Shown here: positions 1-64,000 of the stretch, piece after piece
Position numbering within the stretch: position 1 is the stretch's first letter
How the letters are laid out: each line of letters starts with the position of its first letter
Assembly (NCBI GenBank): GCA_043228905.1
Contig: JBHGNT010000004.1
Span: forward strand, 6,386,001-6,450,000
Origin: Azolla caroliniana
Lineage: Eukaryota; Plantae; Polypodiophyta
Reading direction: 5' to 3'
Length of the DNA: 64,000 nucleotides
Notes under the pieces: generated by a model
Told to the model about the DNA's origin: nothing
The model's database searches: none
Seen by the model: only the letters and a program-made list of their open reading frames with translations
Program-made: the position numbers and the translations under genes

Positions 1-342
1 CCTTCGAGTATTAATGGAGGAAAGTTACCTTAGAGGTAAAGGTTTATATTGTTGTTTCATAGACTTCAAGAAAGCTTTTGATATGGTACCTCGTGAGCAT
101 CTTTGGAGGCGAATGAAAGAACTCGAGGTGCCAATTGAATATATTGTTGTGTGCGTATGAGCAATAGACTTCCAAATTATTTCAATAACACTATTAGTGT
201 TAAGCAAGGATGCCCACTCTCACCAACTCTATTTGGTCTATGCATAGATGAATTAGAAGAAATGGTTGCAAGTTTATAAAGGAAAAATATGTTGAAGAAG
301 TTGTCCTTGGGAATGTTGTCATTATGCTTTTGCTATATGCAG
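1..342 (+). pseudogene. LINE (non-LTR retrotransposon) reverse transcriptase fragment, frameshifted, cut off at the LLYA(DD) motif
   Basis: Manual translation gives LYCCFIDFKKAFDMVPREHLW...VKQGCPLSPTLFGLCIDELEE...LLYA. Same motifs as the LINE ORF2 at ~17250-17600. Confidence 0.85.
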
Positions 343-3300
343 AGCAGAACGTGAGCAAAGGTCTACTCAACGTAGTCCATTCCAACGTATAGGGACCGGC
401 ACAGACGGCTACATTCAACGGATGCCGATATTACGTGCTCTTCATCGACAACTTCTCCAGGCACACGTGGCTCTATCCGATTCAGCAAAAGAGCGAAGTG
501 TTCAGACACTTCCAAATGTTTAAAAACAAAGTCGAAAAAGCCACTGGTCGTCATGTACGATGCCTTCGATCGGATGGTGACAAGGAGTACTTCTCGGACA
601 ATTTCATGGCATATCTCCGAAAGGAAGGAATTCAGCGAGAATTCACTTGCCGACACACTCTGCAACAAAACGGAGTAGCCAAGCGCAAAAATTGGCACAA
701 CCTCCAAGTAGTGCGGGCCATGATGAACGAGAAGCATATGCCCAAGTCATATTGGGCCGAAGTTGCAAGTACGGCCGTCTACCTAATGAACCGGTGCACA
801 ACATCCGGCGTGCACGGGGTCACTCCGCACGAAAAATACTTCGGAAAGAAGCCGGACTTATTGCACACCCAAATATTCGGCGCAATAGCGTACGTGCACA
901 TCCCCGACGAGAAGCATCAAAAGCTTGACCCGAAGTCGGAGAAATGTATCCCCGTAGGATATGCACTAGAGCAAAAGGGGTACAAGTGCTAAAACCCCTC
1001 AACTCGAAAATCTCGAGTAAGTCGAGACGTCGTTTTTGACGAGACCGCGTCCTGGTACGCACCAAAGACAACTTCGACTCTAACTCTGCTCGACCCAGAA
1101 TCCGCTGAACAAGAGATAGAGGATGAAGATCGCCTTACGCGCATGTTCAAAGAAAGTCCGATCACGACCCGACTGAGCGGACCACAAGAGCCTTTGATCG
1201 ATCAAAGCACATCACGACCTAGCCCGAAGATGGACAAAGGCAAGGCGAAAATGTCAGAATACGAAGATGATCGCTTTGACAACGATGAGTCGACTCACTC
1301 ACTGGACAGTAAGTTCGGCGGCTTCGATGTACCAATCGAAGCTAAGAAAGCCCTCATCTCTACAAATGAAAAGCTCCATCGCTCCACTCGTGAAAAGAAT
1401 TCGGTCAACCGATTCGGCTACAACGACTACATGGCATATCACTATGCCTTTATGATGAAGGTGGCGATAGTACGTGAGCCTGAAACATTTTCCGAAGCAA
1501 CCAAGGATCCGCAATGGATCGAAGCCATGAACGAGGAGATGCAGGCACTACGCAAGAACGAGACATGGGATCTCGTTCCCACCTCACCACACAAAAAGGC
1601 GATTGGATGCAGATGGATTTACAAAGTAAAGTACAATGTCGACGGTTCTGTTAGCCGCTACAAAGTGTAACTCGTAGCGAAAGGCTACGCACAAACGCAC
1701 GGAGTTGACTACGAAGAGAACTTTGCCCCAGTGGCAAAGATGATGACGGTATGGACTGTAATTGCACTTGCCGAGGCGAAAGGGTGGCACCTCCATCAAA
1801 TGGATGCCTTTCTACAAGGAGAATTAGAAGAGTAGGTGTACATGATACAACCACCCGGCTTCAACTCGAGCACCCATCCGAAAGTTGTATGCCGACTCAA
1901 GAAGCCACTCTACGGCCTCAAGCAAGCACCGCATGCTTGGCATTCAAAGATAACGCAATATCTTCATCAAATCGGCTTCCATATGTCAAAATCGGACAAC
2001 TCCCTCTACATACGAAGCGATTCCGCAAGTCTGATCGTCATCATCTTATATGTGGATGACCTAGTCATTGGAGGTGACCATCTCGTCGAAATCAATAAGG
2101 TCAAATCCCTCCTTTCCGACAAGTTCGAGATGACAGACATGAGGGAGCTCAACTACTTCCTTGGCATCGGGGTAATTCGGACTCCGGCCGGAATCATGAT
2201 CTCTCAACGGCACTACATCCTCAACTTGCTATACAAGTTCGGTATGGCTGAGTGCAAATCCGCGACAACCCCACTCGATCGCAATCTCAAACTAGATGCG
2301 AACTACGACACCAAAGCGTGTGAGCCGACTCAGTATCGGCAACTCATCGGGAGTCTCATCTACCTCACGATCACTCGACCCAATCTCAGTTACCCGATCA
2401 GTCTCCTTAGCCAATTCATGCAAACATCGCGTGATACTCACTTGGATTGCGCTAAGGGAGTTCTATGATACGTGTGTGGCACAATGGATTGCGGCATCCT
2501 CTACAAGACCGTGATGCCAATACGACTCGAGGGGTACACAGACGCCGATTGGGCCGGCTACAAAGCCGATAGAAGATCAACCTTTGGATTTGTTTTTTCC
2601 CTCGGTAGCGGAGCAATACCCTGGAGCAACAAAAAGCAACCAACCATCGCTCTTTCGAGCATAGAGGCGGAATACAGGGGCGCAGCAGTGGCCACATGTG
2701 AAGTCGTATAGACAAAAAGGATACTCAAGGATCTGGGAGTACCCATCAAGGATCTGACTTCCCTTTACTGCGACAACATGAGCAGTATCTATCTGGCTCG
2801 GAACTCGGTGTTCCATGCGCGGACAAAGCACATCGAAGTGCACTATCACTTCATCTGAGAGCGCGTTCTAACTGGCGATGTCGACCTACAACACATTAGC
2901 ACCAATCTTCAAACGGCCAACATCTTCACTAAAGCCTTAGGAGCCGACAAGCTATGGCAATTCATGACCGATCTCGGATTGATGATCCCTGACCTGCCAA
3001 GCTTGAGGGGGAGTACTAAAGACACTACGCAATAACGTTTGGATTCCTCAACTGCGCAACGAAGTCGCGAAGAGCCGATCTACCGCGCAAAGCCGTGAAG
3101 AAAGACACAAGCCGAAGCACAGACTTCGCAACTACGCACAACACAAGCTGGAGCATGGATTCCGCAACTCCGCATAAATGCGAGTCGACACGAGTCGAAG
3201 CGGATTTCGGATACCGTCTGAAATCGACCCGACTTGAGCTTGAGGGGGCATGTTGAGAATCAAGCTCAACTTGGTCTAGTGTTTGAACTCACCTTGAGTG

Positions 3301-3636
3301 TGAATAGACACTCCAACGGTCAAGAGTCACCATTATGTCACCACTTTGTATTCTAGCATTTAGTATGAGTCATAGAATCATATTCTATGACACATAACTT
3401 CTAAGCTTTCACACTCCCCATGCTCGATGAGTCTTGTAGTTAATGAAGAGAGAGGGTGACTATATAAAGCACCCTCCTCCCACCTTGTATAATGTCGAGA
3501 CTTTCTCCTTTATTAATATACTTTTACCTTGCGTATTCTCTGTGTCATACTCCTTGTTTCTCTCACTCTCTCTCTCATACACACACACAGTTCATATCTA
3601 TTCCGCTGCACAGAATCCATCTCTTGATTCTTTACA
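343..3636 (+). mobile_element. Ty1/Copia element, family A copy 1, 5'-truncated (integrase-RT-RNase H-3'LTR), decayed
   Basis: ORFs 435-992 (FIDNFSRHTW, RSDG..EY integrase), 1143-1670, 1836-2468 (LYGLKQAP, LYVDDL), 2472-2711 (DADWAG) and KHIEVHYHF. PPT tgagggggca at 3241-3250. Several stops. Confidence 0.93.
3251..3636 (+). repeat. 3' LTR of Copia family A copy 1
   Basis: TGTTGAGAATC...TTCTTTACA directly after the PPT, with a TATA box (ctatataaag) and (CT)n. Homologous to 46700-47100. Confidence 0.88.
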
Positions 3637-3967
3637 GAGATTGAAGTTGAAAAACAAAAAGATAAGGAAGAAAAAGAAGCGCTTATTGCTGAAATAACAA
3701 AACTTAAAGTAGACAACATGAACCTTCAGAAACAAGTTAAGGACCTTGAGACATCTAGGGAAGATCATGAAATATCTTCCCTAGAGGATATTAAGGACGA
3801 GATCAAAAAGGTTAAGGAAGAGGGTAAAAGCGATTTGGAATTAGCAAAAACTGGGTGTGTTGATGTAGTAAAACGTAATATTAAAAAGGAACTAAAGGAG
3901 GAAAATATTGTAAACACTACCCTTGAGGGGGAAAAAATGTGTCAAGCTCGACGCCTAATGTACAAGT
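3637..3967 (+). pseudogene. LINE ORF1 remnant, N-terminal coiled-coil part (host of the Copia at 3968)
   Basis: K/E-rich coiled coil ending ...QARRL(N)V. It continues after the insertion as (R)VIGLKEG at 9642. Confidence 0.6.
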
Positions 3968-4781
3968 TGTTAGGAGACAGGTCCCTCCGGATGGGAAGGG
4001 AGAAGAACAGTGCCGATGGGAAGGGAAATCGGATGAGGAGTACCCGGCTACGGAGAGCCGGATGGTGTATGCCTGGTGTGAACCGGATGAGGAGTACCCG
4101 GCTACGGAGAGCCGGATGGTGCAGGCTCGGTGAGAACCAGATGAGGAGTACCTGGCTACGGGATGAGGAGTACCCGGCTACGGAGAGCCGGATGGTGCAG
4201 GCCCGGTGAGAACCAGATGAGGAGTACCTGGCTACGGAGAGCCGGATGGTGCAGGCCCGGTATGAACCGGATGAGGAGTACCCGGCTACGGAGAGCCAAA
4301 TGGTGCAGAACCAGTGAGAACCGGAGGAAGAGACATATTCATAAATATGTTTCTGAGAGCCCATCGAGGCTATATTTGTAAATAGCCGAAAAGTCATATT
4401 AGTATAAATATGACTTAGGGCAAACTTTTAGTTGTTGTCATTTTCTGTTTTGCACGAGATTAGTGTGCGTAACTGTACAGAGAGAGAGAGAGAGGTGAGA
4501 GAGAGAAAGAGGTTGTTGCCTCCGTTGTAACCGCCGCCTGTGGCAAAGATTTGTGAGCACGAGGTCGGTGCGTCAGTGAACTCACTGTTGTATATTCCTA
4601 CATAGTGACAGTTTGCAGCCTGTGGGCTGCCGTGGTTTTTCCCCTAGTTTGGGGTTTTCCACGTAAACCTCCTGTGTATTCTCTCCTTCTTTGTGTCGCG
4701 TTTTATTTCCCATTTTTTGTGTATCATTCTAAGCTCGATTGTGGCCGAGCGTTGCGCATAAGGAACGTTGGGTTCCCGTCA
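3968..4781 (+). repeat. 5' LTR containing a 54-bp tandem array
   Basis: Direct repeat of 8823-9641. Unit gatgaggagtacccggctacggagagccggatggtgcaggcccggtgtgaaccg, about 5 copies at ~4032-4323. Confidence 0.95.
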
Positions 4782-4783
4782 AG

Positions 4784-4795
4784 TGGTATCAGAGC
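4784..4795 (+). promoter_or_regulatory. Primer-binding site, initiator tRNA-Met
   Basis: TGGTATCAGAGC, 2 nt after the LTR end. Confidence 0.95.
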
Positions 4796-4811
4796 GAAAT
4801 CGACACAGAAA

Positions 4812-7800
4812 ATGGACGAATCGTTTGGCGGCATGTTCAAGCTCACCGGCTCCAACTATTCAATGTGGAAGTCGAAGATGAGGGACATGCTCGTAGTTAA
4901 AGACCTTTGGCTGCCGGTTCAATTCGAGGACAAGAGACCGGACAAAATCGACGCCGCAATATGGGAGGTGATGCACATGAAGACAACGGCGTACATACGG
5001 TGCTTCATCGACATGAGCCTGTACAACAACTTCAATGAGGAGAGCAAGGCTCATGAGCTCTGGGAGAAGATCGGCATAATGTTTCAAAACAAAAATGTTG
5101 TTAATCAGGTTTCGGTATTCCGGAAGCTAGTAAGTCTCCGGTACCAAGATCGCTCCAGCATGGCGGAGCACATGAATGCCTTCCAAGGGCTGATCCACCA
5201 GGAAACTTCATTGGAAGTGCCTCTTGCCGATGAGGTACTAGCGCTACTCCTGCTCAGTTCCCTCCTGGATAGCTGGGAGACGTTGGTTGTCACTTTGGGC
5301 AACGCCGGGCCGGAAGGAAAACGGTTATCCCTAGCAAGAGTAAAGTCGAGCTTGCTAGATGAGGAGGCGCGTCGGAAAGACAAAGATATGAGCTCCGACT
5401 CCAAAGCGCTCCTTACCGAATCGGAACGTGGAAGACATAGAAACCGTAGTCCCCAGAACCGGGAGAAGTCGGGGACACGGTCAAAGTCAAGGGGAAGGCC
5501 TACTTGCTTCTATTGCGGCAAGCCGGGACACTTCCAAAAGAACTGTCGGCATTTCCGTAAAGACAAAGAAACCGACGGTACCGATTTGAAGCAAACCCTG
5601 GACCTGAATGGTAAAGACCGGAAGGGGACGAACCGGAAGGGAACGACGGCAATCGCGGCAAGTGAAGAAAAGTTGATGCTCATCACCGAGGAGAGTGAGA
5701 TAAACCTTGCCGGCGACGAGATGACCTGGGTGGTAGACTCCGGAGCGTCGTTCCACCTTACCCCGGACCGGAAATGCTTCTCATCCTACTTAGCTGGTGA
5801 CCACGGCTGTGTCCGGATGGGGAATGAAGGTACATGCCGAATTGTTGGCATAGGAGACGTGTGGCTATCAACACCAACCGGATGCAAGATGCTGCTGAAG
5901 GATGTCCGACACGTTCCGGAGGTTCGTCTGAACCTGATATCAGCCGGTCGGCTAGATGATGAAGGCTACACGGGTAGCATCCGGAACGGTGTCATGAAGT
6001 TCAGCAAAGGGAGCCTGATTGTGGCTCGGGCCCGGAAGGTCAACACATTGTACCTGATGAATGCCCGGTTATGCCCGGAAGAAGTGAACATGGCATCCGA
6101 CACTACCGGTGAGCTGTGGCACAAGAGACTGTGTCATATGAGCGAGAAGGGGATGAAGAGGCTTGCAGACGACAACCTCATTCCAGTGAAGAACGTGCAC
6201 TTGGAGAAGTGCACTGACTGTCTGGCCAGTAAACAAAACCGGACCTCCTTCCGACCAAGGCCACTGATGAGACGTAATGCACCACTAGAGTTGGTGCATA
6301 CGGATGTGTGTCAAGTAGACACGAAGTCACATGCCGGAGCGCAGTACTTCGTGACGTTTATAGATGACCACAGCCGGAAGCTGTGGGCCACACCGTTGAA
6401 GACGAAGGATCAGGTGTTATCCGTCTTCAAAGAGCTCGAGCAGATAACAGAGGAGAATACCAGGGGCAGTTCGAGGAGTACTGCCGCTCGAAGGGAATCC
6501 GGCTCGAATTTACCGTGCCGAAGACGCCGGAACTAAACGGGCTGGCCGAGAGGATGAACCGGACCATAATGGAGAGGGTCCAGAGTATGCTAGCGCATGC
6601 AAAACTACCCAAGAAGTTTTGGGCTGAGGCACTGTCGACGGCGACATACGTGATAAATAGATCACCCTCAGTACCCTTGGACGGAGACACGCCACAGAGA
6701 GTGTGGACCGGTAAGGAAGTATCCTACCGGCATCTGAAGGTGTTCGGGTGTCTCGCGTACGTGCATGTAGCTAAGGACCGGAGAGGAAAGTTAGATCCAA
6801 AGACCCGGCCATGCATATTCCTCGGTTACGGTGACGATGAGTTCGGCTACCAAGTGTGGGACCTGGTCGACAAGAAGGTATTCCGGAGTCGAGATATTAT
6901 CTTCATGGAGAACAAGAAGCTCGCCGACTGGGAGTCGGAGAAGAAGATAATGAACTCCGAGTCGACCTGTAAGGATAGACTCTACGATGAGCAGACCCAA
7001 CCGGAAAGAGACCGGTTAGCACTCGAGGAACCAGCCGGTTACGGTGAGGATACCGAACCGGCAGAAGAAGAGGTAGAGGAAGCTGAGACCGGAACCGGCC
7101 AAGACCCCGAATTGGATTTGGATGAAGAGCAAATGGAGGAGCCGGTTACCGAAGCCCGAAGACGGAGATATCCTCTCAGAGAGAGAAGGGCCCCCCGGAG
7201 ATTTCCGGATGCAGAGCATGTTCTGCTGACCGATGAGGGGGAGCCGGAAAGCTTCGAAGAAGTGAAGGAAGACACCCACAGCCGAAAATGGTTAAGTGCC
7301 ATGCAGGACGAGATGGATTCCCTGCATGAGAACCATACATACGAATTGGTGGAGTTGCCGAAAGGAAAGCGGGCACTCCGAAACAAGTGGGTGTACAAGT
7401 TGAAACCGGGAGATGCCGGCAACCCCCCGAGATACAAAGCCAGGATCGTGGTGAAGGGGTTCCAGCAGAAGAAGGGTGTGGACTTCGATGAGATATTTGC
7501 CCCGGTAGTAAAGATGACCTCCATCCGGACGGTGCTGAGTATAGCAGCAAGCATGGACCTTGAGGTAGAGCAGTTGGACGTGAAGACGGCATTCCTTCAC
7601 GGCGACCTCGAAGAGGAGATCTACATGCAGCAACCGGAAGGATTCGTGGAGAAAGGGAAGGAGCACCTGGTATGCCGGTTGAAGAAGAGCCTGTACGAAC
7701 TAAAGCAGGCTCCCCGACAATGGTACCGGAAGTTCGACTCCTTCATGACCGATCAAGGGTACCACAAGACGCAGGCCGATCACTGTGTGTTTGTGAAGAA

Positions 7801-8812
7801 GTTCGAAGGAGGCGACTTCTTGATACTCCTCCTGTACATGGATGACATGTTGATCGTCGGACGGGACCAAGTCAAAATACGGATGCTGAAGAAGGCTCTC
7901 AACCGGACCTTCTTAATGAAAGACTTGGGTCCGGCAAGACAGATGCTGGGGATGCACATCATTCGGGACCGGTCAGTGAAGCAATTATGGCTGTCACAGG
8001 AGAAGTATGTGACAAAGGTGGTTCACCGGTTCAACATGTCAGAAGCGAAACAGGTCGGATCGACACTTCCGGCAAACTGCAGGCTATTTGGTAAGCAAAG
8101 CCCGAAGACGAAAGCAGAGAAGGCGAATATGATGAAGATTCCATATGCCTCTGCCGTCGGGAGCTTGATGTACGCAATGGTGTGTACCCGACCGAACATA
8201 GGATACGCAGTCGGAGTGGTGAGCCGGTTTATGAGCAATCCCGGCAAGGAGCACTGGAACGCGGTCAAATGGATACTCCGGTATTTGAAGGGCACTTCAA
8301 ATATGTGTCTCTGATTCGGCTCCGGAAAACCTCAACTGGACGGTTTCACCGATTCGGACATGTCGGCTGATGTGGATACCAGCCGGTCTACATCTAGGTA
8401 TGTAATGACATATGCAGGGGGAGCTGTTTCGTGGCAGTCGAGGCTGCAGAAGACGGTTGCATTGTCAACCACAGAGGCGGAGTACATGGCAGCTGTGGAA
8501 GCCGGCAAGGAAATCTTGTGGATGAAGGACTTCATCGGAGAGCTCGGTATCTGGCAAGATGAATACCGACTCTATTGCGACAGTCAAAATGCCATCCACC
8601 TTGCTAAGAATGCGGCCTACCATTCCCGGACGAAGCATATCCAGGGGAGATATCACTGGATCTGGGAAAGAGTAGATGACCAGGAGTTCGCACTAACGAA
8701 GATCCACACGGCCGAGAACGGGTCAGATATGCTGACCAAGGTTCTGATACCCGACAAGCTGGATGCATGCCAGAAGCGGATCGGACTGATCAGACACCCC
8801 ATACCAGAGTGA
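4812..8812 (+). pseudogene. Copia gag-pol (CCHC knuckle, protease, integrase, RT, RNase H) with a frameshifting deletion near 6437 and a stop at 8312-8314
   Basis: CFYCGKPGHFQKNC, WVVDSGASFH, LWHKRLCH...C..C, ELNGLAERMN, LDVKTAFLHG, YMDD, RTKHI. Confidence 0.93.
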
Positions 8813-8822
8813 AATGGGAGTT

Positions 8823-9641
8823 TGTTAGGAGACAGGTCCCTTCGGATGGGAAGGGAGAAGAACAGTGCCGATGAACAAACTCGGCCGAGGCCTATCGGCG
8901 GAGGCTGAAATCGGATGAGGAGTACCCGGCTACGAAGAGCCGGATGGTGCAGGCCCGGTGTGAACCGGATGAGGAGTACCCGGCTACGGAGAGTCGGATG
9001 GTGCAGGCCCGGTGTGAACCGGATGAGGAGTACCCGGCTACGAAGAGCCCGATGGTGCAGGCCCGGTGTGAACCAGATGAGGAGTACCCGGCTACGGAGA
9101 GCCGGATGGTGCAGGACCGGTATGAACCGGATGAGGAGTACCCGGTTACGGAGAGCCGGATGGTGCAGAACCGGTGAGAACCGGAGGAAGAGACATATTC
9201 GTAAATATGTTTCTGAGAGCCCATCGAGGCTATATTTGTAAATAGCCGAAAAGTCATATTAGTATAAATATGACTTAGGGCAAACTTTTAGTTGTTGTCA
9301 TTTTCTGTTTTGTACGAGATTAGTGTGCGTAACTGTACAGAGAGAGAGAGAGAGGTGAGAGAGAGAAAGAGGTCGTTGCCTCCGTTGTAACCGCCGCCTG
9401 TGGCAAAGATTTGTGAGCACGAGGTCGGTGCGTCAGTGAACTCACTGTTGTATATTCCTACATAGTGACAGTTTGCAGCCTGTGGGCTGCCGTGGTTTTT
9501 CCCCTAGTTTGGGGTTTTCCACGTAAACCTCCTGTGTATTCTCTCCTTCTTTGTGTCGCGTTTTATTTCCCGTTTTCTGTGTATCATTCTAAGCTTGGTT
9601 GTGGCCGAGCGTTGCGCATAAGGAACGTTGGGTTCCCATCA
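8823..9641 (+). repeat. 3' LTR containing five 54-bp tandem units
   Basis: Direct repeat of 3968-4781. Confidence 0.95.
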
Positions 9642-9646
9642 CGAGT

Positions 9647-10035
9647 TATTGGGCTCAAGGAAGGGACATCTCTCGATGAAGATGCACAAACATTATGAAA
9701 ATGTTGGGGTATGAAGCCCTACCAATCACTAAAACTTGGAGGGGAGGACGCTTCAGTTTAAGGACTCAGAATCTAGAATCGTATTTTTTTAAAAGATACC
9801 AATTCTTTGAGGATTGGGCAAGGACCCTATCTACCTCGATGAAGACCTGACCAAGATGCAAATTGAGCATCGTAAAACTTGTATGCCGCGAGTCATATAA
9901 GATCGTAAAGAGGGGCATCGTTCTTTTTACTGAGACAGACGTGTGATAATAAATGAGCGTGCCGCCAATTGACAGTGTGTGGCCCATGTGACAGACAATA
10001 AACTTAGGATGACTTTATGGAACTGTAACATTGCA
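9647..10035 (+). pseudogene. LINE ORF1 C-terminal part and start of ORF2 (endonuclease N-terminus)
   Basis: IGLKEG...IYLDEDLT..QIEHRK.CMPRV, then LRMTLWNCNIAL, which joins in frame to WTHLGRLEEIF after 15545 once the insertion and one TSD copy are removed. Confidence 0.7.
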
Positions 10036-10040
10036 CTTTG

Positions 10041-13000
10041 TGTTGAGGACAAGGCCGTCAATGCGGAAGTGTAAGCAACATTCGTGATGACAAAGAACCT
10101 GTGTATGCCCATATGTAAGATAGACACAGAGAAAGAGAGAGAGAGAGAGAGGCACAAAGAAAACGTTATATTCCAATAGCAACAGTTACAAAGAATGACA
10201 ACCGACCTTTTCTAAAGGTTACAAAGTCACTTTATATAGTGACTGTCCTAGGGCAACTGCCCTTTATGCTATTTACAAAAATAGCCCAAACTTGGGCTGT
10301 CCAAAGGGACAGTGTGAATACGGCTATTATACACTCGTATTCGACACTCCCCCATAATGGGCGTATACATGGGTTATCTAAAACAAAAATTACAGGTATA
10401 TACAAGGTTTATCAGACAGATCGGTTTTGTTAGAGTCGGCAAGATCCAAAGACAGAAGACCGAACCGGTCGGGTCGGAAGAGCTGAAGTCGATCCTCAAA
10501 TAACCGATTTCAATGGTCCGAAACCATCCTGTGATGTGTGTCCGACTTTAACTGGACCGATTTCTCGTTACGCCCATCTGGTGCCAAAGGGACCGGAAAC
10601 GATCCGCCAAAAGACACTTGGTCATTCCATCTACGACATTATCGTTTGTGGATATCTTCTCTAGACCAATTTTCCCTGAAATGACGCAGTCCCGAACAAA
10701 GTGATATCGAACATCGATATGCTAGCAGGCGTTGTGGTGAACCGGATTCTTTGACAAAGCAACAGCACCCTGATTGTTGTTGTAGACAACTGGAGCCGAT
10801 TCAGAGTTTACCTTTCGAAACGTGTGCGCCAGCTAACCGAGTCATAAAGCTTCTTTTGCCACGTCGGACACAACTACATATTCCGCTTCGGTCGTTGAGG
10901 TGGTTGTGCACTCCTGAAGTTTCGACTTCCACAAGATTGCTCCATTGCCAAATTTGAAACAATATCCAGTTGTTGATTTCTGACTGTCCACACAACCAGC
11001 AAAGTCTGAGTCGGTGTAACCGACTACGACTGAGGTTGAGTTCGGGCTGAAAAGACTGTCGTGGTCTTTTGTGCCAGCTAGATATCTAAACACATGCTTG
11101 ACTACGTTCTAGTGCGATCGTCTGGGGTTGTGCATGAATCTGCTGACAACTCCTACAACGTGAGAAATATCAAGCCATGTCGCGACCATCGTGTACATAA
11201 GGGAGCTTATTGTCGGTGCATACGGTACCAACTTCATATCTTCCCCCTCCGGACCGGATGTCAAGCAGTCTCGCTGAGATAGCCAAAGGTTAATGGGGAG
11301 TGGGGTCGAAGCAGACTTGGCTGAGCGCATGTTGAAGCATTCCAAGACACGTCCGATGTAGTCGGTTTGAGACAAGAAAAGTTGTTGTGTATCGTGATGC
11401 CAACTAATCTTCATACCAAGTATGTGTCTTGCCGGACCGAGGTCCTTCATGGAAAACTTCAACCGCAGTTTCCAAACGAGTTCGGTGAGCTCTCCGGCAT
11501 GCTAGCCGGAGAGTAGCATGTCGTCGACGTAGATGATGAGGAAGACGGGAGACCCATCTTGAGTTGTTTTGGTGAAGAGACAGTGGTCCTCATCGCTCTT
11601 GGAGAAGCCGACCGACTGGATGAAGTCGTCGAACTTCTTGTACCACTGTCGGAGTACCTGTTTCAGGCCGTAGAGACTCTTCCTGAGTCGGCAGACTAGA
11701 TGTTCCTGGCTGGATGCCACAAAGCCTTTCGGCTGCTCCATATAGATTTCCTCCTATCAGTCACCGTGGAGGAATGCCATTTTTACATCTAGCTGAATCA
11801 GCTCCAAGTTGTCGGTGGCCACGACACCGAGCATGAAACGAAGAGTCATCATTTTCACCATTGGTGAAAAGATTTCGTCGAAGTCGACGCCATATTCTTA
11901 TCTAAATCCCTTCGCAACTAATCTGGCCTTGTACTTTGGGTTGGTCGAGTCAGACGTCTCTTTTAGTCGATAGACCCACTTACATCGAAGAGCACGTCGA
12001 TTCTTCAGTAATTCGACCAAATCCCAAGTCTTGTTTGTCCAAATGGAAGCATTTCCGACTACATCGCCAGATGCCATTTGGCTGAATTGGCAAATGCCGA
12101 TGCTTCTTCATAAGACGTCGGTTTGCCGGCGTCGGTAAAGAAAATTCCGGGAGAGTACCTCTCCGGAGGTTGCGATAGTCTCTCAGATCTACGAGGTATG
12201 AATGGACTAGTCACACCGGGAGTCGATGTCGGATGGTCGGGAGCGGAGCCATTCAGCTGTGCCGAATCGGTGGATTCGGTGCAAGAGTTGTCGGTTACCC
12301 GTGAAACTGATCTTGTGTTGTGGGTTGGGCCGTAATGAAGGGTTGGCACTTCGGAAAATATTACCCTTTGGACTTCAATAGGCCTTTCAGCCGTTTTATG
12401 CATAGCTGACTCATTGATCACGACGTCCGAACTTCGGACGATTTGTTTGTGCTCGGAGTCCCAAAGTCGGTATCCGATATCGCCGTCATGTCCATACCCA
12501 AGGAAAACGCATTTCCTTGATCTTGGTTTGAGTTTCTGGCGATTGTCTTTCGGTATGAGGGCGTATGCCTCGCAACCAAAGATCCTCAACTTGTCATAAT
12601 TCGGCTTACTGTCGGTCCATATTTCCTGAGGTATTTGAAGTCCTAGAGGTCTACTTGGCGACATATTTATTATGTGCACTGCCGTAAGTAGAGCCTCCGC
12701 CCAAAAGCCATCCGACAGTCCGAAGTGTTGGAGCATGGATACTACGCGTTCTTGAATCGTCCGATTCATGCGTTCAACAATTCCGTTCTGCTCCGGGCTA
12801 TAGGGTGTCGTATATTCACGTCGAATGCCGCGTTCCCGGAAAAATTTGACGAATTCTTCAGACTTGAATTCTCCTCCATTGTCAGTTCGGAGACATTTAA
12901 GTTTCCGACCAATCTGATTTTTGACCATTGCAAGCCATTCGGAGAAGATCGAGAACACCCGATCTTTGGTTCTAATGGGGTAAGCCCACACCTTCCGAGT

Positions 13001-15540
13001 CGAGTCGTCAATGAAACTGACGAAGTACGATGCACCACCAAGACACTGATGTGGCATCGGGCCATAGACGTCCGAGTGGACCAAATCGAGTGGGCTCGAT
13101 TCTCTTGGTGCTGTTGTCGGGTGTGATGCGGCTACCTATTTGTCGTACTGGCAATGCTCGCAGAACTGGTGATCCGAGAATGAGAGCTTGGGGATGTAAC
13201 CGGCTCTAGATAGGTGCGTTATGCCAGCCTTGCTGAGGTGTCCAAGTCGTCCGTGCCATAACAATGACACGGGGATATCAACCAAAAATAAGTCACCCTC
13301 TCTGAGTGTGACATATAAGGGGTACAAAGAGTGTACCTTTGGTCCTCGAGTAAGCAAGAGGTTCCCTTTGTGGAGTGTCCACCCTCCTGATGAGAACCCG
13401 GCACAGATGCCGGCTTTGTCAAGTTGTCCGACTGAGATCAAGGGTCTTGAAAGCTCAGGAACGTGTCTAACGTTGTGTAGTACGAGTGTAGAGTTGCCCA
13501 GAAGGTTGAGCTCTATGGTGCGGATTCCGATTATAGCAGAGTGCTGCGAGTTTCCAACTCAACTGAGTCGGAGTGCCGGTCCGAGTATTTCCGAAATTGA
13601 GATCGGTGAGGTGTCACATGGTACGATGCGCCCGAGTCCAAGAGCCATGTGCTTGATTCCTCAGTTGTAAGCAGAACTTCTGATTCGACTGGGTTCTCTA
13701 TGGACAAAATTTCGGCTGAAGAGCCGATGTAGTTGACCTGCTCATGCCAGCTACTCTTCTGATCCTCTCTCTGAGCTTTGTCGGTTTTTGCTTTGAGTGC
13801 CCGGCAGTCGGCTTTTATGTGTCCCAGTTTCTTGTAGTAGTTGCAGATTCAGTTGTCCCAGGACTTGCTCCAACTTCGCTGATTGTTCGGCGGTCAGGAA
13901 GAACTTCTTCCCCGGTTGTTCGAACGGTCGGTCGAACCTTGTACTATGTAAGCTTCATCTGTCGGGTATTTGGCAAAAGACTTTCTCCGAGCTGCTTCAG
14001 TCAGGATTGCGCTCATGACTTCGGAGTACTTAACGGCAGTCGTTGAAGCATTGCACACGGTTGTAACGAAAGTTTCCCATGAAGAGGGGAGGCTACTCAT
14101 GAGTATCATTGCTTTGAGTTCATCCTCGATTGTCGTCCCCTGAGACGAGATTTGGGAGCTTATGCTTTTGTACTCGTTGAGGTGTGCCTGAACCGAATCG
14201 GATTCTTTCATCCGCAAGTTGTAGAGGGGCCGGATCAGATACATCTTCATTGTGGCGGCCTTCTTTTCATAAGTTTCCGACAGTGTTTTCCAAAGTTCAA
14301 AAGTTGTCTTGCATGATTGCACTGTGAAGTACACTAACTCCGATAAGTGCATCTGAATCGTGGCACGAACGATTCTGTCCAGCTTTAGCCACTTGTTTGC
14401 CTTGTATGCTTCTGGAGGATTTTCATTCTCAATCGGGTCTATCTGACCCTTGACTATGAGATAGTCCTGCATTTGTTCCTTCTAGAAGTTGAAGTTTGAA
14501 CCGTCGAACCTCCTGAGACTCATCTCCGATGAGCCAGATGTTGATGCCATCTGCTTCGGTTTCAGTTGGTAAGACTCGGTTCGGAGTTAACTACGAACCT
14601 TAGTGAGGTGCAGCCGGTTGGCTCACCCGATATCGTTCTGGTCGGTTTTGAACCCGAGTTAGTTTGGTTTCGAATACTTATTGTTGAACTTACTCAGAGT
14701 GACTCCAGTAACTTGAGGGGCAGAACCAGCTGGTCTTCCTGAATATTGCCGAGTCAAAGTGAGCCCGGTTAGCTTCCGATTGTATGCCGAATAACGATTA
14801 CAAGAAACTGATTGTTTGGGCCGATTCTGCTTTGGATGACTGCAGCGATGAGAGGGACGGATCCAACTGATCCTCCCGAATGTCGATCAGCCGAGTGAAG
14901 CACGAATTTGGTTGTTGCCTGGAGACCAATCTACAACAGGTGGTTACACCAAGCGGGTGAATAACGTTTGGTGACCTATTCGGATGTTGTTTAACTGAAT
15001 GAAGCACGATTGGGTCGGTTGTTGCTCAAGGAGCTCCCCTCAAGCGGTTACAATCACAGGAATAGAGTGTCGCCGACTGGCTTACTCCAATTTGTGATTT
15101 AACACAGTCAGATGCGAGCTTTTTGTTTTTCTTCTCCCTTCTTTGTTCTTCAAAGAAAACGAAAACGGAATGTTGTGTGGTGTACTATGACGGCCGGCAG
15201 CAGGTTGAAGAACCTTCAATGCTTTGATACCAAATGTTGACGACAAGGCCGTCAATGCGGAAGTGCAAGCAACATTCGTGATGAAGAAGAACCTATGTAT
15301 GTGCATATGCAAGATAGACACACACACACACACACACACAAATAGGCACAAAGAAAACGTTATATTCCAATAGCAACAGTTACAAAGAATGACAACCGAC
15401 CTTTTCTAAAGGTTACAAAGTCACTTTATATAATGACTATCCTAGGGCAACTACCCTTTATGCTATTTACAGAAATAGCCCAAGCTTGGGCTGTCGAAAG
15501 GGACGGTGTGAATACGGCCATTATACACTCGTATTCGACA
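10041..15540 (-). mobile_element. Full-length Ty1/Copia element (family D), decayed
   Basis: LTRs 10041-10346 and 15235-15540. Perfect TSD ctttg (10036-10040 / 15541-15545). PBS tggtatcaaagc (plus 15221-15232). PPT next to 10347. Confidence 0.95.
10590..14550 (-). pseudogene. Copia gag-pol, fragmented (3' end approximate)
   Basis: ORFs 13894-14472 (gag), 13136-13441 (LWHGRLGH), 12059-13084 (integrase), 11502-11741 (YVDDML), 10842-11093 (DSDFAG). Confidence 0.9.
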
Positions 15541-15545
15541 CTTTG

Positions 15546-18500
15546 GACACACCTTGGACGTCTAGAGGAGATTTTTAAGGTATCTGGCATACTTTTTTTA
15601 GTAGAAACACATCAAAGTCCAAATCGAGGACTGCCACAAATTGACGGTTTTCGTTGGGAATTTGTCTTTAGACAAACCTCACGTCAACACACTACTAGAG
15701 GGTCTGGAGGGGTTGCGATACCATTTCGGAGAGAGATACATAATAGGATAGAAATACTAAAGAAAGACCTAGAAGCCCATTTTATGTGGGTGAAAGTCCT
15801 CACTAGCAAGGATCAGGCGATATTATGGTCGTTTGGTACTTCCCCCCGAAAGAATCCCGATATAATATGGCTGGAGAGGCGAGTATAGTTGATGAAGGAA
15901 CACCACATGGGCCTTCTCCATATGAACCTTTATCAGATGACATAATCCGATATTTTTCTCAAGGGGAAGTCTTTCTTGTAGGAGATTTCAATGCGAGAAC
16001 TCAATCCCGAGAATGCACAATATTTCATATGGATAGAAACCTAGAAATGGTGAATATCAACCCTTTAGCCTTAGACATAACACATACATCAAAGGATCAA
16101 GGTGCGGACGCCACAAGCTTTGGTCATCATCTGCTTGAACTTGGAGGCCGACACCAGATGATCATATATAATGGCTTAGCCAAGTGATCGGGCTCGGAAG
16201 AGCTCACATGTTTCCCACATGAAGGAGGGGAAAGCACAGTTGATTACCTAATAGGACTCCTTGAAGCTACCCACATGGTTAACTCCTTCTGGGTGGCCCC
16301 ATGCCCCATTGGTGCAAACCATAGCTTCCTATACTTTGAGCTAAAATGTGACACCTCCCACGCCACCAACTATAGTCAACCAAACCATCACACCATAATA
16401 CATTTCACACATGAGCTCGCTGACATCTACTCCCGACAAGTTCAAGCCCATCTCTCCTTTTGATTCTTCCTTGCCTTTAGAGAACCTCACTACAAAACTC
16501 ACACACATCCTTCACTCAGAAGCAATTAGTAGCTTCCCATACACGAAACACTCCAATCATAGTAGAATAGTGTCTATGTCACAGAACAAGTGGTATGATG
16601 AGGATTGTAGAGAGTTGTATAGACAACTTAAAGTGTCGCGACTTAGTGGTACTATTTCCTCAGTACAAGCTCGCAAAGAGATGTGCAAGATGACACATCG
16701 TAAAAGACGAGCTTGGGAAGCATCTCAATATTGGGAACTCTACCATATGCTCATGAGTAGGGATTGTGCCCTTGCATGGAAGAGACTACGGGAACCGTGA
16801 CCACAAACACCCATCGAGGATCCCAATATTTGGCACACATATATCGAGTGACTCTACCATGTCCCGAACCATGGGGACACTTTTCACGACCTCTAGGGTC
16901 ACAAAGGTCATAAAAAAATTACAACATAGAAAATCCATGGACCACACAAGATTGCAAGTTGAGCACATCATATATGCTCGAGAGTGCCTAACCCCCTTTC
17001 TCACTCTAATCTTCAACCGCGCCCTCGCCGAGGGTTTTCCACCACAATGGACCATGAACACAATGGCCCCTACACATAAAGGAGGGGACCCAATGGACCC
17101 AAATACATATAGGACCATTATGATAGGTCATACGCTCGCTAAACTATACGGTGCAGTAATGGAAGCGGAGCTCAGCGATTATATGGAAACATTAAGTCTT
17201 CAAGCGATTATAGGTGCTTAATGGAGTAGACAAAGGCTCGTAAGAAGAAACTATATTGTTGTTTTGTGGACTGAAGCAAAACCTTTGACACAGTTCCTAG
17301 GAAGAGGTTGTTTGATAGACTTAAGAGCTTGGAGATACCAAATGACATTATCTGGGCCATTTATGCCCTATTTGAGCAAGTCTTTGGGTGCGTAAGATGC
17401 CCAAGTGGCCTATGTGATTGTTTCACTAGCACCATTGGTGTAAAACAAGGTTGCCCCCTATCACCGACTCTTTTTGGGATCTACATTGATGAGATCACTT
17501 ATTTGATTGCTCGTAAGGGAGGCAAGGGAGTAGTTATTAGGGATGCGCAAATTAGTTTCTTACTCTACACAGACGACATTGTCTTGCTCTCAGAGTCGGA
17601 ACACAACCTACAAAAGCATCTTAATGCCCTAGATGACTTTTGTACACAACGAGGACTAGTAGTGAATCTAGCTAAAACTAAAGCCCTTATCTTTCATACA
17701 TTGTCCCGAGTTAGGATTAAATGTCACCTAATCCTCTCTCATAAACTAGTTGAGGTAGTTGGATCATATGTATACTTGGGAGTCACTTGTAGTGCTCGCT
17801 CAGGTTAATTCTCGATTACCCAAGCAACCAAAGATAGGCTAATGAGAGGGTATGCATCCCTCTCACTCTTAGAGAGACAATGCCACCAGGCATACTTTCA
17901 AGAGCCACGGACTAACGGATGGCTCTTCAACTCATTAGTGACCCCTTCGCTCATGTATGCATCAGTAGTATAGGCTCCAGGTCTACCATCTATCATGTGG
18001 ACGCAATTAGAGAGACCTTTGGCGATGATGTTATCACGTCAACTCCGAAGCAAATCGATAGTACCACATGACATTATTAGAGCAGAGTTCAGTCTGCCCC
18101 TAATGTTAGTAGAAGCACTTTTTGAAGTGGTAGTTTTTATTCATCGGATACATAGACAACCACAAGATAGGATATCCCGCCGAGCCTTTGAGGTGTCCCG
18201 ATCCCTACATGCATTTGGAGACACTAGCTCTTGGTATAGCACTATGATGAGTTGGTTACATGCAAACGGCATAGACATTAATAACCTACCTCCCCTTAAG
18301 TACAACCATGGGACTGATCAAACTCTAATCTCTTGTGAAGACCATAATAAAGTGATACGCCAAGAAATATGGCAAATTTACACTCAATATAAATGGATCA
18401 CCCCACGAGAGCCACTCCCATCTAAAATGTTGTACTATAAGGAACACTTCTTGCACTTCTCTAAGTTAGGTTTTATTACAAGACCAAGATATCTAGATAC

Positions 18501-18719
18501 ATTCTTATCAAATGCACTAAGGGTGGCCATTGGACAACTTAGGATATCATCTCACCAACTTGAGATTGAGAATGGTCGGGCTAATAGAGTTCCTAGAGAG
18601 GAAAGGCTATGTAGGTTATGCCACATAGAGATAGAGGATGAGTATCACTTCACATGCAAGTGCCCAACTTATGCCGAGATACAGGCGGAATACCAAGACA
18701 TATTAGGACCCTCTCCCAC
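15546..18719 (+). pseudogene. LINE ORF2 (APE endonuclease, RT, C-terminal Cys/His domain), decayed
   Basis: FLVETH, LVGDFNART, GVKQGCPLSPTLF, LLYTDDIVL, YVYLGV, LRISSHQLEIENGR...RLCRLCHIEIEDEYHFTCKCP. Confidence 0.9.
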
Positions 18720-20220
18720 TGTTAGAGACATGAACTAATGTAAGCATAAAATAAGGATAAAAGATAGATCTAGATAGAAAGGAGAGAGAGAAAGAAGGGT
18801 GTCGATCCACCCGACCACCCCCAAGCGAAGGGATCAAGATGGACTCGAGCCTCGATCGGCGTCCCATACCACCATCGTGGCGTCGAGTCGTACCTGGTGC
18901 TGGTGTGCTCGCTACAAGAGTTGACCCACCACAAGAACAAAGTCTCAACGAAGTCAAAAGATGATGAAATGAGGGTAGCTAGGCCTCTTATTTATAGCGA
19001 TACCCAAGGCCCCCAGGCAAGTTCACACTTGGCCTAATGGGTTGTCTCAATCTCGAGGATTTAAAAGTAATCCTCCCCTTCTTTACACTCTCGTTTAACC
19101 CTCACACTTATCCATGTGTATAGAATACTACGGTAAATTCTCACCACGGGATATTATATGGTCATGCCCGTAACATACTCCCCCTCTTTAAAACATTGCA
19201 CTCTTGCAATGGAAAGTTAGGGAAGTTAGTTCTGAGAGAATTTTCCCATTCCCATGTGGCATCTTTTATTGATTTATCAATCCATTTTATTTTAAATTCT
19301 CGGATATTTTTAGTACGTAATTTTTTTGTTTTAACATCGAGAATTCTTTCTAGTACATGTGGTTTAGAAGATAATTCTTCAAAAGTAACCAGAGTTTCAG
19401 TTGTAACTGTATTGTCCCCAGAACCTAGAAATTCTTTTAGACGACTCACATGAAAAACTGGATGAATTCCAACACCATCGGGAAGAGCGAGACGATAGGC
19501 TGATGACCCAATGCGTTTGAGGACTATAAAAGGTCCACAAAACCGTGGGGCTAACTTAGCACACTTACCCCTAGAAAATGTCTTAGAATTGTGAGGTACA
19601 CGTAAAAATACCTTCTATCCAGGGTTGAATACATGAGGTTGCCTATGATAATCGGCATAAAAACGCACTCTTTCTTGAGTTGTTTTTATATTATCTCGTG
19701 CAATATGCAACATATCTTGCATATCCCGAAGAAAGTTTTGTGTACTTCGCAACTCATCATGATGTATATTAACATCAATCGGGGCTCGTGGCTGAAAACC
19801 ATACATCAACATAAAAGGATTATATCTCGTCGACGTATGCTTGGAGTTGTTATAAGCAAACTCCAAAATTGGGAGATAACGTTCCCATTTTGTTGGTTTT
19901 GCACCAACGTATGCTCGAAGCATGTCCTCAATAATTTGATTTACTCGTGTTGTTTGTCCATCGGATTGAGGATGATCTGTGGAACTCATGCTCAATGTAG
20001 TTTCTAACTTCTTGAAGACTTGCGTCCAAGAGTCACTAGTAAACTTTGGATCTCAAACACTCACGATATCCATCGGTAACCCATAAAAACAAAATAACTC
20101 GTCAACGAATTGGTAAGCCAATTCAGGAGTTGTTACCGTGGTTTTAGAATACTTATTCACGTGTATAGAATACTACGGTAAATTCTCACCACGGGATATT
20201 ATATGGTCATGCCCGTAACA
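18720..20220 (-). mobile_element. Ty3/Gypsy chromovirus, internally deleted (3' LTR, chromodomain, integrase core, ~70-bp stub of the 5' LTR)
   Basis: Perfect TSD cccac (18715-18719 / 20221-20225). LTR 18720-19175. Chromodomain [19 protein letters not shown]...ATWE. Integrase HPQSDGQT..VNQ..EDMLR. LTR stub 20151-20220. Confidence 0.9.
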
Positions 20221-23200
20221 CCCACCCTCACACATCCACGTGTATAGAATACTACAGTAAATTCTCACCACGGGATATTATATGTGTAAACGATTACTTG
20301 CGGAAGCATTAGAAAAAACAGAGAAATTAGGGAATACACAGAGTACCCGAGAGAGACTGAGAGAGCAGAACCTCAAAGCTATACTCAAAAATATATAAAA
20401 CACTCTGTACTTACAATTGTGCTCAGTAGCACTATTTATACAAGTCCTCATGGGACTGATAGAAGTACTGCGTACTTCAATGCTCACACGAGCTTCTTAC
20501 ACTTACTACGAGACTATAATTGCCTAGTAGTCTAAACTAATACTAGGATTCTGGTTACCGATTGGACCCGGCTAACCGGCTCCCCAACTCACCGGCTCTA
20601 TTGCTTGCCGACTTACCGATCCGTCTCGCTTGCCGGCTCAAGCTTATTCAACCGATCCGGCTCCAGTTGAGCTTGCCGCTCAACACTCCCCCTCAAGCTC
20701 AACTTGAGGTTGGATCTTGGTGTCAGTCTCTGTGGCAGTCGGTTCTTCCAACCAAATTCTCCTGGCGTCGCTCCGCCTTGCTCGCGCTCCTCGTCCGGTC
20801 CGGTTCTGTTTGGCGCGACCCTTCTAGTTCTGCGCGCCTCGACCTTCTCGGTTGGTATGTTTGCTCAATAGGCCCCTCTCAGCTCTTTCGTTGTTATGAC
20901 TCTGGCGCTTGCCGATCCGTCGGTTCCTCCGCGATGGCATCGACTTCCGCTGCATCCGTGTCTGCTTAGCCTTGAATTGATCTCGTTCTTCCGAATTTGT
21001 CTTTTGAACCGAATCGACTGTCTCCGATTCGTTCCAGCTCTTGTCCAAATCGGTTGCTCCCGATTCATCTTCTGGTTCCAAGCCCTTCACCACATCGGAC
21101 CATGTTCGGGTCTTGGCCTTCTTCCTTCGGTCGGCTCTGTCCTTCTCGACTCTGCCGCCTTCTAATCTTCCCTCACCGGCGCAATCGGCAGTCTCTTTGC
21201 CTTTCCCCGTTCTGGTGTCTTTGCCCGTTCTCCCCCTTAAATTTGGCACGTCGAGATGTTGAACACCAAGTATTTCGGTAAAGTGCTACAACTTGTCCGA
21301 TCCAAGCGGCTTGGTGAAGATGTCGGCTACTTGCCGATCCGTGTGAACATACCGTAGTTCAAATTCACCGCTCAGGACCCGCTCACGCACAAAGTGATAA
21401 TGCACTTCTATGTGCTTCGTGCGAGCATGGAACACAGGGTTCTTGGTAAGCTGCATGCTGCTTATGTTGTTGCAGTAGACCAGAATCGGGGTCGGTACCT
21501 TGATCCGTAAGTCTTGCAACAGTTGCCGAAGCCAGATGGCTTCACAAGTGGCAATGGTAGCGCCCCGATACTCAGCCTCAGTGCTCGACATAGCAACTGT
21601 TGGCTAATTTTTGTTGCTCCATGGAACAGTCGCGCTACCTAAAGAAAACATGTAACCGGAGGTTGATCGGCGATCTGGTGCATCGCCGGCCCAATCGGCA
21701 TCCGTGTAACCGACGAGCTCTTCGGGTATACCACACAGGTATAACAGGCCCCGGTCCTTCGTGCCGCTAACATACCGCAATATCCTTTCCACGCACTGAA
21801 GGTGCTCCACGGTCAGCTTCTGCATGAACTGACTTATCATTCCAACCAGATAACTGATGTCAGGTCTTGTGATAGTCAAGTAAATAAGGCTTCCGACAAT
21901 CTGTCAGAACCGTTGCTCGTTGCAGGCCGGTCCGGAGTTGGGACGAAGCTTCTGATTCTGGTCCAAGGGTGTGGAGACATGTCGGCATTCTGTCATGCCG
22001 AACTTGTACAACATATTCAAGACGTAATGTCGTTGTGAGAGCAATATACCATCCGGGGTTCGGATCACCTCGATCCCTAGAAAATAATGAAGGTCCCCCA
22101 GATCCTTCATCTCAAATGCGTCCCACAACTGGGACTTGATGTGGTTGATTTCTCGAACTCCTGGTCCGATGATAACTAGATCATCAACATACAGCAGTAT
22201 ACATACCGGACCGGCTGAGCCTTGCCGGATGAACAATGAAGAGTCTGATTTGGAGGCCACAAACCCCATCTTACACAACCGGTGAGTGATCTTCACATTC
22301 CAAGCTCGAGGGGCTTGCTTCAGGCCATACAACGACTTCTTCAGCCGGCATACCGCCGACTTGTTCATCTCCGATTCAAAGCCAGGCGGCTGAGTCATAA
22401 AGACTTCTTCTTCAAGATCACCCTGAAGAAACACATTCTCCACATCCATCTGGTGAAGATGCCACCTCCTTGTTGCAGCAACCGCCAGCACCACACGAAC
22501 TGTCGTCATCTTCGCTACTGGAGTGAAGGTCTCGTCGTAGTCGATTCCATGGGTCTGCGCGTATCCCTTCGCCACTAACCGGGCTTTATACCGATTAAGA
22601 AAACCGCCGTCATTGTACTTTACCTTGTATAACCACTTGCATCCGATCGGTTTACAGTGACGAGGAGGGTCAACCAGGTCCCATGTCTTGTTGACATCAA
22701 GTGCCCACATTTTTTCTTCCATAGCGTCACGCCAATTTGCGTCCTTGGCTGCTTCTGCGTAGCTCTCCGGCTCACGCACTTCCGCCACCTTAGTCATGTA
22801 CGCATAGTGATGCGCCATGTACTCATTGTACCCGTACCGCTTGACGGGATCCTTCTGGCAGGTGAACCGATGTAACTCAATGTTACCCAGTTTGAGACCC
22901 TTCTTGGCCGGTTTGGTCTTCGTTGCCGAAGATCCTCCTTTCTCCTTGCCGGAGTTGGATGCACACTGATCCGACTCATCGTTGCCGGTTTCGAATTTCG
23001 GCATCTTCTTCTTCCCCTTCTCTTTGCGCGTTGTCGAGGTATTCCTCGACGATGCGTGGAATGAGGCGGGACCTCGGGGGTCTTGTACCGAAGAGCAAGA
23101 GAGAAAGTAGAAGGGAACCCACTACCTGCGAGCGTAGATTCGCAGGGACACGGCCCTTCGACACAAAGACGCGAGTGGGACAGCGACACAGATAGACACG

Positions 23201-23740
23201 AATGTATGTATGTATTAACAAAGACAAACAACAAGAACACGAAGTCGGTTACAACCGAACAGGCCGGCGAACAGATGCCGATGCATGTTCGTAAACGCAC
23301 AGAAAGAAAGGAGTAGGTTGGAGGTGCTGCCGGAAGCACTCGGGCATTCCTCAGAGCAGCGCGAGCCTCCCGAAACCTGCGCAGAAAGAAGCTATGGAGT
23401 TTGGAAGAGAGAGAAGCCTTCGGCCCACAATCCGACAGCACTTCGTCCTCTCTTACTTCGCGATCCCTTCCTCCTCCTCGTCTCCCTCCTTTTATAGGCA
23501 AGAAAGGAGCCGTTTCCCCTTTACTTCCTACCCACTAAATCTACCTACCTAGGATCTTCTATGTACCTAATTCTCCCTTATGTACAATATAAGGCGTATG
23601 GGCATGAAGAGCCGGTTCCTACGCCCCGGTCTACCGATTCCGCTCGTGGACGGTTTTCTTCACAACATCCGCCCCCACCTAACCGCGCATCCTCCGGCAT
23701 GCGCCAAATTGAGTTGGGACAGAGAAAACCGGTCCAGCCT

Positions 23741-26700
23741 TCATTCCCCGTCCGTCGGTTCTTCCTCGGTTTCGGATCGTTCGTCGTTCCGGTCCAGGTT
23801 AACCGGATCCGGCTCGTCGTCGTGACGCTTCTTGAACGCTTTGATCCGCTTCCCAGCTACCGGTATCGCCATTTTCGTGTCGTCGAGTTCCGCCAGATGG
23901 TACGTCCCGTTGTCGTTGGCGTTTTGTACCACGTAAGGCCCGAACCACCTTCTTGCGAACTTCCGTGTTGCTCGGTGCTGGTTGTCGAGGTTGCTGTCGT
24001 AGACTAGCACCCAGTCGCCTTCCTCGATCTTCTTCGATCGGGGCCGGTGCGTTTGGTCGAACCGGGCTTTGTTCCTCATCCTTGCTTCCCGAAGCTTTCC
24101 CGCAGCCTGCTCCACGTCCTCCGGTTTTCGCTCGAGCTGTCGTATACGCGCTGTCAACAGTTCCTCCCGGCTCATCTCGTCTCTCCAGTCCATGGTTGCC
24201 CACGAGGATATCGTACGTTCCATCGGCATGACCGGCTTCTGCCCAAACATGAGCTCTGCCGGCATGAATCCGGTTACCGAACTGTGCGTAGTTCGGTCAG
24301 CCCACAACGCGTAAGGCAGCAGCCGCGGCCAGTTCCCGACTTGCCCCCCGCATGCCCGAACTAACGCCTTGACGATCGGTCCGTGTCCGCACTCCACCTT
24401 CCCATTCGCCTCCAGATTGTACGCAGTGGTAAGCGAGAGCTTGACTCCTAGCCGGTCGAACAGCTCCTCGGCCTCTTCGGCGTCCAACTCCCCGCGATCA
24501 GCCACGATCTTCCCGACGCACCCGTACCGGCATATCACGTCCTCGATCAGGAACCGACATACGGCCGCGGTCGTTTTGTTCTGAAGGGCCCGGCCTTCCA
24601 CCTGGTTCGTCAGATCTTCCCAAGCCAGGACCAGATACCGCATCTGTCCTACTCCCTTCGGCGTCGTCACCAGGTCTACCATCCATTTGAAGTGGATGGT
24701 CGGAGGGTACGTAGGGTGAAGCCCGTCCCGATGTCGGACTATGGAGTGCATCTGACAGCTCTCGCAAGTTGTCACGAACCGATGCACGTCCCGGTACAGT
24801 CCCGGCCACCAGTACTTCCCCTTTATCTTCTCGAATGTGGCCCACGTTCCACGGTGACCAGCCCAAGGGCTGTCATGGTAAGCCGTCAGCAGCTCCTCCT
24901 GTTCTTCCTTCATCGCCACTACCCGGAGCGGGACGCCGTTCCTCTTCTTCGGGTGCTTCCATAAGTATCCGTCCCGGAGAAAGAATGGGTAAGCTTTCTT
25001 CCGGATCCGGTTGGCCTCGTCCTTCGTCCATGACGCATCCGGCGTCATTGTCCTCAAAAATCCACCGATTTGGAGCCACTCGCCGTCGTACTTGCTCTCG
25101 TCAAAGTCGTTAAGTGCCGGAGTGCTCATCCCATCAGTCGTCACGTACGCCGCCTCGAAGAAGTCCACGCCGACTTCTTCGTCCTCCGAAACCATGCCGC
25201 CCTCGTCATCAAACCTCGCCCTCGAAAGCATGTCGGCCATGGCGTTGTCCTTTCCGGAAATGTGTCGTATTTCCGGGTCCAGGGACTTGATGTACGCTAT
25301 CCACCTGAGCATCGCCAGGTCCGGTGTCGCGCATCCGGAAACCATGCCGAGAATTGGCAGGCAATCCGTCTCGATAACCACTCCTTTCCCGATCAGGTAG
25401 TCTTTGTCGGCCTTTACTGCCGAAACGATACCCCAGAGTTCGCGCTTAACCTGGGTGTACCCTCGCTGACGCTCACTGAGGACCTTCGGATCGGGAACCG
25501 AATGCCGTCCTTGTCTTCTTGGTTGACGACCCATCCGATCCCGGTCGGGCTCGTATCCACCGTTATGTATACCGGGGTACCCTTCTCGTAGACAGCCTTC
25601 CGGAGCGCCGGTGCTGCCACAAGAGCTTCCTTCAGCTTCCGGACCGACTCGTGTGCTCGTCTCGCCACTCGACTTTTCGCCCCTTCTTCAGCAACCCGTA
25701 TAGCGGTTCCGCAACGTGGGCGTAATGCGGGATCCATATGTGGTAGAACGCGCATGCCCCCAGGAACCTCCGAACTTCCCTAACCGAGCTACAGTCGGCC
25801 TTCATCGCGGAGATGGCTTCTACCTTTGCCGGAGACGGCTTCCGGCCATACGGTCCACACAGGTGTCCGACCACCAGGATTTCTGATTGCCCGAAGGCCG
25901 ATTTCTCCCCGGAGAAGGTGAGCCTCGCATCCTCTAGCCTTTGTAGCACCTTCTCGCAGTCGTCGATGTGTGCTGCCACGAATCGCCGGCATCCGTCCGG
26001 CCCGAGTGTCTCGTCCTTCTCTTCCACCGGGCACCCCTTGATCAGGATGTCGTCTAGAAACGGCATGGTGATGTCCGGGATGCAATCCCTCAGTACCTTG
26101 TTCATTGCATTCACCATGTGGGCCACCGAGTTAGTCCCTCCTTGTGGCAGGGTACACATTCGCACTAGGCCGAGGGGAGTTCGCATCGTCGTAATGTCTC
26201 TGCTCTCCACGGCTAGCTGGAACTGGTCGTACCCCGAGTACAGATCATCGACCGAGTAAATCGACCTTCCGGCGAAGGCCTCCGCGAACTCGTCTATGGT
26301 CGGTCCGATTCCTGCGTTCCGAATGGTCACTCTGTTGACCAGTTGCAGGTCCTGAATGAAGCGCAATGTTCCGTTTTTCTTTGGTACGGTAAACCATCGG
26401 TTCGAGTATGGCGCGCTCGACGGTTCGAGAATACCCATATCGACTTTCTGCCTCAGTAGCTCCATCAACTCCGGGATGTGAGCTCTTGGTACCGGAATCA
26501 GCTTGAGATTCCACGGCACATGCGGTACCGTGAATATCACCATCGGCTCCACGATTGTCGGGTTTACGCACCCGATCTCTTCCGGCGAGAATGCGAAGGC
26601 TTTCCCATGCCTTCCGAGCATTCTCCGAAACCGGTCTTCCTCCTCCGGCAGTAGGAACCCGCCCCCACCGATCTTGAGCTCCCGGAGCGTCCCGTCGGTG

Positions 26701-27233
26701 AAGGTGTGTCCTATGCAAGCCGGATCTCGTAAACTGGGGTCCGACGCAACCCCTCTGATTCGGGACTCGCTGCCCTCCGGTAAGGGTGCCGCGACTGGCC
26801 TTACCTTCCGGTCCACAGCCTTGTACTTCGTGCTAACTCGGGCCATCCGATCCGAACCAAGTCCCTGGCTGAAGTTCGCGATGACTTCGTACATCTCTTC
26901 GGAACATACCAGTATCGTCCGGTCTTCGTTAAGGTCTTCTCCGGCTACCTTCCTCAGCATCCCCAAGGTGTCGTCGAAGGAGACCGCCTCCACGGCTCCG
27001 CTGATTTCCTCGTCCGGGCCGAGAACTCCGCACACTCGAAGTCGCTCTTCCGCCCTTGCCTTCTCTCGGCCAACGATGCCGACTATCATACACCCTCCGT
27101 CGTTGGAGAAGCAAAATTTTCTACCTATCGTACAAGGATTCTTCAGTTTCGGTTCTATCGTACAGCTGTGGGGTCTTTCCCGAGTGTCCGGACTGTCTCG
27201 GCCCCACGCCTTGGCAGCCCTCTCTAAAAATCC
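23741..27233 (-). pseudogene. Gypsy-A ORF2 (pol: RT, RNase H, integrase) in the -1 frame; small indels near 25650 and 25487
   Basis: DLYSGYDQ, LPQGGTNS, PFLDD, TVDTSPTGIG, ETDC, ADMLSR, H...WAGH...C..C, ADRGEL, WFGPY. Confidence 0.9.
27168..27233 (-). promoter_or_regulatory. Predicted -1 ribosomal frameshift signal (G_GAU_UUU plus pseudoknot)
   Basis: Heptamer at plus 27227-27233, directly before the ORF1 stop. The -1 frame is open into pol. Stem arms 27213-27220/27190-27197 and 27202-27207/27168-27173. Confidence 0.8.
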
Positions 27234-29350
27234 TCCCAGTTCTCACCACCGAGGGATTCACGGTTTCGCTCGTGATTCGGCCGCACCGTCAGAAATTAGA
27301 CCGAATGGCGCCCGTCCTGGCTTTTGACCCTCGCATAGGCCGAACCGTTGTCCAGCACCTTGGTCTCCATTCGCGCCGCCGTGATGTATGGTTCCCCTAA
27401 TATGACCGGGTGCGAGGACGTCTCCTGTACAAAGAAGTGCTGGTCAATCTCGACGTCGCCGATCTTGACTCGCACATTCGGGCAGGCCCCGTGCAGTTCC
27501 TCGGTGGCGCGCGTCGCCGCCCGTATCTTCCACCCGTGCCTGGTGTTGATCGGCCACTTTCCCTTCTTATAGAAATCCATGGACATTAGGTTTATTTCCG
27601 AACCGTGGTCCACCAACGCCACCACCGGTTCCTGAACATCTCCGATCTTTACCGGGGTCTCCGTGGTCGCTCGGGCCCAGTGTGGCCTCGAATAGTGGCT
27701 CTCCGCCCACTCATCTGCCAGCGCCGAGTCATCGATGTGCGTCGTCCGCACCTCCACCGGTCTCTCCGGTTCTGTCTCCATCGACAGCCTCTTCCGTTTC
27801 ACCAAGTCCACAATGGAGTTGTGGAACTCCTTCTTGGCGATCCCTAGCACCTCTCGCAATGACAGCTCCACTTTGCTGTGGAGGATCCGTTCTTCTAGGA
27901 CCTTTCGTAGGTTCGTAGTCCTTTCTATTTCCGTCCCCAATCGGTATCCGCCCTTCCTGGGGTTATCTTGTGAGCTGGACCCACCGGCATCGTTCCGTCG
28001 ATGCCCGAATCGGGTCTCGTACCGTTGTGAGGGCCCGGCCATTCCGGCTTTCCCCACTCGTTTGTCTTCTACCAGAACCTCGTAGTTCCGGCAGGCGGCT
28101 TCTACGAAGCCCGTCTTCTCCTCGACCGGATCGCTCCACCCGGTTATTTCCCGGACCCGTCTCTCAGCGCAGTCCATTTCCTCTTTCCTTAGCCGTGCGC
28201 CAGCAAGACCTTCCAGCATTGCCGACCAGAATCCGTCTTTGCCCTCCTTTCGGGCCTCGCTGCCCCCGACCCGAATGTCGGCCGACGCCGAGTAGTGGAT
28301 GGCCTCCATGTGTCGGGCCGTTGCCTCTTCCATCAGTCTCTTCATTCCTCCTCGCCCGTCGTTTCGGTTCAGGGCCCTTCTAGTGTCGCCGGCGTGCACC
28401 CGGCCTTCCCACAGGTATACCACCCGGTTCCTCAACGCTTCTGCGAAATCGCCGCAGTCCTTCCGGATGTGGCCGACCTCGTCGCACCACATGCACTTGT
28501 TCCCTGCTACCGGCCGTCGGTCACGAGCCGGTTCGTCGCCTTCCCTTCGAGTCTGGGCAATCTGGAGATCCTTTATCGCCCGCGTCAACTCCTCCAGCGC
28601 TGCTCCTCCGGACGAGCCACTGACCATGCCGGTCGAAGCCGGACCGGTTTCTAGCCATTCCCGGGTTTCTTCCCTTCGCCCTTGCGGTGCCGGTTCAAGC
28701 CTCCTTGCTGTGACAGAGCCCGCACCAGCCGCCCCATTGTCAGCCCATTCTCGCCGTTTGTCGAAACGGCCACAGACTCTCTTAACCGCAGCCCAGTCGG
28801 TCGTCAGCCCGTCTTCGGTTTCCAGCAAGGAGCCGACTTGATCCCGGTCCTGCTCATCCACCAACTTGACGAACAGTAGGACCCGGCTCGTATCCAGAAC
28901 GGTTCGGTCAAGCGCCGAAAGGCGCACAAAGCGTTCTTCGAATTCCCGGAGGAGTGCCGACGCGTTTCTTCCCTTGCCGGGGGACTCCACCCATTCCATG
29001 AAGTCTCGTTTCGAAAGCCGGAGCGCGTCGTCCAGCCCGTATTTTTCCAGGAGTCGGCCTTCGAACTCCTCCCAGGTACGGCTCTCCGCCCGCACCTCGA
29101 GCACCTCCGCATGGATGCTCAGCATCGCCACTCGAGGAAACCCGGGAAGACGCCTCTCTTCCGGAATGTCCCGCATCAGCATTTCTGCCTCGTAGGACGC
29201 CAAATACTTCGTGGCATCCTTTCCGCTGAACCGGCCGATCGTACCGACGACCGCCTCAATGGCTCTGTTGAGGGCTTCGGAGCCCTCGCGTGCGCTCAAT
29301 ATCCGATCCACGGCCGAAGCCATGGCCTCCGCAAGATCCAACCCTTTCAT
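27224..29350 (-). pseudogene. Gypsy-A ORF1: Gag (CMWCDEVGHIRKDC knuckle) plus aspartic protease (LVDHGSEINL); one premature stop at ~27296
   Basis: ORF 27296-29863 from the first ATG after the PBS. The frame continues past the stop as FLTVRPNHERNRESLGGENWEDF*, collinear with Gypsy-B ORF1. Confidence 0.88.
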
Positions 29351-29372
29351 CTTCTGCTCTTCTGCCGCCTCC

Positions 29373-29390
29373 TTCACGTCGGGTTCACCA
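29373..29390 (-). promoter_or_regulatory. Primer-binding site complementary to tRNA-Trp
   Basis: TGGTGAACCCGACGTGAA, 3 nt after the 5' LTR. It is the reverse complement of the plant cytosolic tRNA-Trp 3' end ...TTCACGTCGGGTTCACCA (recalled sequence). Confidence 0.85.
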
Positions 29391-31716
29391 AGATGTCGAG
29401 GTATTCCTCGACGATGCATGGAATGAGGCGGGACCTCGGGGGTCTTGTACCGAAGAGCAAGAGAGAAAGGAGAAGGGAACCCACTACGTGCGAGCGTAGA
29501 TTCGCAGGGACACGGCCCTTCGACACAAAGACGCGAGTGGGACAGCGACACAGATAGACACGAATGTATGTATGTATTAACAAAGACAAACAACAAGAAC
29601 ACGAAGTCGGTTACAACCGAACAGGCCAGCGAACAGATGCCGATGCATGTTCGTAAACGCACAGAAAGAAAGGAGTAGGTTGGAGGTGCTGCCGGAAGCA
29701 CTCGGGCATTCCTTAGAGCAACGCGAGCCTCCCGAAACCTGCGCAGAAAGAAGCTATGGAGTTTGGAAGAGAGAGAAGCCTTCGGCCCACAATCCGACAG
29801 CACTTCGTCCTCTCTTACTTCGCGATCCCTTCCTCCTCCTCGTCTCCCTCCTTTTATAGGCAAGAAAGGAGCCGTTTCCCCTTTACTTCCTACCCACTAA
29901 ATCTACCTACCTAGGATCTTCTATGTACCTAATTCTCCCTTATGTACAATATAAGGCATATGGGCATGAAGAGCCGGTTCCTACGCCCCGGTGCACAAAT
30001 TCCGCTCGTGGACGGTTTTCTTCACGACAACGTGAACCGTCGCCTCAGTTCCTTGCGCGGGGAGTGCACGGCAGAGTCTCCACTACTCGCCAGTTCCTCA
30101 TTGGACTGATCAGATTGACTCTGTCTCTCGTTCGGCCCACTCAACCGGAACGATTCCGGACTCTCATCCTGAGTCCACGCTTCATCATCCTTTACTTGGG
30201 CCGGTTCAGGATCACTAGCCTCATCCACCGGCATCGGGTTATATTCGGATGTCAGAGTCGGTAAGGAGTACCACGATGCCGATTCATCAAACTCGACATC
30301 TCGACTAACTTGGACCTACTTTGTCCGGGGGTTATAACACTTATAACCCTTTTGCTCTTGAGTATAGCCGACTAGGATGCATTTTTCCGATTTTGCATCC
30401 AGCTTCCTCCGCTTCTCATCCGGTACATGCACAAATGCAATGCTACCGAAGATCTTAAGGTGTCTCAAATTCGGCTTCCGCCCAAAATACAACTCGTGAG
30501 TTGACACCTTGTCACCGATCCAGTTCTGGATGTAGACAGCCATTCGGATTGCCTCCGCCCAGTAGAATTTGGGCATGCTCTTCTCCTCCAGCATCGCCCT
30601 TGCCGCATCGATAAGCGACTGGTTCTTCCTCTCGGCAACAACGTTCTGTTGTGGTGTGTATCTGCAACTAAACTCTCACTGAATACCCGTTTGTTGAAGA
30701 TATTTGTTGAATTGGCCGGAAAAATACTCTTTTCCGCCATCCGACCGTAGGCATTTGATCTTCCTTTCCGATTCCCGTTCCACCATCCTTTGGAGACTCC
30801 GGAAACACTCGAAGACTTCACTCTTCCGCTCAATGAGGTAGATCCATGTGTGCCGCTTATAGTCATTGATGAAGGAGACGAAATATCGACTCCCGCCAAG
30901 ACTAACATTCTGTGTCGGTCCCCACACATCCGAATGGATAAGGTTGAGCTTGTTATGGCTCCAGTTACATTCGGTGGGGAATGGAAGCCGGTGTTGCTTC
31001 CCGAGTTGGCATGCTTCACATACTTGGGCCTTCCGGCTGCTAAACTACGGCAAACCGAAAACAAATTGTTTCGTTTGCAGGTCTTGAAGCCTCTAGTAAT
31101 TGACGTGGCCTATCCGCTTGTGCCACAGGTCGATGTCCGATTTGACCTTCTGTCCTTTTGCAAACAAAGCAGTGCCGACGTGATTGGTGTCGAGGATAAA
31201 CATCCTCCCGTCTCTATGCCCTTGTGCAATAATCTAGCCCTCTTCCTCGATGAAGCACCCAAGGTGCGTAAACCGCACCTGCATCCCTTGGTCGACGATC
31301 TGTCCGACCGCAACCAGGTTCTTTGTGATCGTCAGAACGTGTAATACGTTCATCAGCTTTCCCTTCTGTCCGACGTGGCTCAAAGGGACTTCTCTGACAT
31401 GCACGATTGGGTGAGGAGTTTCGTCTCCGGTTTCGACTACTCCTGGTTGATCCGGTTTTTCCAAAAAGGAGAACTACTCTTTGTGGCTCGTCATGTGGTT
31501 CGACGCACCGGAGTCAACATACCAGACTTCCTCCGATTTGGAAGTGGTCTTCTTCATCGAGTTCGCCTCGTGCTTCATCACCAAGGCTGGCCCGTTACCA
31601 TTCTTGGATCCTCCCGATCCCTTCGCGTAGTGCGAGCTTTGCCGGCCATCCTTGTCGGCCTTGCCGGATCCGGATTTGTCTAAATCGGCGCGTTTTACTG
31701 TTGCCACCTTCATCAT

Positions 31717-32984
31717 TCTTTCTCATTCTTTCTAGGAGCTTGCATCTCCTCGTTCATCGTTTCGACCCATCGCGGATCTTTAGCAGCTTCGGCAAAGCTC
31801 TCTGGTTCTCGAATTGCTGCCACCTTCATCATAAAGGCATAGTGGTATGCCATATAGTCGTTGTAGCCAAATCGGCTAACCGGATTCTTCTCTCGGGTGG
31901 AGTGACAGAGTTTCTCATTTTCCGATGTGAGTGCTTTCTCAACTCCGAGTGACCTCATAAGAGGCACATCAAAGCCATCGAACTCACTATCAAGTGAATG
32001 AGTCGATTCGTTGCCATCGAAGTGATCGTCTTCATATTCCGGCATTTTGGCCTTCCCTTTGTCCATCTCTAGACTCGGTCGAGATGAGCTTTGGTTGCTC
32101 GGAGGCTCTTGTGGTCCGCTCAATCTGATTGAGATCGGACTCTCTTCGAGTATTGACCTTAGTTGATCATCATCTTCTGTGTTGTCGAGGTTGTTCATAG
32201 ATGGTTCGGGAGGAGTCGGCTTGGGTTTGTACCATGATGTCGATTCGTCAAGAACGACATCCCGACTTACACGAGTCTTCCGAGTAGAGTGGTTGAAGCA
32301 CTTGTACCCCTTTTGCTCCAGTGAGTACCCCACGAGGATGCACTTCTCTTATTTTGGGTCAAGCTTTTGTCGCTTCTCATTAGGAATGTGCACGTATGCA
32401 ATGGATCTGAATATCCTTACATGGGATAGATCCGGCTTCTTCCCATAGTATTTCTCGTGCGGGGTGACCTCATGCACTCAGGATGTTGTGCACCGGTTCA
32501 TGAGGTAGATGGCGGTATTTGCAGCTTCTGCCCAATGACTTGGGCATATGCTTCTCATTTAGCATGGCCCTTGCTACTTCGAGGATGTGCCAATTCTTGC
32601 ATTCAACTACACCATTATGTTGCGGTGTGTGTCGGCAAGTGAATTCTCGCCAAATTCCTTCTTGTCGAAGCTATGGCGTGAACGCATCCGAGAAGTATTC
32701 TTTTCCTCCGTCTGACCGAAGACATCGTACATGACGCCCAGTTGTCTTTTCGACTTCGCTTTTGAATTTTTGGAAGTGTGTAAACACTTCGTTCTTCATC
32801 CTCATGGGAAAGATCCATGTGTATCTAGAGAAGTCATCGATGAAGGTAACATAGTACCGACATCCTCCGAACGTAGTCGTCTACGCCGGTCCCCACACAT
32901 CCGAATGGACTACATCCAATAGGCCTTTGCTTACGTTCCTCTCGTTCGAGAATGGGTGTCGATGTTGCTTGCCGAATTGGCATG
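31717..32984 (-). mobile_element. Copia family A fragment (integrase to start of RT)
   Basis: CQFGKQH...VHSDVWGP...; ORF 31713-32333 is collinear with 960-1560 (RLSGPQEP, GYNDYMAYHYAFMMKVA). Confidence 0.88.
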
Positions 32985-33306
32985 TGTTGAGAGATCAAGC
33001 TCAACTTAGTTTAGTTAGTTAGTCAACACATGTAACTTAGTAGTTACCTAGATAGAATCTAGTTAGTGTGTTGACCATAAAGCCTTAAATAGGATTTTGT
33101 ACTCGAGTGGGATACATTGTAGATCCACCACTCCATGCTCATTTAATATAGGACTTACAAGTTGTACCTATATTCTCCTAGCACATGTGCACCCTTGCAT
33201 ATGAAACCTATATATACCTCATTGAAGGTATTTTTGTATTTGATGATAGATGATGATGTTGAAGCTAATTTAATATACTTACTCATCCCCCATCTTGTGT
33301 TGTTCA

Positions 33307-33354
<48 letters not shown>

Positions 33355-34074
33355 TCTCGCACACATACACGCACATATCACTTAATCTTCCGCTACGTAA
33401 TCGCTTAACTTAATCACATAATTAGGTAATAATTATTCCTTAACATGGTACCAGAGCGTGTGGTTTAGAAAATCCACTAAGCCCACCCGACTCCGTGATT
33501 GTGTGTTCGAGATGCCAACGACAAAATCCAGCTATCGGCTACCGTAGTGCCGCTACGTAGCACGTTGTCGTGAAGATTTTCGGCAATAGTGTGAAAATCC
33601 TATAAAACGTACGAAATCGAGTATGAATCATGTAGTACAATAATTGTGAAGATAACATTTTAAATAGATTTAATATCTAAGTACAAAATGATGGAGGTTT
33701 CGAATGCACTTTATTACACGAGAAACGGACAACTAAATGTCAAGATATGAGGGTATAAAGTTTGTAAAAGGAAAGGAGAAAATTGTGAGATATCCCACAT
33801 AGGCACGACAAATACAGCTCTCATCATATATAAGGTGGAGCAAAAGATATTATCTTTGTGTCTATGTGTGGAGCATAGAGAGTTCAAGGTAACTTGAACT
33901 AAGAGTGGAGGTGGGCTAGCTACTCGTAAAGGGTTTTGGCCAACCAAAACCGGACCGGCGATGGAGCCGGTGATCCGGCGGCATCCGACGGCAATCCGGC
34001 ACCGGTAACCGACGACATCCGACGACTAGATAAATAAATATATAAATATATATACATATTTACATATACAAGGA

Positions 34075-34146
34075 AGGCAAGTAAGGATTCAAACCTTGCA
34101 CCTCCAAGTTAGGAGTCAATTGGCTTACCATTAAGCCATGCTATTT
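34075..34146 (-). other. tRNA-like (SINE-head-like) cassette with Pol III A and B boxes inside the Gypsy-B 5' LTR; second copy at ~41079-41150
   Basis: Minus strand TGGCTTAATGG (A box, plus 34128-34138) and GGTTTGAATCC (B box, plus 34085-34095) at tRNA spacing. D-arm GGCTT/AAGCC, T-arm AAGG/CCTT. Confidence 0.6.
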
Positions 34147-34602
34147 AGTTGAAATTATATTTCTATCATTGTACTTTTACATGTAAATTCTCATACATGA
34201 GAACTAAAATGAGTGACATGGTTATCATGCACCACATGTAATACATAAGCGCCAAATGGCAAACATGCAATTTATGCATGTCTTGTACCCTCACATGCAT
34301 CATATGCATGAGAGCATCTATAAAAGAGGGAAGGGGGAGGAGAAAAAACACGGTTTTTTTTTATGAAAATTAAGAGGAAGAAATTCGTTATCAAATTGAT
34401 CGTGTAACTTGTTTCTTAAATCTAAAGTTAAAAGTTCAATCAATCTCTCTCAATCGTGTAATCTCAACTTCTCTCTTTCCCAATCTATCTTAAGTACTTT
34501 CTCGCCAAAGCTTGTATCGACTATAAATCCTTCTGGTCCAGAACCCCGGCGGTTCCGCCTCACGATCCGCGCGTAGTGACGGATCTTCACGACATAATTA
34601 AG

Positions 34603-34620
34603 TGGTGAACTCGATGTGAA
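34603..34620 (+). promoter_or_regulatory. Primer-binding site, tRNA-Trp type
   Basis: TGGTGAACTCGATGTGAA, two C>T changes relative to the Gypsy-A PBS, 8 nt after the LTR. Confidence 0.8.
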
Positions 34621-34661
34621 AGAGGCGGTAGGAAGGATCAAGTCGAAATTAATACTTGGAG

Positions 34662-36860
34662 ATGGCGTCCTCAAGCAACCAAGCAGGAGAGCTCGAAAGG
34701 ATGATGCTAATCGTCGAGCAAATGATGAGATCTCGGGACAACGACGCGAGCGTGGAGAAGGCTATCGATCGTGTCGTAGAGCTCGAGGGCCAATTCGATG
34801 GAAGGAACGTTACGAAGTTCCTTGATGCATATAGAAGGGAGATGAATCAGAGGGACGTGTCCGAGGCACGTCAAATCGCAAGCTTCAAGAGAGTTGTCGC
34901 CAACAACATCCAAAGACGCGTCATCGAGCTTCAAGAAGGTAAGACAACATGATCCGAGTTCGAGAAAACGATACTAGCGGAGTTCGTGACTGAAGACTCA
35001 ACGAGGATGACTCGACATGCCCTGATGAAGTGGATAAAGAAGAAGAATAAGAAGATGAGCATCTCGAGGGTGTACGACGAATTCGACCAGATGTTTAGTC
35101 GTCTCCCCAATACGGACCAAGTGTTGCTTGAAGAGGACAAGACTTTGTACTTCTTGAAGGCCGTGGACATAAAGGATGGACGGGAGTTGGGGACTCTTCT
35201 CGAAGATGATACCCAAGCAAATGGGCTCGTAGCGGACTGGATCGCGGTGAAGCGGGCATGCAATAGGCTCGACAAGCGTCGCCAATGGGTTGATGACACC
35301 GACATGACGGGACTGACTACCACGGAGAAAGCAAGACCGCCGAAAGTAGCTGAGCCGCTGAGACAAAGTAACGTGGAAGAAAAGAAGATTGATGATGACA
35401 TCATTGAAGAGCTAGTGAAGAAGTTCGAGAAGGTCACGCTAGCCAACATGAATCGTCGGGGCCCTAAAGGAAAAGAACCCTTTAGATGCGTGTGGTGCGA
35501 TAGCATGGACCACATGAGAAGGGATTGTGCGAGCCTTTGAGAGGCGATTCGACAAAATATCGTATACATAGAGGACAACATGATCTGCTCAAGCGAGACT
35601 AGAAGACCCCTACGGGTGAATTTCGAAAGTGGAGGAATGAAGAAATCTATGGAGGATGCCGATGCGACTCATGTGGATGCGATGCACTATGCTGCGTTGG
35701 CCGGAATAAGAGTCAGGAAAGACAAGACTGAAGCTGCTAGAGCGGGAGCAAAGTTTTAGACTTCCGTTCTCGAATATGAGAAGAAGGGAAAAATCACATC
35801 GAACGAGGTAGAGCTTGCGGACCGAAGTGTGCAAAGCATAACCAGGTGGTCGGATCCGGTGGACGACAACACCATACTCGCAGAGGTGATGTGCGACAAC
35901 CACGAGGTGTTCGTCGAAGAAAAGAGAAAGAGAATAGAAGAGCAAGGCCCATCTAAAAGACATGAAACAAGGAACGCGAAAAAGAAGGATGATACGAAGA
36001 CGAGTCGACCTTTACAAATGGAGGAACGAGAATCAAGTCGAAAAGGGGAGCCAAGCATACGAGTTGAAGAAACGGTTCGGCCCGTGAAGGTTGGTGTCGA
36101 AGACCCCACTCGGAGGACAAGGACTATACCTACCTATAAGCTAAGGTCGGACATAGAGCAGACGACGGACCTAAAGAAGATTCTCGAAGAACGAGTTCTT
36201 GATAGCCACGTAACTTTGTCCTTGAGGGAATTGCTTGGCATTACGAAGAAGGAGTTCCACGACACGATCGTGGACCTTGTAAAGAGAAAGAGACAACAAT
36301 CGGACGAGGAAGAAGAGAAGCCGCAAAAAGCAAAAACGAATGCCATAACGATGGCAAGAGACGAAATCGATGAAGATATGGTGGACAGCCACTACACTCG
36401 ACCTCATTGGGCACGAGCGACAACGGAGACGCCGGTGAAGATCGGGGAGAAGAAAGAGACCGTCGTAGCCTTGATCGACCATGGCTCGGAGATCAACCTC
36501 ATGTCAACCGACTTCTACAAAAAGGGAAGATGGCCAATCAATACAAACCACGGATGGAAGATTCGCGTGGCAACAAAGTCTACGGAGGACTTGTACGGAG
36601 CTTGTCCCAATGTCAAAGTCACGATCGGGGATGTGGAGATGGATCAACACTTCTTCGTACAAGAATCGGCGTCGCATCCTGTCATCCTAGGGCAACCTTA
36701 TATCACATCATCTCGGATGGAGACCAGAGTGTTCGATAATGGAGCAGCCTTCGCACGAATAAAGAGTCTTGACAACCAAAGATCGGTCCAATTCCTAACG
36801 GTGCGAGCCAATCATGAAAGGAATCGAGATAGTCTCGGAGGCGAATCCTCGGATTTTTAG
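34662..36860 (+). pseudogene. Gypsy-B ORF1: Gag plus protease, with three in-frame stops
   Basis: Same-frame ORFs 34656-34952, 34986-35540 (CVWCDSMDHMRRDC) and 35829-36860 (LIDHGSEINL). Confidence 0.88.
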
Positions 36861-36913
36861 AGCGGACTATTGAAGCATGGGGCACAAATAGTCCGAGCAA
36901 TCACAAGACCCCA
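36851..36913 (+). promoter_or_regulatory. Predicted -1 ribosomal frameshift signal (G_GAU_UUU plus pseudoknot)
   Basis: GGATTTT 36851-36857, TAG 36858-36860. Stem 1 ggactatt 36864-36871 / aatagtcc 36887-36894. Stem 2 tgggg 36878-36882 / cccca 36909-36913. Confidence 0.82.
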
Positions 36914-39900
36914 CAAGAAAGAAGAGTGTGTGGATTGCAAGGAGAAGCAACATGTGTCACACCTAGTGGCGCATGTAAACTAGTACTACCCGACAAGAAG
37001 CACAAGCACCGGATACAAGAATTCGAGAAGATGCTGAAAGAAGAGAACATAATAGAAGAAGGGGAGTTCGTGACTCATATTATGGAAGAAGCTTCATTTA
37101 ACGACACCATCGGTGAAATCGAGGACGTCGTGGACTTGAGCTATCTTCACAACCAATGCGTGATTTCAGTTAACTCCGTCAACATGTACGCTATCATCGA
37201 TGAATACCGTCGTGGCATCTCGATGAAGGAAGCTGACATCAACATGAAATATAAAACGGTGGATAAGAAGATCAAGCCAGTTGCGGTTCCGCTACCGGAA
37301 GATAGCTGGCAAAAGATGAAGGAAGTCGCTAACGATCCAAGCTTAAGAGATCCGAAGAAGATAGGTCATGTCTTCACCAAAGAGACGAAGGGGAAGCTAC
37401 GAGTTGGAAAGGAGAATTTCCTTCTCCCTGAAGAGGACCAAATGTTTCGCGATATGCTTGAGAGACATGGGAAGGCTTTCGCATTCTTCCCATGAGAAAT
37501 CGGATGCGCCGACCCAAAGGTTATAGAGCCGATGGTGATCTTCACGGTGCCTCATGTGCCTTGGAACTTGAAACCGATACCGGTTCCGAGAGCACACCTT
37601 CCGAAGCTGATCGAGCTCTTAAAGGAGAAGGTGAGTATGGGAATTCTAGAACCGTCGAATGCTCCTTATTCCAATAGGTGGTTCACGGTGCCGAAGAAGA
37701 ATGGATCATTGCGATTCATCCAAGATCTTCAACCCGTCAACAAGGTGACAATTCGAAATGCCGGAATCGGTCCGAGCGTGGACGAATTTGCCGAAGCGTT
37801 TGCGGGCCGGTCCATCTACTCCATTGGCGATCTCTACTCCGGATATGACCAATTCCAATTGGCGATCGACAGTCGGGACATTATAACCATGAGGACTCCG
37901 ATCAGGCTTGTGTGGATGTGTACCTTACCCCAAGGCGCAACGAACTCGGTGACTCATATGGTGAATGCCATGAATAAAGTCTTGAAGGATTGCATTCCGG
38001 ACATCACGATGCCATTCTTGGATGATATTCCGATAAAAGGATGTTCGGATGAGGAGAAAGATGAATCGAAAGATAAGGAAGTTTGTAGAAAGTTCGTTGC
38101 CGATCATATGAAAGATTGCAAGAAGGTGCTTCAAAGGCTCGAAGATGCGAATTTGACATTTTCGGGAGAAAAATCCGCATTCGGGCAACCGGAGATCTTG
38201 GTGGTAGGTCACTTGTGAGGAGCATACGGCCGGAAGCCCTCGCCATCCAAAGTGAACGCAATCCAAGACATGAAAGAAGAATGTGAAAACCAAACGGAGG
38301 TTCGAAGGTTCCTTGGAGCGTGCGCGTTTTATCATATATGGATTCCTCACTACGCTCATGTCGCCGAACCGTTATATGGACTACTAAAGAAAAGAATAAA
38401 GTTCGAATGGCGAGACGAGCACACAGAGGCGATGCGAAGATTAAAGAAACTGCTTCTTGAAGCTCCGGCACTAAGGAAGGCCAACTATGCCGAAGGGAAA
38501 CCAATTTACGTGACCGTAGATACGAGCCCAACCGGAATCGGGTGGGTCATCAAGAAGGTGAAGATAATGCGCGATATGCCGTCCGGTTCGGAGCCAAGGT
38601 TCTCAGCTAAACTATGCCGGAATCAAGAAGGTGAAGATAATGCGCGATATGCCGTCCGGTTCGGAGCCAAGGTTCTCAGCGAACGGCAACAAAGATATGC
38701 CCAAGTCAAGCGGGAACTTTGGGGTATTGTGTCGGCAGTGAAGACGGACAAAGATTACCTGATCGGGTCAGAAGTGATAATAGAGACAGATTGTCTCCCA
38801 ATTCTCAGAATGGTCTCGGGATGTGCGACCCCAGATCTTGCTATGCTAAGGTGGATCGCCTACATCAAGTCTTTAAACCCAGAGATCCGTCACATCGCAG
38901 GGAAGAAGAACGCCATGGCTGACATGCTGTCGAGGGCAAGATTTTCAAATGGAAGTAACATGGTTTCGGAAGATGAAGATGTCGCCCTCAACTTCTTCAA
39001 GATGGCTCGATTGTCGGCGGAAGACCAGGACACGCAAACCCTCCACGCCTTCAACGAGAACGAGTACGAAGGAGAATGGTTACTCATCGGTAGATTCCTA
39101 AGAACATTGACGACAGATGCTTCGTTGACAAAGGAGGAGGCCCTACGAATCCGAAAGAAAGCTTACTGATACTTCTTGAAGGGAGGATTCCTTTGGTGAC
39201 ATCCAAAAAGAAGGACAGGAATACCACGTCGAGTGGTGGTAAAGAAAGAAGAGCAAGAGACGCTGATGACCGAATTCCACAAGAGTGCTTGGGCAGGTCA
39301 TAGAGGAACATGGGCGACGTTCGAAAAATTGAAGGAGAAGTACTGGTGGCCAAGCATGTACAAAGATGTACTCCATTTCGTGTCCACATGTGAAACTTGC
39401 CAAATATATTCAAATATACGTCATCGTGATGAGTTAAAGCCGACATACCCATTCACCATTCACTTCAAATGGATGGTGGATCTGGTCTCGATGCCAATGG
39501 GAGTGGGACAAATGAAGTACTTAGCGCTCGCAAGGGAAGACTTGACAAATCAAGTGGAAGGACGAGCCTTGACAAATAAGACGACTTCAGCCGTTTGTAA
39601 ATTTTTACTTGAAGATGTTGTTTGCCGATATGGATGTGTAGGGAAGATAGTGGCCGACCGAGGGGAGTTGGACGCGCACGAAGCGACGGAGCTCTTCGAA
39701 AGACTAGGCGTGAAGCTCTCCCTCACGACTGCCTACAATCCGGAAGCAAATGGGAAGATCGAGCGAGGGCATGGACCTATCGTTAAAGCCATCGTACGGG
39801 CATGCAACGGTCGAGTCGGGAATTGGCCACGACTATTACCCTATGCCTTGTGGGCCGATAGAACGACACATAGCTCGGTGACAGGGTATATGCCGACAGA

Positions 39901-40414
39901 GCTTATGTATGGACAAAAGCCAATTATGCCCATCGAAAGGACGATCGCCTCATGGGTAGCGATACCGTGGGAGAACGAGATGAGCCAAGAAGAGTTATTA
40001 GCAGCGCAGATAAGGCAACTTGAAAGAAGACCTGAAGATTTAGAAAAAGCGCGAAAGATGATGAAGGCAGCCCGAGTAAAGAACAAAGTTCGGTTCGACA
40101 ACACGCATTGACTTCGTCCCAAGAAGATTGAAGAAGGGGATTGGGTTTTGGTTTACGACAGCACCCTTGACAATCAACACAGTACAACAAGGAAGTTCAC
40201 AAGAAGATGGTTCGGGCCGTATGTGGTGACAAGTGCCAACGATAATGCCACATACCACCTTGCGGAACTAGACAGATCAAGGTTGGCCGTACCCATTGCG
40301 GGAAAAAGAGTAAAAATTTTCAAGAAAAGACAAGACAAGGATCCTGACCTCGACTACCTCGACGATGAATATAATAGGCCGGATGAAAATGAAGACATGG
40401 AGGAATCTAATTGA
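36851..40414 (+). pseudogene. Gypsy-B ORF2 (pol: RT, RNase H, integrase), several in-frame stops
   Basis: Same-frame ORFs 36926-37495, 37532-38218 (LPQGATNS, PFLDD), 38252-39169, 39233-40111 and 40148-40414. Confidence 0.9.
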
Positions 40415-43012
40415 TCATCATAGCCGAAATCTCACTTCTTCTCTTCTTGGCACGTACTGGAGGACGTGCGGTTTGGTGGGGGTGGATGTCGTGAAGATTT
40501 TCGGCAATAGTGTGAAAATCCTATAAAACGTACGAAATCGAGTATGAATCACGTAGTACAATAATTGTGAAGATAACATTTTAAATAGATTTAATATCTA
40601 AGTACAAAATGATGGAGGTTTCGAATGCACTTTATTACACGAGAAACGGACAACTAAATGTCAAGATATGAGGGTATAAAGTTTGTAAAAGGAAAGGAGA
40701 AAATTGTGAGATATCCCACATAGGCACGACAAATACAGCTCTCATCATATATAAGGTGGAGCAAAAGATATTATCTTTGTGTCTATATGTGGAGCATAGA
40801 GAGTTCAAGGTAACTTGAACTAAGAGTGGAGGTGGGCTAGCTACTCGTAAAGGGTTTTGGCCAACCAAAACCGGACCGGCGATGGAGCCGGTGATCCGGC
40901 GGCAATCCGGCGACGGTGATCCGACGGCACCGGTTACCGACGGCAATCCGGCGACGCACTGGTATCCGGCAACGGCATCGGTAACCGACGACATCCGGCG
41001 ACAGTATCCGGCGAACCGGCGTCCGGCGACTAGATAAATAAATATATAAATATATATACATATTTACATATACAAGGAGGGCAAGTAAGGATTCAAACCT
41101 TGCACCTCCAAGTTAGGAGTCAATTGGCTTACCATTAAGCCATGCTATTTAGTTGAAATTATATTTCTATCATTGTACTTTTACATGTAAATTCTCATAC
41201 ATGAGAACTAAAATGAGTGACATGGTTATCATGCACCACATGTAATACATAAGCGCCAAATGGTAAACATGCAATTTATGCATGTCTTGTACCCTCACAT
41301 GCATCATATGCATGAGAGCATCTATAAAAGAGGGAAGGGGGAGGAGAAAAAACACGGTTTTTTTTTATGAAAATTAAGAGGAAGAAATTCGTTATCAAAT
41401 TGATCGTGTAACTTGTTTCTTAAATCTAAAGTTAAAAGTTCAATCAATCTCTCTCAATCGTGTAATCTCAACTTCTCTCTTTCCCAATCTATCTTAAGTA
41501 CTTTCTCGCCAAAGCTTGTATCGACTATAAATCCTTCTGGTCCAGAACCCCGGCGGTTCCGCCTCACGATCCGCGCGTAGTGATGGATCTTCACGACAAC
41601 GTGTACGTGATCGAAGGAAGAAAAGCAAAACAAGGAAGGCACAAAACAACATGAACACACAAATGGGTAGCTCGCTCCCTAGCGAAAAGCTAGACCGGAG
41701 CAATTATTCATCTTGGGAGTACAAGATGACCCAATACCTCGTCGGCCAAGGGTATTAGAGCTACATCAACGGCGCACTCGAGAACAAGCCCGACAACACA
41801 AACGCCAACTACCCAACGTGGGAGCAAGGAGCGAATCGGGTAATGTATTGCTTGGCAACATGTGTCCACGACCACATGCTTAGCCACATTCGAGACACCA
41901 AGACGCCCAAAGAGGCATAGGAGAACTTAAAGAAAATGTTCGCCGCCAACACGACCGCCCAAAAGCTTCAACTCCGACTAGAGTTGAACAACATTTGGCA
42001 AAAAGACATGTTCGTGTCGGACTACACCGCCAAAATCAAGAGCATTTGCAACTCGCTTGGCTCCATCAACATAAACGTCGACGAAGACGAGATGGTTCAA
42101 GTATGCTTGGGCAGCCTCACACAACGATTTGATCCACTACGGATGGCAATCTTGGCGAGAGAAAACTCTCCTTCGTTCTTCAACCTCCAATCGATGTTAT
42201 TGGTCGACGAAAACCACGTCCAAGCCAAAAGCAAGGCACCGGAAGGACAAATGTTCTTCTCGAATTCGAACGGTGGTCGAGGAAGAGGTCATGGCGGTAG
42301 AAGAGGAAGTCATCGAGGAACCTTTGGAAGAAGGGGGAGCTTCCAAACCGAACAAGGTCGGCAAACGAGGCCCGCAACTTGCAACTATTGCGGCAAAATC
42401 GGCCACTGCGAGGAGGAATGCTGAAAAAGAAGAAGCGAGTCGGCTTCCACAAGTCGACAACACACGAATTACACCGTCAACTCCGAATACGATGATTACG
42501 ACGGACTATTCATAATGAGTCATAGACCGAACTCTATGACGGCCTACGACTCCGCAAGCACCTCCAACTCGGAAGACGTGTGGTTCGTCGACTCCGATGC
42601 CTCACATCACATGACATCTCACGAAGAGTGGTTTCGTGACTTGCGTACACCGGACCGACCCAGCTTCATAGAGACGGGAGACGACACCACACGCCCCATT
42701 CAGCACATTGGCAATGTCCCATTCGAGAAAGAAGGCAAGCAAACTTGCATCAAGAATGTCTTGCACGTGCCCACAATAACGAAGAAATCGTTGAGCAAGG
42801 CATGCAAGTCTGCTTCACCAAAGAAGGATGCTTCATCGAGAAAGATGGTCGAGTCGTAGCTAAGGGGCGAAGAGAAGGTCGAATGTTCATCTTCGATTCG
42901 AGCGAGGTGAAATTGACAATGTATGCTAAAGGTCTCAAAAACGAGACGAACATCGACTTGTGGCACAAAAGAATCGCCACATCAACCTCCAACGGCTCCA
43001 AGCTATGCAAAC

Positions 43013-45078
43013 TGTGAACGATTACTTGCGGAAGCGTTTGAAAACAGAGAAAGTAGGGAATACAAGGAGTACACGGGAGAGACAAAGACAACAGAACGTA
43101 AGAGCTATATTCAAAACGATATAATCACTCTGTTTTTTACAACTGTGCTCAGTAGCACTATTTATACAAGTCCTCATGGGACTGATAGAAATACCACATA
43201 CTTCAATGCTCACACGAGCTTCTGACACTTACTACGAGACTATAACTGCTTAGTAGTCTAAACTAATACTAGGCTTCTGGTTACCGATTGGACCCGGCTA
43301 ACCGGCTCCCCAGCTCACCAGCTCTATTGCTTGCCGGCTTACCAATCCGTCTCGCTTGCCGGCTTAGGCTTATTCAGCCGATCCGGCTCCAGTTGAGCTT
43401 GCCGCTCAACACTCCCCCTCAAGCTCAACTTGAGGTTGGATCCTAGTGTCAGTCTCTGTGGCAGTCGGTTCTTCCAACCGAATTCTCCTGGCGTCGCTTC
43501 GCCTTGCTCGCGCTCCTCGTCCGGTCCGGTTCTGTTTGTCGCGACCCTTCTGGTTCTGCGCGCCTCGACCTTCTCGGTCGGTATGTTTGCTCAATAGGCC
43601 CCTCTCAGCTCTTTCGTTGTTATGACTCCGGCGCTTGCCGATCCGTCGGTTCCTCCGCGATGGCATCGACTTCCGCTGCATCCGTGTCTGCTTAGCCTTG
43701 AATTGATCTGGTTCTTCCGAATCTGTCTTTTGAACCGAATCGACAGTCTCCGATTCGTTCCAGCTCTTGTCCAAATCGGTTGCTCCCAATTCGTCTTCTG
43801 GTTCCAAGCCCTTCACCACATCGGACCATGTTCGGGTCTTGGCCTTCTTCCTTCTGTCGGCTCTGCCCTTCTCGACTCTGTCGCCTTCTAATCTTCCCTC
43901 ACCGGCACAATCGGCAGTCTCTTTGCCTTTCCCCGTTCCGGTGTCTTTGCCCGTTCTCCCCCTTAAATTTGGCACGTCGAGATGCTGAACACCAAGTATT
44001 TCGGTGAAGTGCTACAACTTGTCTGATCCGAGCGGCTTGGTGAAGATGTCGGCTACTTGCCGATCCGTGTGAACATACCGTAGTTCAAATTCACCGCTCA
44101 GGACCCGCTCACGCACAAAGTGATAATGCACTTCTATGTGCTTTGTGCGAGCATGGAACACAGGGTTCTTGGTGAGCTGCATGCTGCTTATGTTGTTGCA
44201 GTAGACCAGAATCGGGGTCGGTACCTTGATCCGTAAGTCTTGCAACAGTCGCCGAAGCCAGATGGCTTCACAGGTGGCAATGGTAGCGCCCCGATACTCA
44301 GCCTCAGTGCTCGACAGAGCAACTATTGGCTGCTTTTTGTTGCTCCACGCAACAGCCACACTACCTAGGGAAAACATGTAACCAGAGGTTGATCGGAAAT
44401 CTGATGCATCGTCGGCCCAGTCGGCATCCGTGTAACCGACGAGCTCTTCGGTTATACCTCGTCGGTATAACAGTCCCTGGTCCTTCGTGTCACTTACATA
44501 TCGCAGTATCCGTTGCGCGCATTGAAGGTGCTCCACGGTCGGCTTCTGCATGAACTGACTTATCATTCCGACCAGATAGCTGATGTCAAGGCGTGTGATA
44601 GTCAAGTAAATAAGGCTTCCGACAATTTGTCAGAACCATTTCTCGTTGCAAGCCGGTCCGGAGTTGGGACGGAGCTTCTGGTTCCGGTCCAAGGGTGTGG
44701 AGACAGGTCGGCATTCTATCATGCCGAACTTGTACAACATATTCAAGATGTAATGTCATTGTGAGAGTAATATGCCGTCAGGGGTTCGAATCACCTCGAT
44801 CCCAAGAAAATAATGAAGGTCCCCCAGGTCCTTCATCTCAAATGCGTCCGACAACAGGGACTTGACGCGGTTGATTTCTAGAACATCTGGTTCGGTGATG
44901 AGTAGATCATCAACATACAACAGTATACATACCAGGCCGGCTGAGCCTTGCCAGATAAACAACGAAGAGTCCGATTTGGAGGCCACAAACCCCATCTTAC
45001 GCAACCGGCGTGTGATCTTCGCATTCCAAGCTCGAGGGGCTTGCTTCAGGCCGTACAACGACTTCTTCAGCCGGCATA
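43013..45078 (-). mobile_element. Ty1/Copia family B copy 2, 3' part (LTR 43013-43411, RNase H, partial RT)
   Basis: Collinear with 20285-22352. ORFs 44012-44605 and 44756-45169. Confidence 0.92.
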
Positions 45079-45079
45079 T

Positions 45080-47005
45080 CAAGAACCGGAGAGCTTTGCC
45101 AAAGCAGCTAAAGATCCGCGTTGGGTCGAAGCGATGAACAAGAATGAAACATGGCATCTCATCCCTCACTCACCGTACGAGAAGACAATCGGCTGTAGAT
45201 GGATATACAAAGTGAAGTATAATGCCGATGGTTCCGTCAACCGCTACAAAGTTCGACTTGTAGCAAAGGGCTACGCATAAACACAGGACGTCGACTATAA
45301 AGAGACCTTTGCCCCGGTGGCAAAGATGACAACCATGTGAACTGTGATAGCGCTTGCAACAGTGAAAGGGTGGCACCTCCACCAGATGGATGTCAAGAAC
45401 GCTTTTCTTCGAGGCGAATTAGAAGAGGAGGAGTACATGGTACAACCACTCGACTTCGAATCCAGCATTCATCCGAAAGACGTATGCCAACTCAAGAAGC
45501 CTCTCTACGGCCTTAAGCAAGCACCATGTGCTTGGCACTCGAAGATAACACAATATCTTCATCGAATCGGTTTCCGAATGTCAAAATCTGACAATTCTCT
45601 GTATGTAAGAAGCGATTCTGAAAGTCCAATCGTCATCATCCTACGCGTGGATGATCTAGTCATTGGAGGTGAGCATCTAGTTGACAGCAACAAGGTCAAA
45701 TCCCTCCTTTCCAACAAATTCGAGATGACGGACATGAAAGAGCTCCACTACTTCCTTGGCATCGAGGTAATTCGGACTCCAGCCGGGATTATGATCTCCC
45801 AACGACACTACATTCTCAACTTGTTGTACAAGTTAAAGATGACTGATTGCAAGTCTGTGGCAACACCTCTCAACCGAAACCTCAAACTAGATGCCAATTC
45901 TGGCACCACTGAGTGTGAGCCGACTCAGTATCGACAACTGATCTGTAGTCTTATCTACCTCACGATCACTTGACTAGACTTGAGCTATCCGGTCGGCCTT
46001 CTTAGCCAATTCATGCAAACGCCATGAGATATCCATTTTGATTGTGCTAAAGGAGTGCTACGATACGTGCGCGGAACGATGGACTATGGCATTCTCTATA
46101 AGTCGGCCACGCCAATTCAACTCAAGGGGTACACAGATGCCGACTGGGCAGACTACAAAGCCGACCAATGATCAACCTCTGGTTTCGTCTTCTCCCTCGG
46201 AAGTGGAGCCATCTCCTGGAGTAGCAAGAAGCAACCAACCGTCGCTCTTTCGAGCACAAAGGCCGAATACAGGGGCGCAATGGTGGCTGCATGTGAAGCC
46301 GTATGGCTTAAGAGGATCTTGAAGGATATGGGCGTTCCCATCAAAGATCCAATTCCCCTTTACTACGACAACATGAGCAATATTTATCTGGCTCGGAACC
46401 CGGTGTTCCACGCACGCACGAAGCATATTGAAGTGCACTATCACTTCATTCGAGAGCGCATTCAAGTTGGCGATGTCGACCTTCAACATATCACTACGAA
46501 TCTTCAAACATCCAACATCTTCACCAAAGCCCTAGGAGCCGACAAGCTTCGGCAATTCCTGTCAGACCTTGGATTGATGGTCCCTTACTTACCAAGCTTG
46601 AGGGGGAGTACAAGCGAAAACTGGATACCGTCCGAACCAGATACAAGCCGAAGTGGACATCAACCAAAGTAGCCGACCAAAGTTGAGCTTGAGGGGGCCT
46701 GTTGAGAATCAAGCTCAACCTAGTCTAGTGTGTGAACACACCCTTGAGAGTGTGCACTCAAAGGTCAAAAGTCACCACTCTTATCTACGCATTAACTATG
46801 TGTCATAGAATAATATTCTATGACACATAACTAATGAGTTTTCACATTCCCCATGACCCATGAGCTTCGGTAGTTAATGAAGAGAGAGAGTGACTATATA
46901 AAGTACTCTCCTCCTACTTTGTAATTAGGTTGATTAATCTCCTTTGAAATATACTTCTTCTTGAGTATTCTATTGTCTCTCTAATCTATCTTTTGTTTCT
47001 CTCTG

Positions 47006-47045
<40 letters not shown>

Positions 47046-47100
47046 TAACGCAAATCTCTAACCTATTCCGCTGCACAAGGATCACCATCGATTCTTTACA
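45080..47100 (+). mobile_element. Ty1/Copia family A, 3' part (RT, RNase H, 3' LTR 46700-47100)
   Basis: EPESF..AAKDPRW, HQMDVKNAFL, LYGLKQAP, KHIEVHYHF. PPT tgagggggcc. LTR homologous to 3251-3636. Confidence 0.92.
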
Positions 47101-47379
47101 ACTCCCGATTCTTTTCAAGACACGAGTTTTAAAACCAAACTGAACTAAAATTGAATCGTTTATTAATAATACAAGCCAATTTGCCAAACCAAACCATTTT
47201 ATTATTTTGGAACCGATAAGTCGTTAAACCATGACTTAATGGTTCAGTTCAGTTTGAGGTGAAACCAGGCCCATAATTAGTTAGATTTAGAGAAATCTCA
47301 GATTATATGGCAATTGGTCATTTGTTTTACGACTAATGCGTACAATGGCGTTGGACCATGTATGTCCGACCTTATATTT

Positions 47380-47990
47380 TATTAAGGCAATATGACATGT
47401 CTTGAGTAATGCTTAATGGTGGAGTTATATCAAGTATTGCCCTCACAATATTTGTTCATCAAGGATGCCGACTTTGCCCCTTGTTTCATATAGTTATTCC
47501 TCCCTTCTTGGTGATGTTACCAAAGCTTGCAACTAATGGTGATATTGTGGGTCTACATATTCCATGTGGACGATAGATGTAGTGCAAGTTCTGCCTGATG
47601 TTTTTTTCATGTTTCTACAAGTCTCACTTGAGAATCTTGAGAAGTGGATGTGCATGTGAGATTAATTTGCAAATGTGTGTGAATTGCATTTTATGTGGAG
47701 GAAACCTCACCTCATATTTTGTACCAAGAGGGATTTGTGGTTGGAAAAGGTTCTATTTCTTGACATTTGGGGTATCCATTAGGAGTGAATGATATGAAGG
47801 CCGAACTAATTGAATCCATGACTAGAATGTCGAGGGATAATTTCATGTATTGGAAATCCTAATCTTGTCCATTTCATTTATGCTTTAGATTTGTTAAATT
47901 ATATTATGGAACACATGATACTATATTTTTGGTCATTGCTACCATAGGTCAAGAAATGCATTACATTCTATTTTGCAACTTTGGATGTCT
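47380..47990 (+). pseudogene. Possible very old LINE RT relic (boundaries approximate)
   Basis: VHQGCRLCPLFHIVI near 47455 resembles RQGCPLxPxLF. FLTFGVSI near 47757 resembles YLGVPI. Confidence 0.35.
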
Positions 47991-49322
47991 CACGACACAA
48001 ATCACTTTTTCTTTGTATGGGCACCATCATCTAGTAGAGAAGATCGTGTTTCCTTACAAAAAAGTTACTCATGTCTTCTTGACTATCACTATAATCCTAA
48101 ATTGCCCCAAATGCGTTGTATATACAATTTCAATATTTTATACACTTGTATACACGATAGCCTTCAAACTAGTTTGCATCCACTAAGCGGTAAACAAAGT
48201 GTCAAATGTGCTCTAGCATACTAATGGAGTGAATATTCGTCCAACGAGTTGTCTTCTCACACTCGCTCTAACACTTGAAATAACTAAGTAATTTTGATAG
48301 TAAAATGACTAAACCTAAGCTCCCAATATTAGACAATTTCTTGATTACAAATGAAAACACAAGGAATTGATATGCCAACAACAACTAGGTAAAAACCAAT
48401 TGCTCTTACTATAAAATGAAGCTTGAATACATAATTTAGTAACTTAGGATTTGATCTTCTAGCTTAAGATGAGTGTGAAGGCTTTGTGATAGTGAGGGAT
48501 AGAGAAATAAAAGACTAAGATTCAAGTTGAAAACGAAAAGTGAAGAACATGGAAAGGAGAGGAGGGATCAAGTTCTCAATTCAATCGCTTGTTTTGGTTT
48601 GGGGGTCAAAGAGGTGGGAGATGTAGTTGAGGCGGGAACGATATGTGGACTAGCGACATGCAGTTTTGCTCCTTTTTTGCACTGTTCAAGTTGGGAAGAT
48701 AGTACTCGTCATTACATACAAGTGTACAATTGCCATCCGAGGCGCGATTCTTTTCCTTGTCAAGAAGAGGGTTCAAGAAGGCCTATATCTGTGGGCAATT
48801 AAGCACGTCCCACTGCTCCTAAACCCACCCCCATGAGAGAGAAAGAAAGAAAGAAAGAAAGATGTATTAACGTCTTCTAAGGCCAAATTTGGCCCATGAG
48901 ACAATTGGTTTACAACAATAGAGTATTTATCCAGTCATCATAACTAAAATAAAATTAAGTAAAAAAATAGAACTTAAACTAAAAGAGTTCTAGTAGTGTA
49001 CAATATGTAGTATACTCGAAAGTGACTATACACTAAGCCTAATTTTATTTCCACCCAAGCCTCGCGAAAAGAAGTGGGGGGTCAAAGGGTATTGATGTGG
49101 GTTCCAATGTAGAGAGTGCCCTCGCCATGGCTTCTAGGCAGGGGCCGCGGGGACACCAACAAGAAGAGTTGTGGTACCACCAGAGGACACTAATAAGACT
49201 TATTGTGCGGTGCATACTACATACTACACATACTACATTTTGTACATACTAGTAACCATACCAGTGGAGCTTTGCTAGGTCTTCTCTCTCTCTCTCTCTC
49301 TCTCTCTTGTTTAGAGGAATCA

Positions 49323-49413
49323 ATGGAATTGCAGCAGGCACCACCACCATCATCCGCATCTTCGTCTGCATTAGGGATTGCATCTTCGCCATTCGTCAAC
49401 CAGATCGTGGTTT

Positions 49414-49466
<53 letters not shown>

Positions 49467-49500
49467 GTCTGTCTCTCTTTTTCCTACCCCCAATTCCTCA

Positions 49501-49552
<52 letters not shown>

Positions 49553-52500
49553 GTGTGTGTGTGTGTGTGTAAACGGACTGATACAAAGAAGAGAACAATT
49601 CACACAATGCCAGGCCCCAGGTGATGTGGTGCTAGACTTGAAGCAGCTAAGCTTTCCCACTCTGCGCTTGGGTGCTGGACTCAGACAGGTCGGTGCATCT
49701 TCTTTTTCTTTTGCCAAAAATGTTTGTTTAAAGTATCTACTTTTAATGCAGTAACACATACACATGCAATCTACACTTACATTCATACAGCAGGAAGCAT
49801 GAAATCAATCGTATCCTTCTTCTTCCCTTCGCAAAGTTTTTGTTTGTTTCTTCAAGTCTCTTCTTATCATATGAACAAAACAGAAAACACGAAAATTTCG
49901 GCTTCAGGGATATTGCAAAAATTTCGTTCTTTTCCAAAAAATTAAATTACCTTCTTGTCTAGGTCTTTGTGGTAAATATGAACCTTGCGTCGAATGCATA
50001 TAAGATTTAACATAATCTACTTTTGTGTAGAACAACATATAAACTTATTTGAGCGTGAGAAGATAGATAGATAGATAGATTCTATTATCGTCTTCACGTG
50101 ATACGTGTGAAAGTGAGTAGCGACTCTCGATATTCAAGAACTTTACTAATGAATGCTACAATCGAGAGTGTACGTTGTGTTTGTGAGAGAAATTCGTGCA
50201 AGGATTGGGCTCGGGTGAAGATATGTGGAAAGCATGGTCGAATATGATCAAAGGCAGAGCATTGTATCAAAGTGTGATACTCAGACTCTTAAACTTGTTT
50301 AGAGAGAGAATGAGAGGAAAAATGAGAGGAACACAGCTTGAGGGGTTAACTCTTCATTACTGTTTCATTTCATGCCCCATGGGTGGGGTTTATATAGTAC
50401 ATAATGTGACCGTTACAACCAAGATTGTACAAAGAGACAAGTAAGGTAGTTACACCACTTACCCACTCTCTCTCATATTTGTACACATGCACACAAATGT
50501 GCATGTGTTCATACTGTTATACTCACACTCGTACTCGAATATATTACACATACACAACAACCACTCTATCGTCTTTCACCCTTAACCCTCCCCGTACATC
50601 TCTTACGGGTGACATAAACATCTAAATATATGAATCTCATAACAAAATACAAAGAATAAGGAAACTTTAAAGTAAGGTTGTATATTAAAACAAGTGTTTA
50701 TATTGCGAATGATCATCTCACTAATTGCTGCTTAGCTAGCCTGATTTATTTTACTTAAGAAATGCTATTTTTTTTCTCCACTGCTTTTGTTTACAAGGTT
50801 GATTGATTTTTGTTTGTCAGGATCAAGATCATATACTAGTCACAAAGGCAGGAAGGTTAAAATTTACAAAGCCAAACAAGTTATGGGTTGAAGGGTCTCA
50901 AAAGCGTGTACGATTTTATTCATGTAGTTTTTTGCTTTTATTAAACTTGTATTTAAGCTTGGTATCCATTGTGTAAAGCAGCCAAAATTTTCAGTTCAAA
51001 GGTGCTGATGAATTAAGATTATTAACACATTAATAATTGTCACCATTTTGTTTCAAGGGGCCTAGGCCTTGCGAGGAAAGTGATGTATGGGCTTTGGGTA
51101 TTTTTCCTTGCTTAATAATCTTTGGAATCGTCCCGGTGCAGTATATACCATATGGAGAAGATATTGTTATTGGCATTGTGGTGGATAGACGCTCTGAGGT
51201 AAAGCAACAAAATTTTATGGAAGGCTATTCTTTATCTAAAAAATAAAATGTTTGCACCTCAAATTAATGGAGAAGTTGATGTTTTATGATTTTTTACACC
51301 AGTGTTTTATAGTTGATATTGGAGCTCCAACATTGGCATCTCTTTCTATATTTGCTTTTGAAGGTGCAACCAGACGGAATGTTCCAAACCTTCAGGCAGG
51401 TATTGTTTCTGGTTTTTTCTTTGAGTTATTGTGCACTGTCAAACAACATCCTAGAATTCAAATTCATGGTGCTGATTTTTTCTGTAAATTTGCCTCTCGA
51501 GATTTCTCAAGTTGTGTGTTGGTTTTTATCTAACATTTTCAACAAATGCAAGAATTTTATGCTATGGTTTTGAAGTTTGTTTGAGGTTTTTAAAATTGAA
51601 TGTGGAAAAATCAGGTTGTTTCTCGATGATGAAGGCAGATCCTGTTCATGGTTTGAAGATACAAAATCATGCAAGTTATGCTAGCATCGTGTGTATTTTG
51701 CTGAGTCAATTTTTTCTTAGATGACAATGGTGTTGCTTCAGTTGACTCCAATTCTTTCTTGAAAATATCATATTAGATATTCTGACAGCGGATATTTATA
51801 CCATTTCACTTTTATTCAGCAGAAAGAAATTCTAATTCCAGTTTATATCTGTATTCTTTCTTCACATATCTCCTCTTTACACTTTGCATCCTAACTCTTT
51901 CTTCACATACAGGGTCCTGGAATCTAAATTATTTAGATATTCTAGATTCACATTTAATGCTATGCATATGAAGTAGCTATACTTGTTGCGGCTTCTCATT
52001 AGATTGTAGGTGTCTACGAAACATATTTTTAGATTGAAAGCTTCTTTCATCTCTACATCTCTTCTGATTGCACTTAACTTTTATGCCCAGATTGTGTTGG
52101 TTATATAATGGTGTATTTTAAAATGTCATGCTTTTTACAACTGATTGCAATAGGGATAGGCCACTTTTTGGCTTCAATGTTTTCCAGGTTTGTATGTGCA
52201 AAGTTGGGGCATTGACGAATTTTGTTATATCATCATTTTTTGTCTTCTTATTTGGCTTCAGTTTCTATGACTATGCAGGTTCAGTATTGTACATGCGTGT
52301 TTTGAAAGCACTCCGAGACATTACTCCTGAAGTCTCATGTGTTGATGGTATGTGATCATGAACTGCATGTGAAAAGGAAGTTATAATTAGGTTTAGTTTT
52401 CTGGATGGTTGTCATTATCAATTGGCTTCTAAAGCTTTTATGATAAGCAGCTATAACTACTAGCATCTTGCTTCATCACGATCAACTTAACCCCATAATC

Positions 52501-53557
52501 TGTTCACACCCACTACCGTCATCCACTTCATGCATATTATTATGGCTCAATTTAGAATAGATAGATATGCACATCTTACCTGTACATCGATATCATATAG
52601 TAGCTCCACACACAGCCACGGCATAAAGAGCATCTCCATGACTTCTTATCACTCGAACCATCATTTTACCCAGCCCTTCAGCTTTCTGTGAATATAATTT
52701 CTCATTATCTTCCATTTTGTCTCTCTCATACTGTTCTTTTCTCTTATCAACTTAATGCACGAATCTATGAATATAACTTCTCATTACCTTCCATTTTGTC
52801 TCTCTCATACTGTTCTTTTCTCTTATCAACTTAGTGCACAAATAACATGTATATGAAATTCAATGTTTGTCCGCTTCTGTGTCTAAAGATTCTCTTTTAC
52901 AAATGCATGAGGCTTGACACAACTAAATAACATTTACTTTTACCCCCTGGATGTCTTGGTGTTTTTGTTGTATGTTTTCATCTCACTTTTATGATCCCTT
53001 TTGCTTCTTTCAGCAACTGGTAAAGCATCAGGTTTCGGTCAGCTGAAGGATGGATTAGTGTTTCAATGCTCAACAGGACTTGCACGAGCGTAAGTTTTTA
53101 ACACTGTTTGAATTCAATCAATGTTTGTGAAAGCTCCAACTTGTTCAGATGTAATCTCTCAATCGATCCTCAAGAGGTCATTTCTTTTCTTGTTCAGATA
53201 GGCATTAATAATGTCGTTCTTTTCTTTCTTTTTGCCTTGTCTATTAATAGACTCTTGAGCAGGCCAACATGTCCAGTGCTTGAAGCACTTGGGAAAGGCT
53301 TATCATTTGAGATAGCTGTTGGACTGAATGGAAGAGTTTGGGTATGTTAAAATTAGATGCTTTTGATTTGCATAGATGTTAGTTATACAAGTAGATCCTG
53401 TATGTTGATAATATATATCTCCTTTTTCTTACTTCAGGTGAATTCAGCCTCTGTATCCACAGTTATTCTTGTTTCGAATGCAATTCAGAATGCAGAACAT
53501 CTAAGTGCAGCACAACAGAAGTTGATGGTTCAAAAGCTACTACAAAGAGTTCAGTGA
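49323..53557 (+). CDS. RRP40: Exosome complex component RRP40 (S1/KH), 9 exons: 49323-49409, 49614-49688, 50821-50907, 51142-51198, 51303-51399, 52279-52347, 53014-53089, 53251-53341, 53438-53557
   Basis: All introns are GT-AG. Spliced protein has PGDVVLDL..LRLGAGLRQ, KAGRL, SQKRYIP, VDIG...AFEGATRRN.P, FEIAVGLNGRVWV. Confidence 0.92.
49416..49570. repeat. Compound microsatellite (CT)n/(AT)n/(GT)n in RRP40 intron 1
   Basis: Directly visible in the sequence. Confidence 0.95.
52685..52839. repeat. Two-copy 79-bp tandem duplication in RRP40 intron 6
   Basis: gaatataaYttctcattaYcttccattttgtctctctcatactgttcttttctcttatcaacttaRtgcac occurs twice. Confidence 0.9.
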
Positions 53558-54077
53558 ACAATAAGTAATGTGTGTTGGTTTGGAACTAGATCTGAAAGCC
53601 TTTTCCATGCAATTATTAGTTATAACTAGTTGAGTACACTGGTTAAACTACAAAAGTCTTAACGAAAATGCTTTTTATTGATGTGTTTTGTTTTGGACTG
53701 TTAACTTGTAACTAGTAGAGGATCCTTGGGAGATATAGATCGGATACGACTGTTAAATATCGAACATTTCAAAACCTCATATAAGAAAATTATCTAGGTA
53801 TAATTGACAATTTGATATATATATATATGTATCTATCCTTCGAAAACCTTCTGAATCTTGATAAAGCTAAAATTGTATTATTCATTAATCCTCAAGAAAT
53901 TTCTGGTGGTATGTATGCTTTGTAAATTGTCGTTATAGTCTTGACCACAAAACCTGTGCACAAATCCTTTTATTTCCAATTAGTGTGAAGATACTTTTGC
54001 AATAGTGGAGCAAAATCCTGTAGGCAAGGAAAAGCTTGGGGGATGAAATATTTGACTATTTATTATCACAGAACAAA

Positions 54078-54222
54078 TTTATGCTTTGGAATAAACTTAC
54101 TACTCAGAGACCTTGTCAAGCTACTCACTTTTTAAAGTTCACATAATATTTATGTTTTGGATTAAAACTTACTGCTCAGAGAAGTTGTCAGACTACTTGC
54201 TTTTTAAAGTTCACACATAATA
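54078..54222. repeat. Two-copy ~71-bp diverged tandem duplication between the convergent genes
   Basis: tttatgYtttgga..aaacttact.ctcagaga..ttgtca..ctact..ctttttaaagttcaca occurs twice. Confidence 0.85.
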
Positions 54223-55165
54223 CTTGTGTACCTTAACCAATTAAAGGAAAATTTTAAGATTCCTATTTAGAATTTTGTTAATTATTTTTATGTATTTGTA
54301 ATATTACTGCTTGATATGTAGTAGGGCAGGCAAGTCAATGACATAAATAGAAGAATGACGTGATTTTTTAGTGTTAAACAATGTACACAATTTACATAAA
54401 AGAGCAAAGCATATACACATTAGCCATGCTCGGTAACATTTCAAACTCAGTAGTCTAGGAACAGCTATGAATACAATATAGTTAACAAGGTTGGACTAGT
54501 ACAATACAGTTGACAAGGCTCAATGTGTCGGATACAATCTAATATAATCCACAATCCTTAGGTAATATCCAATCCTGAAATGTATTGGATGTCATTCATA
54601 TATTCCAATTAATAGGTATTATCCAAATACATATATATCAAATTCTGAAATGCATTAAACATTATCCCATAATCAAACACTTCAGTTTTTTTAGGCACCA
54701 TTACACAATCATATGGGGCTTTCTTACCTCTATTTATCTTGATGTTTGACTCAGTCAAGGCTTCACATCTTTCTGCCATGGCATACTATACTCGAGCATG
54801 TCAAATACTATCCAACATAAACCACTAGTTGGCTGTATTACATATCACTATCTTGTATCCTCTGTTTCCAACACTACATTGCCTTTTTTCCATGAAAAAC
54901 AGATATAGCCAATGATCGTCAATGGTGCAGATATTATATAGACAATACAAAAAAACTATTGCTTTCATAGCCAGTAAGACATAGATATACAAATAGATAA
55001 TGGATGATGATTTAGTGCTCCAAGAGCCTCCAATATGATGGAAAGACTACATATTACTGCTGTCCATAGCAAAAATACGAAAAGAGAAGCTTGTATGGAT
55101 TTTAAAAAGTGCAAAAATAAGGAGATGTTAACTCATCTTACTTCTTATACCTTTACTGGAGAGAA

Positions 55166-58100
55166 CTATAAGTAGATTTTTCTTGCAAGCCAGAATCCAG
55201 TTGTAAGTGATACCATAGCTAAGAGAACATGGAAAAGGAACTGGTTCGAGTTTTGAGTTGCAACATGGGTCGGCTTCCCATTATCACCCTTTGTCTTTGA
55301 AGCCACATCACTTATTTCTGCTTCCCAACTGACCCCTTTTTTCTTCCTCTGCCTAACCTTGCCTGGGCTTTGGTGCTGCAAGTCTACATCTATCTCTCTT
55401 GACTTCATAGTTCCCGAAGATTGATGATCCACAACTTCTGACTTCTCACTCTTTGCTTCCTGCGTAAATTTGTTACAAATTTAGCACTTAATGTAACTGA
55501 CGTTATATTAATCATTTGGACAGTCTAATGTTAACTGAATGTAACACCAGTTTTCTTTAGAGCAGTAAGATTCTGAAATTAAAGAATATTATTTGAGTTG
55601 TCAAAGTCGTCTATGTTTTTACCAGTTCTTTGTATTGTATTTCCTGCTCACTGTAAGCTTTCTGGACCTTAGAGATCTCTAGCTTTGTATCTGTCAGCTG
55701 TTTCTCTGCTTTCTCAAGCTTGTTCACATATTGCAATGAGGTGGCTAGTAATTGCTCAACTTGAGCCTAACAAAACAAAAATCCAAAGGCGAATTGAATA
55801 TCTCATAATAATTTAAGGGTACCATCAATGTATACATACTTCCTTTGTGATGGCATTACCTTGTGCTCATCAGTGCTTATAGAGTCCTTTACTTTTTGCT
55901 CCAACTCTTCAACATACTTTTGTTGTTTGCAAAGAGCTCCCTCCAGTTGGAGCTTGAGATCTGCAGTTTCAGCAGCTAAGGAAGCCTCCTTCGATAAGCT
56001 TTGTTGCAGTTGTTTAACCGATGCATCCATCTCCTCAAGTGTAGTTTGTAACTCCTTTTCTTTCTTTTCCAACTCCTCTGTTAAACCATCTTTTTCTTGC
56101 GTAAGTGTTCTGATCTGATCAAACAGAAAAAGGTGTTAAGACATGGGACATAGTTTAGGGAAGAAATGAAGATCAGCCAACTTTCATCAAGAATGAATTT
56201 CCTGATAGCAACCAAGGAATAAATTCCACCTCATTTCAGGGAGGGTTTGTTTAAAGAAAAATTTCAAGTGAGTTTTTAATGCAAGTGCAGAGAACCTGCG
56301 ACTGCAGCAAGTTGTGCTGTTCACTAAGCTTTTCGTTTAGCTCCACAAACTGTTTCCGTGACTTCTCAAGCTGATCTACATTACTATCTTTTTCACTCTG
56401 AAGTTGGAATAGTTGCTCTGCTAACATGCGGTTCAACGATTGCTGAGACAAAATCTCTTCCTTTAGTTTTTCTTCGTTGTCGGCAGCCATTTGTAGGTCT
56501 ATTTTTAATTTCTCAACTGAAGGTTCAAGCACGGTGATCCTTGATTTAGCCTCAGTAACATCTGCCTCGAGGCTTGAAATGTGTGCTTCTAATTTCATTA
56601 TTTTCTCTTCAAGCAATGTTTTCTCCTTGATAAGTTGTTTTTCATCTTCCTCCTTTTGCCTCAAGCTTACGCCAGACTCTTTTAATTCAGAGATCTTTGC
56701 AGAGATCTCCTCGGCCAAACACTCACGCTCATCAGATAGAGCATGAGCTTTCTTTTCCATAACTAAATATTTATCCTCAACTTCCTTCAATTTGGTCTCC
56801 ATATCGACATTGTGGGTTTGTGAATCTTGTAGATCGGATTTGTACTTCTCTATGGATGATTCAAGAGTAGCAACCATTGAATTAACTTCCACAACAGTTG
56901 CTTCAAGTTTCCTTACCTGTGCTTCCAATTTTACAATGTTAATTTCTAAGAGGTCTTTTTCCTCTCTAACACGATTCTCCTTATCCACAGCACACTTCAA
57001 ATTATTCTCAAAGGCTGCTATGGATGATTCCAGCTCATTGATTTTATTCGTCGCAGCCTCTACTTGAATTTGCCTCTGTGCATCTAAATTAGTTGTGTTT
57101 GATTCAAGCTTTGCTATCTTTTCTTCCAGGAGAATTTTTTCCTCAACAAGAGTCTGTTCTCTTTCCAATGTTACCTTTAGCTCATTCTCCATATTCGCAG
57201 CAGATAGCTCAAGCTCTTTGATTCTTTTAACTGCAACATCTATCTTAGTTTGACTTTCAGTCAACAAATTTTCTGTGCATTTTAGACTTTCCAAGAGTTC
57301 TTCCTCTTTTTTCCTTGCACCTGCACAAACTGTCTCTAGATCTATAGCTTTTGCAGCAGAGGCTTTTCCAGATTTCTCTAGCTCAGCTACATAAGTTTGT
57401 ACCTCTTTTAAGACATTCTCAAGTGTGAGAATGGTCTCTTGAGCTTCATTGAGCTTTGTTTGTAGTTCAGCATTTTCATTTCTTGTGCCTACCAATGTAG
57501 CTTCCAATGTTGCAATTTTAGTTACTGAATCATCAGCTATAGCTTTATGTTCAATGATGAGATTCTCCAATTCCATATTCCTGGCCTTTGAACCTTGCAC
57601 ATTGTTCTCATATTGTGAATATTTTTCGTCTTGGTCTCGTAGTCTTTCTTCAAGTTGAAACTTCTCATTTTCAAGACCCTTCATTTCAACCTCTAAATCA
57701 TTCACTTTCTGCTTTAAATTTTCAGCCTCATGTTGAACTATGGCGAATGACTCCTGGAGCTCTTCTGCCTTCTTTTCCCAGCTCAGCTTCTCATGAAGTT
57801 CAAGTTCTATCTTTTGCTTGGCTTCTTCAAGGCATTTTATTTGTGTTTTTTCACTAGCTTTCAATTCAGTTAACTGCAACTGCAAAAACTCCACAGATTC
57901 TTCACGCACCTTCAGTTTTTCCTCAGTGATCGTCAATACATTTTCTAGTTCTAAAACACGTTGATTAGCTTTATCAGCTCTCCCGTCAGATTCTCTGAGA
58001 CAGTCTTCCAGATTGCTTAGTGCTTCTTCTCTAATTGTTAGCTTCCCTTGTAGCTCTGAAGCCCCTTTTTCAAGTTTAACTTTGTTCTCCAACACAGTTT

Positions 58101-59664
58101 CCAGCTCATTTTCTAGCTCACTAACCTTCTTCCTTGCTGTTTCACCATCTAATTTAGAAGTAGCTAAAAAGTCTTGCAACTCAATAATTTTTTGATTCAA
58201 TTCAGACATAGACTTGTAAACATTCTCATACTTCTCTTCTGATGCCACAAGTTGCTCCTGATACTTGATATCAAGCTGCTTTGCATTATCTTCAGCTTTT
58301 TGTTGAAGTTCCACAGATTTTGATCTCAAGTTATCTAGTTCTTTATGGAGATCAGCAATAGTCTCATCCCTGGTCATCAAAGTAAGTTCAGACTTTTTTA
58401 GCATATCTTCCAAACTGCTGAGTTGTGTTTTCAGCTCTTCTTCTTTGGTGTTTATTCTCAACTCTAGTTCTTTAGTTCGGTCTTTCTCATCAGAATTTTC
58501 CTTCTCAAGTTGGACGAGTTTCAATTTTGCTTGGTCAAATTCTTCCTGAACTTTGGCCATATGAACCTTTGTCTCTTCCAAAATATTTGCTACTCGAACT
58601 CCCTCAAGAACCTGATCTTTCATTTCGTCAAGTTCATCTTGCAAGGCTTTCACTCTCTCAAGCACCTCATAATGTTTAGATTCTGCGGCCTCTGCATCAC
58701 CTTTGAATTTGTTACATTCTTCCAAATATTTGTTAGCAATAGTTACCTGATTCTTCAATTCTTTCTGGTATTCTTCAGCTTCATTGGAAGCAGCAGACAA
58801 AGAGGTTTCCAATGCCTTGACCTTTCCTTGAACAGATTCTAACTCTATCTTTGCATCATTAAGAGACTTCATAATAGTTTGTTCTTCATCACCCCTTCTA
58901 GATAACTCTTCTTGATGAGCTTTTACCAGTGCCGAAAGGCTTTCCTCAGCTTCTCTTATTTTATTATCTGCATTGGAAAGATGTTGATCTAGCATTGTCA
59001 CTTTCTCTTTCAAATTCTCACAATCTTCCTTCGTCTTCTGCAATTCAATCTTTGCATTTGTTGCTTCATCTTTAAAAATAGCGAGCTCTACAGCAAGTTG
59101 AGAAGCTTCACTTTCTAAAGCTTTGAGTTTCTCTTGATCAACAGACGCACCTTCTAGCTCAGATTTAGACTTCTGCAATTCATGGCGGAGATGGGTGATC
59201 TCTTCAAGGGATTCTTTTTTACAATTTTCCATTGCATCCTTTGTTATGTGTATTTCCTCCTCCAAGATTTTGAGTTTCTTGTGTGCGTCACTTGAGGGAA
59301 AGTCTTTATTGCCATTATCAATGTTTACATGACCATTTTCTTTCATTGGTGGAAGATCGGCCTGGAATTTTTCTGGGTGCTTTAATTCCGTATTTGGCAT
59401 CTGTGTAGACCAAATATGTGAAGTTAATATAAACCCCATATGTTCAAAACAAAATCAGAGGAAGGAACATGCTTCCAATCAATGGGTAAAAGAAATTTTT
59501 TAACAAACGCATGCTTCTAAGGAATATGTTTAGGCGAAACGCTGATAAAGACACACTGCACGCTAATCACTGAAGACACGCAAAGTTCTCAGAAACAATA
59601 CCTCATCAGCTTCTTTAGCCACACGATCTACGCTTCCAGCTGTTACTTCATTCTCTGAATCCAT
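55166..59664 (-). CDS. Long coiled-coil protein with a C-terminal transmembrane anchor, PICC/PICL-like, ~1286 aa; exons 59664-59602, 59400-56296, 56114-55860, 55766-55623, 55459-55166
   Basis: All phase-0 GT-AG introns and a 1035-codon E/K/L-rich exon. C-terminus KSREID...SP...RKKK...FLFHVLLAMVSLTTGFWLARKIYL resembles the Arabidopsis PICC tail (recalled). Confidence 0.82.
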
Positions 59665-59899
59665 GATAGATATCCTGATAAATATTCCAAGTCAGTGTTT
59701 CGCAGGTTCTCTTACAACAATTTTCTTCTATTATCTTGACAAGAAATTTGAAGGATGAGAAATGAACAGCCCATTCTTGCATATGAGCAGAAGGTGACTA
59801 CCTCTGTAGAAATGATTGTGTAAATGTCCCTAAGATGCGGTATTTATAAGTAGATCTATAATATTTTATTTTACTAAAAATAGTTTTTTTCCCTTTTGG

Positions 59900-60600
59900 A
59901 GAGACTCGCAAAGATGTTGACATATTTTTTTCAGGCGATCGCTTGAGCTCTGAAGCCCAAGAATGAGACAATAATGGTAATGAGAGCAGACAAAACGCAG
60001 TGGAGGAAAGATAATAAAAAAAACAGAATGACGGAATTCCTTTTTCAGAAACGCTTAAGGATGGCAGTGTACTCCCTTTCAGATGATCGTTTGATCTCTG
60101 AAGCTCAAGGATGATATGAGATAGTTATGGTAATCCGATCAGAAAAAATACGGTAAAGGAAATATCACAAAAAAAAAGCACGGCTGTTGAATCTTTTTCG
60201 GAGAAACTCGCAAGGATGACGATCTACTCTGTCACATGATCGCTTGAGCTCTGAAGCTCAAGAATGAGACAGGCACGGTAATCAGAGCAGAACATATACG
60301 ATAATGAGAAGATCGCAAAAATAGAACGGCTGTTTTTCTTTCAGAGAAACTCGTAAGAATGATGATCGATTGGGCTATGAAGCTCGATAATGAAAAGTGA
60401 TGGTAATCGGAGGCGACAAACATGTAGTGATAGCAAAGATCACAAAAACCAGAACGGAAATACTTCCATTTAGATGGATTCACGAAGATGATGATATACT
60501 CATTCAGGTGATCGCGTGAGCTCTGAAGCTCGAGGATGAGAACGCGATGGTGATCAGAGCAGGCAAACATATGGTAAAAAGCAAAGATCGCAAAAACCAG
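59900..60600. repeat. Degenerate ~145-bp tandem array, 5 units, in the probable 5'-UTR intron of the coiled-coil gene
   Basis: Core gatcg..tgagctctgaagctc.ag.atga at ~59937, 60085, 60238, 60365 and 60510. Confidence 0.8.
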
Positions 60601-60720
60601 GGCCGACCAACCACGCGATGAACAAGAAAAACGAAAAAAACAAAAACACACATAGAAACTAAGGAGAAAGAAGAGAGACCAGTATAGATTAACAGCGCAA
60701 CCACCTCATCGCGCGCACAT

Positions 60721-61014
60721 AGAGAAAGGAAGGAAGGAAGGAAGGAAAGAATAGAGAGAGGAGGAGGAGGAGGAGGAAGAAGAAGAGGAGTAGAGATCAG
60801 ATCAGTGAAGGCACCGATTGTTAGTAGAATTGATTAGAGAATGTGTTAAGAGGGGGGGGGAGGAGGGAGGCAAGACATACCTGGTGCAGGAGGGAAGGCG
60901 ATGGCGATGGCGATGGCGATGGCGATGGCGAAAGGAGAAGGAAGCGCAGAGAGAGAGAGATTATAAGCCTTCGTTTACGGTAGTAGTAGTAGTAGTAGTA
61001 ATAGCAGACTGCAG

Positions 61015-61050
<36 letters not shown>
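60721..61050. repeat. Microsatellite cluster (GGAA, GAG, GAA, GGCGAT, GTA, AG) around the probable first non-coding exon
   Basis: Directly visible. A minus-strand splice donor CAG|GTATG lies at plus 60876-60883. Confidence 0.85.
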
Positions 61051-61052
<2 letters not shown>

Positions 61053-64000
61053 CCAAGAAAAGAAAATGCAGTGGGCACTGAGAATCGAACCCTTGACCTC
61101 TCCTCTCCTCTTAAAAGCCTTCTCTCTTCCTTCTCATTCAATAAAAAGTACAAAAAAACACACACATAGCTGGGCCAGCCGGCTGGCCACGAAGAACCGA
61201 CCCGAGACCATGGACCACGGTGGTGGTCATCGGGCCACTCAATGTCCGCTATCATGCCCTACCCGAAATATGTGCACTCTTTGTTCGCCCTCTTGCTCCA
61301 TTTTGGTCATTATATCTATCTATATCGATCTATCTATCTATCTATATAATATATATATATATATATATAAACATTTGCTTGAATTGGTGGTTTTCTTTTG
61401 GCCCACTGAGCGGATCGGCATGCATATTATCCCCCCCCCCCCCTGCTTGGATCCTTCTCGCCCTCCTTTCCTCGTGTATTTATGCCCCACCAATAACGTA
61501 TCACGCCTTCGAGTGCAACTCTGGATGGGACCTCCTCTTCTGATTTAATAAAAGTGTTTTTCACGAGGTTTTCGCCTGTATTGGACCGATTTCCATTTAG
61601 ATTCCAACCTTTTTGTAATGTGTTTTTTTTTTAATAAAAAATAATTTGTTCATGCTTCGGTTGTAAGATTGTTGATGCATTTACGGCTCATGCCATGGCT
61701 TTGTTAAATGATGGCCCGCCATGTAATATGTTGAAGGCGTAAAAGAAAATCAAGTGTCGAATATGTACATATCACTTCCACCAAAGCATTCATGTAATGG
61801 TCAGCACCAATCATGTTAAGCCTAAAGCAAACATTCAAGGTGTATAAAAAACCTACTCATTAGGAGATTAATTTAATTGACATGGCCCATCAAATGTCCA
61901 TGTTTTGAAAGTTGAACCAGATGCTTATTTTCTAATGTTATGTTTTAAGGTTAATATTGGGGGGGGGGGGGGGGGGGTCAGTTAGTGTTTTGGCAACCAA
62001 ATTTCCAATAATGTTTTTGGGAAATGTGGAGAAACTCGCATTATTCTCGAAAGAACACCATAGGTTCTTTTGTTCTTTTATATGCACTTTGATCAATCAC
62101 CCTATTAGGTGCAGAAGTTGTGATATTTTCCATGTCTTTTCCCCCTCACCCTTTTTACAATAAATATAAAACATGAACATCATCAAATACACTGGACAAT
62201 GAGGATAAACTATCAAATGGCCTATTCTTACATAATTATAAATTCATACAAAGTATTGTGAGGACACTAACTTGTTTGCATGTCATTGAGCATTGGAGCA
62301 ATAGATAAATATTAATCTCGAGATTAATCCAATAAATTACACATGCTTGACTTAGGCCCTCCAACCCTATTAGATATAATTGTCATAAAGGAACATTTAA
62401 CCCCCATTAATAACATTTCGACTAATTGATCATATGACTATTATTGCATAGATATTCGCTAATCCAATTGACAAAGAGACATTTGTATGTTGTCTTGGGG
62501 AGTCATTTATTGAATCTATTGTTTTTCTTTTCTAGAATGAATGACACATTGGTGCTAGGATTGACATAGCACCATGTCTACACACTTTTTAACCAATAAA
62601 TTCTATTGTCACATTGGAGAGGGTTAGTGATGATGTGGGGCTCAAAAACCTGTCAAATGATAACCTATTAAAAACCCACGCTTTGTTGTTCTCCTTGGAG
62701 ATACACATATTTGTTCAAATTAGAGGTTAAAACAAAGAGCCTCTTAACTTAGCTTCTATAAAATGTTGGAATATTCATGATATACGTAAAACAAATTTCT
62801 AAGCATTTACATAAGTCTAGACATTTCCTAAATCAAGAGAAGAACATAATATAAATATGTCTAAAAGCCATGTAAAGCATGAGAAGAACTTCTTGGTCTA
62901 AGTGTCGTATGGAATTGTCCATATAATGGTTCAAAGTAAAGTTTGAACATGCAAAATTTGTCTATATTTAGACTAAAGCGAGCATAAAGTAGGGAGATAA
63001 AAACATTTGAAATGCTTTAAGTTTGATTCTTACTTTATTTTCTTAAGAGAAAATTTGCCGCAATACCTCTACTAGTTTGCAAAATTCTCAAAATAATTCT
63101 TGAAAAGAGAGCTCACTCTTTCATTTTCCTCCAAACTTTTAAAACCTCACCGAGTCCTCGTTCCATTTTACTTTTCCAATCCCCACAATGTTTGTCTTTC
63201 TCTTACTTTTTCTCCAAATATATTTAGAGAGGGAGGGAATGTTTGGGTGATTTGGAAGGAGGGATGTGGGAGATTTGTCGGAAGTAGAATTTTGGGAGTT
63301 GGACAAGTGAGAGAGCAATCTAACAATGGGAGGAGAGGTAACTTGTAATTTGTTAATTTACAATATTCTATGAAGTATGCCTTGAGAATTTCATGAACAA
63401 TAATTATGAATATATTGTCTTCGTTGTTGGATCTTAACCATGTAACAAATTTGTGAGCATATAATGGCTATACATCCTTGCATATTCAAAATTTGGATAA
63501 GGTCGATGGCATTCAACTAGAAAATTGTAAGATCATAGTAAGCTTAAGTTGAGCAAAACTCAACTCGCCTTTTATGCACTTCACAAAGTTTGGCATTTAG
63601 CAAGTTTTAATGCCCAATGCCCATCACATATGTATATTTTGTCAATCAAAGTTAGGAAAACCCAACCTTTAAAATCGAATTGCAATTGTTCAAACTTTCA
63701 CAATGGGGTTGATATGCAATTTTGTTGCTTTATGTAAAGTGGATTAAAAGCATTCATGTAACATCGAGTAAAATGTACAATAGTGCAAGTTGCAACCAAT
63801 AAAGAGCAACATCAAACCATATATTTAAAGATATATTGTAGTAGTGTCTACTTCTTTATACCTGCAAGATGTGGACATCTCTATGCTCTCTCAGTACACG
63901 CAAGTGATGTCGTGGTTGTGATACAAAAGGTTCCTTCTACCCATCTCAAGAGTAACAAGTTAGGTATTCATAACAAAACGTATGAATAAATTTGACTCTT

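Follow-up and report, generated by a model that had tools for sequence, protein, structure and literature searches.

The junction between protease and RT in the two Gypsy elements of the window (the whole 64-kb stretch of DNA that was analysed) is very likely a programmed -1 ribosomal frameshift signal, with a probability of roughly 0.88. The elements appear to belong to a Phygy-type Gypsy lineage of non-seed plants. This result supports the sequence-only reading, which had proposed a virus-like recoding switch at this position. Most ribosomes would terminate at the ORF1 stop and release Gag-protease. A minority would pause at an H-type pseudoknot while tRNA-Asp and tRNA-Phe occupy GAU UUU, and slip to GGA UUU. 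The slipped ribosomes would then make Gag-protease-RT-RNaseH-integrase, and RT and integrase would thereby be kept scarce.

Copy A is an entire LTR element of 8,033 bp on the forward strand (33566..41598), with an ACGT 4-bp target duplication at each end. Its 5' LTR (33566..34594) and 3' LTR (40487-41598) share 1021 matches with 8 mismatches, and the primer binding site (TGGTGAA..., 34603..34618) adjoins the 5' LTR. ORF1 (34662..36860) encodes Gag (DUF4100) and protease, and ends in Asp-Phe-stop. The protease domain at the end of ORF1 (36411..36857) contains a D-H-G-S motif and has a retropepsin fold in the predicted structure. The slippery heptamer G_GAT_TTT (GGATTTT) is located at 36851..36857, followed by a 6-nt spacer (36858..36863) that holds the ORF1 stop TAG (36858-36860). 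The 5' arm of stem 1, GGACTATT (36864..36871), forms 8/8 pairs with the 3' arm AATAGTCC (36887..36894). A predicted stem 2 joins TGGGG (36878..36882), inside the stem 1 loop, to CCCCA (36909..36913). The pol in the -1 frame (36857..40414) consists of a linker of about 130 codons, RT, RNase H, and integrase. Copy A is a dead element: premature stops interrupt its ORF1 three times and its pol five times. An Rfam scan over 36700-37100 gave no family matches.

Copy B lies on the reverse strand, nested in a Copia element, and is an entire LTR element of 6,998 bp (23032..30029) with the flanks ACGT / ACGC. Its LTRs (29394-30029 and 23032-23667) are identical at 624/636 positions. ORF1 encoding Gag-protease (27224..29350) has a premature stop at 27298 and its natural stop at 27226-27224, directly after the heptamer G_GAT_TTT (27227..27233). 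The predicted pseudoknot (27168..27220) is composed of stem 1 (27220-27213/27197-27190) and stem 2 (27207-27202/27173-27168). The start of pol, with linker and RT, is open in the -1 frame for about 530 codons (25635..27227). Copy B is also dead, with the premature stop just upstream of the heptamer and a frame break in RNase H. Compared with copy A, its stem 1 carries double changes in pairs 6 and 8, a G-U in pair 3, and a C-A mismatch in pair 7.

The ORF1 end G_GAT_TTT_TAG that the sequence-only reading had placed in both copies was found at exactly those coordinates, base for base. The stem 1 it described six nt past the heptamer in both copies was also recovered, with the copy B pair changes as given. 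It had further reported a -1 frame that is stop-free into pol; this frame is open from 25 nt (copy A) and 16 nt (copy B) upstream of the ORF1 stop to beyond the RT start. The conserved peptide was started at 'GF' in that reading. This 'GF' belongs to the -1 frame upstream of the shift, and a shifted ribosome would read Asp-Phe.

Relatives were searched by a metagenome scan, in which 168 stretches were confirmed and the best 80 were kept. Because 75/80 of these loci come from one numbered assembly series, they are not independent samples and probably represent few host species. Among 82 rows (the best 80 of the 168 and the two window copies), the pol frame is -1 in 62, +1/-2 in 5, and frame 0 in none; pol was not found in the other 15 of these 82 rows. 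A continuous ORF had been named as one observation that speaks against recoding, and 0/67 loci with pol located (among the same best 80 of 168 and the window copies) have one. Three of the five +1/-2 rows (L012, L058, and L071) obtain their +1 score from later, downstream indels and were kept out of the -2 count; the other two (L049 and L054) form an intact sub-clade. Of 44 loci with enough upstream DNA, 26 have an ORF1 of at least 650 aa and a pol of at least 1000 aa, 25 of them in the -1 frame and one in -2. Gag and protease form a single ORF of about 680-830 codons.

A protein search named homologs in Physcomitrium, Adiantum, and Riccia, which points to a non-seed plant, probably a moss, as the host. 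Among the 120 matches listed of 226, the ORF1 C-terminus is DF in 60, GF or NF in 5, DF/GF plus five residues in 27, and VF plus one residue in 2; the other 26 have different ends (truncations, gene models). For representatives at 50% identity, the protease end was reached in 63/112, of which 28 show the same endings (at 31-40% identity too), 20 run on, and 15 end otherwise. The protease model (pLDDT 78) matched Ddi1 and retroviral proteases in a fold search (E 8.6e-06, probability 1.00). Weak Pfam protease matches were found in 7/30 members, and a PDB sequence search with the protease gave no match. The pol linker model was of low quality (pLDDT 67, pTM 0.32), and its fold matches all had Z ≤2.4. 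No relatives were identified in the viral contigs scanned. The bacterial genome collection yielded 2 loci, one of which (L082) ends upstream of the site; both are probably contamination. The atlas look-alikes included clusters from basidiomycetes, 829-864 aa long and carrying DUF4100 and protease. These protein clusters provide a lead that fungi probably share the ORF layout.

The nucleotide constraint on the site was analysed in 44 distinct rows, picked solely by an ORF1 ending in Asp-Phe, which is an amino-acid criterion. A G precedes the Asp codon in 44/44 rows, across 11 different preceding amino acids. The Asp codon is GAT in 44/44 and the Phe codon TTT in 42/44; G_GAT_TTT/C is invariant. 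Control codons in these rows are mixed: GAC in 38 and GAT in 5 for the catalytic Asp, and TTC in 22 and TTT in 19 for Phe. Directly upstream of the ORF1 stop, 63/82 rows have GGATTTT and 4/82 have GGATTTC; the rest are moved-stop sub-clades or damaged copies. The stop itself varies (TAG 20, TAA 13, and TGA 6 in 39 rows) and shifts 0, 1, or 5 codons downstream, with the stem position unmoved. GGA is known as a non-perfect XXX slip triplet, which was counted against the frameshift reading.

The downstream structure has a fixed geometry: the heptamer, 6 nt, an 8-bp arm, a 15-nt loop, and an 8-bp arm. When anchored on the best stem, the spacer is 6 nt in 59/62 rows with a -1 pol. The spacer range to the 3' structure in -1 cassettes is 5-9 nt (PMC5009743). 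A stem of at least 7/8 pairs stands 6 nt past the heptamer at 68/73 site heptamers vs 10/421 elsewhere (no row filter); four of the 10 belong to this very site, in loci off the anchor list. Within the window, 2/59 other heptamers have such a stem. One additional locus (L081, 58% protease identity) was fetched after the geometry had been fixed. It contains the heptamer, the 6-nt spacer, a 7/8 stem, and an open -1 frame.

Covariation of the stems had been proposed as a test, and stem 1 covaries beyond a tree-aware null. In the 39 aligned rows, 97.4% of the stem 1 cells are paired, a fraction that is raised by the omission of 12 near-duplicates and of 3 degenerate copies with broken pairs (L056, L058, and L071) from the 54 distinct rows. 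Another 8 loci stood outside the alignment, being without an in-frame heptamer or ending early. Double changes occur in 6/8 pairs. For these 39 rows, 0/500 shuffles were as high, and slid registers reached 25-40%. When each 3' column was re-simulated along an independent protease tree, 304/312 cells were paired vs a mean of 276, and 0/20,000 simulations were as high. A 4-bp extension of stem 1 is paired in 55.8% of cells overall, and several clades reach about 12 bp.

Stem 2 would pair a purine-rich tract of the loop with a tract 9-18 nt past stem 1. The two tracts change in step, as in GTGGGG/CCCCAC, GCGAGA/TCTCGC, ACAGGG/CCCTGT, and CAAGG/CCTTG. In 22 rows, the own-partner score is 16.05 vs 12.98 for cross pairs (0/100,000 permutations), and just 9/22 rows have the own partner in first or shared first place. 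Shuffles of single copies are often non-significant. The TGGGG/CCCCA loop pairing noted earlier is present in its bases in the window copies, but these two copies alone gave p values of 0.076 and 0.21 vs shuffles. The H-type pseudoknot is probably supported across the family and not in a single copy, and stem 2 is weaker than stem 1. Plain folding, in which the knot lies outside the model, gave z-scores of -3.4 to +0.3, with copy B within the shuffles.

Between the heptamer and RT lies a linker of 119-154 poorly conserved codons. Among 57 distinct linkers, 53 are stop-free in the -1 frame, 2 in the -2 frame, and 2 are broken; the other two frames hold 8.4 and 11.0 stops on average. Pol-frame stops upstream of the heptamer occur as near as 10 nt. 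The first pol-frame AUG is scattered over codons 1-109 in 53 linkers, and none is fixed. The linker dN/dS is 0.17-0.53 (13/14 pairs computable), indicating purifying selection. No conserved splice donor was found, as the commonest GT offset occurs in 12/31 rows and GTRAG in 6/31. A stop-free linker under selection, with no fixed AUG and no conserved donor, favours entry by frameshifting over splicing or reinitiation. One run guessed to be RNA gave a single contig across the site, at depth 3, which is too weak to use. A joint that skips the site like an intron was considered and rejected; it was a single case from a DNA run, with non-intron ends.

These observations bear differently on the alternative explanations. 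In Ogre-like splicing, an intron would remove the ORF1 stop in some transcripts and join protease to RT. Ogre splices at the same domain boundary (PMC6317226), and real splicing in liverworts might account for the fused longer homologs, only 10 proteins, which are all gene models from Riccia (liverwort) and Physcomitrium (moss). However, these fused models leave ORF1 at differing points, and several share a downstream joining point; the nine junctions displayed all lack either the Asp-Phe site or its following peptide, the tenth model being P0214. The missing donor and a linker that is open and selected at the protein level from the heptamer on also argue against an intron, which would leave the invariant G_GAT and the fixed spacer unexplained. 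Splicing is very improbable. Still less probable is a separately made pol, by termination-reinitiation or internal initiation with the stem as an initiation element. An AUG overlaps the ORF1 stop in L070 and L028, but the wide scatter of the first pol-frame AUG, in a frame that is stop-free before it, does not fit this mode. Free pol without Gag would also lack a means of packaging.

Slippage of the RNA polymerase, rather than the ribosome, on the T run is the least probable explanation. Most copies have 4 to 6 T at the site, whereas such a run is short and GATTTC variants occur (4/82). The spacer, of the translation type, and a covarying stem are conserved, and the contigs, which are DNA or of uncertain kind, show no listed indel there. 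The stem or pseudoknot might also be kept mainly for packaging, dimerisation, or protection from nonsense-mediated decay. Structures close to recoding sites are often put to further use in retroelement RNAs, and such a role is compatible with frameshifting. As the main role it is improbable, since the stem keeps a fixed distance to the heptamer (6 nt where pol is -1, 5 nt where it is -2), regardless of stop shifts of 0, 1, or 5 codons. Programmed frameshifting remains the best explanation of the site.

The sub-clade with pol in the +1/-2 frame consists of L049 and L054, which are sisters (SH-aLRT 99, 79% protease identity). In both, ORF1 reads AG_GTT_TTT, one more codon, and the stop, and an 8-15-8 stem begins 5 nt past the heptamer; the predicted stem is 10-12 bp. 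The -1 frame is closed, and in L054 it stops at once. Pol is open in +1/-2 for 1099 and 1152 aa, with RT, RNase H, and integrase, and the products align with the -1 products from the first residues. The dN/dS between L049 and L054 is 0.05 for the protease, 0.17 for the linker, and 0.12 for the RT start. Their 35-member protein cluster includes at least 4 full 724-aa copies with the same C-terminus, among 15 members listed. Contigs of the runs X5 and X16 (two studies by code) span the junction gap-free, one at depth 153, and either run may be the source of L054; the runs X21 and X22 gave no coverage of L054. Three substitutions are listed inside the element in the X5/X16 contigs, and they keep or add pairs. 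The sub-clade represents two families of one origin.

Sequence comparison suggests that L049 and L054 quite probably use a -2 shift. With one base less in the spacer and the site AG_GUU_UUU, the same pseudoknot would drive a -2 shift that yields an unchanged pol product. In HIV cassettes, -2 shifting is favoured by shorter spacers (PMC5009743), as it is for PRRSV GG_GUU_UUU in wheat-germ extract (PMC4937337). One other locus (L070) combines G_GTT_TTC and a 6-nt spacer with a -1 pol, which indicates that GUU is not enough to fix the direction. A doubtful alternative, confined to L049 and L054, is a +1 shift, or the spread of non-autonomous copies fixed with a 1-nt deletion. The +1 and -2 shifts reach an identical frame, UUU_U in L049 permits a +1 slip, and ORF1 in the L054 assembly is open for only 287 codons. 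However, UUU_G in L054 allows no perfect +1 re-pairing, and the GAU to GUU change in the heptamer of both loci is needed by A-site re-pairing in a -2 shift. The full 724-aa ORF1 members and the purifying selection on both ORFs between the two loci also argue against this alternative. More broadly, the comparisons lean somewhat towards a moss, liverwort, and fern lineage, probably with basidiomycetes too, that would use a single pseudoknot frameshift after the protease, one branch having been rewired from -1 to -2 by spacer loss and the GAU to GUU change.

On the features tested, the window copies fit Phygy, and their junction would operate as a viral -1 cassette of the classical kind. A TGGTGAACCCGACG-type primer site adjoins the LTR in both copies, with 39 matches in the loci; this TGGTGAA... 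site is presumably that of tRNA-Trp. The NCGN-type duplication is seen as ACGT/ACGT in copy A and ACGT/ACGC in copy B. The short internal region is filled by the polyprotein, homologs exist in Physcomitrium, the domain order is Gag-PR-RT-RH-INT, and the Pfam scans were without a chromodomain or archaeal RNase H. Phygy was described with a 4-bp NCGN duplication, a tRNA-Trp primer site, and a length of 7.7-10.0 kb (Neumann et al. 2019, PMC6317226). Copy A is within this range, whereas copy B, with short LTRs, is below it. The ORF organisation of Phygy is given as ND in supplementary file 5 of that survey, and no recoding signal is named in its accessible part (PMC6317226). In contrast to the Phygy surveyed there, the relatives found here reach fern and liverwort proteins, and probably basidiomycete clusters.

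The frameshift that the sequence-only reading had placed at a protease/RT break in plant Gypsy would be new as a bridge; the break itself is also known from Ogre and Retand, in which it separates Gag-protease from RT-RNaseH-integrase (PMC6317226). In the same source, Ogre carries an intron of about 274 bp that is spliced out, and 49% of intact Retand elements are interrupted by one in-frame stop. The present elements differ from both, as the frames overlap, a heptamer and a covarying stem would form the bridge, and the Ogre-type non-coding spacer is absent. Tcn1 and Selgy of non-seed plants also have overlapping ORFs in different frames (PMC6317226), and PEG10 has a -1 heptamer with a pseudoknot. 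However, the break in Tcn1, Selgy, PEG10, and animal Gypsy lies between Gag and protease, whereas here protease is made with every Gag. The beta- and deltaretroviruses MMTV and HTLV resemble the present site in a -1 shift between protease and RT (HTLV-1 pro-pol; PMC5009743). They also need a prior gag-pro shift, whereas Gag and protease are in one ORF here.

Viral sites are also similar. G_GAU_UUU is the exact heptamer of the dianthovirus RCNMV. The dianthoviruses have G_GA-type sites and the pea enation mosaic umbravirus has G_GAU_UUU (PMC5009743 among the sources). These viruses share with the present elements a stop close behind the heptamer and plant ribosomes. In these viruses, frameshifting is stimulated by a stem-loop base-paired to a distal 3' element, whereas the knot predicted here is local, within about 60 nt. 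PRRSV nsp2TF uses GG_GUU_UUU, resembling AG_GUU_UUU of L049 and L054 with their -2 pol and the immediate -1 stop of L054 (PMC4937337). However, the PRRSV shift involves no RNA structure and needs nsp1beta and PCBP with a C-rich motif about 10 nt downstream, whereas the stem of L049 and L054 starts 5 nt downstream (PMC4937337). The CCCANCUCC motif of arterivirus nsp2TF was not visible in the L049/L054 site rows. According to Atkins et al. 2016, the plant elements covered by a survey of 2003 showed +1-frame arrangements only, and the -2 cases listed are phage Mu, arteriviruses, and a Trichomonas virus (PMC5009743). A review of plant LTR elements from 2025 describes in detail how plants take the splicing route (PMC12786077).

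The accessible parts of PMC2864245, PMC3248453, PMC4139406, PMC7466625, PMC11963269, and PMC8708638 contain no description of the site. The literature search as a whole, with most subscription papers outside its scope, found no description of a Phygy protease-RT frameshift site. The mechanism class is known; what appears to be new is the bridging of the protease-RT break by a frameshift, which is very likely for -1, and an apparent natural switch from -1 to -2. A frame break in the fungal relatives may be mentioned in any of three earlier sources: Gao et al. (2003), who dealt with recoding signals of retrotransposons, the papers by Goodwin and Poulter about the Tca3 and Cryptococcus elements, and a paper of 2021 in New Phytologist about non-seed plant retrotransposons of fungal origin.

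A frameshift at this site would fill a stated gap, the expression mode of Phygy pol, where most of the strategies reviewed for plants involve splicing. Non-chromovirus Gypsy elements would then cross the boundary between protease and RT in three ways (the Ogre intron, the Retand stop, and this frameshift), suggesting that one protease per Gag is selectively favoured. The family also offers dozens of natural, covarying predicted pseudoknots for plant ribosomes. Comparing the -1 families with their -2 relatives might allow the mRNA tension (spacer-length) model of frameshift direction to be tested on natural sequences; until now it has relied on engineered cassettes. If the reading of L049 and L054 is true, they would provide a natural -2 frameshift driven by RNA structure beside its -1 relatives. 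For annotation, the gene models serve as a warning, as gene finders bridge the site by probably false introns.

In some clades of the related elements, ORF1 (Gag plus protease) stops five codons past the predicted -1 frameshift heptamer, within the loop of stem 1, as found at the element loci L063, L066, L075, and L076. The same stop position was observed in the protein homologues P0007, P0034, P0044, and P0064; these clades include Physcomitrium and Adiantum proteins. A pol-frame AUG overlapping the ORF1 stop (AUGA, UGAUG) was found at two loci only, L070 (1258-1275) and L028 (4231-4245). In Retand, a single stop lies between the protease and the RT in 49% of intact copies (Neumann et al. 2019, PMC6317226, supplementary file 5), and this stop is a candidate readthrough site.

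The pol linker, which is about 120 aa long and precedes the RT (window 36857-37250), contains conserved residues in the alignment A3, and helices are predicted in it; a fold search with this linker gave no match. The linker may be a small transframe domain. The usual active-site motif of the protease is D-T/S-G; the motif at window 36477-36488 is D-H-G-S, which is present in 96 of the 120 listed homologues (P0001-P0120).

The LTRs of copy A, the dead Gypsy element at window 33566-41598, are nearly identical (8 mismatches in 1029), whereas the element carries eight premature stops, seven of which are TGA. The probable explanation is either a recent mobilisation in trans of a copy that was dead or a fast deamination of the interior. 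The RNase H of copy A contains a duplication with a 73-nt period (38549-38683), through which the pol frame remains intact. The records L081 and L082 are filed as bacterial genomes, yet hold pieces of this type of eukaryotic element, which are probably contamination.

Elsewhere in the window, a Copia polyprotein (4557-8314) is divided into two long overlapping frames, with the break inside the integrase (overlap 6368-6536); the split probably reflects one indel. The LTR regions of this Copia element contain 54-nt tandem repeats. An ORF of 1067 codons on the reverse strand (56251-59454) gave only weak matches, all to coiled coils.
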